From Bdellovibrionota bacterium (GTDB lineage Bacteria > Bdellovibrionota_B > Oligoflexia > Oligoflexales > Oligoflexaceae), in contig JAZKGL010000277.1 of NCBI GenBank assembly GCA_040385935.1, positions 1 to 53,579 of the forward strand: a stretch of DNA of 53,579 nt. Direction: 5' to 3'. Made by a program: the position numbers and the translations under genes. Shown here piece after piece: positions 1 to 53,579 of this stretch (position 1 is its first letter; each line of letters starts with the position of its first letter). Below the pieces are notes generated by a model. It worked only from the letters and a program-made list of their open reading frames with translations. It was not told the DNA's origin and searched no databases.

Positions 1-104
1 GAGTTAGCCAAGTAATCTCCCTTTAGTTTTTACATTTAAAAATTTCATATGCCAATTATGGTGGAAATTCTGCAAGTCCAAGGGGATTTGCTGGGGAGAT
101 TCTC

Positions 105-1967
105 ATGAATAATCGTCGCGACTTTTTAAGGACTTCGGCGTGGGCCGGCGTATCGTTCTATCTTCTACCTGCTTCGATTGCACGCGGACAGGGCGTCCTA
201 TCTCGTAAAGGTTTTCCAAAGTCGGTGTGTTTTGGTGGGCGCACAGAATTCGAAGGACCGCTTGAAGTTTTATCAGGATCGATTCCGCGTGACATTCAGG
301 GCCACGCTTTTATCGTCGAATCGCTCGACACGCCTCAGCGCACAAATCTTATTTCCGGTGCCGGGAGTTTGCTTCGCATCGACTTTGAGAACGGCCGCGC
401 GCGTGCCAAACGTAAAATGATCCGCACCCCTTCGGTGATCGCGCAGGAACTCTTTGAGAGTACAGAGCATCGATTTGAAAGCAAGGGCGTGGCCTACATG
501 AGCAAAACCCTCGGCATCCTCAACAACTGCAATACAGCTGCCGTAGCCATGGAGAACAGCCGCCTCATCCTTTCCTACGATGCCGGTGAACCCTATGAAG
601 TCGATCTGAAGAGCCTCAGCATCATCACCCCGGTGGGCGCACGTTCGGAATGGTCCCAGGGCCTGCCGAAGACTCTGGCCGCGTTTCAGGGCAATCCTGT
701 GTTTCCTATGATACGCGCGACCGCTCACCCGTTTTACGACAACGAGACGAAAACCTTTATCAGCGTGAACTTTGGCGGCCAAATTAATATCGCGGGTCTT
801 CCTATCGGCAAGGCCTTCACTGATATCGTACTTTGGGATGGCGAAGGACTTTTGCAAAAACATCCTCTCACTGACGAGAAGGGGAAAACTGTTGTAATCA
901 AACAAGCCGTGCATACCCTGTGCGTGAGCAGGCATTACGTTCTGATTTTTGACACACCATTTAGTTTTGAAGCGGAGTCGATACTTGGATTTCCTAAAGT
1001 TCGTTCGCAAGAAGTCGACACTCCGGTTTGGATCGTTGCGCGATCGGCACTCGATGGCAGCGGCGCAGCCGTTCGAGCGAAGAAAGTTGTCCTCGAGAAA
1101 GAGTGGGAGCATATCTTCGCTGACTTTGATGACAGTGACGGGATCATCACACTTTATGGAGCCACGAGTCCAGCGACTGACTTCTCGGAATGTTTGCAAG
1201 ACGGCGATCGACTTGCGCACAGCAACCAACCGATTAATCCCGATCACTTCGGTATGATACCAGCACCTTTGGATCGCGGGGATTGCGGCCGGATTCGGAT
1301 CGATATGACTCAGAGCAAGCCTTCGGCTGAAATTCAGTTGACCTCGCACCCACTTTATAGCTGGCAGACAGCTCTTGCAGCCGTTCGTCGTCAGAAGGCG
1401 CCTCTCGAACGTCATGAGGCGATCTTCTGGATATCGTTTGGCTTCACACCGGAGTTAGCGGTTAAACGTATGTATACGGTTTATGATCGCTACAAATACC
1501 GCCAAGTTCCTGTCGATCAAATTCCATGGGAAGGCGTCGCGCCTGCTTTGTTCCGTTATGATTGTGCTTCTATGACGATTGATAAGGCGTATTCGTTCCC
1601 GGCGGGTGTTTTTCCTTCATCGCCTATCTTTATGCCACGAACCGACGCTCAGTCGCAAACCGATGGCTATATCCTTTGCACGATCGCATCGGACGAAAAA
1701 GCGAGCGGCAAAACCGGAGATGAGCTTTGGATATTCGATGGTCGAAACCTGGAGGCCGGTCCGATTTGTAAGCTGCATCACAGCGATCTTGATATGGCTC
1801 TCACACTTCACACCGAGTGGATCGATACGATTGAGGAGAGAGGGTCGAATTATCGCATTGATATGAGAGAAGCTTACAGTGAGGCGCTTGTCACGAAGTC
1901 GGGTGCTATGCAAGCGGTGTTTGAATCGCAGATATTCCCTCAGTTCGATTATCCGTTGTCGAACTAG
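105..1967 (+). CDS. Carotenoid oxygenase / RPE65-family non-heme iron dioxygenase with twin-arginine (Tat) signal peptide
   Basis: N-terminus NNRRDFLR plus hydrophobic stretch. Family-like motifs GPLEVLSGSIPRDIQG, NTAAV, DAGEPYEVD, DGYILC, ELWIFDG..GPICKL. Four candidate Fe-binding His: TAHP, QAVH, WEHIF, LHTEW. RBS GGGGAG. Confidence 0.88.
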   Translation: MNNRRDFLRTSAWAGVSFYLLPASIARGQGVLSRKGFPKSVCFGGRTEFEGPLEVLSGSIPRDIQGHAFIVESLDTPQRTNLISGAGSLLRIDFENGRARAKRKMIRTPSVIAQELFESTEHRFESKGVAYMSKTLGILNNCNTAAVAMENSRLILSYDAGEPYEVDLKSLSIITPVGARSEWSQGLPKTLAAFQGNPVFPMIRATAHPFYDNETKTFISVNFGGQINIAGLPIGKAFTDIVLWDGEGLLQKHPLTDEKGKTVVIKQAVHTLCVSRHYVLIFDTPFSFEAESILGFPKVRSQEVDTPVWIVARSALDGSGAAVRAKKVVLEKEWEHIFADFDDSDGIITLYGATSPATDFSECLQDGDRLAHSNQPINPDHFGMIPAPLDRGDCGRIRIDMTQSKPSAEIQLTSHPLYSWQTALAAVRRQKAPLERHEAIFWISFGFTPELAVKRMYTVYDRYKYRQVPVDQIPWEGVAPALFRYDCASMTIDKAYSFPAGVFPSSPIFMPRTDAQSQTDGYILCTIASDEKASGKTGDELWIFDGRNLEAGPICKLHHSDLDMALTLHTEWIDTIEERGSNYRIDMREAYSEALVTKSGAMQAVFESQIFPQFDYPLSN

Positions 1968-1987
1968 AAAAGAATCCGTTTTTAAGG

Positions 1988-2021
1988 AGACGAGTGAAGC
2001 TGGTTTCACTCGTCTTATTTT
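1988..2021. terminator. Intrinsic terminator hairpin between convergent genes
   Basis: AGACGAGTGAA-gctggt-TTCACTCGTCT, an 11-bp perfect stem followed by TATTTT. Confidence 0.75.
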
Positions 2022-2031
2022 CCTGGGTGTT

Positions 2032-2781
2032 TTAGAACGAGTAACCTAAACCGATTTTCAGCACGGAACCGCCGGCAGTGTCATCGGTATCCGCATCAAT
2101 CTTTTGCTCGTCACGATACGCTTGCTCATCAATCGAAATATCTTGAACGAGAGTGGCTGAATCGATCTTGTAGTGCATGGATTCTACGGCGGCATCGACA
2201 TAAAAATAGAAAGAACTGACAGGCACGCGAAGACCTACCCCGATCTGAGTAAATTCTGTTTTCTGCTCAGTCTCGACTTTCATTCCAAAGCTGACTGGTG
2301 TTCCCATGTAGTTGGACGAGCTTTTGTACTCACTCAGGTTTTTCAATGTTCCCATTTGATAAGCGATGCGAAAGTAGGGCTGAAGGAATTTGCCTGGATA
2401 AGCGACAGTTATTTGCGGACCGAAAACCAAACCTTTGGAAGAGCCAGTAGCATCTCCCGAATCTTCGCTGGCTGGACCGGAACTAAATACATCTTGATCG
2501 CCATAGAACGATTCCGCTGCGCCCTTTAAGCTTTCAGCGGCTTTCTTCATATCGTAGTTCTTTTGAGTTGCGATCAGGCCGAGCGAGATGAAATTCTTTA
2601 TACGATAGCCGACATAGAGGTTCATATCGAGCGAGTGAACACTGCTGTCTTCCTCACCTTCATCGCCTTCAATCTTTTTCGTCGATTGTCCTGCGCCTAG
2701 CTCCAACTCAACACCTGCATGTGCGATTTCACTGACAAGGAGAGCTGAGATCAAAACGGTCGAAAGCTGGGTGATTTTCAT
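2032..2781 (-). CDS. Outer-membrane beta-barrel protein (OmpA/OmpW-like membrane domain)
   Basis: Likely start ATG 2781 (MKITQLSTVLISALLVSEIAHA signal peptide, AGGA upstream). Alternating beta-strand pattern and C-terminal LKIGLGYSF beta-signal. Confidence 0.7.
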   Translation of the reverse strand: MKITQLSTVLISALLVSEIAHAGVELELGAGQSTKKIEGDEGEEDSSVHSLDMNLYVGYRIKNFISLGLIATQKNYDMKKAAESLKGAAESFYGDQDVFSSGPASEDSGDATGSSKGLVFGPQITVAYPGKFLQPYFRIAYQMGTLKNLSEYKSSSNYMGTPVSFGMKVETEQKTEFTQIGVGLRVPVSSFYFYVDAAVESMHYKIDSATLVQDISIDEQAYRDEQKIDADTDDTAGGSVLKIGLGYSF

Positions 2782-2812
2782 GAGGTATTCCTGTTTAGTT
2801 GCAGACATTAAG

Positions 2813-2839
2813 CTATCGACATACTCACACTATTCTTTA
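2813..2839 (-). promoter_or_regulatory. Sigma-28 (FliA)-like promoter
   Basis: TAAAGAAT-N11-GTCGATAG versus consensus TAAAGTTT-N11-GCCGATAA, ~30 bp upstream of the 2781 start. Confidence 0.6.
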
Positions 2840-2941
2840 TGCAGCATCGATGTTGACCGGCTGGTTCTCTGTGCAGTCACCCTGTTGCAGAGGTTATAAA
2901 TATTACGATGTACCTCAATACGTTGGCTTGCCCTGATAGGC

Positions 2942-2973
2942 AAAAACCGCCGACCCTGGTGAGGATCGGCGGT
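2942..2973 (-). terminator. Intrinsic terminator of the 3041..4072 gene
   Basis: Minus strand ACCGCCGATCC-tcacca-GGGTCGGCGGT followed by a T run. Confidence 0.75.
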
Positions 2974-3040
2974 CGTTCTGGAGGAGATCGAAGACAGTTA
3001 ATGAAATCGACAGTCTCTCAGAAGGAACTTGAATGAGGGC

Positions 3041-4072
3041 TTAGTGCTGGATAATAGGGCGGCGATAGTTCGATTCGCTTAAAACAGGAAGTGAGTAAGG
3101 TGCGCGAATCGCACCGAAGAGACCACCAAAAGCGGCTGCGAGTCCGCCGAGGACGAGAGCGATGAAACTCCAGATAGCGCCTTTGCTAATGTTTTCTGCG
3201 GCTTTGTCACCGGCTTCGCGAGCCTTTTGCTCAGCCTGTACTTTCGTTTGATCAAATTTTACTTTAGCAGCGGCATAGGTTGATTCCCAACGATTCACAA
3301 CCGTCGTCGCTTCTTCGGGTGACATGCTTGAACGAGCGACCAAAACATTGACGAGAGCTTCTTTGTCAGCCGCTTCTAAAGTCGACTTGCCGTTTTGAAT
3401 CACGCGATTCCAAATCTGTGTGAGTTCGGCTTCGGCATTTTGTGGATTCTTCGCGGCTTGCGAAACTCCGCCCTCGACTTGAGCCTGTGCACGATCAGCT
3501 TGGTTTTCGATAGCGCTTGGTTGAAGTTCCGGTTTGGCTGTTTGGCTAAGTAAAGTCTTGGCTTCCGCAGTGATGGAATTCAAATCGATTCCTTGCGCCG
3601 AGAGCTGGCCGGATACCGCATCGCCAATTGCTGGGGCAGCGGTTTTAATGCCTTGTCCAACGAGAGAAGCAGCGCTGCCGAGCATATTGCCTGCGCCGCG
3701 AACCATGCCGCCCATCGCTGTTGCAAGTAGGTAGGTCGTGACTAGAGTTGCGAGACCCCAAGTTAAAAACCCGTGGATTGAACCTTCGACTTTGTTATGC
3801 ATGCCCGAGACGCGCCCTGCGATCCAACCGCCGGCAAAGAGTGCGATCAAAGTCGATACGACTAACCAGATACCGCTGCCGGTGCCCATTCCACTGAGTG
3901 GATTTTGTTGAGCTAAAGGATCGATGGTACTTGCGCCTATGCCGATTCCTAATAGACTGAGGGCAAGTTGAACGACAAGAACAACAACGGCGCCTGCGAA
4001 AATCGCAGGCCACGAGATGCGTTTCACGGAGACTTCATTGCGGGCGGTTACTTGAGCTTCGATTGGTGTCAC
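3041..4072 (-). CDS. Conserved membrane protein (RISWxAIFAG N-terminus, YrzE/PhnA-like general-stress type) with helical periplasmic insert
   Basis: RISWPAIFAGAVV..LSLLGIGIG, three N-terminal TM helices, HGFLTWGLAT, Ala/Gln-rich helical region, C-terminal TM (AIWSFIALVLGGLAAAFGG). GTG start with AGGGG RBS. Confidence 0.65.
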   Translation of the reverse strand: MTPIEAQVTARNEVSVKRISWPAIFAGAVVVLVVQLALSLLGIGIGASTIDPLAQQNPLSGMGTGSGIWLVVSTLIALFAGGWIAGRVSGMHNKVEGSIHGFLTWGLATLVTTYLLATAMGGMVRGAGNMLGSAASLVGQGIKTAAPAIGDAVSGQLSAQGIDLNSITAEAKTLLSQTAKPELQPSAIENQADRAQAQVEGGVSQAAKNPQNAEAELTQIWNRVIQNGKSTLEAADKEALVNVLVARSSMSPEEATTVVNRWESTYAAAKVKFDQTKVQAEQKAREAGDKAAENISKGAIWSFIALVLGGLAAAFGGLFGAIRAPYSLPVLSESNYRRPIIQH

Positions 4073-4113
4073 TTAAAATTCCCCTATTGAGAGTGTTGTG
4101 CGATGGGGGAGTA

Positions 4114-4129
4114 AGCAACAATCGATCCA
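4114..4129 (-). promoter_or_regulatory. Sigma-54-like -24/-12 promoter
   Basis: TGGATCGATTGTTGCT (GG-N10-GC; consensus TGGCACG-N4-TTGCW), ~40 bp upstream of the 4072 start. Confidence 0.5.
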
Positions 4130-4250
4130 CATTCGACAAGGAGTTTAAAAATATTTGGCATAGCTGTAGTGATGGGTGAACTTTTGAAATTCTCATCTTC
4201 CCGTTCTTAAGGTTTAACGAGGCAAAATTTTTTTCTGGAAGGATTTGTAT

Positions 4251-4574
4251 ATGAAAACTTTATCAACAATTTTTGCAGCGACTCTACTTTCAAGTGTAGC
4301 TTTTGCTCAGGCACCGGCTGGAACGATTTCAACAAAAGACAAAAAGTCCAAAGACTACGCCTCTCTTGCGACTGTCACTCTTCAGGAGGCTGTTGACGCA
4401 GCTCTGGTGAAGGTTCCAGGTAAAGCTGTTGATGCCGAGCTGGATTCGGAAAAAGGCTTTTTGGTTTATGAAGTCAAGGTTGTGGCGACGGATAACACCA
4501 CCCATGAAGTCACGGTCGATGCAGGGAATAAGGCTATATTGAAGGCCGAAGCTAAAAAGGGAATGTTTAAGTAA
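4251..4574 (+). CDS. PepSY domain-containing secreted protein
   Basis: Signal peptide MKTLSTIFAATLLSSVAFA; VTLQEAVDAAL..VPGKAVDAELD....LVYEVKV.....HEVTVDAGN is a typical PepSY pattern. Confidence 0.85.
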   Translation: MKTLSTIFAATLLSSVAFAQAPAGTISTKDKKSKDYASLATVTLQEAVDAALVKVPGKAVDAELDSEKGFLVYEVKVVATDNTTHEVTVDAGNKAILKAEAKKGMFK

Positions 4575-4595
4575 ATGAAAGTCTCGGAGGGCTAG

Positions 4596-4844
4596 GTGAA
4601 TTACGCGCAGAAGATTATGCAGCTTTTAGCCAAACGTGGACCGGAAAAAACGATCTGTCCCTCCGAGGTCCTGCCCGCTGAAGAAAAGAAAAATAAGTTA
4701 AAAATGGATACAGTGAGAGAGGCCGCGAAGGTGCTCATTGCCGATAATAAAATCGAGGCCACGCAAAAAGGTAAAGCGATTGACTTAGATACTGTGAAAG
4801 GACCGATTCGATTACGTCTAAAAGTACAGACCCCGACTGGATAG
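4596..4844 (+). CDS. DUF3253 winged-helix family protein
   Basis: LLAKRGPEKTICPSEV and IEATQKG...KGPIRLRL signatures; GGAGG RBS before GTG. Confidence 0.85.
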   Translation: MNYAQKIMQLLAKRGPEKTICPSEVLPAEEKKNKLKMDTVREAAKVLIADNKIEATQKGKAIDLDTVKGPIRLRLKVQTPTG

Positions 4845-4883
4845 GGGGAGCTACAAGATCGTTAGGCGGCTAATCAATCGGTC

Positions 4884-4928
4884 TTGTGTATGTGTTTCGA
4901 CCTAGGTATGTTCAGACTCGTCGAACAT
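4884..4928 (+). promoter_or_regulatory. Sigma-70-like promoter overlapped by an inverted repeat (candidate operator) upstream of the RND operon
   Basis: TTGTGT(4884)-N17-TATGTT(4907); inverted repeat ATGTTC-N9-GAACAT at 4908-4928. Confidence 0.4.
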
Positions 4929-5001
4929 CTAATCTTTGATCCAAGGCCAGGCAACTGCCGAACTTTTAACTGCTCTCACTGCTCTTACGAGACCAAAACT
5001 C

Positions 5002-6165
5002 ATGGCTAACAAGATATTATTACTCGCTCTCTTTGGAACCTTTCTCAGCGCTTGTGAAAAGAAGAAAGAGGCCGCACCGCCCGAGCCACCTGCCGTTACA
5101 GTGATGGTCGTGGCTAAGTCATCGGAGCCAGTGGTCACTGAACTTCCTGGCCGCCTTGAGGCCTACCGCCAAGCCGAAGTGCGGGCTCGTGCAGCCGGTA
5201 TCGTTACAAAACGGCTCTATCAAGAAGGCCAGATTGTTAAAGAGGGGACACCTTTATTCAAAATAGATCCCGCTCCTCTTAAGGCTGCCTACGATATCAC
5301 CGAGGGTCAGGTTGCAAGTGCGAAGGCCGCTCATATTGTGGCCAAGGATAAGCTCAATCGCTACTCTGATCTCAAAGACGAGAAGGCCGTGAGCGAACTC
5401 GAATATGCCTCCGCCGTCGCCGAGGAGGCTCAAGCGAAAGCCGCTCTTTTATCAGCGGAAGCGGGTCGTAAAAACGCAAATCTCAATCTTCAATACGCAA
5501 ACGTTACCTCTCCTATCGCAGGACGAGCACGTCGCGCGATGGTCACCGAAGGCGCTTTGGTCGGTTTGGATTCTCCGACTCCATTGACTATTGTTGAACA
5601 AACCGATCCGATTTACGTGAACTTTGCGCAACCGGCAAGCGAAGTGATCGCTCTACGAAAAGCGAGTAAAAAGGGTGATTTGCAAAACATTCCTGAAGAC
5701 GCGGTGAAAGTGCAGATTATCATGGCCGACGGCAACCCCTATCCGCAGGCCGGCAAACTCCTCTTCAGCGATCTATCTGTCGATCCTAAAACCGATACGG
5801 TTTCGATGCGCGCATTGTTTCCGAATAAGGACGGAGAACTCCTTTCGGGTGCCTTTGTAAACGTAAAGCTCGTTCGTGCGGTGAATAACGATGCGGTGCT
5901 TATTCCTCGGGATGCTCTGGTTCGCGGACCTGAGGCTGCGACTGTCATGGTTGTCAACGCCGAGCAGAAGGTCGCGGCAGTGGTGGTCAAAGCCACAGAA
6001 CTACGCGGAACGCACTGGGTCGTAACCGAAGGTCTAAATGGTGGTGAGAAAGTGATCTTGAGCAATCCAGGAATGCTGCAGCCCGGAATGGTTGTTAAGC
6101 CTATGGATAAAGCCGCGACCGAACCTGCCAAAACCGAAGCGCCTGCAGCGAAAAAAGAGGGTTAA
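5002..6165 (+). CDS. mexX: RND efflux periplasmic adaptor (MFP) lipoprotein, MexX/AmrA/AxyX-like
   Basis: Start ATG 5002, lipobox LSAC. ELPGRLEAYRQAEVRAR.AGIV..RLY.EGQ, IDPAPLKAA, GRARRAMVTEGALVG.DSPTPLT, LLFSDL.VDP.TDT match my recollection of MexX/AmrA. Confidence 0.9.
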   Translation: MANKILLLALFGTFLSACEKKKEAAPPEPPAVTVMVVAKSSEPVVTELPGRLEAYRQAEVRARAAGIVTKRLYQEGQIVKEGTPLFKIDPAPLKAAYDITEGQVASAKAAHIVAKDKLNRYSDLKDEKAVSELEYASAVAEEAQAKAALLSAEAGRKNANLNLQYANVTSPIAGRARRAMVTEGALVGLDSPTPLTIVEQTDPIYVNFAQPASEVIALRKASKKGDLQNIPEDAVKVQIIMADGNPYPQAGKLLFSDLSVDPKTDTVSMRALFPNKDGELLSGAFVNVKLVRAVNNDAVLIPRDALVRGPEAATVMVVNAEQKVAAVVVKATELRGTHWVVTEGLNGGEKVILSNPGMLQPGMVVKPMDKAATEPAKTEAPAAKKEG

Positions 6166-6168
6166 GCC

Positions 6169-9100
6169 GTGATTTCCAAATATTTTATCGACAGACCCAT
6201 CTTTGCCTGGGTCGTCTCGCTCGGTATCGTCCTCGCTGGACTTATTTCTCTGAAAGCTATTCCACTCGAGCAGTATCCTGAGATCGCGCCCCCCACGGTG
6301 GAGATCACAGCGACCTATCCTGGTGCATCGGCCAAAGCTGTGGAAGAAGCGGTCACAACGCTGATCGAAAGAGAGATGAACGGCGCGCCTGGACTGGCTT
6401 ACACCAGTGCCAGCAGCAGTGCAAACATGGCTCAAATCTCGGTCGTCTTTGAACAAGGCACCGATGTGAATATTGCCGGTGTCGAAGTGCAAAACCGTTT
6501 GAAGGCGGTGGAAGCACGTCTACCGGAACAGGTTCGGCGAAACGGTATTATCATTGAGAAAGCATCGAGCAATTTTGCGATGATCATCGCATTGACGAGT
6601 GAGGATGGGAGCTGGAATGAAGTCCAGCTCGGTGAATTGTCCTCGTCGACGCTCCTTCAATCTCTTCGCCGTGTCCCGGGCGTAGGTAAAGTGCAGATGT
6701 TCGGAACCGAAAGTGCCATTCGTATTTGGCCCGATCCAGCTAAGTTAGCTGCGGCCGGACTTACCGCGAACGATCTATCAAGCGTTCTGCGTATCTACAG
6801 TGCCCGCGTTATCGTTGGAGCCATCGGATCGCAAGAAGTGCCCGATACTGCCCCGATCAGTGCGAACATCGCTTCGGAATCGCCATACACCACTCCCGAA
6901 AGTTTTGAATCCATTCCTCTCCGAGCCAATCCTGATGGCTCGTCGATTCGTATTAAAGATGTGGCTCGCGTTGAACTTGGGGCAGCGGAAACTTCTACAG
7001 CCTCTAAATTGAACGGGAAACCCGCTTCTGGACTCGCTATCAAGCTTGCGCCTGGGTCAAACATTCTCGATACGACGGATCTCGTTCGCGCGTCTTTGGA
7101 AGAGTCGAAGAAATTATTTCCCAAAGGCGTGATCTACGAGGTTCCGGTCGATAGTTCTGAGTTTGTTCGCATATCGGTCGAGGGCGTGGTGCATACGCTT
7201 ATCGAAGCGATCGTACTCGTATTTATCGTGATGTATCTGTTCATGCAGAACTTTCGCGCGACGATTATCCCGGCATTGGTCGTTCCCGTCGCCCTGCTTG
7301 GAACCTTGGCGGCTTTGCTCGCTCTTGGCTATTCCATCAACGTCTTGACTATGTTCGGTATGGTTCTAGCGATCGGTATTCTCGTCGATGATGCGATCGT
7401 CGTCGTGGAGAACGTGGAACGGATTATGCGGGAGGAAAAACTCTCGCCGTACCAAGCGACGATCAAAGCGATGTCGCAGATCAGTGGCGCGATTATCGGT
7501 ATCACTGTCGTTCTTATTGCGGTGTTTATCCCGATGGCGTTTTTCGGTGGAGTCGTCGGTAACGTTTACCGCCAATTCTCGATGACCCTGACGATTTCGA
7601 TCGCGTTCTCGGCTTTCCTGGCTTTGACCCTGACTCCCGCCTTGTGTGCGACGCTTCTAAAACCCGTGGATGAAGAGCATCATCACAAGACAGGTTTTTT
7701 CGGTTGGTTCAACCGAACTTTCGATTCGATCACGCATCACTACACTCATCGCATCGATCTCATCGTCCACAAACCATTGCGTTGGGCTATCGCCTACGGT
7801 CTCATCGCTGTTATCACGGTCCTGTTGTTTTTGAGACTGCCGTCTTCCTTTATTCCTGAAGAGGATCAAGGAAGTTTCATGGTCATGATCAACAAACCTC
7901 AGGGTTCGCCTTTGGCTGAGACTATGAAGAGTCTTGGTGAGGTTCAAAAGCATCTACTTGAGAAAGAACCGATCCGTTACGTCTACGTTGTCGGTGGCTG
8001 GAGTTTCTTCGGGGCGGGTACAAACACCGGTATCATGTTCACCAAGCTCAAGCACTGGGACGAGAGAAAGGACTCCGATCATTCGGTTTACGGCATTATC
8101 GAGCGGACCTCGAAAATGTTTGCTGGTCGTGATGATTTCAGCGTTTTCGTGTTGAATCAACCGCCACTGCCGGGTCTTGGCAATTCCACCGGCTTTGACT
8201 TTAGGCTTCAGGATCGAGCTAACATCGGCACGCAGAAGTTTTCTGAGGCTCGAAACCAGCTTTTGGGCATGGCGAACCAGGATAAGAATATTGGTTTTGC
8301 CTACTTCTCAGGCGTTCCGGATACCGCGGAGTTGGAACTCAAACTCGATCGGGAAAAAGCTGAGGCTATGGGTGTTTCCGTAGCTGAAATCAATGCGACT
8401 CTGGGTATTATGTTCGGGTCGGATTATATCGGCGACTTTGTGCTCAACAGCCAGGTTCGAAAAATTATCGTTCAAGCCGAAGGGGTAAATCGTCTGGCTG
8501 TGCAAGACGTTGGCAAACTCTACGTACGTGGCGCTTCGGGTGAGATGGTGCCTTTGTCTTCATTTGTGACGATGAAGTGGACCGTTGGTCCTCCTCAGCT
8601 CTCTCGATTCAATGGATTTCCTTCGATGTCGATCAGCGGCAGCCCGCCTCCGGGCAAAAGCTCGGGAGATGCGATGTCGGCGATGGAAGCGATCGTGAAG
8701 AAGCTGCCGACAGGCATTGGTTTTGAATGGGCGGCTCAGTCGGCTGAAGAATTGGAATCGAGCCGTCAGGCCCCCATTCTATATGCTCTGTCCTTGCTTA
8801 TCGTCTTTTTAGCATTGGCTGCTCTTTATGAGAGTTGGACGATCCCGATCGCCGTCTTGCTTGTGGTGCCTCTCGGTATCCTCGGGGCTGTGTTTGGAGT
8901 CACGGTTCGCGGCCTGCCCAATGATATTTACTTTCGCGTGGGCTTGATCGCCACGATCGGACTTTCCGCGAAAAATGCGATCCTTATCGTCGAAGTTGCC
9001 AAGGATCTCCATGAAGAGGGGAAAGAACTTTACGCGGCGACGATTGAAGCGGCCAAACTTCGATTGCGACCGATCATCATGACTTCTCTCGCCTTTGGCG

Positions 9101-9324
9101 TCGGCGTCATTCCTCTCGTGCTTTCGAGCGGTGCGGGCTCCGGCGCGCAGACGGCGATTGGTACCGGTGTTTTGGGTGGTATCATCTTCGCTACCGTTCT
9201 TGCGATCTTTCTTGTTCCCATGTTCTTCGTTCTTGTCATGCGCTATCTAGAGGTTCACTTGGCTAGTGGAAAACACATGGACAAAGACAACGATCCTACT
9301 CAAGGTGAAGAGGCTTCACGATGA
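6169..9324 (+). CDS. mexY: RND (HAE1) efflux permease, MexY/AmrB-like
   Basis: FIDRPIFAWV, YPGASAKAVEEAVT..IEREMNGAPGL, proton-relay motifs LVDDAIVVVENVER, SAKNAILIVE, RLRPIIMTS; 1051 aa. Confidence 0.93.
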   Translation: MISKYFIDRPIFAWVVSLGIVLAGLISLKAIPLEQYPEIAPPTVEITATYPGASAKAVEEAVTTLIEREMNGAPGLAYTSASSSANMAQISVVFEQGTDVNIAGVEVQNRLKAVEARLPEQVRRNGIIIEKASSNFAMIIALTSEDGSWNEVQLGELSSSTLLQSLRRVPGVGKVQMFGTESAIRIWPDPAKLAAAGLTANDLSSVLRIYSARVIVGAIGSQEVPDTAPISANIASESPYTTPESFESIPLRANPDGSSIRIKDVARVELGAAETSTASKLNGKPASGLAIKLAPGSNILDTTDLVRASLEESKKLFPKGVIYEVPVDSSEFVRISVEGVVHTLIEAIVLVFIVMYLFMQNFRATIIPALVVPVALLGTLAALLALGYSINVLTMFGMVLAIGILVDDAIVVVENVERIMREEKLSPYQATIKAMSQISGAIIGITVVLIAVFIPMAFFGGVVGNVYRQFSMTLTISIAFSAFLALTLTPALCATLLKPVDEEHHHKTGFFGWFNRTFDSITHHYTHRIDLIVHKPLRWAIAYGLIAVITVLLFLRLPSSFIPEEDQGSFMVMINKPQGSPLAETMKSLGEVQKHLLEKEPIRYVYVVGGWSFFGAGTNTGIMFTKLKHWDERKDSDHSVYGIIERTSKMFAGRDDFSVFVLNQPPLPGLGNSTGFDFRLQDRANIGTQKFSEARNQLLGMANQDKNIGFAYFSGVPDTAELELKLDREKAEAMGVSVAEINATLGIMFGSDYIGDFVLNSQVRKIIVQAEGVNRLAVQDVGKLYVRGASGEMVPLSSFVTMKWTVGPPQLSRFNGFPSMSISGSPPPGKSSGDAMSAMEAIVKKLPTGIGFEWAAQSAEELESSRQAPILYALSLLIVFLALAALYESWTIPIAVLLVVPLGILGAVFGVTVRGLPNDIYFRVGLIATIGLSAKNAILIVEVAKDLHEEGKELYAATIEAAKLRLRPIIMTSLAFGVGVIPLVLSSGAGSGAQTAIGTGVLGGIIFATVLAIFLVPMFFVLVMRYLEVHLASGKHMDKDNDPTQGEEASR

Positions 9325-10730
9325 AACCATGGCTCCTAGCTTTCGTCCTTTTGCAGGCCTGCTCGATGGCGCCTAAATACGAAAGACTCGATGCTCCTGT
9401 TCCTTCAAATTATTCCACGCCGGCTAGTCCTGTCGCCCTTGCAGGGGACGGTCCGCGCACCAATGACGAAGATCTGAAAAACTGGAAACAGCATTTTACC
9501 GATCCAGGCATGCAAAGATTCATTGATGCGGTCCTCGAGAATAACAAAGAGCTTAAGATCGCCGCGCTTCGCGTGGAAGAGCTGAGAGCGCTCTATCGCA
9601 TTCAGCGATCCGAGCAACTGCCTTCGCTTGGCGCGAACGGAAGTCTGACGAGAGGCAAGCAGTTCGACTATTTCGCAGGGGCTCCTGTTACGAGTTCGAT
9701 TTACGATGCACGCGTTCAACTCATGGCCTTTGAACTCGACTTCTTTGGGCGCGTAAAGAGCCTTTCGGATGCTGCGCTTAACCGCTACCTCGGCACCGAG
9801 GTTGCCCATCGATCGGTTCTCATTAGTCTGGTGGCTCAGGCGGCTAGCGCCTACATCGCAGAAATCTCGCTGGGCCAGCAGGAAAAGCTTGCTCTTGAGA
9901 CCTTGTCCTCTCGTGAAGACACGCTTAAAATCGACAAGAGTCGGTTTGAGAAGGGCATCTCGAATGCGCTCGAACTCAAGACTTCTGAAATGCTCGTCGG
10001 CACCTCGCGAGCCAGTGTCGCAGAGGTCCGCCGGCAACGAGAAATCAACCGCAACAATCTTAGAATCCTTGCCGGACGTTTCGATTTCACGCCGGAAGAG
10101 AGCACTCTCTTAGTCGATACGATTCGCTTTCCGGATCTGCAGTCCGGAGTGCCCTCAGAACTCCTCGCGCGACGACCCGATATCCTTTCGGCTGAATTTG
10201 CTTTGAAAGCGGAGAACGCCAATATCGGTGCGGCACGCGCGGCCTTCTTTCCCAGTATTAGTCTTACCTCGCACATAGGCTCGACCAGCACTGATCTCGA
10301 TGATCTCTTTAAGGGCTCGACCGAGACCTGGAGCTTTATCCCGACCATTAACATTCCTATCTTCTACGGCGGACGGAATATCGCAAACCTTGATGCTGCA
10401 AACGTTCGCAAGAATGTAGCTGTCCTTCAGTATGAGCAAGCCATTCAAAATGCATTTCGCGAAGTGCGTGATGCTCTAGTGGGTCATCAGCTGATCGATG
10501 AGCAAGTCGCTGCCCAAAAGTCGGTGCGTGATGCCGATGCCGAACGCGCTCGTCTCGCTAAGAGTCGTTATGATCGTGGTGTGGCAGGCTATCTAGAGTA
10601 TCTTGATGCTCAGCGGAGTCAGTTCGATTCTGACCTGACTTACTTGAAGCTTCACGAACTTCGCCTATCGAACGATATCGCGCTTTATCGTGCGCTAGGT
10701 GGTGGCTGGGACGGGACACAGGGTCATTGA
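9321..10730 (+). CDS. Efflux outer-membrane factor lipoprotein (OprM/OprA/NodT family)
   Basis: Lipobox LQAC-SMAPKY; FELDFFGRVKSL, GVPSELLARRPDI, ANIGAARAAFFPSISLT, LYRALGGGW; ATGA overlap with the permease. Confidence 0.93.
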   Translation: MKPWLLAFVLLQACSMAPKYERLDAPVPSNYSTPASPVALAGDGPRTNDEDLKNWKQHFTDPGMQRFIDAVLENNKELKIAALRVEELRALYRIQRSEQLPSLGANGSLTRGKQFDYFAGAPVTSSIYDARVQLMAFELDFFGRVKSLSDAALNRYLGTEVAHRSVLISLVAQAASAYIAEISLGQQEKLALETLSSREDTLKIDKSRFEKGISNALELKTSEMLVGTSRASVAEVRRQREINRNNLRILAGRFDFTPEESTLLVDTIRFPDLQSGVPSELLARRPDILSAEFALKAENANIGAARAAFFPSISLTSHIGSTSTDLDDLFKGSTETWSFIPTINIPIFYGGRNIANLDAANVRKNVAVLQYEQAIQNAFREVRDALVGHQLIDEQVAAQKSVRDADAERARLAKSRYDRGVAGYLEYLDAQRSQFDSDLTYLKLHELRLSNDIALYRALGGGWDGTQGH

Positions 10731-10746
10731 TTCGGAGGAGTTTGCG

Positions 10747-11187
10747 TTGGAAAAGACTTGGGTTGCATGTAATCAATGCGGATCTGTGAACCGAGTTCCG
10801 AAAGAGAAAATTAATCAGGGTCCGAAATGCGGGAGCTGTAAAACCGCGCTTCCGGCTCACGATCATTTGATTGATCAGAACTCAAAGTCGCTCCCGAATC
10901 TGATCAGCGCTTCCGACCAGGCTATCGTTGTGGATTTCTGGGCCCCTTGGTGTGGGCCTTGTTTGTCTTTTGCCCCGAGCTTTCAATCGGCCTCTCAAAA
11001 GCTTCACGATAGTTTTATTTTTGCCAAGGTGAATACCGAGGCGGACCCTCAGGCAGGCGCGATGTATGGCGTGAGGGGAATTCCTACTCTTATCGTGTTT
11101 AAGGGGGGTAAAGAGATCCAACGCGTATCAGGCGCCCTGCCTTCGCCACAGTTTCTCCAGTGGCTCGAGTCTGCACAAAATCAGTAA
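10747..11187 (+). CDS. trxC: Thioredoxin 2 (zinc-finger thioredoxin)
   Basis: TTG start after GGAGGAG; CNQC/CGSC zinc knuckle; VDFWAPWCGPC active site; GIPTL. Confidence 0.9.
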   Translation: MEKTWVACNQCGSVNRVPKEKINQGPKCGSCKTALPAHDHLIDQNSKSLPNLISASDQAIVVDFWAPWCGPCLSFAPSFQSASQKLHDSFIFAKVNTEADPQAGAMYGVRGIPTLIVFKGGKEIQRVSGALPSPQFLQWLESAQNQ

Positions 11188-11269
11188 GATAAAATACGTC
11201 AAATATACCTAGTTAGACGACAAAAGTATAATGTGATAACCTGACTCAATCCCAAATTCTGGATGAGTT

Positions 11270-11794
11270 ATGAATCATTGCCTATACTCGTGGTCTGCGA
11301 TCCTGTTGCTCGCGCTTACCTTGTCTTGCAAGAGTTATAGAACCACGCCTGGAGTCCGCGAGTCGATTGCGGAACACGGGAAAAAGGTTAAGCCTGCACC
11401 GACTTTGAATTCCTCCGGCAAACCCATCGTTGACACGTCGAATACTGAAATCGAAGCCGATGACCTTTTCACAAAAGACGTTCTATTGATTGCTAGGCTC
11501 AATCTGTCGAGCGAGGTTGCGCAATACAATCGCAGCTGCGTGATTGTCCAGACCAAAGGCAAATCCGATGTCGTGATCCAAGATTATAAATTGGGGACAC
11601 CGATCGATCTCGAACCTTTTAAGGACTACACAGTATTAATCGAACTGTACATGGGGAGTTCCTTCATCTATTCCAACAGCTTTTGCGAAACGGGCCGAAC
11701 TTTCAACGCTAGCGTTGGACGAAATATTTTCACTTTCCCTGTTTGTTACAAGGAAAATGAAGAAGCTTTGCCAACCGCTGGCTGCGGAATGTGA
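11270..11794 (+). CDS. Hypothetical lipoprotein, first gene of a four-lipoprotein operon
   Basis: Lipobox LTLSC; beta-rich C-terminal half with several Cys. Confidence 0.6.
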   Translation: MNHCLYSWSAILLLALTLSCKSYRTTPGVRESIAEHGKKVKPAPTLNSSGKPIVDTSNTEIEADDLFTKDVLLIARLNLSSEVAQYNRSCVIVQTKGKSDVVIQDYKLGTPIDLEPFKDYTVLIELYMGSSFIYSNSFCETGRTFNASVGRNIFTFPVCYKENEEALPTAGCGM

Positions 11795-11854
11795 AAGCCT
11801 TTTAGACTCCTTGTCTCAGATGATCATTCACTTAAGTCATAGAATGGATTCGAC

Positions 11855-13447
11855 ATGAAGCTAAGTCTGCATTCAAAACATCTCGCTCTTCCTCTCATGA
11901 TGCTAGCCCTGTCTTCATCGTGTAAGCACGAACACAAGTCAGGCCTCGAAAGTGAGGTCAGCGGATCAGCGGTCCATCTTCCTTCTGATCTCGGAGTCGG
12001 CTTTGACAGCGAAACCCAGGTGATGAAGAGCCAGTGTGTGACGGGAACTCCGGTGTGGCGAGGCGAAAATGAAGCGAGTATCGTCTACGGCCAAGATCTA
12101 AGTTTCAACGACATCATGAAGAGCTACGGTGGTGGTGCTAAGGTCGGAGCGACAGTCTACGGATTTGAAGTCGGAGGCGCGGCTGAGTTTGCAAGTAAGA
12201 ATGCGACCACCGAGTTCAGCTCCTCTATCTCGCTAGTCAACAAAGTCAGTTTGAAAAAACTGCTTCTGTCTGATCCCAAACTTACCGAAGATGGCAAAAA
12301 AGAATTGGTTGAGGATAGGGCGAGGGATACGGTCCGGGAAACGTGCGGTAACGAATTTTTCAGTGCGATCGTTTACGGGGCTCAGATCTTCGTCGTGGCT
12401 AAGTTTGATTTTGCGAGCGCTCAAGACAAGATAGAATTCAAAGGTAATGCTAGCGTCAGCCTACTAGGAGTCGGCGAAATCGGAGGAAATATCTCGCATC
12501 TCTCCGACAAAGTGAAAAAGACCGGCCGCGTGACGATCTCCGCTCGTCAAGTCGGAGGTAACCCGGAAGAGTTGAGTAAGATTTTAGGTTCGGGTCTATT
12601 GATCTCCTGTAGCCTCGTCGATTATGAGAAAACCTGTCTGCCTGCGTTGCAGGCTATCGTTAAGTACGCATCCGACGACTTCCGAGTTGGGCTCAAAAGC
12701 ACTCCAGATCCACAGATTCAGTATGAGCAGCGTCTCGAGGCCGAAGCTGCTTTAAAGCCCGGGGAAAAGCTTCCTCCGAAAAATCCGGGTGATGCCAAAG
12801 GCTGGGCCGAGGTCAACTTCATTACGTCTAAGTATTCGGACGTAAAGGTCGGTGGCGCTCGCTTGGTCCCCGACGTTGACGTTCCTTTAGTCAATGCGGA
12901 AATCGAGAGGACCAGAAGCCAAGTCTATGATGAGTTTCAAGTTCAACTGATGGATTCTGAGCGGGCTGCCAACCTTTTTCGCGACTCCACCTTAAGCGAT
13001 ATCAAGCGGCTACGCATAAGTGAAATCAATAAGGCGACCGAAGAAAATAAAAAGGCGCTAGCAATCGTTGGTGAGAATTGTATGACTAAACCGAGCAAAT
13101 GTGTTGAATCTTATGCGAACTATAAGAGTACTCAAATGAAGGTCTATGACGAACGCCAACTCTCGCTTGGAATCTGTCTTGTCAAATCCGATATGGACAA
13201 TAGCTCTTGGGTGCTCAAAGGCGATGCGAATAAGGCGTTAGGAACTGTACGATTTAATCCCGACGGAAAATTAGAGGGTTATGCAAGCGATACAGAAAAA
13301 ACCTGGAAGGTCGATGGTTGTATCTTGCGCTTCTACAATGAAGCTGATGTCGCCTCAACGATCTTTGGTAAAATTGAGGAATCGGGCAATGCGATGAGTG
13401 GCCAAGCTTCGGACAACTCAATTCGCTCACTGACTATTAGTAAATAA
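11855..13447 (+). CDS. Lipoprotein with putative MACPF/CDC-like domain and C-terminal beta-domain extension
   Basis: Lipobox LSSSC; LGVGFDS..C; CGNEFFSAIVYGAQIFV; VTISARQVGGNP; Gly-rich amphipathic segments (GGGAKVGATVYGFEVGGAAEF). Paralogue of the next gene. Confidence 0.55.
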   Translation: MKLSLHSKHLALPLMMLALSSSCKHEHKSGLESEVSGSAVHLPSDLGVGFDSETQVMKSQCVTGTPVWRGENEASIVYGQDLSFNDIMKSYGGGAKVGATVYGFEVGGAAEFASKNATTEFSSSISLVNKVSLKKLLLSDPKLTEDGKKELVEDRARDTVRETCGNEFFSAIVYGAQIFVVAKFDFASAQDKIEFKGNASVSLLGVGEIGGNISHLSDKVKKTGRVTISARQVGGNPEELSKILGSGLLISCSLVDYEKTCLPALQAIVKYASDDFRVGLKSTPDPQIQYEQRLEAEAALKPGEKLPPKNPGDAKGWAEVNFITSKYSDVKVGGARLVPDVDVPLVNAEIERTRSQVYDEFQVQLMDSERAANLFRDSTLSDIKRLRISEINKATEENKKALAIVGENCMTKPSKCVESYANYKSTQMKVYDERQLSLGICLVKSDMDNSSWVLKGDANKALGTVRFNPDGKLEGYASDTEKTWKVDGCILRFYNEADVASTIFGKIEESGNAMSGQASDNSIRSLTISK

Positions 13448-13466
13448 TCCACTCGCCGAGGATGGA

Positions 13467-14816
13467 ATGAAGCTCTTGAAAAACTCCATCAAATGCTCTC
13501 ATTTCATCCTTCTCGTTTTATGTCTCGCGTCTTTTTCCTGCCGCACGTCGAACACGCAAGCTTCTGATAAGGGAAATGCCGACGTTGAGGGAGAGGCTAA
13601 GCAGAAAGCTCCCGATCCGAGCGGAGAACTTGTGCTTGACCCATCCTCTCGCGGGCTCGCGAATGGTTGGGATAGCGAATATCGCCGGAAGTTGGCTCCT
13701 TGTCTCGATGGCGACTTCCAGTATCGCGGGGCGCATGCCTCCGATCTTACCTTTATGCGCGACTACACCTATGATCAAATTCTTAACGAGACCGGGGCCG
13801 GAGTCTACGGCAAGGCGAGTTTGTTTGGGCTAGTGAGTGCTAAGGTTCAAGGAAATTTGGCCATAGCTATGGCAGCGACGGAAGATTCTACATCTTTCAT
13901 TTATAACTTCAGTCTATTAGGGAAATCGGCTGTCCTAAGTGGAAGGCGATTCAATACGAATGGATCCTACGCCTACAACAAAAACGATCTCCTCTTCTTT
14001 CGCGAGCTGTGCGGCGATCAATTTGTCGAGCAGGTCAAGCTCGGTGGACAACTCTACCTGGGTGTGAAGTATACCTTCGCGAGTAAAGAAACCAAGGAAA
14101 CGATAAGTGTTAAAATCACCCTTTCCGCTTTTTGGGGGTTGATCAAAAAGTCGAAAACCTGGACGAAGGAGTTCAGAGATATCATGAAAGACGTTCGGAT
14201 ATCCATTGAGGCTTTTCAGATCGGTGGCGATCCAAGTAAACTCCAGGCCCTTAAAAAACAGATTTATCAAGGCAGCTGCGCAGGTGATGAGCCTGAGCTG
14301 TGTGCTGATGCAATTGATCGCTTGCTTGAATATGGTTCGAAAGACTTTGCGCAGCAGCTCGATGATATGCGGCTTAGCGACGATCCCAATCTCGGCCCGG
14401 CAATTATCGATGTGGTATTGGAAGACTATCGTTCGCTCAAGATTTATGACCCGCAATCCAAGAAGAGCGTGCAGGTGAATGTCATGGCTTCAACTACACC
14501 TGAGAGCGAACTTGCCAAAGCCCTTGATGGCCTCGAGCGACTTAAAGTGAGTCTAAAGATTTCCGAGAATCGCATCAAGATACTCAAAGAATTTAAATTG
14601 AGCGAAACCGACCAAACGACTGTGAACACTGCTTCGACCCATATCAACGATACCCTGTCGGCCATTGAAACGGTTTTAAGTACGACCTGTGCGCGAGCGA
14701 AGACCGACTCGTCATTCCTTAAAAATTGTCTAGAAAAAACCAGGGTTTTAGAGAATTTGGGGAAAGCTGCAAACGTTCCTGTATCGCTCTCATCGCGTGA
14801 GCCGGAAGGAAACTAA
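13467..14816 (+). CDS. Lipoprotein with putative MACPF/CDC-like domain (paralogue of 11855..13447)
   Basis: Lipobox SFSC; LANGWDS..C; FRELCGDQFVEQVKLGGQLYLGVKY; ISIEAFQIGGDPS. Confidence 0.55.
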   Translation: MKLLKNSIKCSHFILLVLCLASFSCRTSNTQASDKGNADVEGEAKQKAPDPSGELVLDPSSRGLANGWDSEYRRKLAPCLDGDFQYRGAHASDLTFMRDYTYDQILNETGAGVYGKASLFGLVSAKVQGNLAIAMAATEDSTSFIYNFSLLGKSAVLSGRRFNTNGSYAYNKNDLLFFRELCGDQFVEQVKLGGQLYLGVKYTFASKETKETISVKITLSAFWGLIKKSKTWTKEFRDIMKDVRISIEAFQIGGDPSKLQALKKQIYQGSCAGDEPELCADAIDRLLEYGSKDFAQQLDDMRLSDDPNLGPAIIDVVLEDYRSLKIYDPQSKKSVQVNVMASTTPESELAKALDGLERLKVSLKISENRIKILKEFKLSETDQTTVNTASTHINDTLSAIETVLSTTCARAKTDSSFLKNCLEKTRVLENLGKAANVPVSLSSREPEGN

Positions 14817-14819
14817 ACG

Positions 14820-15893
14820 ATGACTAGACACTCTTTAATGGCTTTGATTGTAAGCTTACTCGTGCTTTCCTGCAAAACAGCACCGTCGACGCAGCCCTAC
14901 TTCGACAGCATACGAAAAAAAGAAAAGGCCTTAGAGCCTGCTGTCGCTGCCGATAGCGATGATCCTTGCCCGGAAGAAAAGTTGGACTGTCATCCCAGGC
15001 GATTTTTGGTGGCCGATGATGGTCTGCAAAAAATAGCTTATGTGAATCTGGATGACCCCTCAAAAGATTGGGATATTCCGGTCGGCGCGAGTATTTGGGA
15101 TATGCAGCTCGGAGGCGGTGGGAAAGTGCTCGTGCCCACCACGGACGGACTGGGAGGTTACTACGAAATAGATATCGAGCAAGGACGCATCGCTCAAGCC
15201 TATACGAGTTTTGGATTTGTGCGGTCGGTTCAAAGGTTAAAAAATGGGAACACGCTTATAGCGGGCGAAAACCTCAAGGGCAATGAAGGTCTGGTCATTA
15301 TCGAAGTTGATCCTTCTCAAACCGTTTTGGATGTGAAGACGAAGAAGTTTCCGAAGGCGAAGAACAGCCGTGTGATTCGGCGAACCTTCGACAACACGTT
15401 CCTCATGGGCAGCACGATCGACAATCAGTCCGACCATGTCCTGCTTGAAATGGACGAGCATGGGTTCGAGGTTCAGCGTTTTCTTGTGGGCACAGGGCCC
15501 GCTCACATGGGTGTGCGCATGCAGAATGGGGATACGGCGGTCACGAGCGGACGCGATCGAAAGCTTTTGATACTCGGCAAAGATGGAAAGTTGAAAGAGA
15601 CTATTACGCTGGAAAACCAGGAAGGCAAAACACCGATCGATCCCTTTCAGGCCGGTTTCTTTCAAATCCTTGCCAACGGACATTATGTCCTCGCGAACTG
15701 GCAGGGAAAGAATATTACTTCAGGCCGCAAAGGCCATCAGCTAGTCGAATACAATGCAAAAGGGAAACAGGTTTGGGCTTGGAAACAAGATCCCAAACGC
15801 TTTTCTTCGATCAGCGCCGTCTTGGTTCTTGATGGCCTTGATCTGAGTCTTGCGCATGACGATACCGAGGGACCGCTAAAACCCGTTCAATAG
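14820..15893 (+). CDS. Beta-propeller lipoprotein (PQQ/arylsulfotransferase-like repeats)
   Basis: Lipobox VLSC; repeats RLKNGNTLIAG, RMQNGDTAVT, ILANGHYVLANW, LVEYNAKGKQVWAW. Confidence 0.65.
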   Translation: MTRHSLMALIVSLLVLSCKTAPSTQPYFDSIRKKEKALEPAVAADSDDPCPEEKLDCHPRRFLVADDGLQKIAYVNLDDPSKDWDIPVGASIWDMQLGGGGKVLVPTTDGLGGYYEIDIEQGRIAQAYTSFGFVRSVQRLKNGNTLIAGENLKGNEGLVIIEVDPSQTVLDVKTKKFPKAKNSRVIRRTFDNTFLMGSTIDNQSDHVLLEMDEHGFEVQRFLVGTGPAHMGVRMQNGDTAVTSGRDRKLLILGKDGKLKETITLENQEGKTPIDPFQAGFFQILANGHYVLANWQGKNITSGRKGHQLVEYNAKGKQVWAWKQDPKRFSSISAVLVLDGLDLSLAHDDTEGPLKPVQ

Positions 15894-15928
15894 TTGGTTC
15901 AAATTCTTGAGTGGAAAGTGAGTGATAT

Positions 15929-16285
15929 ATGGCAGACGACTGGCGGGTGGATACACTCGAGAAGGTTAGAGACCTGATGACGAAAGCGCTACCTGATGCT
16001 GTTGAGGAGTTGAAGTGGAGAGGGGTTCCGACTTGGTCGCACAACGGACTCATTTGCACAGGTGAAACCTACAAGGCCACGGTGAAACTCACCTTCGTCC
16101 ATGGGGCGTCGCTGTCTGATCCGAGTAAATTATTTAATGCGAGTCTTGAGGGGAACACCCGGCGGGCTATTGATATCAAAGAGGGCGAGGCGATCAATGA
16201 TAAGGCTCTGAAAGCCTTGTTTAAGGAAGCTGCAAAATTTAATGAGGCAAAGGTTAAATTGAAAGCCGCGAAGCCGAAAAAATAG
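15929..16285 (+). CDS. DUF1801 (YdhG-like) protein
   Basis: DWR..TL..VR.L...PDAVEELKWRGVPTWSHNGLICTGETYK..VKLTF..GASLSDPSKLFNASLEGNTRRAID. Confidence 0.9.
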   Translation: MADDWRVDTLEKVRDLMTKALPDAVEELKWRGVPTWSHNGLICTGETYKATVKLTFVHGASLSDPSKLFNASLEGNTRRAIDIKEGEAINDKALKALFKEAAKFNEAKVKLKAAKPKK

Positions 16286-16307
16286 GTGTGAGTGGCCTCA
16301 CACCTTT
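16284..16307. terminator. Terminator hairpin between convergent genes
   Basis: AGGTGTGAG-tggc-CTCACACCT with A-rich and T-rich flanks. Confidence 0.65.
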
Positions 16308-16319
16308 AAACTTTAGACT

Positions 16320-17966
16320 CTAGTGAATCGTCACGCCCAGTGGACCATCTGAGACTGTGCCTGAACTTCGACCTAACTCTACCCAAGTTCCATTTTTAAA
16401 ATAGCCATAAAGTGTGTTGAACGTTTGATCGAAATCGGCCGCATGACCTTGCAAATAAACGTCACCACTCGTCGAAGCCACGATTCTTCCCAAATAGAAA
16501 CCATCGTTTGCATTCGGTAGTGTTGGACGAGTGACTGCAGTGAAAGTGGTATTTTTCAAATACCCTATTTGATCGGCTTGCGTGGCAGAGAAGTAGAGAT
16601 CATCGCCGGAGCTTAGGAACATATCAGTAATACCTGTTGTGCTTGGAACCCAGACATTGTCGAGCCAATAGCCGGACGTTATCCCCGAGTTGGATTCATT
16701 GTAACCCAAGATATACTCTTTCCCTGTTATGGTAACGAAGGGCCTCGTGAGTGAACTTGGCTTAAGGTCTGTGCCAGTCGTCAACTCTCGCCATACCCCA
16801 TTTTTCCATAGACCTGCGTGTTCCTCAGCGTCCTCGCTCGCGGCCTGATAGGCCGTAACAAAAACATTTTGATTGCTATCGACACTCAACGAATCTGGTA
16901 CGACAAAGTCGAATTTCTCACCGAGAGTGGGGAGGACTGAGACGACACCATCTTTCCAGTATGCTGCAACGTAAGGTGTACTCGAAGTCACCGTTCCATC
17001 GAATTCATTCGCGTTGCAGTATCCGGTTTGATGAACAACCCCATTACTGCCAACAGCAATATGCAAGTAACCACAGCGAGTCTTTCCTGTTGGAAATGGT
17101 AGGACAACCCAGCTCCCATTCTTCCAGTAGCCGGGCGTTCCGCCTTCGTAATTCGCGTTTATCAATCCAGCCACGTACATATCATCTAACGCACTAAATG
17201 TGATCGAATGAGCCTCGGTGTTACCCGCATTGCCGTTAGTTAAAGCAGTCCAGGTCTCGTTCTTCCAATAGCCGGCTTGATTGGCTTTCATACCGGCTTG
17301 ATAGAAGGCTTGCGGTTTGAGGGCATCGGATTTCGGCAAAATCGTGGTCTTTGAAACCACGACAGTAGTCGTCGGTAGAGCCGCGATGTTTGCTAACTGA
17401 AACTGACCGAAGTATGAACTCGAAAAGGTAGCCGTTCCGTTGGCAAGTTTAATTTGATCAGGCGCAATGAGACCCGCCTTGATCCCATCGGCAGTCCAAA
17501 CTACGTATAGAACAACGAGAAGACTCGAATCTGTCAGATTCAAAGCGGGGGAGGAAAGCGGCATTGTGATTTTAAGCGGTAAAGCCGGAATGATAGTGTT
17601 ATCGCTTGATCGTATGACGACCGATGCCGACTGGGGTGTGACTGTACCAGCGATTCCTAGAGCGTCAGAGACAGAAGAAAGTACCGGGGTTCCCTGCTCA
17701 ATAAAAATCGATGTCGAAACCGCCAACGTACCCTGAGGTAAAGAGAGTTTTACGTTCGACGTGGGAAGATTCAGAGCATTGACTACGATGTCCTGCGTAG
17801 TGCCAGCGGTCGGATCGTAAGCGGCCTCCGTAAGCCCGTTCGAATCGGTAGTCTCGGTAATGGTCTTGGACGTGAATGTGTAGTGATTATCCGATTTGCT
17901 GGAGCAGGAAGCGAGCGCTGAGGAAACTAAAATCAATGAAGTCACAAGGCTGACACGATGTCGCAT
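16320..17966 (-). CDS. Lipoprotein with ZU5-like N-domain and seven G(Y/L)WKNG-type repeats (probable beta-propeller)
   Basis: Start ATG 17966 with GGGAG RBS; lipobox LASC; VKLSLPQGTL...SSYFGQFQL; repeats AGYWKNE, PGYWKNG, AAYWKDG, AGLWKNG, SGYWLDN, IGYLKNT, YGYFKNG. Confidence 0.6.
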   Translation of the reverse strand: MRHRVSLVTSLILVSSALASCSSKSDNHYTFTSKTITETTDSNGLTEAAYDPTAGTTQDIVVNALNLPTSNVKLSLPQGTLAVSTSIFIEQGTPVLSSVSDALGIAGTVTPQSASVVIRSSDNTIIPALPLKITMPLSSPALNLTDSSLLVVLYVVWTADGIKAGLIAPDQIKLANGTATFSSSYFGQFQLANIAALPTTTVVVSKTTILPKSDALKPQAFYQAGMKANQAGYWKNETWTALTNGNAGNTEAHSITFSALDDMYVAGLINANYEGGTPGYWKNGSWVVLPFPTGKTRCGYLHIAVGSNGVVHQTGYCNANEFDGTVTSSTPYVAAYWKDGVVSVLPTLGEKFDFVVPDSLSVDSNQNVFVTAYQAASEDAEEHAGLWKNGVWRELTTGTDLKPSSLTRPFVTITGKEYILGYNESNSGITSGYWLDNVWVPSTTGITDMFLSSGDDLYFSATQADQIGYLKNTTFTAVTRPTLPNANDGFYLGRIVASTSGDVYLQGHAADFDQTFNTLYGYFKNGTWVELGRSSGTVSDGPLGVTIH

Positions 17967-18103
17967 TCTATCTCCCGTTGTTTGCACTCAATAGAGGTTC
18001 ATGGAGTTTAGCATGAATAGCGTGCAGCACAAATCATCTGATCCACAGACTCTCGTGAGAGCGAGAGATCTGTGTGCCCAGCACCGTAGGGTAAAAGGGA
18101 AGG

Positions 18104-18796
18104 CTATTCGAACTCGAAAGAGACTTGCACGGTTGCGTTAATACCGATCTCTCCGACGGCAACCGTAGATGCATCGGACTTCATTGCGCGAACCATCATA
18201 AGAGCGGGAGCGGACGACTGATCCGATTCTTGAATCGTCAGAGGTTTCCCTAGTTTCAATCCAGCTTCTTTGGCAAACACTTCCGCGTTCGCCCGCGCGT
18301 CTTTCATCGCTCGGATACGCGCTTCGTTTTTAAGCTCGGCCATCTTCGAACTTTGAAAGCTGATATCGTAAAGGGTGTTTGCCCCGCCATTGAAGAGAGC
18401 AGTTACGAGGCCTTCGTATTTAGAGATATCCCGCAGACGAATGCGAAGCGTGCGACGAGCCCGATATCTCACGGGTGCCTTCATCGATTCATCGAAAGAG
18501 CCGACCTGGTCGACTTCGATCATCACGCGATCACTCTGCAAATCCCGGCTCTCAACCTTTTCCTGAGCAGCGATGGCGATAAGCTTGCGCATCACCTCAT
18601 CGCTTTTGGTCTTCACAGCCAATGCGCTTTTGTCAGTTAACTCAATCCCTGCGACGAGCGAAACCTGATCCGGCACGACCGGGACAGAGCCAACGCCTGT
18701 GACATTGATCGACCGAGGCTCAGCCGCATAGAGACCGCTCGATGCTTTGGCAAAGGCCAAAAGTAAGGCGGCATTTAAAAGATTAGGCTTTTTCAC
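18104..18796 (-). CDS. SIMPL domain (DUF541, YggE-like) periplasmic protein
   Basis: GTG start 18796 after AAGGAG; RSINVTGVGSVPVVPD, ARIRAMKDARANAE..A...GLKLGKPLTIQE, GEIGINATVQVSF. Confidence 0.9.
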   Translation of the reverse strand: MKKPNLLNAALLLAFAKASSGLYAAEPRSINVTGVGSVPVVPDQVSLVAGIELTDKSALAVKTKSDEVMRKLIAIAAQEKVESRDLQSDRVMIEVDQVGSFDESMKAPVRYRARRTLRIRLRDISKYEGLVTALFNGGANTLYDISFQSSKMAELKNEARIRAMKDARANAEVFAKEAGLKLGKPLTIQESDQSSAPALMMVRAMKSDASTVAVGEIGINATVQVSFEFE

Positions 18797-18809
18797 GATA
18801 CGACGCTCC

Positions 18810-19220
18810 TTAGCCGAAAAGCTTTTTATCCACCGAATATTTTCCTGGGCCCGCAATGATGAAACTCAAGGCAATCACAAAATAGAGGAGTGCTAGTTCG
18901 AAGCTGCTCTGGCCAACCCATGGATCGCCTTTGACGACACCATGGAAGTAGGTGGCAAAGGCCATCGTACACGCGAGACCGAACGAAGCGAGAGGTGTCA
19001 AAGCTCCCAAAATCCAAGCGACACCACCGCCAAACTCAGATACGGCGGCGAGAGCTTGAAGAAAAGCGGGAACGGTCGCATCAGGTCCCATCCAGGCAAA
19101 TGGCGCCTGAATCTTGCCCCATCCGTGCTGCATCATAGCCCCGCCGGCTACCAGGCGAATAAGGAGGAGTATGAGTGAAATGCGATCCGAAGTCGGATGA
19201 GTACGAAAAATCTTTTTCAT
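18810..19220 (-). CDS. DoxX family membrane protein
   Basis: LLLIRLVAGG.MMQHGWGKI, EFGGG..ILG.LT, FELALLY, GPGKYSVD. Confidence 0.9.
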   Translation of the reverse strand: MKKIFRTHPTSDRISLILLLIRLVAGGAMMQHGWGKIQAPFAWMGPDATVPAFLQALAAVSEFGGGVAWILGALTPLASFGLACTMAFATYFHGVVKGDPWVGQSSFELALLYFVIALSFIIAGPGKYSVDKKLFG

Positions 19221-19342
19221 GAAGAACTCCTGGATTAAATTTAATCATAAAAGCCCTAGAATACTCGACCAGTTAAGTGATGTCAGGAGCGACAAAAGTT
19301 ACCTATCTAAATCACATCAAGAATCAGGAGCTGACGAGACGT

Positions 19343-19723
19343 TCATGTCAAGCCGTTCCAGATGATCATGCCGATTCCTATCATACTCACACCCCACAAC
19401 AGAGTTCGCACGACAGGAATACCCAATGCATAGATAGGCAAGTAAGCCACTCTTCCCCAAAAATAAAGAGCCATACCGGTTTCGATCTCGGTCAGAGGTT
19501 TACTCAGGAGAAAAGTTCCTAGAACAGCAGCAATGAATAAAGGAAAAGTTTCCGAAAAATTTTTGAGGGCGCGATCGAGTCGCGCTGCAATTTTCCCAGG
19601 GGGCGGTGGTGTTTCATCGCGCGCGCCAAGATTCCATTTGAGGCTTCTTTCCTTGCTCGCCGCAGCGGAAGAGGCAAGAACGTGAAGGATGCCCAACGCT
19701 GCACTCAAAGCCAAATAATTCAT
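19343..19723 (-). CDS. MAPEG family membrane protein
   Basis: WNLGARDE, ARLDRALKNFSETFPLF, YFWGRVAYLPIYALGIP.VRTLLW. Confidence 0.88.
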   Translation of the reverse strand: MNYLALSAALGILHVLASSAAASKERSLKWNLGARDETPPPPGKIAARLDRALKNFSETFPLFIAAVLGTFLLSKPLTEIETGMALYFWGRVAYLPIYALGIPVVRTLLWGVSMIGIGMIIWNGLT

Positions 19724-19800
19724 GGGAGTCTCCGATAAGGTTTGATTCCTTCGGAGTATTCGTTTTTTTCTTCAGGCCCGCAAGCCCTTTGGTAGAAGTG

Positions 19801-22326
19801 TTAAGGAACGGTGCAGGCACAGAGGCGGAAAAAGTCGGCATCAAATTCGGTGGCCGAAGTCGCTGTCGCAGCTTCGCGGACGCCGCGTAAGATGCTTAGA
19901 TTGGTAATTTCATAGATCGAGCAACCTAGACCTTTCCCCTTGTTGAGGTTAGGCGTTTCGAGTCCGGCTGTGAAACCAAAGGTTTTAATTGCGAGGTCAC
20001 AGTCGGCTGCAAGTCCCGCTTTGCCAAAGACAGTCCCCGTCGCGGCATGATAGGTTCCACCGGCCGCTGTACAAGCCGCAGTGCAAGTCGCTCCTTTTGC
20101 ACTTTTGTAAAGGCAGTAAAGGCCGACACGGGTTCCTGCCGCGCACTTGCTTCGAACGTCGATATCGACTTTTGCAGAAATAATGGGATAACCTTGTGGT
20201 GTATTGAGTGTTGCATACATTTTCACACGGCCTTCGTTGGCTCCGGCCGTAATGAGGCCGGTTGCCGCATTCACGCTCGCGCAACCGGTCTGTTCGCAAT
20301 CGGTAACGCTATATTGAACGGAGAACCCGGGAAAGAGCGAAAGATCGATCATATCCACCGAACTTGCATCGCTGTAACGCGCGTTCATAGTCATCTGCTG
20401 AGTCGTTCCCACATCCATAGTCACCGCAGGCGTTCGAACCACGATGGTCTTGACTTCTCGCGGCCGCACAACGATGTTCAAATCACTGCGGAACGTGCCT
20501 TTGATCGCGCTGACTTTAACTGTGATGGGCGTTGTCGTCGGAATTGTAGTCATCATCGCCGAGCTGAAAATTCCTTTGCTGCCCGCGGTATTGATATACG
20601 AATTCAAAGTGCTGGAATTATTATCCGTTACCCAGCTAGAGCTACCCGTATAATCAAGGCCCGTTCCACACGACATGATTTGCCCGGCTTTGAGTTCGAG
20701 TATTTCTCCGTAGGCTATGGTCTCGCTTGAAGCTTGTATACCCACACCGAGTTCTTTGCCCGCGAGGATAGAGAGCGGAACTTCGGCCGTATGAGTGACG
20801 CCCGTTTTAATCTCGACGTAAGTGGCAATCACCTTGGCTGCTACGGATTGTGTCGTTACGATCAAACCTTTTTTCGTAGGGTCTGTATGCGGAGCACCAG
20901 CGGCGGGCGGATTGAGTGTAAACACTGCGTTTTCCGTAATATCTTTCGAGTTGCCATCCGACAGAGTTGCGATGACCAGCATCTGAGGTTGATTGACTCC
21001 GCATTCGCCCTCCGGGTTCTCGGTCGTCATCGATAAGCCCATCACCGCAGCTTCGGTTACGGTTATGGCGACCGTTTTTGTGAATGTTCCATAACGCGCT
21101 GATACCACCGTAGAGCCCGGAGTCACGCCCGTAAAACGACCAGGAACCTTCGGCGTTTCGAGCGTTCCTGATTGTAGGACGGTTGGATCGCTTACCGTCC
21201 AGCGCGAGTAACTTGTTATTTCGACCTCGGTGTTGTCAACCTTGCGACCCCAAAGTTTATAATTGAGGCTCAATCCCGCAGGGACCGTGACTATGTTCGC
21301 CTCAAGGCGCGTATCGACGAAGTTCACGCTCGTCACATAGTAAGGAGCTGATCCGCTGATCGTTTCATAGCTCGCTTTTATTTGGGTCTCACCAGGGAAT
21401 AGAGCCTCAAAGTCGCCGACAGATCCTATCGAGGCTATAGTCGAATCACTCGACTGCCAAACAACCGAGGACGAGATGTTGAAGCTATTGCCGGTGACAA
21501 ATGTTGCGATCGCCTTGATATTGATCTGAGTGCCAAGAAGAAAGGTGTCGGTATCAGAATCTAGATAAATGCTGCGAATCTTCGGCATTTTAATTTCGAT
21601 ACGGCTGACTATATTTTGCCCCGCGTAATTCGCTCGAAGGCCACCAAACCCAACCTTCGACCCTGTGTATATACCTGTGGTCTGGCTGTTTCCATCACCG
21701 AGCAGATAACCCGGCGAAGAGGTTTCCCAATAGATACCCGAACTCAGCTCAGCCTGAGTGTTGTTATTGTAGACCACGTTTAAACGAAAACGAGTCGGTG
21801 TCCCGAGAGCAACGGATTTTGGAAAGACATCGATGGCAAGAATTTCCTTCGTTTTGACCTGAACTTCAAAGTTAGTCTTCAAGGCTCCGTACATGACATT
21901 CATCGATCCACGACCAGGGGCAAGACCCTTGACCGTGAAACGAGACTGAATGGCGACTGTAGGCGTTTCGAGCAGAGAGGGATTTACCGATTCAAAAGTG
22001 ATTTTGTCACTGAGTGAAACCTCGCGGCCATCAGCCTGACGACCGATGATAGAGACGGTTTCCGAAAGGCCTTCGAGTACACTGAGGGATGGGGGAGTGA
22101 CGCGAATCGAGACTATTTTCCTTTTCTCTTCTTCGCTGAGTGTTGAACCCGTAGCCGTTGACGGCAGAGGATTGCTCGCATTGATGGTTCGAGCCTGCTC
22201 GGCCAGAGCTTTTTTGATTTCCTCAAGTTTGGCTTGATCGGCCGGCACTAATTTCGACTGCACGGTCTTATTGCAACTTGTGAGTGCAAGTAGAAAGATG
22301 AGCAAAATGTTTGCGAATTTATTCAC
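19801..22326 (-). CDS. Big_2 (bacterial Ig-like) repeat lipoprotein with C-terminal Cys-rich domain
   Basis: Lipobox LTSC; repeats such as VVWQSSDSTIASI..G...A..PGETQIKASY; C-terminal CAAGTRVGLYCLY...CTAAC...GLGCSIY...RLCAC. Confidence 0.8.
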   Translation of the reverse strand: MNKFANILLIFLLALTSCNKTVQSKLVPADQAKLEEIKKALAEQARTINASNPLPSTATGSTLSEEEKRKIVSIRVTPPSLSVLEGLSETVSIIGRQADGREVSLSDKITFESVNPSLLETPTVAIQSRFTVKGLAPGRGSMNVMYGALKTNFEVQVKTKEILAIDVFPKSVALGTPTRFRLNVVYNNNTQAELSSGIYWETSSPGYLLGDGNSQTTGIYTGSKVGFGGLRANYAGQNIVSRIEIKMPKIRSIYLDSDTDTFLLGTQINIKAIATFVTGNSFNISSSVVWQSSDSTIASIGSVGDFEALFPGETQIKASYETISGSAPYYVTSVNFVDTRLEANIVTVPAGLSLNYKLWGRKVDNTEVEITSYSRWTVSDPTVLQSGTLETPKVPGRFTGVTPGSTVVSARYGTFTKTVAITVTEAAVMGLSMTTENPEGECGVNQPQMLVIATLSDGNSKDITENAVFTLNPPAAGAPHTDPTKKGLIVTTQSVAAKVIATYVEIKTGVTHTAEVPLSILAGKELGVGIQASSETIAYGEILELKAGQIMSCGTGLDYTGSSSWVTDNNSSTLNSYINTAGSKGIFSSAMMTTIPTTTPITVKVSAIKGTFRSDLNIVVRPREVKTIVVRTPAVTMDVGTTQQMTMNARYSDASSVDMIDLSLFPGFSVQYSVTDCEQTGCASVNAATGLITAGANEGRVKMYATLNTPQGYPIISAKVDIDVRSKCAAGTRVGLYCLYKSAKGATCTAACTAAGGTYHAATGTVFGKAGLAADCDLAIKTFGFTAGLETPNLNKGKGLGCSIYEITNLSILRGVREAATATSATEFDADFFRLCACTVP

Positions 22327-24694
22327 AGCTGCACACCCTCCGAAAGAAGGCCTGCGCTGCCGTATCTGTAGTCGCTATCGTCTCTTCTCTCAGTCCGATG
22401 TCGAGGCCGTTTTCGACATAAATCGAGCATCCTGCACCGACGGGAGCGGATGCCGACGCGCTGAAGGACGCATCGATAACGGTGGAAAAGGTATCGCCGA
22501 CTAGATCGCGACAGGCCTCATCTGTACCACCACTTCCCGCATAGCTTGCGGTCGCCGAGTGATAACCACGACTAACGGAGCTGCAGGCTGTGACACAATT
22601 CGCGCCTGACCCTCCGAGATACCAGCAGTAGTAGGACACGCGTCGACCCGGCGAAGCACAAGGGATGTAGACGCCGATGTTAAAGCGATCCGACTTTGTT
22701 CCTACTGAATCGACGAGGCTAAAAGAGAAGGTCGCATCGCCTTCGGTTACGGCCGTAAATCGTTTCTCAGCTCCGTTATCCACAAAAGTTGCTTTGGTGA
22801 CATCAGGCACGTTCCAGGTGACGGTTCGAGAGGCGTTCGAATAGGTGACATTTTCGGTGCTCAGATCACTGTAAGTTCCGAGCGCAATAAAGCGCGCCTG
22901 CAGACCCTTATCGATTTGCCCTGACGCCACATTCGTATCGAGCCGCACGATATCCACTTTGTCCAGCTCCTTTGGAGTGGCTGTGAATACCGCTTCGCCT
23001 GAGAAGGAACTGTAAGTGGCAATAATCTTTTGCGAGCCAAGGGTGAGCCCGATCACCCGAATTTTATTAGTATTGGTTCGCGCTACGCTCGCGCAATAAC
23101 TGAGGCCAGCCGACGTTACGTCGACGGTGATGTTCACAAGGTTTGTGATATCGACCTCGGTAGTGTCGCTGTAACGACCTTTTACTCGAAATTCCTCGGC
23201 TCGCCCGAGCGCTTTCGATGATACAGGTGGTTCAAACACTAGGCTCTGCAGATAGGCCGGAAGTATGGTGATCGGGACGTTTGTCGTTAAATTTTGGCCA
23301 GTGATTGGATCGAGGTAAGTTGAGCTTAACTTAGTGGTGCCTTCCACTTTTGCTGTCAATATGCCCGCTGAGTGCACATCGGCTTTTGAAGTGAGGAGGC
23401 CGCGTGTTGTCACAAGGTTAGTGATGTTGGTTTCCGTGCCGTTCGTATAGAGTCCAAAGACTTGATAGGTAGCGGTTTCGCCTGCCGAAAGGGTAAAGCT
23501 GGCTGGGCGAATATCTAAGGCTCTGAGAGTTGCGTTGCCGACATTGATCAACGCGCTTTGGGTGTAACCTTTGTAGCTCACATTTAAGCTCGAAGATCCA
23601 TTTGCTACAGCGGTCAGCTCGGGGCCATTCACAGTTGCGATGCTGGTATTCGTCACAGACGTCGTCATCGCAGTTGTGATATTCAAAGTCTCTCCGTTGC
23701 TAAAAGTCGCAACAGCTGTGAGACTTAGGCGCTGACCGAGTGATAGGGGGATGGCGCCTGGCGTGATAACGATAGCAGTGACATCCGCGTCACGCACGGT
23801 AATGGGTACGGTGATCTCTTGACCACCGAGACTCACCTTAACCCAATGCTTACCCAGGTTGCCTGCAACGATTTCTCCACCCGATACTGAGATTCCATTG
23901 TTACTTGATAGAAAATTAGCTTGGCTTAGGTTCGTTACGATTTGCCCATCATTCATTACAGCACGAACCGGTAGAGCGAGCCTGTCGCCATAACGAATGA
24001 CGAAATTGCTTCCTGTCAGTTCCAAGCGAGCGACAGCTAGAGGGATAGCTGTGAGAACGACTCGATGTTTCGCACGAAGATTGCCATATCGAGCAAGGAG
24101 TTCGTACTCACCGGGACGTTTCGCTAGAAATTTCGATTCGCTGATAAGCTCAAGCCCACTGGGATCACTGATCTCCCAGGAGACGTCGGCAGCGATAGAG
24201 GAAAGATTGCCGTTGGTGAGCAAGGCGAACGTGTCGATACTAAATTCTTTGGTCTGAAGAACACCGAGCTGAGATGGGATTGCGACGACCGAGGTTTTCG
24301 GCAGGAGTATAATCTGCATGGGTGCCGCTTCACGAATCGTTACTGGAATCGTCTCATAAGCATCCCGATAGCGAACCGATAATACAGTGCTGCCTGGCGT
24401 GCGTGCGCGAGCTATGCCTTCGCTATCGATAGTGACCAATGAAGTATCGGCAGACGCCCAAGTTATGCCCTTGTTTAAGACAGAGATACGATTGTACGGA
24501 AAGAGTCCTGTCAAACTAATATCAATCGATTCACCGACAGCAAAGTCGAGTTTGGATGGAGTCGGAACTAGGCTCTTAGGATCTACATCGTCCACGTTCA
24601 AGGCGATAGCCTGTAACGTTTCAACTTGTAAAGGCGTTTGAACTTTGTTGCAAGACAAGCTTACGAGCGCTGCAAATGGAAGGATCCATCTCAT
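22319..24694 (-). CDS. Big_2 repeat lipoprotein with C-terminal Cys-rich domain (paralogue)
   Basis: Lipobox SLSC; GITWASADTSLVTIDSEGIARARTPGSTVLSVRY, LTAVATFSNGETLNIT; C-terminal CASPGRRVSYYCWY...CVTAC...GAGCSIY...RVCSCE. Confidence 0.8.
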   Translation of the reverse strand: MRWILPFAALVSLSCNKVQTPLQVETLQAIALNVDDVDPKSLVPTPSKLDFAVGESIDISLTGLFPYNRISVLNKGITWASADTSLVTIDSEGIARARTPGSTVLSVRYRDAYETIPVTIREAAPMQIILLPKTSVVAIPSQLGVLQTKEFSIDTFALLTNGNLSSIAADVSWEISDPSGLELISESKFLAKRPGEYELLARYGNLRAKHRVVLTAIPLAVARLELTGSNFVIRYGDRLALPVRAVMNDGQIVTNLSQANFLSSNNGISVSGGEIVAGNLGKHWVKVSLGGQEITVPITVRDADVTAIVITPGAIPLSLGQRLSLTAVATFSNGETLNITTAMTTSVTNTSIATVNGPELTAVANGSSSLNVSYKGYTQSALINVGNATLRALDIRPASFTLSAGETATYQVFGLYTNGTETNITNLVTTRGLLTSKADVHSAGILTAKVEGTTKLSSTYLDPITGQNLTTNVPITILPAYLQSLVFEPPVSSKALGRAEEFRVKGRYSDTTEVDITNLVNITVDVTSAGLSYCASVARTNTNKIRVIGLTLGSQKIIATYSSFSGEAVFTATPKELDKVDIVRLDTNVASGQIDKGLQARFIALGTYSDLSTENVTYSNASRTVTWNVPDVTKATFVDNGAEKRFTAVTEGDATFSFSLVDSVGTKSDRFNIGVYIPCASPGRRVSYYCWYLGGSGANCVTACSSVSRGYHSATASYAGSGGTDEACRDLVGDTFSTVIDASFSASASAPVGAGCSIYVENGLDIGLREETIATTDTAAQAFFRRVCSCE

Positions 24695-26463
24695 GGTGTC
24701 ACTCCAATCACGCGTGAACCAGTCACGCCCGAAAGCGTGGCGTCGGCTCGGAAGTACCCGTTGGCAAGGGGAACGAGCAGGCCTTTCTCGCCCGTATTAT
24801 TCTTTACGTAGCCGGCAAAGCTGAAATTCTCACCGATGATTACATAAGACCAATTAACCTCTGTCGTGCGATTGATGACGGTAGAGTCGCTGTAGGTTAC
24901 CCACGCTGTGAGTTGGGTGTTGCCCGATCCGCGGCTCACAGTATAAATCGAACCCATTACTGGAATGGGACGAATTTCTATAGACAGAGGAACCGCCGCG
25001 CCAACGGCCAAATTCGCCGATCCTGTCACGCCCATGAATGTGGCTTTGACACGAATATTGCCTTGAGTTGTGCCCCGCACAACACCGTTGCTTACGATTG
25101 CCCCGTTGCCTCCTAAGTCTTCGATCGTCCAGTTCGATGTCGTTGTGATGATAATTAGGGAATCATCGCTGTAACGACCCTTGGCGACAAACGTTCGGGT
25201 TAGGTTTAAGCCTAGTGGTCCTGAATCGACACTCGATAACTCAATGGCGAGTAAGCGCGCGTCCGACACTGTGATTGTATGGGCCGTATACATGGAACCT
25301 AAGCGCGCTGTGAGTATTCCCGTGCCGGCCTTGAGCGATTGAAAGGTTCCGTAGGTTGCCCCAGCTTCGAAGTTTATTAACGTTAAGTCCGAACTTTCGA
25401 AACTCACAAGACTGCTGACGTCTTCTACAGTTCCATCATTATAAGTTAGCTTAGCGTAGAAACGTTCTGTCTCCCCCTTAGCGAAATTGAAGTTCCTCAC
25501 CGGTGATTCCAGTGTCAGGACACTAACCAGAGGATCGATGACCTTAAACGCAAGCGTGGAATCGTGAGAGTTCCAACTTAACGTAACCGTCCCTGAACCT
25601 AGCGTTACGCCTGTAACTGTTTTGCTGCTCGTTCCAACGACTTGGATCAAAGAAGAGTTTGACCAACTAAGCGCGACACTCGGCGTAATATCTTCCGTTT
25701 GACCGTTTGAGTATAAGGCTGAGATGACAAACGGTTTCGGTGTGTTCTTCTCGATGACCAAAGGTGAGGGCGTGACCTGAAAGGTTGTAAATGTAGGATC
25801 GTGAGTAACAATCGTGACAGGAATAGTTTTTACGAGTTCCAAGACTTTAACCGTCACTTCGGTGGTGCCGATGGCAAGCGCGCGGAACTTCCCATTGCCA
25901 TCACAGGCCAATAGGGAAGGATCAGCGCAAGTCCATGTTGCGTCGGGTGACAAATCTTCGACTGATCCATCGCTATAGAGTCCGTGCAAGACTAGGGAAG
26001 CCGCAAAAGGAACAACGACGCCCGCAACATTCTCAACATCGAGAGTTAAGGTGTCCAAGGACGGTTTCAGCTGATCGAGAGTTTTGTCAGCAATGACGAC
26101 ATGAGCCGTTTGAGTCACTTCACCAAAGGTGAATACAACATCCGCCTCGCCGGCCTTGAGCGCGCGAATGCGGCCTTGAGGATAGTCGACCACTTCGAGT
26201 ATCTCAGGGTTAGACACGGTCCAGGTGCCTAGATCATTCAATATCTTTGAGTTGTCGTAGGGTAGGAGGCCGAGAACTTCGAAATTTACACTTCGTCCAG
26301 CTGAGAGGGACGCGCTTTCGGGGAGCATGTATATCGCATCAAAGTCGCCAGCCGAGGGTAGTGCAGCAGAGATCAGGTTGTCCTCGGACGCAACTTTCCC
26401 TTTGTCCTTACACGCCATAAGGCAGACGAGGATTAAAAGAGATTTGGGCACGAGAAGACGCAT
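24691..26463 (-). CDS. Big_2 repeat lipoprotein (Lig-like), without the Cys-rich tip
   Basis: Start ATG 26463 after AAGGGAG; lipobox LMAC; repeats G.YSDGSVEDLS..ATW, LTYNDGTVEDVSSLVSFESSD. Confidence 0.8.
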   Translation of the reverse strand: MRLLVPKSLLILVCLMACKDKGKVASEDNLISAALPSAGDFDAIYMLPESASLSAGRSVNFEVLGLLPYDNSKILNDLGTWTVSNPEILEVVDYPQGRIRALKAGEADVVFTFGEVTQTAHVVIADKTLDQLKPSLDTLTLDVENVAGVVVPFAASLVLHGLYSDGSVEDLSPDATWTCADPSLLACDGNGKFRALAIGTTEVTVKVLELVKTIPVTIVTHDPTFTTFQVTPSPLVIEKNTPKPFVISALYSNGQTEDITPSVALSWSNSSLIQVVGTSSKTVTGVTLGSGTVTLSWNSHDSTLAFKVIDPLVSVLTLESPVRNFNFAKGETERFYAKLTYNDGTVEDVSSLVSFESSDLTLINFEAGATYGTFQSLKAGTGILTARLGSMYTAHTITVSDARLLAIELSSVDSGPLGLNLTRTFVAKGRYSDDSLIIITTTSNWTIEDLGGNGAIVSNGVVRGTTQGNIRVKATFMGVTGSANLAVGAAVPLSIEIRPIPVMGSIYTVSRGSGNTQLTAWVTYSDSTVINRTTEVNWSYVIIGENFSFAGYVKNNTGEKGLLVPLANGYFRADATLSGVTGSRVIGVTP

Positions 26464-26488
26464 GTAGGCTCCCTTGCTTACAATTAGT

Positions 26489-26515
26489 CTATCGGTCACA
26501 CGGCTATAGACTTGA
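26489..26515 (-). promoter_or_regulatory. Sigma-28-like promoter for the Big_2 operon
   Basis: TCAAGTCT-N11-ACCGATAG. Confidence 0.6.
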
Positions 26516-26616
26516 ACATCGACTATATAAGGGTAGATAAAGAGTTTGTTATGAAGTTTATGACTCTGAATTCATTGCAGAATGCCCGCCCAAGTATTGT
26601 CTGAGTATCCTTGTCC

Positions 26617-26643
26617 TAAACTTACCGCTCGTAGGTCCGATGA
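26617..26643 (+). promoter_or_regulatory. Sigma-28-like promoter for the giant adhesin operon
   Basis: TAAACTTA-N11-TCCGATGA. Confidence 0.55.
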
Positions 26644-26658
26644 AATCCATAGCGAGAA

Positions 26659-29600
26659 ATGGATGAGGTACGTTTGGTTAACGCTGGGTTAAAAGTGTTG
26701 GGACTTATGTTTGCGATCCTGGTCACTGGAGGCTGTGATAAGCTTTCGACCGGCGTTCAGCGAACCCCTATACAATTCACCGGCATAGACGGTATCGATG
26801 TGAGCACCGAGGGCGCTTACGTCGTAAACTGGGGTTATGCCAGCGGCGCAGAGATCGAAAGCTTCAGTCTCTATTATCAAAAGATCGAAGAGGCCGAGGC
26901 CGGAAGTCTCACGACCGAGTTGACCAAAGCCGCATTCGGAGTCTCCATCCACTCGGATAAAGGCATACTTCCCGCTAAGACCGGACAGCTCCTCACTATC
27001 TTAGGTGCTGATCAAAATACTTTTAAAACGCCAACCCTTGACGAGGGTTACTATCTTTTTCAAGTGAAAGCTCTGACGAAGGATGGACGTATCGATGAAA
27101 ACACGTCGGTCTACCTGCTCCAGGTGAATCCTTCCATACTGTTTCGCGGTCTTGCCCTTGCCACGATCGAAGGGCCAAACCTCGTGATGCAATGGTTGCC
27201 AGCGCCAGGCATCCGCGAGAACGAGACTTTCCACTACACGATCTATCGTGGGCCGGCATTCAACTCGGCCGTGGCTTACACCAAAGACACAAGTTTTGTT
27301 TATCCTTTGACTAATGAGATTGATGGCGACGTTGTCCACTTTGGGGTTCGATACACGAACGGACAAAATGTGGAAGATCAGAACAGCACTCTGGTGGCTG
27401 TCACGATTCCACTTTTCAACAAGGATTATCTCGGTTGTGTCAGTGGAAGCGCTCAGTCGGCCGATCGCATTAAACTTAACTTCGAATGGCCACAGTCCAA
27501 TACCTTCACTGAGCTTCGTGTCTATCGAAATCAAAAGGAGGTCTTCAGCACAACGGACCGATCGGTGGTTTCCTTTATCGACCGGGGATTGAGTGAAGGC
27601 CAGACGTATAACTACAGCTGTTTAGCGATAAGCCCTACAGCGAACCTGTCGGGCACCAATGTTATCAGGCTCGGCACGCTTTCCACCAATCCACCGACCT
27701 TTGCTGGTATCAAAAATGCTGCGGCCGAATCGGCAAAAGTCGCGCTCTTGAGCTGGGGTGTCAGCTCTGGAGTACCGGCTAAGGAATTTCAGGTTTTTGC
27801 AACTCCGGGTAATACTGTCAACTTCGGTGCTGAACCGAGTGCGAAAGTAGGGCTCTCTAACTTAAATACTCGGGTGAGTGATTTGGGTGATGATCTTCCT
27901 TACTCATTTGGTGTGCGGTCTTGTACGGCCTTGATATGTGATACCAACACCGAGCAGATTTCCGTCGTCATGCCGGATAACGGCGCGCCGACGAGTGTTG
28001 GTGCAACTGAGATTTTCATCGAGCAAGGTAAATTGAAGATACGGGCGCCGTGGACCCCGGCTCAGGGTGGTGTTACTAAGCGCCATATCTTTTTGAAGAT
28101 TGACGGTGCGCCTTCCCAAGCGATCGGCGATTACAATCTCGTTCGAACGGTGTTGATTACCGATCCGCTGATTGTTTCCGAGTTCATCTACTTCGATAAT
28201 CCCGTGGCCGGTAAGCCTCATCATGTAATCGTGCGGGATGAGGACAGTCATGGCAACCGTAGTGCTAATTTTGCGATCGTAAGTATTACGACCGGCGATT
28301 TAAATCCTCCTGCTTTCAACGGTATTACGGCCTTGGATATTGGAGCGGCGGGGCAGGAAGAAACGACACTTAAAGTGACCTTCACAGCCCTCGATCCTTC
28401 ATCGATATCGATTGGCGGTGCCCAAACTTACCGCTTTTATGCTCGCGAGGGCGGCGGCGCGTCCTGTAGCGAGACTTATTTTAAAGCTGAGGTTCCAGGT
28501 TCAAATTATATCGCTGGTACCGCTATCTACACCATGACGGGACTGAAAGCGAAAACCAACTACTCAGTTTGTGTCAAAGTCGTCGATAAGTTTGCCAATA
28601 TCAGTATTAATGCAAACTTCCTCGTGCGATCGACTTTGGATAAGACCAGGCCGGATTTTGACGGACTGCAAAGTTTGACGTTTGACGCAGTTAATTCCTT
28701 GGTGAAGTTGAGTTGGAATCCTTCGACCTCGGCCGATATCAATGAATATGAAATCGAAACTTGGCTTACGCCATCGGGTTTGAGTTCGTCGATACAGACG
28801 ACGATCGCCCGTCGCCATGCGGATTCGCCGACAGGTTTTGATCTGACTCAATTGATCATTCCGTTTCAAAGCGGTGATAAGCTCGAAGTTGTTGTGCACG
28901 CCTGCGACAACGCAGCGTCGATCTCGGGCGGCACGAAGAACTGTAAGACCTTCGCTCGCTCGACTGCGCTGAGCGTGATCTTTCAGGATATTCTTCCTCC
29001 TCCCAATTTTCTTGGCATCGCTGCTTCCGGCAGTCAGGAGACACCCGTCCAAGGCCGGATTATCGTGCATTGGATCGAGCCTGCGAGTTGGACAGATTAT
29101 TCGGGATTTAAAGTCTACAAAGTAAATAACGATTTCTCACTCACAGTTATGAAAGACTGTCCTTGTTCGGCAGCTAATTGTCCTAACCACGTGTCCTCGT
29201 GTCTGCTGACTGATCTTGATCATTACCGAACGTATCGCCTGCATGTCAGAGCTTATGATGCGGTCGGCAACTATACTCTTCTTGATCCGCAGGTCAGTGT
29301 CGCTGACGTGCGAACCACCGACGAGACAGCGCCTGTCTTTACGTCTAACCTTGGATTGCTTTACGCTTCGGGCGCTGCGAGTTTGAGTTGGTCAGCAGCT
29401 ACGGATAACCAGTATGCTTCCGAGCCTGATGCGGCCATTCGTTATCGTGTGTATCGCAAAGCCACTTCGAACTTTGCAAATTTACTCGAACCTTGGGTTG
29501 GCGGCACATTGATTGCTGAGCAACAAACGTTAACTTATGCCGACATCGGCAACTTTGTAAGCGGCTCTACTTATTATTATACAGTATGTGCGGTGGATGC

Positions 29601-32364
29601 TTCGGAGAATACCAACTGCGATGGTAACTATAAAACCGTGGTGATTCCCGATTTAACGCCTCCTATTCTTGTAAGTTTTACTTCGAATAAAACAACGGCT
29701 GGCAAGAGTTGGGCATTGAGTTGGTCGGCGACGGACAACATCAATAGTCCTGCCGAGCTACTCTATCGAGTCAAATATCGCTTATCCAGTGATCCTGATG
29801 CTGTGTTGAACGATTCGGATACTACGCTCTTTACTCAAATTGGTGCGCTATCCCTTCCTAGTCTTACCGGTCCGATCAACACGGATACTTATATTCACTA
29901 TCTCTTGACTGTGTCCGACGCGGCTGGGAACACGGCGAAGAAACAGGTGACTGTTTATTCGCAAAATAAAGTTGAGATTTTGAGTGTGAAAGCCAGCGAG
30001 GGTAGCGTGGCTGGTGGAAAAATCATCTATGTTGTGGGCAAGGGTTTTCACTCTAGTTCACTCGTTTCGATCGGCGGCACAGCCTGTGGAAGTTTGCAGA
30101 TACTCTCCGCCGAACATATCCTTTGCCGTAGTCCAGCGAAGGCCTTGGGAACGTATAGTTTAACGGTTACGAACACGGATACATCTTCGGCGTCTTTTGC
30201 AAATGCTTATTCGGCTTGTACACCGGATGTGAACTGTACTCAGATTTGTAATAATCCGGCCAGTTGGCAAACCCCGTTTGCCATCAATACGGGCCGCGGA
30301 TCAACCGAAAGTGCCCCGTTTATCGTCTGTGATGCAACCCAGCTTGCAGCCCTCGGTACTCAGGCTTCCGGCTTCTTTTATAAGCTGGCGGATAACATCG
30401 ATCTTTCGAGTTACACGGGAAATAGCTGGACCGGTCTCACCACACCAGGCAACGGTGACAACTTCATCGGTTTTGTTGATGGGGATGGGTACGCGGTTGT
30501 AAATTTAACGTACAATAATGCGGCGAATACTGTTCCTTTTGGGCTTTTCCGTAGGCCTTACGGTGCCTCGCGAATCAGTCGTCTGAGTGTGCTCAACGCA
30601 AATATCACGAGTGGGAATTACACAGGTATTCTTGCTGGTGCCTCGGATTATAATACGAATTTGATTTTCGAAGACATCGTTGTCCAAGGGTCAGTTTTGG
30701 GCAAAGATTATGTTGGAGGAGTGGGCGGTGAATTACGCGGGAATCTCTACCGCGCGAAGGCATACACGACTGTCAGTGGATTGTCGAATGTAGGCGGTGT
30801 CGCAGGAATCAAATTGCTAGCCTCGTCGGATATTGAATGGAGAGGGACAGTAACTGGGACCAGTGTGAACGGTGTAAATGTGGGTGGCATATACGGACAA
30901 TATTCTGGAAATAATAGTGTAGCTAGCAATCTTTTCAGCCACGGTACTGTGACCAACTTAGGAGCAAATACCTATCGCACAGCTGGAATTGCGGGTCAGT
31001 TTGTTGATATGACCATCAAAAATTCTGTTTTCGATGGAACAGTTGATGGGAGCATATACACGGGTGGAATCGGGGGGGCGTCAGCGAACGTTATATTCGA
31101 GAATATAACAACGCGCGGGACTGTGACAGGTTCTGTAGCTGTCGGTGGCATCAGTGGTTGGAGTAGACGTGTCACTGCTATAAACGTTGCGAATTATGCC
31201 AATGTAACGAATGCAGGTGACCAGACCGGAGGTCTGTTCGGTTGGGTTGAAGGGAGTGTTACAGAACCCAATGTTATTCGCGATGCCTCGCGCAACTACG
31301 GAACTGTCACGGGCCATCAAGATACTGGAGGACTGGCAGGTGTCGTCCGTTGGTTGTCCATTTATTCTTCGCGCAACGAAGGGAACGTTTCGGGAAATGG
31401 ATCAGTCGGTGGAGTCCTTGGTTGGAATACCGGCGTGTCGAATATTGTCATCGATCAGACTTACAACACAGGCAAAGTCTATGGACTCTACGATAACGTT
31501 GGTGGATTGATAGGCGGCGTGGATGGGTCCAAAGTTAACTTGATCACAAAGAGTTTCTCAACAGGTGAAGTCGAAGGTCGATCGCTTGTTGGCGGTTTGA
31601 TAGGACGTTTTCAAGGGACTCTTCAGCAAAGTTACGCGACCGGTAAGGTCACAGCTCGCGAATACGTCGCTGGTGGCTTAATTGGACAAGTCATTACACC
31701 TGCCGAGGCCCATTCATCGCTGATCGAAACCAGCTACGCAACGGGTGATGTCTATGGCGGGACTCTGACCTTCGGAGATAAATACGGCGGTTTCATCGGT
31801 GTCCTTGACTCCCGGGGGACTGTTCGCAAAAACTTTTCGCTGGGTAAGGTCAATGGCTTTGATTGGGTAGGTGGTTTCCTCGGCGCTATCCGAGGGAATG
31901 GAAACTTAGTCGAGATGAATTATTCGCGAGGGGAAGTCACGGGCCGAGGTACTTTCACTGGCGGATTCATCGGAGTTGCGTGTGAATCCTCGACAGCCCT
32001 TGCTGATTGCACCGTGCGCAATAACTATTCGCGTTCAAACGTCCATGCCAACAACCGAGCCGGTGGATTCACGGGCTGGGCGCGCATGGGAATTTCAACG
32101 AACTACTCGACCGGCAGGGTTGAGCGAATCAGCTCCGAAGCGCAATTCGGCCCGTTTGTGGGCGAAATCAGTTCGCCGGTAACGTTCACCAATAACTTCT
32201 GGGATAAAACAACTTCGGCGAGAGCCACGACAGCCGGCTCAGCGGCAGTCGGTAAGACCACGACCGAGATGAAAGATCCCAATACCTTCAGCAGCTGGGA
32301 TAACACAGTCTGGTTATTCTCAGCAGGCAATTATCCCAAGTTCATCTGGGAGGTGACGCCATGA
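26659..32364 (+). CDS. Giant surface lipoprotein: FN3-like repeats, IPT/TIG domain, GLUG-motif beta-helix
   Basis: Lipobox TGGC; repeated P.F.G(I/L) FN3 starts and YRLHVRAYDAVGN; IPT (GSVAGGKIIYVVGKGF..VSIGGTAC); YKLADNIDLS then many V.G...VGG..G GLUG repeats; WDKTTS...GKTTTEMK...YPK end. Start may be TTG 26674. Confidence 0.85.
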   Translation: MDEVRLVNAGLKVLGLMFAILVTGGCDKLSTGVQRTPIQFTGIDGIDVSTEGAYVVNWGYASGAEIESFSLYYQKIEEAEAGSLTTELTKAAFGVSIHSDKGILPAKTGQLLTILGADQNTFKTPTLDEGYYLFQVKALTKDGRIDENTSVYLLQVNPSILFRGLALATIEGPNLVMQWLPAPGIRENETFHYTIYRGPAFNSAVAYTKDTSFVYPLTNEIDGDVVHFGVRYTNGQNVEDQNSTLVAVTIPLFNKDYLGCVSGSAQSADRIKLNFEWPQSNTFTELRVYRNQKEVFSTTDRSVVSFIDRGLSEGQTYNYSCLAISPTANLSGTNVIRLGTLSTNPPTFAGIKNAAAESAKVALLSWGVSSGVPAKEFQVFATPGNTVNFGAEPSAKVGLSNLNTRVSDLGDDLPYSFGVRSCTALICDTNTEQISVVMPDNGAPTSVGATEIFIEQGKLKIRAPWTPAQGGVTKRHIFLKIDGAPSQAIGDYNLVRTVLITDPLIVSEFIYFDNPVAGKPHHVIVRDEDSHGNRSANFAIVSITTGDLNPPAFNGITALDIGAAGQEETTLKVTFTALDPSSISIGGAQTYRFYAREGGGASCSETYFKAEVPGSNYIAGTAIYTMTGLKAKTNYSVCVKVVDKFANISINANFLVRSTLDKTRPDFDGLQSLTFDAVNSLVKLSWNPSTSADINEYEIETWLTPSGLSSSIQTTIARRHADSPTGFDLTQLIIPFQSGDKLEVVVHACDNAASISGGTKNCKTFARSTALSVIFQDILPPPNFLGIAASGSQETPVQGRIIVHWIEPASWTDYSGFKVYKVNNDFSLTVMKDCPCSAANCPNHVSSCLLTDLDHYRTYRLHVRAYDAVGNYTLLDPQVSVADVRTTDETAPVFTSNLGLLYASGAASLSWSAATDNQYASEPDAAIRYRVYRKATSNFANLLEPWVGGTLIAEQQTLTYADIGNFVSGSTYYYTVCAVDASENTNCDGNYKTVVIPDLTPPILVSFTSNKTTAGKSWALSWSATDNINSPAELLYRVKYRLSSDPDAVLNDSDTTLFTQIGALSLPSLTGPINTDTYIHYLLTVSDAAGNTAKKQVTVYSQNKVEILSVKASEGSVAGGKIIYVVGKGFHSSSLVSIGGTACGSLQILSAEHILCRSPAKALGTYSLTVTNTDTSSASFANAYSACTPDVNCTQICNNPASWQTPFAINTGRGSTESAPFIVCDATQLAALGTQASGFFYKLADNIDLSSYTGNSWTGLTTPGNGDNFIGFVDGDGYAVVNLTYNNAANTVPFGLFRRPYGASRISRLSVLNANITSGNYTGILAGASDYNTNLIFEDIVVQGSVLGKDYVGGVGGELRGNLYRAKAYTTVSGLSNVGGVAGIKLLASSDIEWRGTVTGTSVNGVNVGGIYGQYSGNNSVASNLFSHGTVTNLGANTYRTAGIAGQFVDMTIKNSVFDGTVDGSIYTGGIGGASANVIFENITTRGTVTGSVAVGGISGWSRRVTAINVANYANVTNAGDQTGGLFGWVEGSVTEPNVIRDASRNYGTVTGHQDTGGLAGVVRWLSIYSSRNEGNVSGNGSVGGVLGWNTGVSNIVIDQTYNTGKVYGLYDNVGGLIGGVDGSKVNLITKSFSTGEVEGRSLVGGLIGRFQGTLQQSYATGKVTAREYVAGGLIGQVITPAEAHSSLIETSYATGDVYGGTLTFGDKYGGFIGVLDSRGTVRKNFSLGKVNGFDWVGGFLGAIRGNGNLVEMNYSRGEVTGRGTFTGGFIGVACESSTALADCTVRNNYSRSNVHANNRAGGFTGWARMGISTNYSTGRVERISSEAQFGPFVGEISSPVTFTNNFWDKTTSARATTAGSAAVGKTTTEMKDPNTFSSWDNTVWLFSAGNYPKFIWEVTP

Positions 32365-35300
32365 AGGCTTTCACACTCCACTTATTTATTCTAATGCTGT
32401 TTGGATTTGCTTGTAACAAACTGACAACTGAAAATGAAGTGGCCCCTATCGTCTTCAAAGGTATTCGTGAAATCGAAACAAGTTCCAAAGGAACGGCAAT
32501 ACTCTTATGGGATCGTCCACGAGGCGGTGAGGTCGGTGGGTTCCAGGTTTTCGTTCATGACCTCTCGGCCGTTCCTGAAGCCGCTTTGCGTCTTCAGGAT
32601 GTATCCGATAGCTCAGCACCCGTAATCCTCACCGATGCCGGTGATGAGACTGCGCCCGTGAAACTCGGTAAATTGATTCAAATCGTTGCATCGGACAAAA
32701 CAAGCTTTGAGATTCCCTATCTACTCCCAGGCCGCTATGCATTGCAGATTAAAGCGGTAGCGACCGATGGAACGCTTGATCGCAATACGAAGATCGCTAT
32801 TCTACGCGTTGAAAGTACGCTTGGCTATCAAGGTATCGAAAGCGCCGACGTCGATGGCACCGATGTCCTTATCAAGTGGCCTGCCCTACAAACAAGTTTA
32901 ACAAGCCGCAATGTGATCTACACTGTGTTCGAAGGGTCAACCTTCGAAGTTGCGAAATCGATCACTGACCAGACGAGCATTCGCCTCTCGCTCCTCGGCT
33001 ATCGCGAAGGCACGATACTCTACTTTGGTGTTCGATCAACGGATGCCAAAGGTCGCACGGATCGTAACATCAAAACTCTATCGGTAACCGTTCCCTCGGC
33101 AGCGCTTACCTACGAAGGCTGTGTGTCTGCAGAAGCTCAGGGTGCCGACCGCATCCTCGTTAAGTTCGCTTGGCCAACCGAAGATGTTCAAAATATGAAG
33201 ATCTATCGCGATGGTAACCTCGCGTATTCCACACGAGATAAAGGTGTTAACGAATTCTTTGACCTTGGTCTCAACGAAGGCGAGCAGTACACCTACAGCT
33301 GTGTCGCCTCACGGGATGACAGAACGATAGTCGGCAAGAAAATTCTAAAACTCACGACTTTAAGTTCGAACCCTCCCACTTTCAATGGAGTGACAGGTGT
33401 CGAAATCAAATCGCCCCATGCCGCTCTAGTCAAATGGGGTGTGAGTTCAGGTGTCCCAACCGATAGCTTTTGGATCTATGCGTCCGTAGGTTCGGCAGTG
33501 GATTGGAGCGCCGATCCTTTAGCCAAAGTCTCGGCGGATAAACTCGAATATTTAGTCGAGAACCTTGGCGATGACCTCACCTATTCTTTTGGTGTGCGGG
33601 CGTGTTCGGTCAAAGGTGTTTGTGATTTTAACGTCATCAATCTTACCGGATCAACAGGAGATGACGGCGCCCCACGTACCGTGGGTGCTACGGCTCTAGT
33701 CATAGCGGATGGTAAACTGAATATCACCGCGCCTTGGACCCATTCCAATGGCGGTATTTTAAAACGTTTGGTCTACATCAAGGTCAATGGCGCAGCCCCG
33801 ATCGATATAACTGGCATGTCTCTAGCCTCGACCGTTCCTGTTCCGGATCGCGCTCATCCGCCGACACTTGTTCAGTATTCGCCGATTCAGGATAACACTA
33901 CCTATCACGTACTTGTCATCGACCAAGACCCGGCGAATCAGAAGAATCTTGGTGGAACTGTGCGTTCTCTTTTCTCGGGCGATACAACCAAACCGATTTT
34001 CAACGGTCAGACTTCGATTCTAAATGGGACCTCGGGCCTGGAAGAAACTACCTTACTGGCGAAGTTCATTCCTATCGAGGCCGAACCGGCCTCACCCATA
34101 GGTGCCACGAATTATCTCGCTTTCGTTGGAGTCGGCAACGTCAACGCTTGCGCATTGACTACTCACCAGCAAAGTTTCGCTGCCATCAACTTCACGGCAA
34201 ACGTCGAAGCCACAGTTGTGATTACCGGACTTCAGCCGCTTACACAATACAGCGTGTGTATCAAGGCCCAGGATGCGGCGGGCAACCAATCTGTCAACAC
34301 ACTTTCAACTGTACGATCGACCTTAGATAAGACGGCTCCCGCCTTCGATGGGCTTCAGTCATTGACCTATGATAAACTCACCGGCGAACTCGTTCTAGGT
34401 TGGAACCCGTCGTCGGCATCCGATCTCTACGAATACACAATAAAACTCTGGAAAAACTCAGCAAATCCTTCAGGAGTTTCTGTCTTAACCTTAAAACGTC
34501 GATCGACCGATGCGGTGAGTACAACTCGAATTAACGGTGCAACGTTCGCGGTGGGTTCACTCGAAGATGTTTATGCTTTAGTGAGTGCGTGTGATAACGC
34601 AGCATCGGTCCCTGGCGGCGTGCAAAACTGCTCGGTCCATACCAATAGTTCGGCGCTGAAACTGACTCTGGCTGATATACAACCGCCGCTCGGATTTTTG
34701 GGCATCGAAGCCGAACCGAACCTCGGCGCAACCATTGAAGGCCAGATTTTAGTTCGCTGGATAGCCCCAACATCATGGAACGACTACAAAGGCTTCACGG
34801 TCTATTATGTAAACCCGGATACGCTTCAACTCACAGAAGCTAAGGAATGCGCATGCAGTGGCGACAACTGTCCGAACCATATCACCTCCTGTACTGTCAG
34901 TCCCCTTGAGCCTTACAAGACCTATCGTTTTCATGTTCGGGCCTATGATGCAGTGGGTAACATGACGATCCTTGATCCGGCTACCTATTCGACATCGAAA
35001 CGAGTGCTCGACTCGACAGCGCCTAGTTTCAGCTCAGCTCTGCAACTTATATTTGCGGAAGCAAAGATCAAACTATCGTGGGCCGCTGCCACCGATAATC
35101 AGTCAACGACGGAGCCTGGTTCGGATATTTTCTTTGAAATCTATCGAAAAAAGGGGAGTTCGTTTACTAACCCTCTCGATCCGACGACCGACGCCCAGGC
35201 AGCACTGATGGCTCGCGTTGCTCAGTCGACCGCGCGAACGTGGACAGATTTAGGTGCGGACTTTATCAGCGGTCAGCCTTATTACTATACGGTGTGTGCG

Positions 35301-38057
35301 GTCGATGCCACCGGCAATAGAAAGTGTGATGGAAACGTCAAGGACTACGTGATTCCCGATCTGTTGCCACCCGCTATAACGAGCTTCACCACTGCCAAAG
35401 GAGAAGACGATTATGAGTGGGCACTGACCTGGGTTGCGTCCGATTTGGTTACAACAGCTCCGAACCTGCTTTATAAAATCTACGCAAAACAATCCCTTCT
35501 CGAAAGTGATGCGGCGACGATTGGTGACACTGTCGTGTTCATTCAAAGTGGAACATCGACGTTTAGCGGTGTTCGCGGCCCGATCAACCGGGATGTCTAC
35601 ATCCACTACCTTCTCGTGGTCGAAGACGCTGATGGGAATAAAGCCTCTAAAACTCTCACGGTTTTTTCTCAAAACAAAGTGACCTTGGCGACAGTTCGCT
35701 CGACCGAAGGCTTGTCGACTGGGAATACGAAGATCGTTATCGTAGGCGACGGATTCAAGCCTGATCTGCAGGTGAAGATTGGTGAGTCCGACTGTCAAAA
35801 CATTATGCGTTATTCGAAAAAGCATATCATCTGCCAAACACCAGCAGGGACTGCGGGCTCTGTAAATGTGCGTGTGATCAACGCGGATGGTTCGTCAGCG
35901 ACACTTGCGAATGCCTACACCTACTGTAGCGGCAGCGGATGCCTTAAGACCTGTAACAAACCGAGCAGTTGGGGTGCTCAATTCGCAGCCGGTGACGGAA
36001 GCGATGCAAGCCCATATTTGATCTGCGATGTCTCGCATCTCAATGCCATTCGGGCGATCGGTTATGGCAAATCTTTCGTTATGGGAGAGAATATCGATTT
36101 GCAAGGCGTTACTCTTGCCCCTCTTCATAACAGCACGGGAAGTAGCAAAGAATTTCAAGGCAAGTTTGATGGCGATAACTTTGTTATTTCCAACTGGACT
36201 TACAATAATATTTCGGCTGATGGAATCGGTCTGTTCGGTAATATCAACCTTTCCAGTTTCAAGAATTTAGGTTTGATTAACTTTATTGTCACAGGTCACG
36301 ATTATATTGGGACCCTTGCGGGTGGTGCTTCGGTTACGAATTCCAACTTCGGAAATGGATACTACTCGTGGAACAATACGATCGATGGCATATTCGTCAC
36401 GGGAACGGTGAACGGAAACTATCGTGTCGGCGGTGTCATCGGCCATGCGGGGGCTATTATAAATAATGTCATGGCCTTTACTAACGTCTATGGAAAAACT
36501 CAAGTCGGCGGCATCTTCGGGCGCAAATACGATGGCGGCGGGACTATGGAACACCACGGCATCGTCAGTGCTTCGGGCAGTAGCGGTGACTGTCGTGTGG
36601 GTGGTATTGCGGGTGAATGGGGTGCTTACACGTTTACAGTTATCAATCTTAAAAATTACGGAAGCGTAACCTGCTCGGATGCGGCTAACGTGAATTCGAT
36701 TCGTACCGGTGGATTGATTGGTGACCTCTATGATGGAGACATCGTCAATGGGATCAATTATTCCACGGTAGTGGGTAAGCAGTGGACGGGTGGTCTCGTA
36801 GGGGTCGCTGCCCGAGGAACTATGACCACGATGGCAAACTATGGAACAGTCACCGGTACCGAACAAACCGGGGGTATTGTTGGTTCCGTCTACGGGAAGC
36901 TAACCCTTATCGGAGCTAAGAACACCAAAAAAATCATGGCCACATCGTATGATGTAGGCGGTCTTACCGGAAGAATGATCTGTTATTCGACGGCTCGTTG
37001 CTCGATCGAAGACTCGACCAACTCAGGCGAGGTCGTGACGACCTCCTCAACTGTAGGCGGGATTTTAGGCTACGGTGAGTACACGGATGTTAAGAATGTT
37101 TCGAATACAGCGAACGTCACCTCAGCAGGCGCTACGGGTGGAGTGGTTGGCTACATGACAGGTTCTACTATCAGCGATTCCAGCTCAACTGGAAATATCA
37201 AATCGACGACGAACCTCGGCACCGGCGGTATCTTAGGGGGAAGTAACTATAACTTGGGGGCAAGCTCTATCGTCAGAGTTACCGCCTCGGGTCGTATCGA
37301 TGGTCGCGATGATACGGGCGGAATTTTCGGACTTATGTATGGCACCGTTTCGCTTGCAAGCTATGAAGGTGACGTCACCGGTCTTGGTCGCGTCGGCGGT
37401 ATCGGTGGTCGTATCGAACCCGGCAGTACCACTGTTCCTTTCCTCATCGAACTCTCGAAAGCGAAAGGCACCGTAACAGGCGAAAATAAATGTGGTGGAC
37501 TGCTCGGTGAAATCAAAGACTACACGACCTTCAAGAAGAATAGCAACACCTCGGATGTCAACTGCGTGGGTATCGCTGGTGGTTCGATCGGTTATGTCAA
37601 CGGCAACAACATACTCATGGAACAAAGCAGCTCGCGCGGAGCGGTTTACGGCAACACGCCCGTAGGTGGATTCATAGGTGGCCTCTACCGGGATACGACT
37701 CAAAATGTGATTGTGCGCGATTCCTATAGCCGTGCATCGGCCAAAGGAAATGATAGTGTGGGCGGCTTCGCCGGAACATCGGGAGCGGTGCTCACGCGCG
37801 TGTATTCGACAGGTAAAGTCTCGCCCGATTCGACCAACAGCCGCCTTGGTGGACTCGTCGGACAGATTCATAGCACAGGGACACTCACCGATGCTTTCTG
37901 GGATAAAACGAGCAGCACGCTCTCGACGAGTGCGCTAGGTGAAGGTCGAACAACGAGCCAAATGCTCGGGAGTTCCATTTACGGAAATTTTGATCAGGCC
38001 GTCTGGTCATTTAGCGCCACTGATTATCCTAAGCTCTTATGGGAAGTAACACCTTAA
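32361..38057 (+). CDS. Giant surface lipoprotein, full-length paralogue of 26659..32364
   Basis: Lipobox GFAC; colinear motifs (CSGDNCPNH, YRFHVRAYDAVGN, GPINRDVYIHYLL, FAAGDGSDASPYLI, WDKTSS...GRTTSQM...YPKLLWEVTP); ATGA overlap. Confidence 0.85.
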   Translation: MKAFTLHLFILMLFGFACNKLTTENEVAPIVFKGIREIETSSKGTAILLWDRPRGGEVGGFQVFVHDLSAVPEAALRLQDVSDSSAPVILTDAGDETAPVKLGKLIQIVASDKTSFEIPYLLPGRYALQIKAVATDGTLDRNTKIAILRVESTLGYQGIESADVDGTDVLIKWPALQTSLTSRNVIYTVFEGSTFEVAKSITDQTSIRLSLLGYREGTILYFGVRSTDAKGRTDRNIKTLSVTVPSAALTYEGCVSAEAQGADRILVKFAWPTEDVQNMKIYRDGNLAYSTRDKGVNEFFDLGLNEGEQYTYSCVASRDDRTIVGKKILKLTTLSSNPPTFNGVTGVEIKSPHAALVKWGVSSGVPTDSFWIYASVGSAVDWSADPLAKVSADKLEYLVENLGDDLTYSFGVRACSVKGVCDFNVINLTGSTGDDGAPRTVGATALVIADGKLNITAPWTHSNGGILKRLVYIKVNGAAPIDITGMSLASTVPVPDRAHPPTLVQYSPIQDNTTYHVLVIDQDPANQKNLGGTVRSLFSGDTTKPIFNGQTSILNGTSGLEETTLLAKFIPIEAEPASPIGATNYLAFVGVGNVNACALTTHQQSFAAINFTANVEATVVITGLQPLTQYSVCIKAQDAAGNQSVNTLSTVRSTLDKTAPAFDGLQSLTYDKLTGELVLGWNPSSASDLYEYTIKLWKNSANPSGVSVLTLKRRSTDAVSTTRINGATFAVGSLEDVYALVSACDNAASVPGGVQNCSVHTNSSALKLTLADIQPPLGFLGIEAEPNLGATIEGQILVRWIAPTSWNDYKGFTVYYVNPDTLQLTEAKECACSGDNCPNHITSCTVSPLEPYKTYRFHVRAYDAVGNMTILDPATYSTSKRVLDSTAPSFSSALQLIFAEAKIKLSWAAATDNQSTTEPGSDIFFEIYRKKGSSFTNPLDPTTDAQAALMARVAQSTARTWTDLGADFISGQPYYYTVCAVDATGNRKCDGNVKDYVIPDLLPPAITSFTTAKGEDDYEWALTWVASDLVTTAPNLLYKIYAKQSLLESDAATIGDTVVFIQSGTSTFSGVRGPINRDVYIHYLLVVEDADGNKASKTLTVFSQNKVTLATVRSTEGLSTGNTKIVIVGDGFKPDLQVKIGESDCQNIMRYSKKHIICQTPAGTAGSVNVRVINADGSSATLANAYTYCSGSGCLKTCNKPSSWGAQFAAGDGSDASPYLICDVSHLNAIRAIGYGKSFVMGENIDLQGVTLAPLHNSTGSSKEFQGKFDGDNFVISNWTYNNISADGIGLFGNINLSSFKNLGLINFIVTGHDYIGTLAGGASVTNSNFGNGYYSWNNTIDGIFVTGTVNGNYRVGGVIGHAGAIINNVMAFTNVYGKTQVGGIFGRKYDGGGTMEHHGIVSASGSSGDCRVGGIAGEWGAYTFTVINLKNYGSVTCSDAANVNSIRTGGLIGDLYDGDIVNGINYSTVVGKQWTGGLVGVAARGTMTTMANYGTVTGTEQTGGIVGSVYGKLTLIGAKNTKKIMATSYDVGGLTGRMICYSTARCSIEDSTNSGEVVTTSSTVGGILGYGEYTDVKNVSNTANVTSAGATGGVVGYMTGSTISDSSSTGNIKSTTNLGTGGILGGSNYNLGASSIVRVTASGRIDGRDDTGGIFGLMYGTVSLASYEGDVTGLGRVGGIGGRIEPGSTTVPFLIELSKAKGTVTGENKCGGLLGEIKDYTTFKKNSNTSDVNCVGIAGGSIGYVNGNNILMEQSSSRGAVYGNTPVGGFIGGLYRDTTQNVIVRDSYSRASAKGNDSVGGFAGTSGAVLTRVYSTGKVSPDSTNSRLGGLVGQIHSTGTLTDAFWDKTSSTLSTSALGEGRTTSQMLGSSIYGNFDQAVWSFSATDYPKLLWEVTP

Positions 38058-38107
38058 GTTCTTTTTCAAAAGCCACAGTTTTTTTGAGAAGTGCAAATCT
38101 TACCGGG

Positions 38108-38134
38108 TAAAGATTGAAGTAAGAATTCCGAAAG
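38108..38134 (+). promoter_or_regulatory. Sigma-28-like promoter for the barrel-TPR-TPR operon
   Basis: TAAAGATT-N11-TCCGAAAG. Confidence 0.55.
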
Positions 38135-38156
38135 TCCTTGGTGAACCTCTCCAAGG

Positions 38157-39596
38157 ATGGGATGCATGCGTTATAGGTTAGCAAATATTGCCCAGTTAGG
38201 ACTCGCCCTCGGCGTCGTCCTCGCCGCGCACGTATTTGCGACTGATGGAGCGTGGGCCGAACCAGCCGTTATTCGTTATACCGATGAAGCAGCCGGATTT
38301 ATTGTGATCGATCAAGCCCCAGGAGACTGGAAGGATGGTGATCAAGTTTGTTTATTTGATAGCAAAGATGGCTTTTCAAGCTGCGAAGTGACGTTTCGCT
38401 GGCACACGCGCCAAGCCTTGCTCTTTCCAGGCAAGACCTACTTCGAACGTTTCGAAGTGGGTCAGGCTATCGATGTTAGGAAGATCTATCTTGGCAATCG
38501 GGATACCGAGTCGCCGCTCGATGTCATGACCTACAAAAACGAAATCAAAGCGGCAAGCGATCACAAGCTGAGTCAGACCAAGACGACCGATAATCTTAAA
38601 AGGCAAAAATTCGCCAAGGGTATGGCGCCTGAAGTTACTGTCGAAGTCCCAACGATTGAAGGCGATGAGTTCCCAGAAATCCTTATTCCTAAGCTTCACA
38701 AACAGAAAATCAAGCGAGATCGCGATACCTCGGACATCGCCTTGATTCGAAAAGGCCTCAAACGCACCCTAAAGAATCGCGATCAGGTGAAGTACCAATT
38801 CGCAAGTCTTGGGGCCCCTGAAGAAGTTCTGCCGCCAGTGATTCGAGACGACTATCCCAATCCCTTGAACGGAGCACTCAAGTTGAGTGTCTACAGCGCG
38901 ACGCCCCTCTTTCCCATGAGTGCATTTGATACCTTAAGATTCAAAACGATTACAAATCAAACAGTGAATCGTAATTCGCTCTGGAATCAAAGCAAAACCA
39001 AGCTTGAGGCGGACCAGGGCTACGGCCTTAACCTGCAAATTACCAGCCGGATGAAGTCTTTCGTCAACGTGGGCTGGCGTTATCATAACTACAATGCCCT
39101 AGACTCTCGCTCAACCTTTGATGAGTTTGATGTCAGTCTTATCGCGCTCAACAAGACTCGCGTAAACGAGCAAATTATCTATGCCGACTGGGGTCAGGTT
39201 CAGAACTGGACGGACTGGTACTACACGAGCTGGGCCTTTGGCAGTGATCTAGCGTATACAGATGTGAACTTTGACAGTCGCGTGGATAAAACCGATTCCG
39301 GTGCCTCTTTCATTTTGGCAAATGCACGACAAAGCTTTCTGACGATCGCACCTCGCGTTGTGTTATCAACCGGAGTCGAACGCTACGGCTTTGGGTTTAA
39401 CCTTGGTATGGCGCTGCAGATTCCAATCTATGACTTTAAGAAATCGTTTAAAGGGGAAGTGACTGTGCCCGAGCGTGTTCGATTCCAAGGTTCGGCCGTC
39501 GATGATCTCAAGAATTCGCTGACAGGCAAACGTAATGCCTTTGGTGCAGAAATATTTATCGGAATAAGCTATCAACCACAGAGGAAATCGAGATGA
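38157..39596 (+). CDS. Secreted protein with small N-terminal beta domain and C-terminal outer-membrane beta-barrel
   Basis: Signal peptide ending AWA; GFIVIDQAPGDWKDGDQVCLFD; C-terminal amphipathic strands (YGLNLQ, VNVGWRYH, FGFNLGMALQIP, FGAEIFIGISY). Confidence 0.55.
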   Translation: MGCMRYRLANIAQLGLALGVVLAAHVFATDGAWAEPAVIRYTDEAAGFIVIDQAPGDWKDGDQVCLFDSKDGFSSCEVTFRWHTRQALLFPGKTYFERFEVGQAIDVRKIYLGNRDTESPLDVMTYKNEIKAASDHKLSQTKTTDNLKRQKFAKGMAPEVTVEVPTIEGDEFPEILIPKLHKQKIKRDRDTSDIALIRKGLKRTLKNRDQVKYQFASLGAPEEVLPPVIRDDYPNPLNGALKLSVYSATPLFPMSAFDTLRFKTITNQTVNRNSLWNQSKTKLEADQGYGLNLQITSRMKSFVNVGWRYHNYNALDSRSTFDEFDVSLIALNKTRVNEQIIYADWGQVQNWTDWYYTSWAFGSDLAYTDVNFDSRVDKTDSGASFILANARQSFLTIAPRVVLSTGVERYGFGFNLGMALQIPIYDFKKSFKGEVTVPERVRFQGSAVDDLKNSLTGKRNAFGAEIFIGISYQPQRKSR

Positions 39597-42487
39597 ATAC
39601 ACGATCGATTTTGCTAATGTATTCTCTTGCCTTTTGTTTCTTAGTCTGGCCTGACGGCAGCAGCCAAGCCGAGCCTCGTGTGTTGCGCCTTGAAGGAAAG
39701 GAGTTAGGCAACCGCCTACTTTTACCTTTGCTGGTTGATCCCTCGCGTCTGCGAGAGATTCCGCAGAATGAAACCGCGCTAAAAGCCTTAAACGAAACGC
39801 TAGCCTCGGACAAGAAAGCTTTCGCTACGGAAGACCGAAAAGCCTTTTATGCCAAGCGGGTCTTTAGCAGCCTAAGCTTAAAAGCCTCCTACTGGCTTCG
39901 GCAAGCGAATGCATCGGACACCTTGGTTATCGATGCGCGGGATAAAGCGCTCCTTGAACTTTTGAACTTTGCTCCCGTCGCATTGAAGTTTGTTAAAGAA
40001 TCGGACCAAAGACAAGAAATCCAGTTGTCCTGGGGTTTGAGTCAATACGTGAAGAATCCGGCTAGCGCAGTAAAGACTCTAACAAAAGTCAATCCTCGCA
40101 ATTCCTCTGAGCGTGATTTGACGACTTATCTGATGGCCCTGCAGCGGTTGCGCAATGGAGATGCCGGTGCTCTTAGTCATTTGGAAGCTAGCTCTTCGCG
40201 CCTCGGAAAACAAGCGTCTATCACCACCGCCTTGGTTAAGGCCCAGTATTTATCATCACGCAAAGAAAATTATCGGCCAGAACTCCTCTATGCTTCGCGA
40301 CTTTGCCAGGAGCTTACCGCGGTTCAAAAGGAAGCTGTATTCCAGCAAAGTCTTTTGACTTGGACTAAGAGTTCAGATTTCAAAGGTCAATGGGAACCCG
40401 TTCCCTTCCAAGTGAACTGTTTCCAAAAGACCGCGAGTTTCCCTGCTTTTATGGAAGAGCTGGCAATTTTTGCCATAAATCTAGGACAGCTCGACAAGGC
40501 GATTGCTTACTATCAGCAGGCTGTCCTCGGTGCGAAGGCTGAACGCGAACGGGCGGAACTTGCCATGCGTTTTGTAGCAACGCATCGCCTAGCTTATCAG
40601 CGCAATGGGCGAAGGGAGGCTTATCAGACGGCGTTGATCGATAGCGAGCGCATGTTTCATGCGTTGCCCCAAGGTATAAAAATGCTCCAACTTCATGATG
40701 AACTTATTGCTGGCGAAGTCGCTTTAGGATTAAAGGCCGAACCCTCTTCCGCTCAGGTGACGAACACGCGCGTTGTTTACAATCGCTACATGGAATCAGC
40801 AAGCTTTAGCCCCGGTGCACGAAGAATCCGTGGCTTATGGGTTGATTTGCTCGTAATGAATAAAGAGATCGACGAGGCTATCGAGACCCTCTTGAGTCTG
40901 AGCCGCGGTAGCGCCGGCATCGTTCGGCAGTCCTATGTGAACCGTGCGCTTGATCTCCAGAATCAAATGCTCGCATGGAATGAATCCAACCCTTGGCAGC
41001 TGAACCCGGCCGCTGATATCCGGCAGCTCGCACGGCTAGGACAAATCGTTGATCTCATGGCCGCCTCAGGGCAAAACAAAAGCTCCCTGCAGATACTGAG
41101 GGCTCAGATCGCGCAGCGTCTTGGCTTGACTCAGGAGGCGCGCATTCGCTTCCAAAAGACTTTGATGACGGCAACCAAGCCTTCCGATCAAAATAAGATT
41201 TTCACGACACTCCTTCTCTCTGCACTCAATTCGATGGATCTGCCCGAAATTGAGCGTCTTTCGGAAGAATCCTTTGCCAAAGGATTTCAACTGAGCGAAG
41301 CGTTGCCCGAAAACAAGTCGATCAAACAACTCTACCTCGATACCCTGGTAGCTATGGTCGAGAATCTCTACACTCGCTCCGAGTGGCTAAAGTCGCGTGC
41401 GAAGGTGGATAAAGTGATTCCTCTGCTCGCGGATGTCGCTTTGCGCAATCGACTTTTGTATATGAAAGCACGGAGCTTTCAAAACGAATCTATGTTCACC
41501 GACGCACTCGCGAGCTTGGACATAATCGATGCCAGTTCACTCTCGAACGAACTGTGGCAGGAGGCTGTCCTTGAAAAAGCTACGCTCCTCCTCGGACAAG
41601 CAAACATCGAAGGTTCGACTTTATCTTATGAACGCTATCTCTCCGTGCTGCCTAACGGCGAACGTGTAAATGAAGTTCGTATTGGATTAGTGGACCTTTT
41701 GATGGCTCAAGGTCGGTGGGCTGATGCTCGGACCCATTTGCGCACCCTCATTCTCAATCCGGGGAGTGACGAAGAGGATCTAAATATCTGGGGGCAAAAG
41801 CTGGTTGAGGTTCATAAGAACCTTTTGGACGTCAATTTACTTTCGCAGGATATCGATGCATTCAATAAGCTGAAATTTGAAAATAAATCTGTATTGGCTC
41901 AGCTCCTGCATATCCAGCTCAAGAAAGTGCCTCATCTGGAAGTCGAGAAGTATTTCCTTGAACAGGACTTCAGTGTGAGTTCCGTTCAAGATCTCATAAC
42001 TGAAAGCGCTTATCTGAAAGCCAAAGAATACTCGGCAAAGAATTATGCAACTCTAGAAAGCAAACTTCGCTCGCCGGCCCCTGTCCAAGAAAACGAAGTG
42101 AGAACGGCCTACGATTCATTAGCCAAGGTCTACCTAAAAGTTTGTGATCGACCAGGGTCCGCTTACTGCGCGTTAGCACTCGGTGAGCTTGTTCACGAAA
42201 TTGATCGCTACCAGGATTTGGCATCGACTTTAAAATCCGGAGAGCAAAAGAGCTTGGCCGTCGAAGCCTACTTGGGAGCCGAAAAAATTGCTCTTGAGAA
42301 ACAGGTGCAGGATGCGGTTCGCATCCGCAGCGGTGCTGCTCAGTGGCTGGGTGAGCAAAGTCGAGAGGACGAAAGCATGTGGCGCTACATAGGCGTCAAT
42401 CTGCAAAAAGGGATAGGCACCCTGGATTTGCCAAGTCTTATTTCCAAAGATGCATCTCTTCACTATAGCCAAGGAGGCCCTCAATGA
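39593..42487 (+). CDS. Large secreted TPR/alpha-solenoid protein (GltD/AgmU-like)
   Basis: Signal peptide ending SQA; TPR helices (LGQLDKAIAYYQQA, YERYLSVLPNG, QGRWADARTHL); C-terminal YLKVCDRPGSAYCALAL. Confidence 0.65.
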   Translation: MNTRSILLMYSLAFCFLVWPDGSSQAEPRVLRLEGKELGNRLLLPLLVDPSRLREIPQNETALKALNETLASDKKAFATEDRKAFYAKRVFSSLSLKASYWLRQANASDTLVIDARDKALLELLNFAPVALKFVKESDQRQEIQLSWGLSQYVKNPASAVKTLTKVNPRNSSERDLTTYLMALQRLRNGDAGALSHLEASSSRLGKQASITTALVKAQYLSSRKENYRPELLYASRLCQELTAVQKEAVFQQSLLTWTKSSDFKGQWEPVPFQVNCFQKTASFPAFMEELAIFAINLGQLDKAIAYYQQAVLGAKAERERAELAMRFVATHRLAYQRNGRREAYQTALIDSERMFHALPQGIKMLQLHDELIAGEVALGLKAEPSSAQVTNTRVVYNRYMESASFSPGARRIRGLWVDLLVMNKEIDEAIETLLSLSRGSAGIVRQSYVNRALDLQNQMLAWNESNPWQLNPAADIRQLARLGQIVDLMAASGQNKSSLQILRAQIAQRLGLTQEARIRFQKTLMTATKPSDQNKIFTTLLLSALNSMDLPEIERLSEESFAKGFQLSEALPENKSIKQLYLDTLVAMVENLYTRSEWLKSRAKVDKVIPLLADVALRNRLLYMKARSFQNESMFTDALASLDIIDASSLSNELWQEAVLEKATLLLGQANIEGSTLSYERYLSVLPNGERVNEVRIGLVDLLMAQGRWADARTHLRTLILNPGSDEEDLNIWGQKLVEVHKNLLDVNLLSQDIDAFNKLKFENKSVLAQLLHIQLKKVPHLEVEKYFLEQDFSVSSVQDLITESAYLKAKEYSAKNYATLESKLRSPAPVQENEVRTAYDSLAKVYLKVCDRPGSAYCALALGELVHEIDRYQDLASTLKSGEQKSLAVEAYLGAEKIALEKQVQDAVRIRSGAAQWLGEQSREDESMWRYIGVNLQKGIGTLDLPSLISKDASLHYSQGGPQ

Positions 42488-43317
42488 AACGCCTAGCCTT
42501 AATAACATTACTCGCTGCATCGTGTCAGTCTACCTCTCAATCCGAGGCTGAATCGGGCGCTCAGTCTCGCTTGTGGCTCCTTATGCGCAACGGCCGCTTC
42601 GAGGTATCGGGTGGAGCAGCCGATGTGAAAAGCTCGCCTGAACTCGATCCGATTTTAAAGGCCGCGCACGATCTCCAATGGGACAAAGTAAAGGTCTTAG
42701 CTGAAGCCCATTTGCAAAGGTTTCCCGGCAATAAAGATGGTCTCTTACTCCTCTCTCTCGCGTATTCGGGTTTAGGTGATTCCGCTCGAAGCCGCTTCTT
42801 TGCTGAGCTGGTTTTAAAAGGTCACCCAGGCAACGCTTTTGCCCTCAATATCCTTGGCCTTCTCAAAAAATCTAGCGCTGTCCTACCCGAGGATAATCGT
42901 CAGGCTCTCGTCTACTTTCAACTCGCCCAGCAAGCCGCTCCACAAAATCCTATCGGTGCGCTGAATTCTGCTTATTTGAATCTTGAACTCGGAAATTTCC
43001 AAGAGGCGCGAAGCGATTTCAAACTTGCGTCTACTAAGTGCGACGATTGTAACGAAGCACGCATCGGCTCAGCTTTATCAAATCAGGCTTTGGGATTGTT
43101 TGATGAGGCCAAAATCGATATCGATGCTGTCTTAGCTCGCGAGGAGAGCCATCCCGTGGCTTTGCTTTTGCTCGCCACTCAATCGCTCTATCTGAAAAAA
43201 GAATACGACGAAAGCCGAAAGCTGTTAACAGCTCTTTTGGATAATGTGCAAAGTGGGAGTGAGTTGCGAAAAGAAGTGCGAACCATGCTCAACCGTATGG
43301 ATGGGATGGCTCATTAA
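42484..43317 (+). CDS. TPR lipoprotein (GltE/AglT-like)
   Basis: Lipobox LAASC; TPRs ALNILGLL, ALNSAYLNLELGNFQEARSDF, ALGLFDEAK; ATGA overlap. Confidence 0.75.
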   Translation: MKRLALITLLAASCQSTSQSEAESGAQSRLWLLMRNGRFEVSGGAADVKSSPELDPILKAAHDLQWDKVKVLAEAHLQRFPGNKDGLLLLSLAYSGLGDSARSRFFAELVLKGHPGNAFALNILGLLKKSSAVLPEDNRQALVYFQLAQQAAPQNPIGALNSAYLNLELGNFQEARSDFKLASTKCDDCNEARIGSALSNQALGLFDEAKIDIDAVLAREESHPVALLLLATQSLYLKKEYDESRKLLTALLDNVQSGSELRKEVRTMLNRMDGMAH

Positions 43318-43318
43318 C

Positions 43319-44449
43319 TTAGTCAAAATCAAGGATGATGGTCTGACCAGCGGTTTTGGCTAAACTATCTAAGCTTTTGCTTTCGTAGTTTAAATCACGC
43401 GATCGACTTTTAACTGTCGCTCCCTTTGAGACTTTTTCAACAAACCAAGTGTATTGACCGGTCTTGATCTTTACAGATTCGCTGAAGGAACGTGTTTCTT
43501 TCTGAATCGGAGCGCGCCCTTTGATCTGTAGGGTCAAACGATAGCGCTCGCCCGCCTTCAACTCTTTGTCATCCGACCAGGAAAAGCGCTGAATCCTCTC
43601 AACCGATTTTCCGAGGATGACCGCTCGGGCTAATGGGTACTCGAGAGCCAGAGCATCCGATTCCGCTGTCTTGGAATGATCTGTGGACGACAAGCTTTTA
43701 TCGACCGTAAAGGATATCGCTTCCGATCGATACTGATGCTTGGCATCTTCGATCTGCAGTTTGTAACGGCCGCTTTTATTGAGGACGAGGGTATACCAAG
43801 TCTCTTTTTGACTCACGACAGGCGAGGTGCGAACCTCGTCTTCCTGCCAAACGTAGATGCGATAGGTCAGACCATCTTTTGGTGGATTCCAAATGAGGGG
43901 AATTTTTGTTTGACCCTCGAGGAAGAAAAAGGCGTCGTCGCCGGGTGATAAGATTTCGATAGGTAGAAATTTGGCGCCGATCTGCACCGATTCCTCTTCC
44001 GAGGTTTCATCTTTCACTTGAGGAAGCTCCAGAGACTTGTCGAGTGTCACGATGCTGCGAAAGAAACTGGAAGCAAAACTTAGGAGCGGAGTATCTTTGA
44101 TTTCTTTTTTAGCTTCAGGTCCATGATCCCAGATCGCTTTAAGAGGGTAGGGCCTGGTTTCCATCTTGCGTATTAGATCTTCATCGAGCCTTGTGATCAT
44201 CGGCTGGATAATACGAACTTTACGGTCAACCTTCTCCCCATCCATCTTCAAGGAAATCTCAATACGCGAACCCAGATCGGTGCGTATCAGAGATCCAATT
44301 GGAATGCTCTTAGCTTTGAGAGGACGCCACTCGGTATCCATAGGTCCTTTGATAGCCACAAAGCCTTTTTTCGACACGACTTCATACACCGGTTGGGCGT
44401 GAAGGAAAGGTGTGAAGCTCAAAAGAACAAAGGTGAACCAAAGTCTCAT
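43319..44449 (-). CDS. Secreted protein with FecR-like N-terminal segment and two Ig/FN3-like domains
   Basis: Signal peptide ending LHA; KGFVAIK....EWRPL....IPIGSLIRTDLGSRIEI; IEILSPGDD..LIW and LEYPLAR..FSW..GQYTWFVE domains. Confidence 0.55.
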   Translation of the reverse strand: MRLWFTFVLLSFTPFLHAQPVYEVVSKKGFVAIKGPMDTEWRPLKAKSIPIGSLIRTDLGSRIEISLKMDGEKVDRKVRIIQPMITRLDEDLIRKMETRPYPLKAIWDHGPEAKKEIKDTPLLSFASSFFRSIVTLDKSLELPQVKDETSEEESVQIGAKFLPIEILSPGDDAFFFLEGQTKIPLIWNPPKDGLTYRIYVWQEDEVRTSPVVSQKETWYTLVLNKSGRYKLQIEDAKHQYRSEAISFTVDKSLSSTDHSKTAESDALALEYPLARAVILGKSVERIQRFSWSDDKELKAGERYRLTLQIKGRAPIQKETRSFSESVKIKTGQYTWFVEKVSKGATVKSRSRDLNYESKSLDSLAKTAGQTIILDFD

Positions 44450-45468
44450 GGCCGAGGCTCAGTTTCTGCCACGGGTTGATTTGCCTGTGGTGCTTTTATT
44501 AACTCAAGCTTTCGTTTAAGTTCGTGGGTGCCGCTATTCAAGGCCGAAATCATGGGCTCGAAGTCTTGAAAGAATTCTCCCGGCTGGTGCTGAGTCGGGA
44601 TTTGCAGGCCAAGGGAAAAGTCTTGAAACGAGGCGGCAAGGACTTGAATCTGATCACGAAGATTCATGATAAAGAATCGACCGAGCAGAAGGAGAAAGGC
44701 GATGCCGAAAAAGAGAGCGCCTAAAAACCAAGTGCTAGGTTTCCAAAGGGGAGCAAAAATAAGGGAAGCGGGCGATTCGGCGAAAAGCGTGAGATTGCTT
44801 TGGTTCATGTGCATAGCAAAACCCAGGACCTTCATTCCGGAATCTGTATAAGGAGCGGATCCTGAGCGGGTGAGAGGTGTTCGGATAAACTCTTGCACAA
44901 GTGGTTTTTTCAAAAGTGCTTCTTGCGGTTCGGCGCGGTCGGATTGAAAGACCGGCTTGCCCCGACTATCGAGAAGAAAGATTCGTGTGGGAGCGACATC
45001 AGCGAATAGCGCAAGATCACCTTTATCCAAAGTCCATAGACCCCAGTAGTAGCCTGCCGAGAGGAATGCGCCATGGAACTGGGTCTCAGGAAGGAGCAAG
45101 GGACAGATCAGATAGAGTGAGCCTGCAACGTTTTGAGTGTCACAGCTGCTCTCGGGAGGTGCATTGGTCATGAGGCCCTCAGGCATCTGACCACGAACGG
45201 CGACTATTTTTGCCGCCTTTTTCTGCATAAGTGCGACAGGCTCGCGCTTGAATTGAAGACTGCCTGAGCCACTCGCGAAGGTGGTAAATTGATCGAGTGA
45301 CCGATCAAATCTTTGCGCGAGCTGTTCAAAGTTGAGAAATGTAATCATACGGCGGTTATCAAGTTCGCTCTTGAGATAAAAGTAGAGCAGCCCGCCGCAA
45401 ATTATTGTGGGTACGAGGATGAGCGATACGGTCAGGATCAGCGACCAAAGCCTAAGGCCAGTTTTCAT
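44446..45468 (-). CDS. Two-TM membrane protein with Cache-like periplasmic domain and HAMP-like tail, no output domain
   Basis: N-terminal TM; IFLLDSRGKPVFQSD...GMKVLGF...NLTLFAESP; second TM; LRDQIQVLAASFQDFSLG...DFEPMISALN, then the protein ends. Confidence 0.55.
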   Translation of the reverse strand: MKTGLRLWSLILTVSLILVPTIICGGLLYFYLKSELDNRRMITFLNFEQLAQRFDRSLDQFTTFASGSGSLQFKREPVALMQKKAAKIVAVRGQMPEGLMTNAPPESSCDTQNVAGSLYLICPLLLPETQFHGAFLSAGYYWGLWTLDKGDLALFADVAPTRIFLLDSRGKPVFQSDRAEPQEALLKKPLVQEFIRTPLTRSGSAPYTDSGMKVLGFAMHMNQSNLTLFAESPASLIFAPLWKPSTWFLGALFFGIAFLLLLGRFFIMNLRDQIQVLAASFQDFSLGLQIPTQHQPGEFFQDFEPMISALNSGTHELKRKLELIKAPQANQPVAETEPRP

Positions 45469-46277
45469 GGTTTATCCTTTGGATCAGTCGTTTTACGAGA
45501 AACAATTAGCTCCAATCGGCGGTTTTGTTTACGGGCATCGCTGAGAGCTGACCCATTCAACTGACGAATCGAAATAAGCGGTGATGTGTCCGCAGCTCCA
45601 CTGATCTTCAATTTTTGACCAGCGAATCCATGGGTTTGGAAATAGTCGCCGACGCTCGCAGCTCGTGCGGCAGAGAGCGACCAATTGCTCGACCATTCAC
45701 CGCCGGTTCGTGGCAGGATATCATCCGTATGTGCGATGACCTCCAGCTTCACCATATCTTTCATTTTAAAAAGCGTCTGAGAGATCTCGGCGAGCTTAGC
45801 CGTCGCGGCTGGTGTGAGAGTCGCTGAGCCACTGTTAAAGCCCGCATCGGTGGGGATTATGATTTTGAGGCTGGAGTCAGCCGCAAAACTTACATCGTTC
45901 ACACCGTCTTCACCCATTTTTTTGGCAAAAACATCTTTCAAAGCTTTGGCTTGTTTTTGATCCGCAAACTTCTTTTCGATGTCGCTCACGGCGGTTGAAG
46001 GGTTGAGTTCAATCATTTTAAGCAGGAGCTGGAAAGCACGCGCTTGACGTTCTTCGTTCGCCGGGGTATCGATGTGTTCCATGACGGGACGCTCAAAGCC
46101 GCTTAGCGATTCCCCAATCTTCTTTTGAAGTTCTTTCACACGTCCATCATCAGACACCGCTTTGTACATCAGGACGAAAAAACCAAACATCAAAGTCATG
46201 AGATCAGCGTAGGAGACTAGCCAGCCTTCGCCTTCTTCTTCGTGCTGCTGATGATGCTGATGATGCTTGCTCGCCAT
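45465..46277 (-). CDS. motB: Motor stator protein MotB (OmpA-like peptidoglycan-binding domain)
   Basis: GWLVSYADLMTLMFGFFVLMY TM with the essential Asp; FNSGSATL, EVIAHTDD, SNWSLSAARAASV, NRRLELIV. Confidence 0.93.
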   Translation of the reverse strand: MASKHHQHHQQHEEEGEGWLVSYADLMTLMFGFFVLMYKAVSDDGRVKELQKKIGESLSGFERPVMEHIDTPANEERQARAFQLLLKMIELNPSTAVSDIEKKFADQKQAKALKDVFAKKMGEDGVNDVSFAADSSLKIIIPTDAGFNSGSATLTPAATAKLAEISQTLFKMKDMVKLEVIAHTDDILPRTGGEWSSNWSLSAARAASVGDYFQTHGFAGQKLKISGAADTSPLISIRQLNGSALSDARKQNRRLELIVSRKTTDPKDKP

Positions 46278-46313
46278 AGCGTGCCCCGATGCGTGGTTCT
46301 CGTACTTTTAGGA

Positions 46314-47105
46314 TTAAACAGCTTTTTTACCGCTTTCTCGTTGACTCGGAAGCAGGTAGGATTTGGTTTTCTCTTCGACGAATTTGGTCGGCTTGCGCTC
46401 ATGGATCAGCATGATGCCTTCGATAATCATCAGGCGCAGAGTGAAGTCGTCTTTGGATCGTTTGGTTAAATATTCGCCCATAGGCAAAAAGACTATGTTG
46501 GCAAAAACCAATCCGTAAAGCGTCGCAAGCAGAGCGAGGGACATGGACGTACCGATGTTGTCGGAGTTACCTTTGCCAATTGCTTGGAGAAGCGCGATCA
46601 TGCCCATGGTTGTTCCCATAAGTCCGAAGGCTGGCGGGAACTTGGCAAGGGTCTTGAAAATACCTGCATCCTGGGAGTAGGTGGCAAACACGGTATTTGC
46701 ACGAAGCTCAAGCATTTCTCTGAGTTCGTCTTTAGAAATGTCGGCTTCGGTCCAGGCTAAGACCTGTGCGGACTCGCGAAGAAAGGGATGTTTGGCCTGC
46801 TCACTGGCCGATCGAAAAGCTTCTTTCCCCTGCACGCGCGCTTGACTCAAAGCCACGATACCGGTCACGACATCGGCATTGGTCATCTTCTCTTTTTTCA
46901 TGAGAATGTCATTCATGATGACTTTAAGCAGTTTTAAAACCTGGCCGTATGGGAAACAAGCAAAGCTCAGCGCGATGGTTCCGCCAATTACGAGAATGAT
47001 ACTGTGAAGGTCAAAGAGAATCCACAGGTTGTCGAGAGTCATAGCTAAGGAAATGGCTACAACCACTATACTCGCCAGGTATCCAAGTATGATCGCAAAA
47101 TTCAT
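46314..47105 (-). CDS. motA: Motor stator protein MotA (short PomA/MotP-length type)
   Basis: SIILVIGGT, AR..G, HPFLR, PAFGLMGT.MGMI, IG.SMSLALLATLYG...N.VFLP, IEGIMLI; 263 aa. Confidence 0.93.
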   Translation of the reverse strand: MNFAIILGYLASIVVVAISLAMTLDNLWILFDLHSIILVIGGTIALSFACFPYGQVLKLLKVIMNDILMKKEKMTNADVVTGIVALSQARVQGKEAFRSASEQAKHPFLRESAQVLAWTEADISKDELREMLELRANTVFATYSQDAGIFKTLAKFPPAFGLMGTTMGMIALLQAIGKGNSDNIGTSMSLALLATLYGLVFANIVFLPMGEYLTKRSKDDFTLRLMIIEGIMLIHERKPTKFVEEKTKSYLLPSQRESGKKAV

Positions 47106-47177
47106 AAGGCACCTTAAGGGTGTGGGGGCTCACGTTTGATTATAGATGGTTCGCAAGTTCTCGGGCCTCGGCAGGGA

Positions 47178-47951
47178 TTACCGAGGTTCTTCGTCGGTCA
47201 CGCGGCGCGAAGCTTCGATTCGCGTTATGGTTTCTCTGAGGCGCATGGCACCTTCGCTTTCGAGCGGCTGAAGCTTGAGACTGGCCTGCAGCTCCTCGAG
47301 CGCGATCTGTGGCGAAGATAGATTCTGAGCTTCGAACAGAGCGCAATTTAGGGCGATCTCCCAGTTGTCCGCCGTCTCTTCTTTAAACTGTTCACACAAA
47401 GCATCCACACGATCGTTATCATCGAGTTGCCTATGCGCAGCGATAAGACCAAGGACGGCCCGCCTATCTTCTTTTAAGTCGTTGAAGTAGGGAATCGATT
47501 TGGCGAACTGCGCACCCTTTAGATAGAGGATACCCAGCGCCATCTTAGGGCGTGGGTCGAGAGGATCTTTCTCGATTAGCTTGAGCAGACCACTCTCTGC
47601 TACTCCATAGTCTTTTTGAGCAAGGGCCAGATGAGTCTTCAGCTTTACACTGAGTTTATAGCTTTCTTCCGACGGATAGATTTCAAATCGTTTGATGAGA
47701 TACTCAATCTTCGTCCAATTCCGTTCGTCGCCTACCATCGCGATGACACTGCGTTCGACTGCACGGCTTGCAGCAGCATCCAGACTTTTAAAGGAGTAGA
47801 GTCCCCTCTCAAAACGCTGAAGGAGTCCGGTCCAGCCCAAGGGCTGGTCTGCGTCCTGAGCATCAAACCGTTTTGCGGATAGAGAAGTCTGGCAGGCTGT
47901 ATTGATATATTGAAGACTGAGTATAAGCAGGAGAATCTTAGAACAGTTCAT
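47178..47951 (-). CDS. TPR lipoprotein (second GltE/AglT-like copy)
   Basis: Likely start ATG 47951 (GGGGGA upstream); lipobox NTAC; KDPLDPRPKMALGILYLKGAQFAKS, AVLGLIAAHRQL, IALNCALFE. Confidence 0.7.
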   Translation of the reverse strand: MNCSKILLLILSLQYINTACQTSLSAKRFDAQDADQPLGWTGLLQRFERGLYSFKSLDAAASRAVERSVIAMVGDERNWTKIEYLIKRFEIYPSEESYKLSVKLKTHLALAQKDYGVAESGLLKLIEKDPLDPRPKMALGILYLKGAQFAKSIPYFNDLKEDRRAVLGLIAAHRQLDDNDRVDALCEQFKEETADNWEIALNCALFEAQNLSSPQIALEELQASLKLQPLESEGAMRLRETITRIEASRRVTDEEPR

Positions 47952-50604
47952 CGTTCCCCCAAACCGGTAGGCGATCTTCCCACAGAATTTTATCTTTGCG
48001 AGCACGTTGCATGTCGAGGATTAGGCCTGCCGCATTCTCGTGCAGTAAACCAAAGTTTTCTAAGGTCTTAAGAGAGGAGCTTGCATAGGATTTTCCGCGC
48101 GCCGTCCACTGAGCCATGGGAGTTCTAAGCTCTGTTTCTATCACCTTGGGATCGAGGCCATCGATAGGCGGCAGACGTTCAAGAGTCTGGCTAAGATTGA
48201 AGGCGGCAGTCGCAAGGTCTGAGAGTGCGCTCGCTCCCCAGTACGGGTCTTTAGTCTGAAGGACTTTTAAATAGAGGTTTTCAAGTTCTTTATAGGCGGA
48301 ACGTTTGCCTTGAATAGCCGGCAATAGTTCATCACTTTGACTCGCAAATACCGGCAGATCTAGATAGAGCGGCAAGGACTTTTGAGCTACTTTATAAGCG
48401 ATCACTGAGTACAAGCGGCGAGTCGGTAAACTTAAATTAGAACTGTTTTCTGCATAAAGATCATAGAACAATGTCTTTATAGAATTTTGATAGTTGGGAA
48501 TCGTCTCAGTGCCCTCGAAGCCTGCCGCGAGGAGTGCGCTCTTATCATCTAGGCGAAGAGGAAGGACACTGACGGCGGGCGAGAGGATGAAGTTAAAGAG
48601 CGCGGCCGCTTCTTTTTGCCGAGCTAATTGTTTCGCCAAGTCGATCGCATAGTGATGGGCGTAAGTCATCGGTAGAAGACAAGATGACAAAGCTTCCAGG
48701 GGTTTATCTAAGATATCGAGTCGGCAGAGTATTTCGTCACGTTGGCGGTTTTGATCGACGGTCCAAGGAAGTGTTTTGGTTTTGATGAGGAGATCTCGAG
48801 CTGCACTAAGGGCAAGATTTGTTTCATAGAGTTCGGCGGCTTTTAAAGTGTAAGGCAGAGCATGAGGTCCGTCCGAGAACTTCTGAAGATATAGGCTGAG
48901 ATACCGGACCTGATCAAGCCATGAATCCTGACTGAGTGAAATGGCTCTTTCAATCGCTATGAGGGCTAGCTCCTCAGGGCGTTCTCTTTCGGCAAAACTT
49001 GCGTAAGCAGCAGCGCGATCGGATGGGCTCGCTAAAGTATCGATAAGTTGAAACTTTGCGGTGCGCAGATGATCGCGAATCAGTTTGCCACTCGGTCCGC
49101 TCTGAAGCTGAGGTACGAGGAGAAATTGTTCGCAGGCTCTGACTAGCTCTTGAGGTCGACTCGCAAAGAGCTTAAGCATAGGAGCTACGATACGAGGCGA
49201 TTCTTTGGGAAAACGCGAGACAAATAGCCACAGACGACGAATGGCAAGGTCAGAATCTTTTTGATTGATAGCCAACTGTATGCTGTAGGCCGCGCAGCTG
49301 CGTTGATCTTCGCTGGTCGAACGCTGAACCTCAGCATAAGCATCACACGCTTCTAAATACGTCCTTGCCGATATAAGTGCAGATCCCGATAAAGGTGCTT
49401 TATCCCCTTCAATCGTCGGCGCAGCCTTCTGGCTGGAATTTAACCAAGCTTCAGCGAGCTTAGGGTCCTTACGACCTTTAAGCTTAAGAATCCAGATCGT
49501 TTTATACTCGATACCGGCACGATCGAAGTCGCCCATATTTTCATGAAGTTTGGCCTTTAAGTGACGAAAGGGTAGTGCTTCTGATTGCGGGGCTTTCTCG
49601 ATAAACTGAGCAAGAGCCGCTGAGAGCTTGAGGCCTTCGGAGCGACTATCCTTGTCTATAATTTGTGAAACATTTTTTTCGGTTTCTTCGAGCAGCTTTT
49701 GACGAAGGTTCGATTTTGTATCGCTGTGCCTAGCAAGCACCCAAAGGGTGGTTTGCGTCCAGCCCACCTGACTTTGTAGGCTGGCTTTCTTCTCCTGCAA
49801 GGCACTTAGACCCTGTGATGCGTAGCTCAACGAGCGATCGGTGACAATAGGGAGTTCACTGAAGTTTCGGAAGGCTACTCGTTTTTGTGATTCACCGGAA
49901 GCCAGAGTTAAGAGGCAGATGGATAGCCACTCTTTATCGATGGCAGAAGGAATATTCGCCCAAAGAGTTTGGGGGTCCAAGCGGCTCGTTCCAAAGTCGA
50001 GTAATGCTTTTTGCAGATATTTCGGTGAGTTGAGTGAGTTTATTTCGCGAGCCGTAAGCGCTTTGGTCAGACTCTGCCAAGCTTCGGAAATATTGCCTTG
50101 TTGCAAAGACATCTCCGCAAGGCGCCAGTTTACAAACGCGATCAAAACGGGATTTTTGGTAGAGATCAGGCGATAAGCAGCCGGTGTATTTAAAACCTCG
50201 GCACGAAGAAAGAGCTGGATATCACTGAGCGGGAGCTGCGACAGAGTTCGGTTTGCGATATCGTTTTGCTGACTGGCAAGGAGTATCGATGCCCACATGA
50301 GTTTGAGTCCGGGGGATGGTCTTCGCTCAAGAACCAAGTAGCGTTGAATCTCGACAGATAGCTGCAGCGCATCGAGAGCGTAGGTATTGGCCAAAGGTTT
50401 TGATGCCCAGGAGTTAAAACGCTGGGCCAATGCTTGCTCTTTAGAATTCAGCGGAATGGTCTGAAAGCTAGAAACAAGATGGGACTGAACTTCGGAGTAG
50501 GGCAAACGCATTTTCTGCAAACGACACTCATCACTCGGCGCCGCTGCGAGTAACGCAGCGCGGCTTAGAGCTATCGTCAGAATGAGGCGCGTAAGCCAAG
50601 TCAT
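47938..50604 (-). CDS. Large secreted TPR/alpha-solenoid protein (GltD/AgmU-like C-terminus)
   Basis: Signal peptide; TPR-like helices; C-terminal KRSAYKELENLYLKVLQTKDPYWGASALSDLA...LERLPPIDGL. Confidence 0.65.
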   Translation of the reverse strand: MTWLTRLILTIALSRAALLAAAPSDECRLQKMRLPYSEVQSHLVSSFQTIPLNSKEQALAQRFNSWASKPLANTYALDALQLSVEIQRYLVLERRPSPGLKLMWASILLASQQNDIANRTLSQLPLSDIQLFLRAEVLNTPAAYRLISTKNPVLIAFVNWRLAEMSLQQGNISEAWQSLTKALTAREINSLNSPKYLQKALLDFGTSRLDPQTLWANIPSAIDKEWLSICLLTLASGESQKRVAFRNFSELPIVTDRSLSYASQGLSALQEKKASLQSQVGWTQTTLWVLARHSDTKSNLRQKLLEETEKNVSQIIDKDSRSEGLKLSAALAQFIEKAPQSEALPFRHLKAKLHENMGDFDRAGIEYKTIWILKLKGRKDPKLAEAWLNSSQKAAPTIEGDKAPLSGSALISARTYLEACDAYAEVQRSTSEDQRSCAAYSIQLAINQKDSDLAIRRLWLFVSRFPKESPRIVAPMLKLFASRPQELVRACEQFLLVPQLQSGPSGKLIRDHLRTAKFQLIDTLASPSDRAAAYASFAERERPEELALIAIERAISLSQDSWLDQVRYLSLYLQKFSDGPHALPYTLKAAELYETNLALSAARDLLIKTKTLPWTVDQNRQRDEILCRLDILDKPLEALSSCLLPMTYAHHYAIDLAKQLARQKEAAALFNFILSPAVSVLPLRLDDKSALLAAGFEGTETIPNYQNSIKTLFYDLYAENSSNLSLPTRRLYSVIAYKVAQKSLPLYLDLPVFASQSDELLPAIQGKRSAYKELENLYLKVLQTKDPYWGASALSDLATAAFNLSQTLERLPPIDGLDPKVIETELRTPMAQWTARGKSYASSSLKTLENFGLLHENAAGLILDMQRARKDKILWEDRLPVWGNDELF

Positions 50605-50710
50605 TGACTGCCTTTTTCCAGGTGCCTAAAAATTAAGTTGGTAACGATTTAAGTTTATCAGGAAGACACGAGGTAAAGGCTTCCCAGGGAGGGCCGAGTC
50701 CATAGACTTT

Positions 50711-51364
50711 CTAGAGGTAGGTTCGCCAGGCGAGCGTAAGTTCGGTCGAGGATGCGGTCGACTTTTCTATACTGGCTGAGAAGGAGAGCAGCGTCTGCTG
50801 GAGGCTAAGCCCAACGCTATTGTCCTGACCAATGAGATACTGAAATCCAAGGCCAGTCGTCCAAGAGATATTTGCGCCCTCCAGCGTCTCAATACCGATG
50901 GACGAGGGTGTGATTGAATAAGCATCGTACATTACGCGATTGATCCAACTGAGCGATAAATTGTTCTGACTTACAGCGGTGCCGACTTTAAGCCGTTCGA
51001 CAGTTCTTTTTTTACCGCCGAGTAGAGCCCAGGAAGTTCCTATGCCGAAGCCTTTGCGAATAATCTGCTGTGTGGCGCTATCGATCAAAAAATCAACGCT
51101 CAAAAACGCGGTTTGACGATCGAGTAGTCTTTCATTATAAAGACCAAGGCCGAGTAGAAACCCACCGAAGGATTTACTCACTTCGTCTTTATTCTTAAAC
51201 GTTCCAAATCCCGCTCCCGTGTGAACATCAAGGTCCCAGGGATCAATGCTCGGGACGGAAATCGTTTTGGTCACTTTTTTATCGCCCGCGTTGCTCACCG
51301 CCCAAAGAGAGGAGGATGAAACGGCAGCTAAAGATAATATAAAGAATTTAAGTTGATATCTCAC
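50711..51364 (-). CDS. Small outer-membrane beta-barrel protein
   Basis: Signal peptide ending LWA; alternating strands (GFGIGTSWAL, WTTGLGFQYLIG, VGLSLQQ); C-terminal TELTLAWRTYL. Confidence 0.6.
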   Translation of the reverse strand: MRYQLKFFILSLAAVSSSSLWAVSNAGDKKVTKTISVPSIDPWDLDVHTGAGFGTFKNKDEVSKSFGGFLLGLGLYNERLLDRQTAFLSVDFLIDSATQQIIRKGFGIGTSWALLGGKKRTVERLKVGTAVSQNNLSLSWINRVMYDAYSITPSSIGIETLEGANISWTTGLGFQYLIGQDNSVGLSLQQTLLSFSASIEKSTASSTELTLAWRTYL

Positions 51365-51948
51365 TTTTTGCTCAATCGAATAAGTTCGTCGATATCACGA
51401 TCTTCGGGATCCAAGTTTTTGGCTTTAAGAAAAGACGCCCGCGCCTTAGCCGGCACGCCCTCGGCAAGATAGGATAGACCGGTTAACACATGGGGCGCTG
51501 AAGCATCGGGTGAGACTTGGGAGAGCTGCTTTGATACTTCGCGGGCGGCTTCCCAGTCTTTTGCCGTCAGAGCTTTGTAAGCACGCATGAGCATGCGGTT
51601 ACTGCGGTTCAGCTCTTGAATTTTCGCCTGCGCATCGGAGTCATCTGGTTCCTCGCGCCGTTCTACGCGAAGGGTGATTTCATTTTTGCCATCAGTCAAA
51701 GGTTTGACGATCCAGTACTGGCTCTGAACGCCCTCGCCCCAGACTCGAACATATTGTTTTTTTAATTTACCGAGTTCGATGGCGACCGGTGTTTCGCCGA
51801 TCAAATCGCCTTCACCACCCTGATCATCATAATTGACAAGGCTAATATTCACTTTTTCGTTACTCACCAAGGTGAGTGTTGGGGTCGCGCAAGCTGTGTT
51901 TAGGCTAAGACTTGCGAGCAAAAGCTTGAAAAGGGATGTGGGTTTCAT
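51361..51948 (-). CDS. Lipoprotein with PEGA-like N-domain and C-terminal TPRs
   Basis: Lipobox NTAC; LTLVSN...LIGETPV; APHVLTGLSYLAEG...ARASFLKAKNLDPED. Confidence 0.7.
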   Translation of the reverse strand: MKPTSLFKLLLASLSLNTACATPTLTLVSNEKVNISLVNYDDQGGEGDLIGETPVAIELGKLKKQYVRVWGEGVQSQYWIVKPLTDGKNEITLRVERREEPDDSDAQAKIQELNRSNRMLMRAYKALTAKDWEAAREVSKQLSQVSPDASAPHVLTGLSYLAEGVPAKARASFLKAKNLDPEDRDIDELIRLSKK

Positions 51949-52021
51949 CTTTTACCTTAATTCTTTTCGATACCTGACGATAGGGAATCAGGATCTCAAC
52001 GCCCATATTGGGGAAGAGCAC

Positions 52022-53579
52022 ATGAGTTCGCTTCGCAGTCCAAAGCTTTTAACGGCAGTAGCTTTCATTATAGCTGGGCCTCTCGCCGTCGCACAAGGAA
52101 CCGGCAAGAAGGAACAGGCGATTGAAATGTCGGCTGAGGCTCGAAGCGCGGTTGTCCGGCGAGCTTTCCAAAATGATTTGCAGGGAACCCTCGATAAATA
52201 TCTTAAGCCTCATCAATATAATGTTCAGGTTCAGTTCGATCTAAATCAGGGTTCGAAAGCGGGCGAAGATGTTCCGTATGCACCCGACAATATTGTGTCT
52301 GATGCGTTCCAGGGCCTTCCTTCGGGAAAGCAACTCGATCAAATCAAAGACCTTAAAATTCAGGTGCAGGTTCCAAAGTGGGTGGATGAGGGGACCAAGC
52401 AAACTCTTCGTGCTATGGCCGAAAAAAGTCTGAGTGAAAAAACAGGTCGTCCTATCAAAGTCGGAATCGAGAGCGTCGCTCTTGATGTCGAAGAACCGAA
52501 AAAGAGTCCTGCTCTAAGTCCAGAGCCCCGGCCCGCCGCTCCTGCGGCTGCTGTTTCCGGCGGCGCTTTAGGTGCTGGCCAAGGCTTGTCACAAGGTGGA
52601 GCGGCTGCATCTCAGGCTGACCTAACTCGCGCTATGAACGAAATCGCCGAGCTGAAAAAGAAAGTGGACGACACGCGGTCTGTCGATGCAAAGGCCGATA
52701 GGAATGGAAACGGAAATAGCCTGGAAAGCGCCGGTTCATCGTCGAGCGGTCACAGCTGGATTTCTGATTTGGTGAATATCGGTAAGCAGTATCCGATCGC
52801 AACCCTTGCGGCTCTTTCTATTCTCTATCTGCTTTTAGCCATCATCATTTTAATTCCTTCACGATCCTTGGTCTCAGGCTTCAAACAAATCGGTACAGCT
52901 TTCGATGCTCTCAGCCGCGCATTAAAGGGGATGGGCGATGCAATGGGCGCGCGTCGCGCGGAAGCCGCGGAGGACGATGCGGGGAATGAGGATACGGAGA
53001 CGGAAGCGACTATTCCTGTAGAAGCGGCTGTGGCGACAACCAAGCCGGTGCGTGATCACAGCCAAGAAGAATTGAACGAGAAGATTCAGACCATTCGCAT
53101 GAGTCACAAACAGGATTATGACCGTATCGTAATCGATTTGGTTTTAAACTATCTCCATGATCCGGAAAAATCGTACTGGGCCGTCTTTCTACTCGACATC
53201 GTGGGTCGCGAACATGCGCGACGCGTTTTTGAAAGCTTAGACGCAGCCGATCAAGAAGAGCTGATGCGGCTTGTGAAGCACTCGATTCCAGAAGATCGCA
53301 TCGATGCCAATATCGAATTAGTGGAAGCGTATCAGATGCGACTTCTCACTTTTGGTTGGAAGGGCGGCGGCAAATCGCGAAGTCTTGATCCTGATATCCA
53401 ACGGATAGTCTCTCAGCTTGCCTTTGAAGATATTGCGCCTATTCTGAATCGTTTGGGTGAGACGGGTATTCGACGATTTATGCTCTATCTCGATTCCAAG
53501 ACTATGGGCCAGTTGATTCGAAGTGTTCGCAGAAATCCTCAGAGCCAAAGATTTTTGATTCAGCTGCTCGCCCGAATGC
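52022..53579 (+). CDS. Partial ORF (>=519 aa, runs off the window; absent from the ORF track): putative FliF-FliG fusion rotor protein
   Basis: Translated by hand with no stop from ATG 52022 (GGGGAAGAG upstream). Signal peptide; FliF RBM3-like LQGTLDKYLKPHQYNVQVQFDL..QIKDLKIQVQV..TKQTLRAMAEKSL..GRPIKVGIESV; one TM ~52795-52860; FliFc-like LNEKIQTIR..RIVIDLVLNYL; FliG-N-like WAVFLLDIVGREHARRVFESLDAADQEELMRLV; FliG-M-like LNRLGETGIRRFMLYLDSKTMGQLI. Confidence 0.7.
   Translation, partial: MSSLRSPKLLTAVAFIIAGPLAVAQGTGKKEQAIEMSAEARSAVVRRAFQNDLQGTLDKYLKPHQYNVQVQFDLNQGSKAGEDVPYAPDNIVSDAFQGLPSGKQLDQIKDLKIQVQVPKWVDEGTKQTLRAMAEKSLSEKTGRPIKVGIESVALDVEEPKKSPALSPEPRPAAPAAAVSGGALGAGQGLSQGGAAASQADLTRAMNEIAELKKKVDDTRSVDAKADRNGNGNSLESAGSSSSGHSWISDLVNIGKQYPIATLAALSILYLLLAIIILIPSRSLVSGFKQIGTAFDALSRALKGMGDAMGARRAEAAEDDAGNEDTETEATIPVEAAVATTKPVRDHSQEELNEKIQTIRMSHKQDYDRIVIDLVLNYLHDPEKSYWAVFLLDIVGREHARRVFESLDAADQEELMRLVKHSIPEDRIDANIELVEAYQMRLLTFGWKGGGKSRSLDPDIQRIVSQLAFEDIAPILNRLGETGIRRFMLYLDSKTMGQLIRSVRRNPQSQRFLIQLLARM

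Follow-up and report, generated by a model that had tools for sequence, protein, structure and literature searches.

A MotAB stator encoded beside a one-chain FliF-FliG fusion in Bdellovibrio-like bacteria: candidate core of a non-flagellar envelope motor

The DNA analysed here (the window) is the 53,579-nt contig JAZKGL010000277.1 of a Bdellovibrionota bacterium (assembly GCA_040385935.1, genome G000), which carries motA, motB and a FliF-FliG-like fusion gene among genes for outer-membrane (OM), TPR and regulatory proteins and giant lipoproteins (Table 1). A preliminary description had presented the block between 38157 and 53579 as linked by overlaps of 4-14 bp; this is the case at 6 of 11 junctions, the other five being gaps of 1, 36, 72, 106 and 73 bp, and with three directions of transcription the block does not form a single operon. 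Promoter and terminator scans gave signals at or below chance. Seventeen proteins of 19801-53579 were scanned against Pfam and NCBIfam and 5 more against Pfam alone, the remaining upstream ORFs being judged by eye; none of the window ORFs was recognisable as a rod, hook, filament, FliM/N or export gene, as had been claimed before. Cluster look-ups for 20 proteins returned hardly any names and a word-index homologue search yielded 5 matches only. The module recurs in many Bdellovibrio-like bacteria (53 module loci counted), with a conserved core of fusion, motA, motB, PEGA-TPR lipoprotein and small barrel, often accompanied by genes for Cache-HAMP(-SpoIIE), FecR-like and giant Ig/Fn3 lipoproteins.

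Table 1 Features of the window, with their status in the module and the evidence for them
Feature	Position	Strand	Evidence or remark
Three Big_2 Ig-like lipoproteins, candidate cargo	19801..26499	-	Pfam Big_2
Two ~1900-aa Fn3/TIG lipoproteins, candidate cargo	26659..38057	+	Pfam fn3, TIG; lipoboxes
barrel479, 479-aa secreted protein, probable C-terminal barrel, rare accessory	38157..39596	+	5/53 loci
TPR964, rare accessory	39593..42487	+	TPR content, Pfam
TPR277, 277-aa TPR lipoprotein, GltE-like, rare accessory	42484..43317	+	Pfam, hhalign
FecR376, secreted FecR-like + Ig/Fn3 protein, frequent accessory	43319..44449	-	25/53 loci
Cache340, two-TM Cache-like/HAMP protein, frequent accessory	44446..45468	-	30/53 loci
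motB with plug, TM Asp and OmpA peptidoglycan-binding domain, core	45465..46277	-	Pfam/NCBIfam
motA, flagellar-type, putative module-specific clade, core	46314..47105	-	Pfam/NCBIfam, tree
TPR275, GltE-like TPR lipoprotein, rare accessory	47178..47951	-	hhalign
TPR888, homologue of the Agl-Glt GltD-position protein, rare accessory	47938..50604	-	hhalign; 6/53 loci
barrel217, small OmpA-type OM beta-barrel, core by position	50711..51364	-	Atlas features + structure
PEGA-TPR195, PEGA-like + TPR lipoprotein, core	51361..51948	-	TPR matches, Pfam/NCBIfam
FliF(RBM3)-linker-TM-FliG fusion, core, candidate rotor	52022..53578	+	First 519 aa; gene cut by contig end

Because the contig end cuts the fusion ORF, the window lacks the FliG C domain and the torque helix, for which relatives are the only source; the remainder of the gene was not found on other G000 contigs by tblastn. 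The homology and divergent direction first reported for the fusion hold. A search of 48,161 chains with a model of the RBM domain (VIA search) placed FliF RBM3 in the top three ranks (Z 10.4, 9.7 and 9.5; top match rmsd 3.8 with 99 aligned; best non-FliF Z 7.8), and the assignment of the periplasmic domain follows from this search, since Foldseek with the same model gave nothing at E <=0.001 and left it undecided, listing FliF RBM3 (6sd1) at E 0.03, where its query TM of 0.53 exceeded all others. The Foldseek list also held OsmC and CDF-CTD folds. Compared with 8 FliF-sized proteins (E 3.5e-7 to 0.012), the fusion-family HMM aligns to real FliF at both flanks of RBM3 and skips the collar. For the cytoplasmic half, the fusion profile matches Thermotoga maritima FliG-MC at E 2e-12 and the FliG-C structures superpose with an rmsd of 1.9 Å over 88 residues. 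In the full-length relative L011 (57% identical), residues 32-155 align to RBM3 and 378-679 to FliG; full-length relatives, about 580-820 aa in size, carry a TM helix and then FliG N-M-C after the periplasmic domain, the single TM of the window protein being at 259-277. The linker is long, variable, and coiled-coil or low-complexity; RBM3 is all that is left of FliF, with the collar absent and one TM after the signal peptide. Across 119 fusion homologues, the three charged positions of the torque helix hold R/K in 80, E/D in 98 and E/D in 97, and conservation is absent from the EHPQ and GG-linker columns; flagellar FliG retains H/P/Q in 13-14 of 14. Judging by these alignments, the torque-helix charges are mostly retained and the FliM-binding motif is lost.

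Both stator genes are intact and flagellar-type, as previously stated (Pfam MotA_ExbB, MotB_plug and OmpA); their best NCBIfam matches are PomA/MotA and MotD/MotB models, every one under the equivalog cut-off. The Asp motif is present in 51 of 52 module MotB matches and the Arg site of MotA is R/K in 43/54, while only 20/54 module MotA retain the torque-pair Glu, against 51/56 flagellar MotA, this position being Arg in the window protein. A quick tree, in which two module rows are long branches, places module MotA in what appears to be a clade of its own (SH-aLRT 89 with 54 rows, 95 with 52), with the genome's own flagellar motA falling outside; the MotA scan of the sequence collection took in 3 of its 64 parts.

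Where loci were chosen by the fusion, motA lay within 29 of 32 (28 by script plus G006), the three misses being contig ends, and the PEGA-TPR lipoprotein is found at 44/53 module loci versus 0/70 control motA loci. Fusion and motAB co-occur with OM/TPR genes in other genomes too, the GltD-like and barrel479 genes joining them only rarely. G000 has a further motAB and complete flagellar genes on other contigs, so the window pair is not the sole one; FliF_C is present in 92 of 105 genomes of our phylum sample, and most module carriers are flagellated. The flagellum-free case is one MAG, G024 (96% complete, 70 contigs), in which the module is intact, FliF_C, FlhA, Flg_bbr_C (rod) and flagellin gave no match, and the sole FliG_C match is the fusion. 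G053 was rejected as a second such case: a FliF match is absent, but FlhA and rod genes are present. The proposal of a non-flagellar MotAB with a single-chain FliF(RBM3)-FliG rotor, found beside OM/TPR genes in many genomes, is supported, neither of the two refuting conditions set beforehand being borne out, and we consider it probable that the two form a dedicated non-flagellar stator-rotor pair.

The PEGA-TPR lipoprotein has a Cys20 invariant in 7 sequences, and a weak PEGA match (E 0.0014) was obtained for one relative. Two OM barrels had been described; barrel217 is OmpA-type (Atlas TM about 0.6 with OMP_b-brl), and barrel479 has no Pfam or NCBIfam match, its barrel being read from the sequence alone. 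Barrels of the barrel217 type were found at 16/53 loci with a narrow HMM; Bdellovibrio loci each have one or two such small barrels, and three barrels of Bdellovibrio/Bacteriovorax-type loci match OMP_b-brl weakly. TPR content is clear for TPR964, TPR277 and PEGA-TPR195; TPR888 and TPR275 are weak in Pfam, but resemble Glt TPR proteins encoded elsewhere in the same genome. A predicted complex of barrel217, RBM domain and PEGA-TPR scored 0.22 against a mark of 0.32; as the controls did not fold, this score was given no weight in either direction.

As regards the candidate cargo, the N-terminal domain family of the Fn3/TIG lipoproteins matches 13 proteins, spread over 10 module loci; of the 3078 ORFs of the own genome it matches 2, both being the window lipoproteins, so that the domain appears tied to the module. 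Homologues of the Big_2 lipoproteins lie beside the module in G005, G006, G002, G008, G030, G069 and G024. ORFs of at least 1200 aa are found at 21/53 module loci versus 2/70 control loci, the controls being drawn from other phyla; the own-genome baseline is 0.24 per 19.5 kb, and module loci reach only about twice that.

We propose, giving it an even chance, that MotAB and the one-chain FliF-ring/FliG constitute a stand-alone ion-driven motor that moves or displays the giant lipoproteins via an OM lipoprotein/barrel platform; the proposal builds on the domain homologies, the separate stator clade, gene co-occurrence and the presence of the module in a genome without detected flagellar genes. 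The fusion would be exported by a cleavable signal peptide, anchored through one TM helix and oligomerise with RBM3 outside and FliG N-M-C inside. MotA5B2, held to the peptidoglycan by the OmpA domain of MotB, would turn against the charged helix of FliG-C as in the flagellum. Since the EHPQ FliM site, RBM1/2 and the beta-collar are gone, the motor would be without CheY switch, export gate and rod, turn in a single direction and drive no filament. The coiled-coil linker and a PY-x-P loop in place of the collar may reach the PEGA-TPR lipoprotein and the small barrels, and these in turn would carry the surface lipoproteins. Regulation of the motor may fall to the Cache-HAMP(-SpoIIE) and FecR-like proteins, and Oligoflexus-like genomes would have recruited the GltD/GltE-like pair as additional scaffold. 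The putative ring would have to couple its predicted rotation across the peptidoglycan without a rod, which counts against the proposed motor, as does the low retention of the torque-pair Glu in module MotA. The lipoprotein-handling output is tentative, its probability falling a little below one half; a barrel of 8-strand size is too narrow for the passage of a folded lipoprotein, which counts against it.

The regulatory partners suggest another reading, namely that stator and ring sense load or envelope contact and signal via Cache-HAMP-SpoIIE and FecR-like proteins, the lipoproteins being antennae or regulated targets and not cargo. Both partners are frequent at module loci, their genes are translationally coupled to motB in the window, and fliL mutants, according to the available text of that study, strongly change motA2/motB2 expression in Bdellovibrio bacteriovorus (PMC11323537). 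Cache340, described before as Cache/HAMP-like, has two TM helices, and many full-length relatives carry HAMP and SpoIIE; the window protein, however, has no SpoIIE phosphatase domain, no Cache-HAMP(-SpoIIE) gene was seen within the fetched DNA of 23/53 loci, and the FecR/Ig-like nature of FecR376 is supported at lead level only (Atlas 0.83-0.91). The retained torque-helix charges fit force generation as well. We regard this mechanosensor as unlikely.

The original suggestion was a hybrid gliding engine, in which MotAB and the fusion take the place of AglRQS and power a TPR/OM scaffold of Glt type with adhesins for surface motility; prey attachment and export were named as other possible outputs. 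TPR888 is homologous to the genome's own GltD-position protein (hhalign 99.4%, 691 columns; its profile found no solved relative), and TPR275 and TPR277 are GltE-like (TPR275 98.7% against the genome's own GltE-like set, a score that TPR likeness may inflate). In 5 genomes of the same genus and in G057 the block includes both kinds of gene; likeness was scored against the genome's own Glt-position proteins in place of a curated GltD model. As in the Agl-Glt machinery of Myxococcus and Bdellovibrio, small OM barrels and surface lipoproteins are a theme; the module motor, however, is MotA/PomA-type and not the TolQR-type AglRQS, and the Glt-like pair is seldom present. No match to GltD was obtained for TPR964, and GltC, GltG/GltJ and GltA/B/H (OMP_myx_plus) found no NCBIfam match among the 17 window proteins, while the same models match proteins of contig C29, where a separate aglRQS-gltC-D-E-G cluster resides, with more Glt-like clusters on C200 and C244. 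Both window barrels reach only 0.7-1.8% in hhalign against OMP_myx_plus. The Glt likeness is genuine but confined to accessory TPR proteins, and the hybrid engine as such is quite unlikely.

The module has a counterpart in B. bacteriovorus, where gene order and sizes of Bd3013-Bd3021 are as in the module locus L237, a published Bd3021 primer exactly matches the L237 motA, and Bd3026-28 are giant ORFs. On these grounds motAB2 (Bd3021/Bd3020), next to Bd3014, appears to be this module's stator, which makes the module testable in a model organism. Every motAB pair of this species is said to contribute to motility, as Morehouse and co-workers reported in 2011. A 2026 review, in the text available, likewise has the three pairs drive one propeller (PMC13689555), so that motAB2 might be an accessory flagellar stator under some conditions, with the fusion as dock, reservoir or relic. 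Such a role would suit a flagellar-type stator in mostly flagellated carriers; against it stand G024, the MotA clade tied to the fusion, and a fusion that keeps the charged helix and has lost the FliM site, which leaves it a small chance. In the accessible part of a two-hybrid study the flagellar FliL (Bd1076) bound MotB3 and not MotA2/MotB2, a weak negative in that the MotA2-MotB2 pair itself was without score (PMC11323537). Transcript reads of motAB2 are low (3-14 RPKM versus 332 for motA3). On arrays, Bd3013, Bd3014 and Bd3021 were down in host-independent growth and changed little on prey entry (Lambert 2010), a pattern uninformative on function. The motAB1 pair (Bd0144/45) was not tied to the module; its one candidate fusion-sized neighbour in Bd0130-0149 is Bd0148 (740 aa).

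That the fusion works singly or in small oligomers as a non-rotating, TonB/TolA-like energiser, handing MotAB energy on to an OM barrel, be it for uptake or for upkeep of the envelope, would suit its long, variable coiled-coil/low-complexity linker and a FecR-like partner, but is very improbable, as RBM3 and FliG N-M-C are both ring-building in known structures and neither TonB box nor TonB-dependent receptor was recognised in the scanned window proteins (Pfam, NCBIfam).

The proposed stand-alone motor shares with the flagellar motor core the RBM3 fold, FliG N-M-C with a charged torque helix, and MotA/MotB with plug, Asp and OmpA domain; it differs in that FliF and FliG are fused, with signal peptide and one TM and without RBM1/2, beta-collar and EHPQ, and in having OM barrel and PEGA-TPR partners instead of linked rod, hook, filament and export genes. 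Single chains with FliF and FliG parts are known from Chlamydia, and engineered FliFG fusions of Salmonella and Vibrio still rotate; the Chlamydia protein, as far as the available text describes it, has ~330 aa, two TMs, RBM2 and the FliG M region only, without a SpoIIIAG-like RBM3 (PMC4768692). The module fusion, in contrast, has RBM3, one TM, FliG N-M-C and a dedicated MotAB. In the GldLM-GldKN-SprB system of Bacteroidota a ring driven by a 5:2 ion motor serves to move or export adhesins of the cell surface; ion motor, ring and surface adhesins are shared by analogy only, the module ring being a putative inner-membrane FliF/FliG derivative, and Pfam/NCBIfam scans of the window proteins found no homologues of GldL, GldM, GldK or GldN. 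Zorya ZorAB is likewise a MotAB-like pair outside the flagellum, and module MotB matches ZorB models weakly (E 4e-12), yet module MotA has no ZorA tail and 9 other module proteins matched neither ZorA nor other defence models, Zorya ZorC/D/E effectors included.

To our knowledge, FliG and flagellar-type MotAB work together in flagella only, and literature searches found no published description of this module. We suggest, with confidence slightly short of even, that the module is a third type of ion-driven rotary machine of the envelope. A flagellar core reduced to one ring protein and one stator would spin a periplasmic ring and move or display giant lipoproteins without a filament, with motAB2 as its stator in B. 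bacteriovorus, and the system would have been repurposed from a flagellar motor or have survived from a pre-flagellar rotor. A conserved FliG-MotAB pair without rod and filament, if true, would mean that the torque-generating core can power another machine, and would bear on the origin or repurposing of the flagellar motor. In the model predator B. bacteriovorus, a genetically tractable host, one of three 'flagellar' stators would then have to be re-read, and the genes in question, Bd3013-Bd3021 and Bd3026-28, are at hand.

The genes flanking motAB (table) encode a PEGA-TPR lipoprotein with a small OmpA-type barrel, two large TPR proteins with a TPR lipoprotein after each, a two-TM Cache-like protein, a FecR/Ig-like protein (a lead-level match) and a 479-aa secreted protein, for which no family match was found. 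Six of the eleven gene junctions in the block overlap, by 4-14 bp, and three directions of transcription occur within it. The missing remainder of the divergent gene was not found on the other contigs of the source assembly (82% complete, 3.3 Mb, 464 contigs, the window being one entire contig, C277).

Features of the window
Feature	Position	Strand	Remarks
Tat-signal protein	105-1967	+	carotenoid-oxygenase family-like by look of translation
RND efflux operon, then thioredoxin	4936-11187	+	periplasmic adaptor, AcrB-like, TolC-like lipoprotein; read from translations
Three lipoprotein-like genes	11270-14816	+	530- and 449-aa products alike by eye, without Pfam match
1900-aa lipoproteins	26659-38057	+	
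barrel479	38157-39596	+	
TPR964	39593-42487	+	
FecR-like	43319-44449	-	
Cache-like	44446-45468	-	
motB	45465-46277	-	best-scoring models MotD/MotB; plug and OmpA domains
motA	46314-47105	-	best-scoring models PomA/MotA
TPR275	47178-47951	-	
TPR888	47938-50604	-	
barrel217	50711-51364	-	
PEGA-TPR	51361-51948	-	
Divergent ORF (fusion)	from 52022	+	leaves contig after 519 aa

The divergent ORF is a genuine FliF-FliG fusion: it was matched in 12 of 41 related genomes, with complete copies of 630-765 aa, a 12-sequence profile finds T. maritima FliG-MC with an E-value of 2e-12, and E-values of 1e-30 or lower against the fusion profile were obtained for 116 representatives (50% identity). The periplasmic domain of the window protein, modelled from a 120-row alignment (pLDDT 86), was compared with 48,161 chains in a structure search, the three highest-ranking of which were FliF RBM3 (Z 10.4, 9.7 and 9.5; next chain 7.8), and the fusion-family HMM aligns to approximately residues 230-290 and 380-430 of real FliF, skipping the beta-collar. 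In the model of a relative 57% identical to the window fusion (L011, pLDDT 64), RBM3 corresponds to residues 32-155 and FliG N-M-C to residues 378-679, with a fit of 1.9 A across 88 residues for the C domain. Among 119 homologues, the three charged positions of the torque helix read R/K 80, E/D 98 and E/D 97; the columns of EHPQ (the FliM site) and of the GG linker are unconserved.

A census of 53 loci with a fusion of at least 540 aa (32 picked by fusion, 21 by MotA) gave motA in 49 (50 with G006, whose motA ORF the filter had removed), motB in 48 and PEGA-TPR in 44, compared with 0 of 70 other motA loci, all counts being lower bounds, as many loci end at contig edges and some ORFs were filtered out, and the loci including kin and hence not being independent. 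In the sample of the window's phylum, the fusion profile finds matches at E 1e-25 in 46 of 105 genomes, which in a few cases are FliG-only genes. A sample of 201 genomes around a Bdellovibrio MAG contains 550-780-aa matches in many genomes, in some several per genome, with ordinary FliG also scoring there; 20 of 20 neighbourhoods from this sample carry module-type motA, with motB detected in 19. Among named records, Bdellovibrio, Bacteriovorax and Bdellovibrionales MAGs bear the module. Locus L271 (G041:C29) has a FliG-only 344-aa gene beside the full fusion and two PEGA-TPR genes, and in L239, L251, L253 and L255 the fusion is directly preceded by an additional gene of 340-390 aa that matches the fusion profile weakly.

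A quick tree of 114 MotA (IQ-TREE) groups the module copies in one clade (54 rows, SH-aLRT 89; 52 rows and SH-aLRT 95 minus two long branches), outside of which the source genome's other MotA is placed. Of 54 module MotA, 43 have R/K at the Arg site but only 20 retain the Glu, which is Arg in the window MotA; 51 of 52 module MotB have the Asp motif. Genomics supports well a pairing of stator and rotor, which we consider probable.

Among the accessories, Cache-like proteins occur in 30, FecR-like proteins in 25, barrel217-like proteins in 16 (narrow HMM) and barrel479 in 5 of the 53 loci. That the module serves as a sensor appears unlikely to us. Many loci have a Cache-HAMP gene with SpoIIE, one has it with HAMP-Hpt-HATPase, and in the window's genus the gene lacks an output domain (L035, L032, L068, L078, L081, L237 and L036:14127-16736 compared with the window gene).

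According to the preliminary description, MotAB and the fusion rotor would be coupled to a Glt-like scaffold. A true Glt-derived pair does exist, since TPR888 matches GltD-position proteins over 691 columns (99.4%) and TPR275 the GltE-like set (98.7%), but TPR964 (11%) and the window barrels find no match in the Glt sets, and GltD-like proteins occur in only 6 of the 53 loci, so the pair is genuine yet a lineage-restricted addition. The source genome has its own Agl-Glt cluster on C29 (aglRQS-barrel-gltC-(D)-gltE-gltG), and C200 and C244 hold more Glt-like clusters, all with scores under the Myxococcus equivalog cut-offs. From Agl-Glt the module differs in motor, GltC/G/J and barrels, and a gliding hybrid is less likely still than a sensor.

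The module is distinct from the flagellum of its genome, other contigs of which encode FlhA, four rod/hook-family matches, FliF, two ordinary FliG and a second motAB. The ordinary-length FliG genes (C94:6032-7033 and C214:1043-2035) do not adjoin fliF, which is on C251. In G024, a MAG 96% complete in 70 contigs, the module is intact, the fusion is the sole FliG_C match, and FliF_C, FlhA, Flg_bbr_C and flagellin are all without match; this is a single MAG, the majority of carriers being flagellated.

A second, different motAB cluster (a ~350-aa gene, motA, a short motB of 211-228 aa and a 1390-1450-aa gene) was observed in L198 (G040:C1:1557-1560k), L199 (G025), L200 (G039) and L201 (G024:C8), four genomes in which FlhA, rod and flagellin are without match; its MotA is a separate long branch in the tree. 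A stand-alone divergent ~330-aa FliG-like gene lies downstream of a ~550-aa lipoprotein gene in L268:7510-8511 (G040), L269:7475-8467 (G025) and L270:7631-8623 (G065), genomes without a flagellin match (two single-contig), and the 16 kb of sequence covered there contain no motAB. Its product could be the rotor for this second cluster.

In B. bacteriovorus, every motAB pair reportedly contributed to motility (work of Morehouse from 2011), which counts against exclusivity of motAB2. A 2026 review has one propeller powered by all three pairs (PMC13689555). The supplementary gene table of PMC3627812 lists for HD100 Bd3013 (583 aa), Bd3014 (577), Bd3016 (325), Bd3017 (194), Bd3018 (302), Bd3019 (205) and Bd3020 motB (319), then Bd3021 motA, agreeing in order and size with the module of L237 (583, 578, 325, 194, 302, 205 and 319 aa), and the Bd3021 primer in the supplement of PMC11323537 matches L237 motA exactly, with no match in L236. 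We therefore infer from synteny that motAB2 is the stator of the module and Bd3014, annotated as hypothetical, the fusion. Their RPKM in the two columns of that table are low (Bd3014 4 and 5, motA2 3 and 2, versus 332 and 25 for motA3). FliL (Bd1076) bound MotB3, not MotA2 or MotB2, although the MotA2-MotB2 pair also failed the same assay, and fliL mutants showed increased motA2/motB2 expression (PMC11323537); motAB1 is absent from epibiotic predators and motAB2 from most of them (PMC11870529). That the module pair is an accessory stator we regard as improbable, and a TonB-like function as very improbable.

The module would work like the flagellar motor core, but stands apart from it in FliF architecture, switch and axial parts; it also differs from Zorya and from the Chlamydia fusion (PMC4768692). 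No mention of such a module was seen in the accessible parts of a MotAB phylogeny paper (PMC12505986) and of a 2026 preprint on the ancestral flagellum (PMC13277936), and searches of the open literature found no description. The N-terminal domain of the two 1900-aa lipoproteins is matched by 13 proteins from 10 module loci, two of which are of Bdellovibrio type and score low, and occurs nowhere else among 3078 ORFs of its own genome; giant ORFs lie near the module in 21 of 53 loci, only ~2x the baseline of 0.24 per 19.5 kb. A tie of giant lipoproteins to the module is suggestive. As a stand-alone rotary unit without a switch, the module would use peptidoglycan-anchored MotA5B2 to drive a ring built of the fusion, whose RBM3 ring would act upon an outer-membrane platform of PEGA-TPR lipoprotein and small barrels, resembling the Bacteroidota motor-ring-adhesin system by analogy only. 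Ring, rotation, outer-membrane coupling and cargo, taken jointly, are plausible, a shade short of probable, and the platform may carry the giant Ig/Fn3 lipoproteins.
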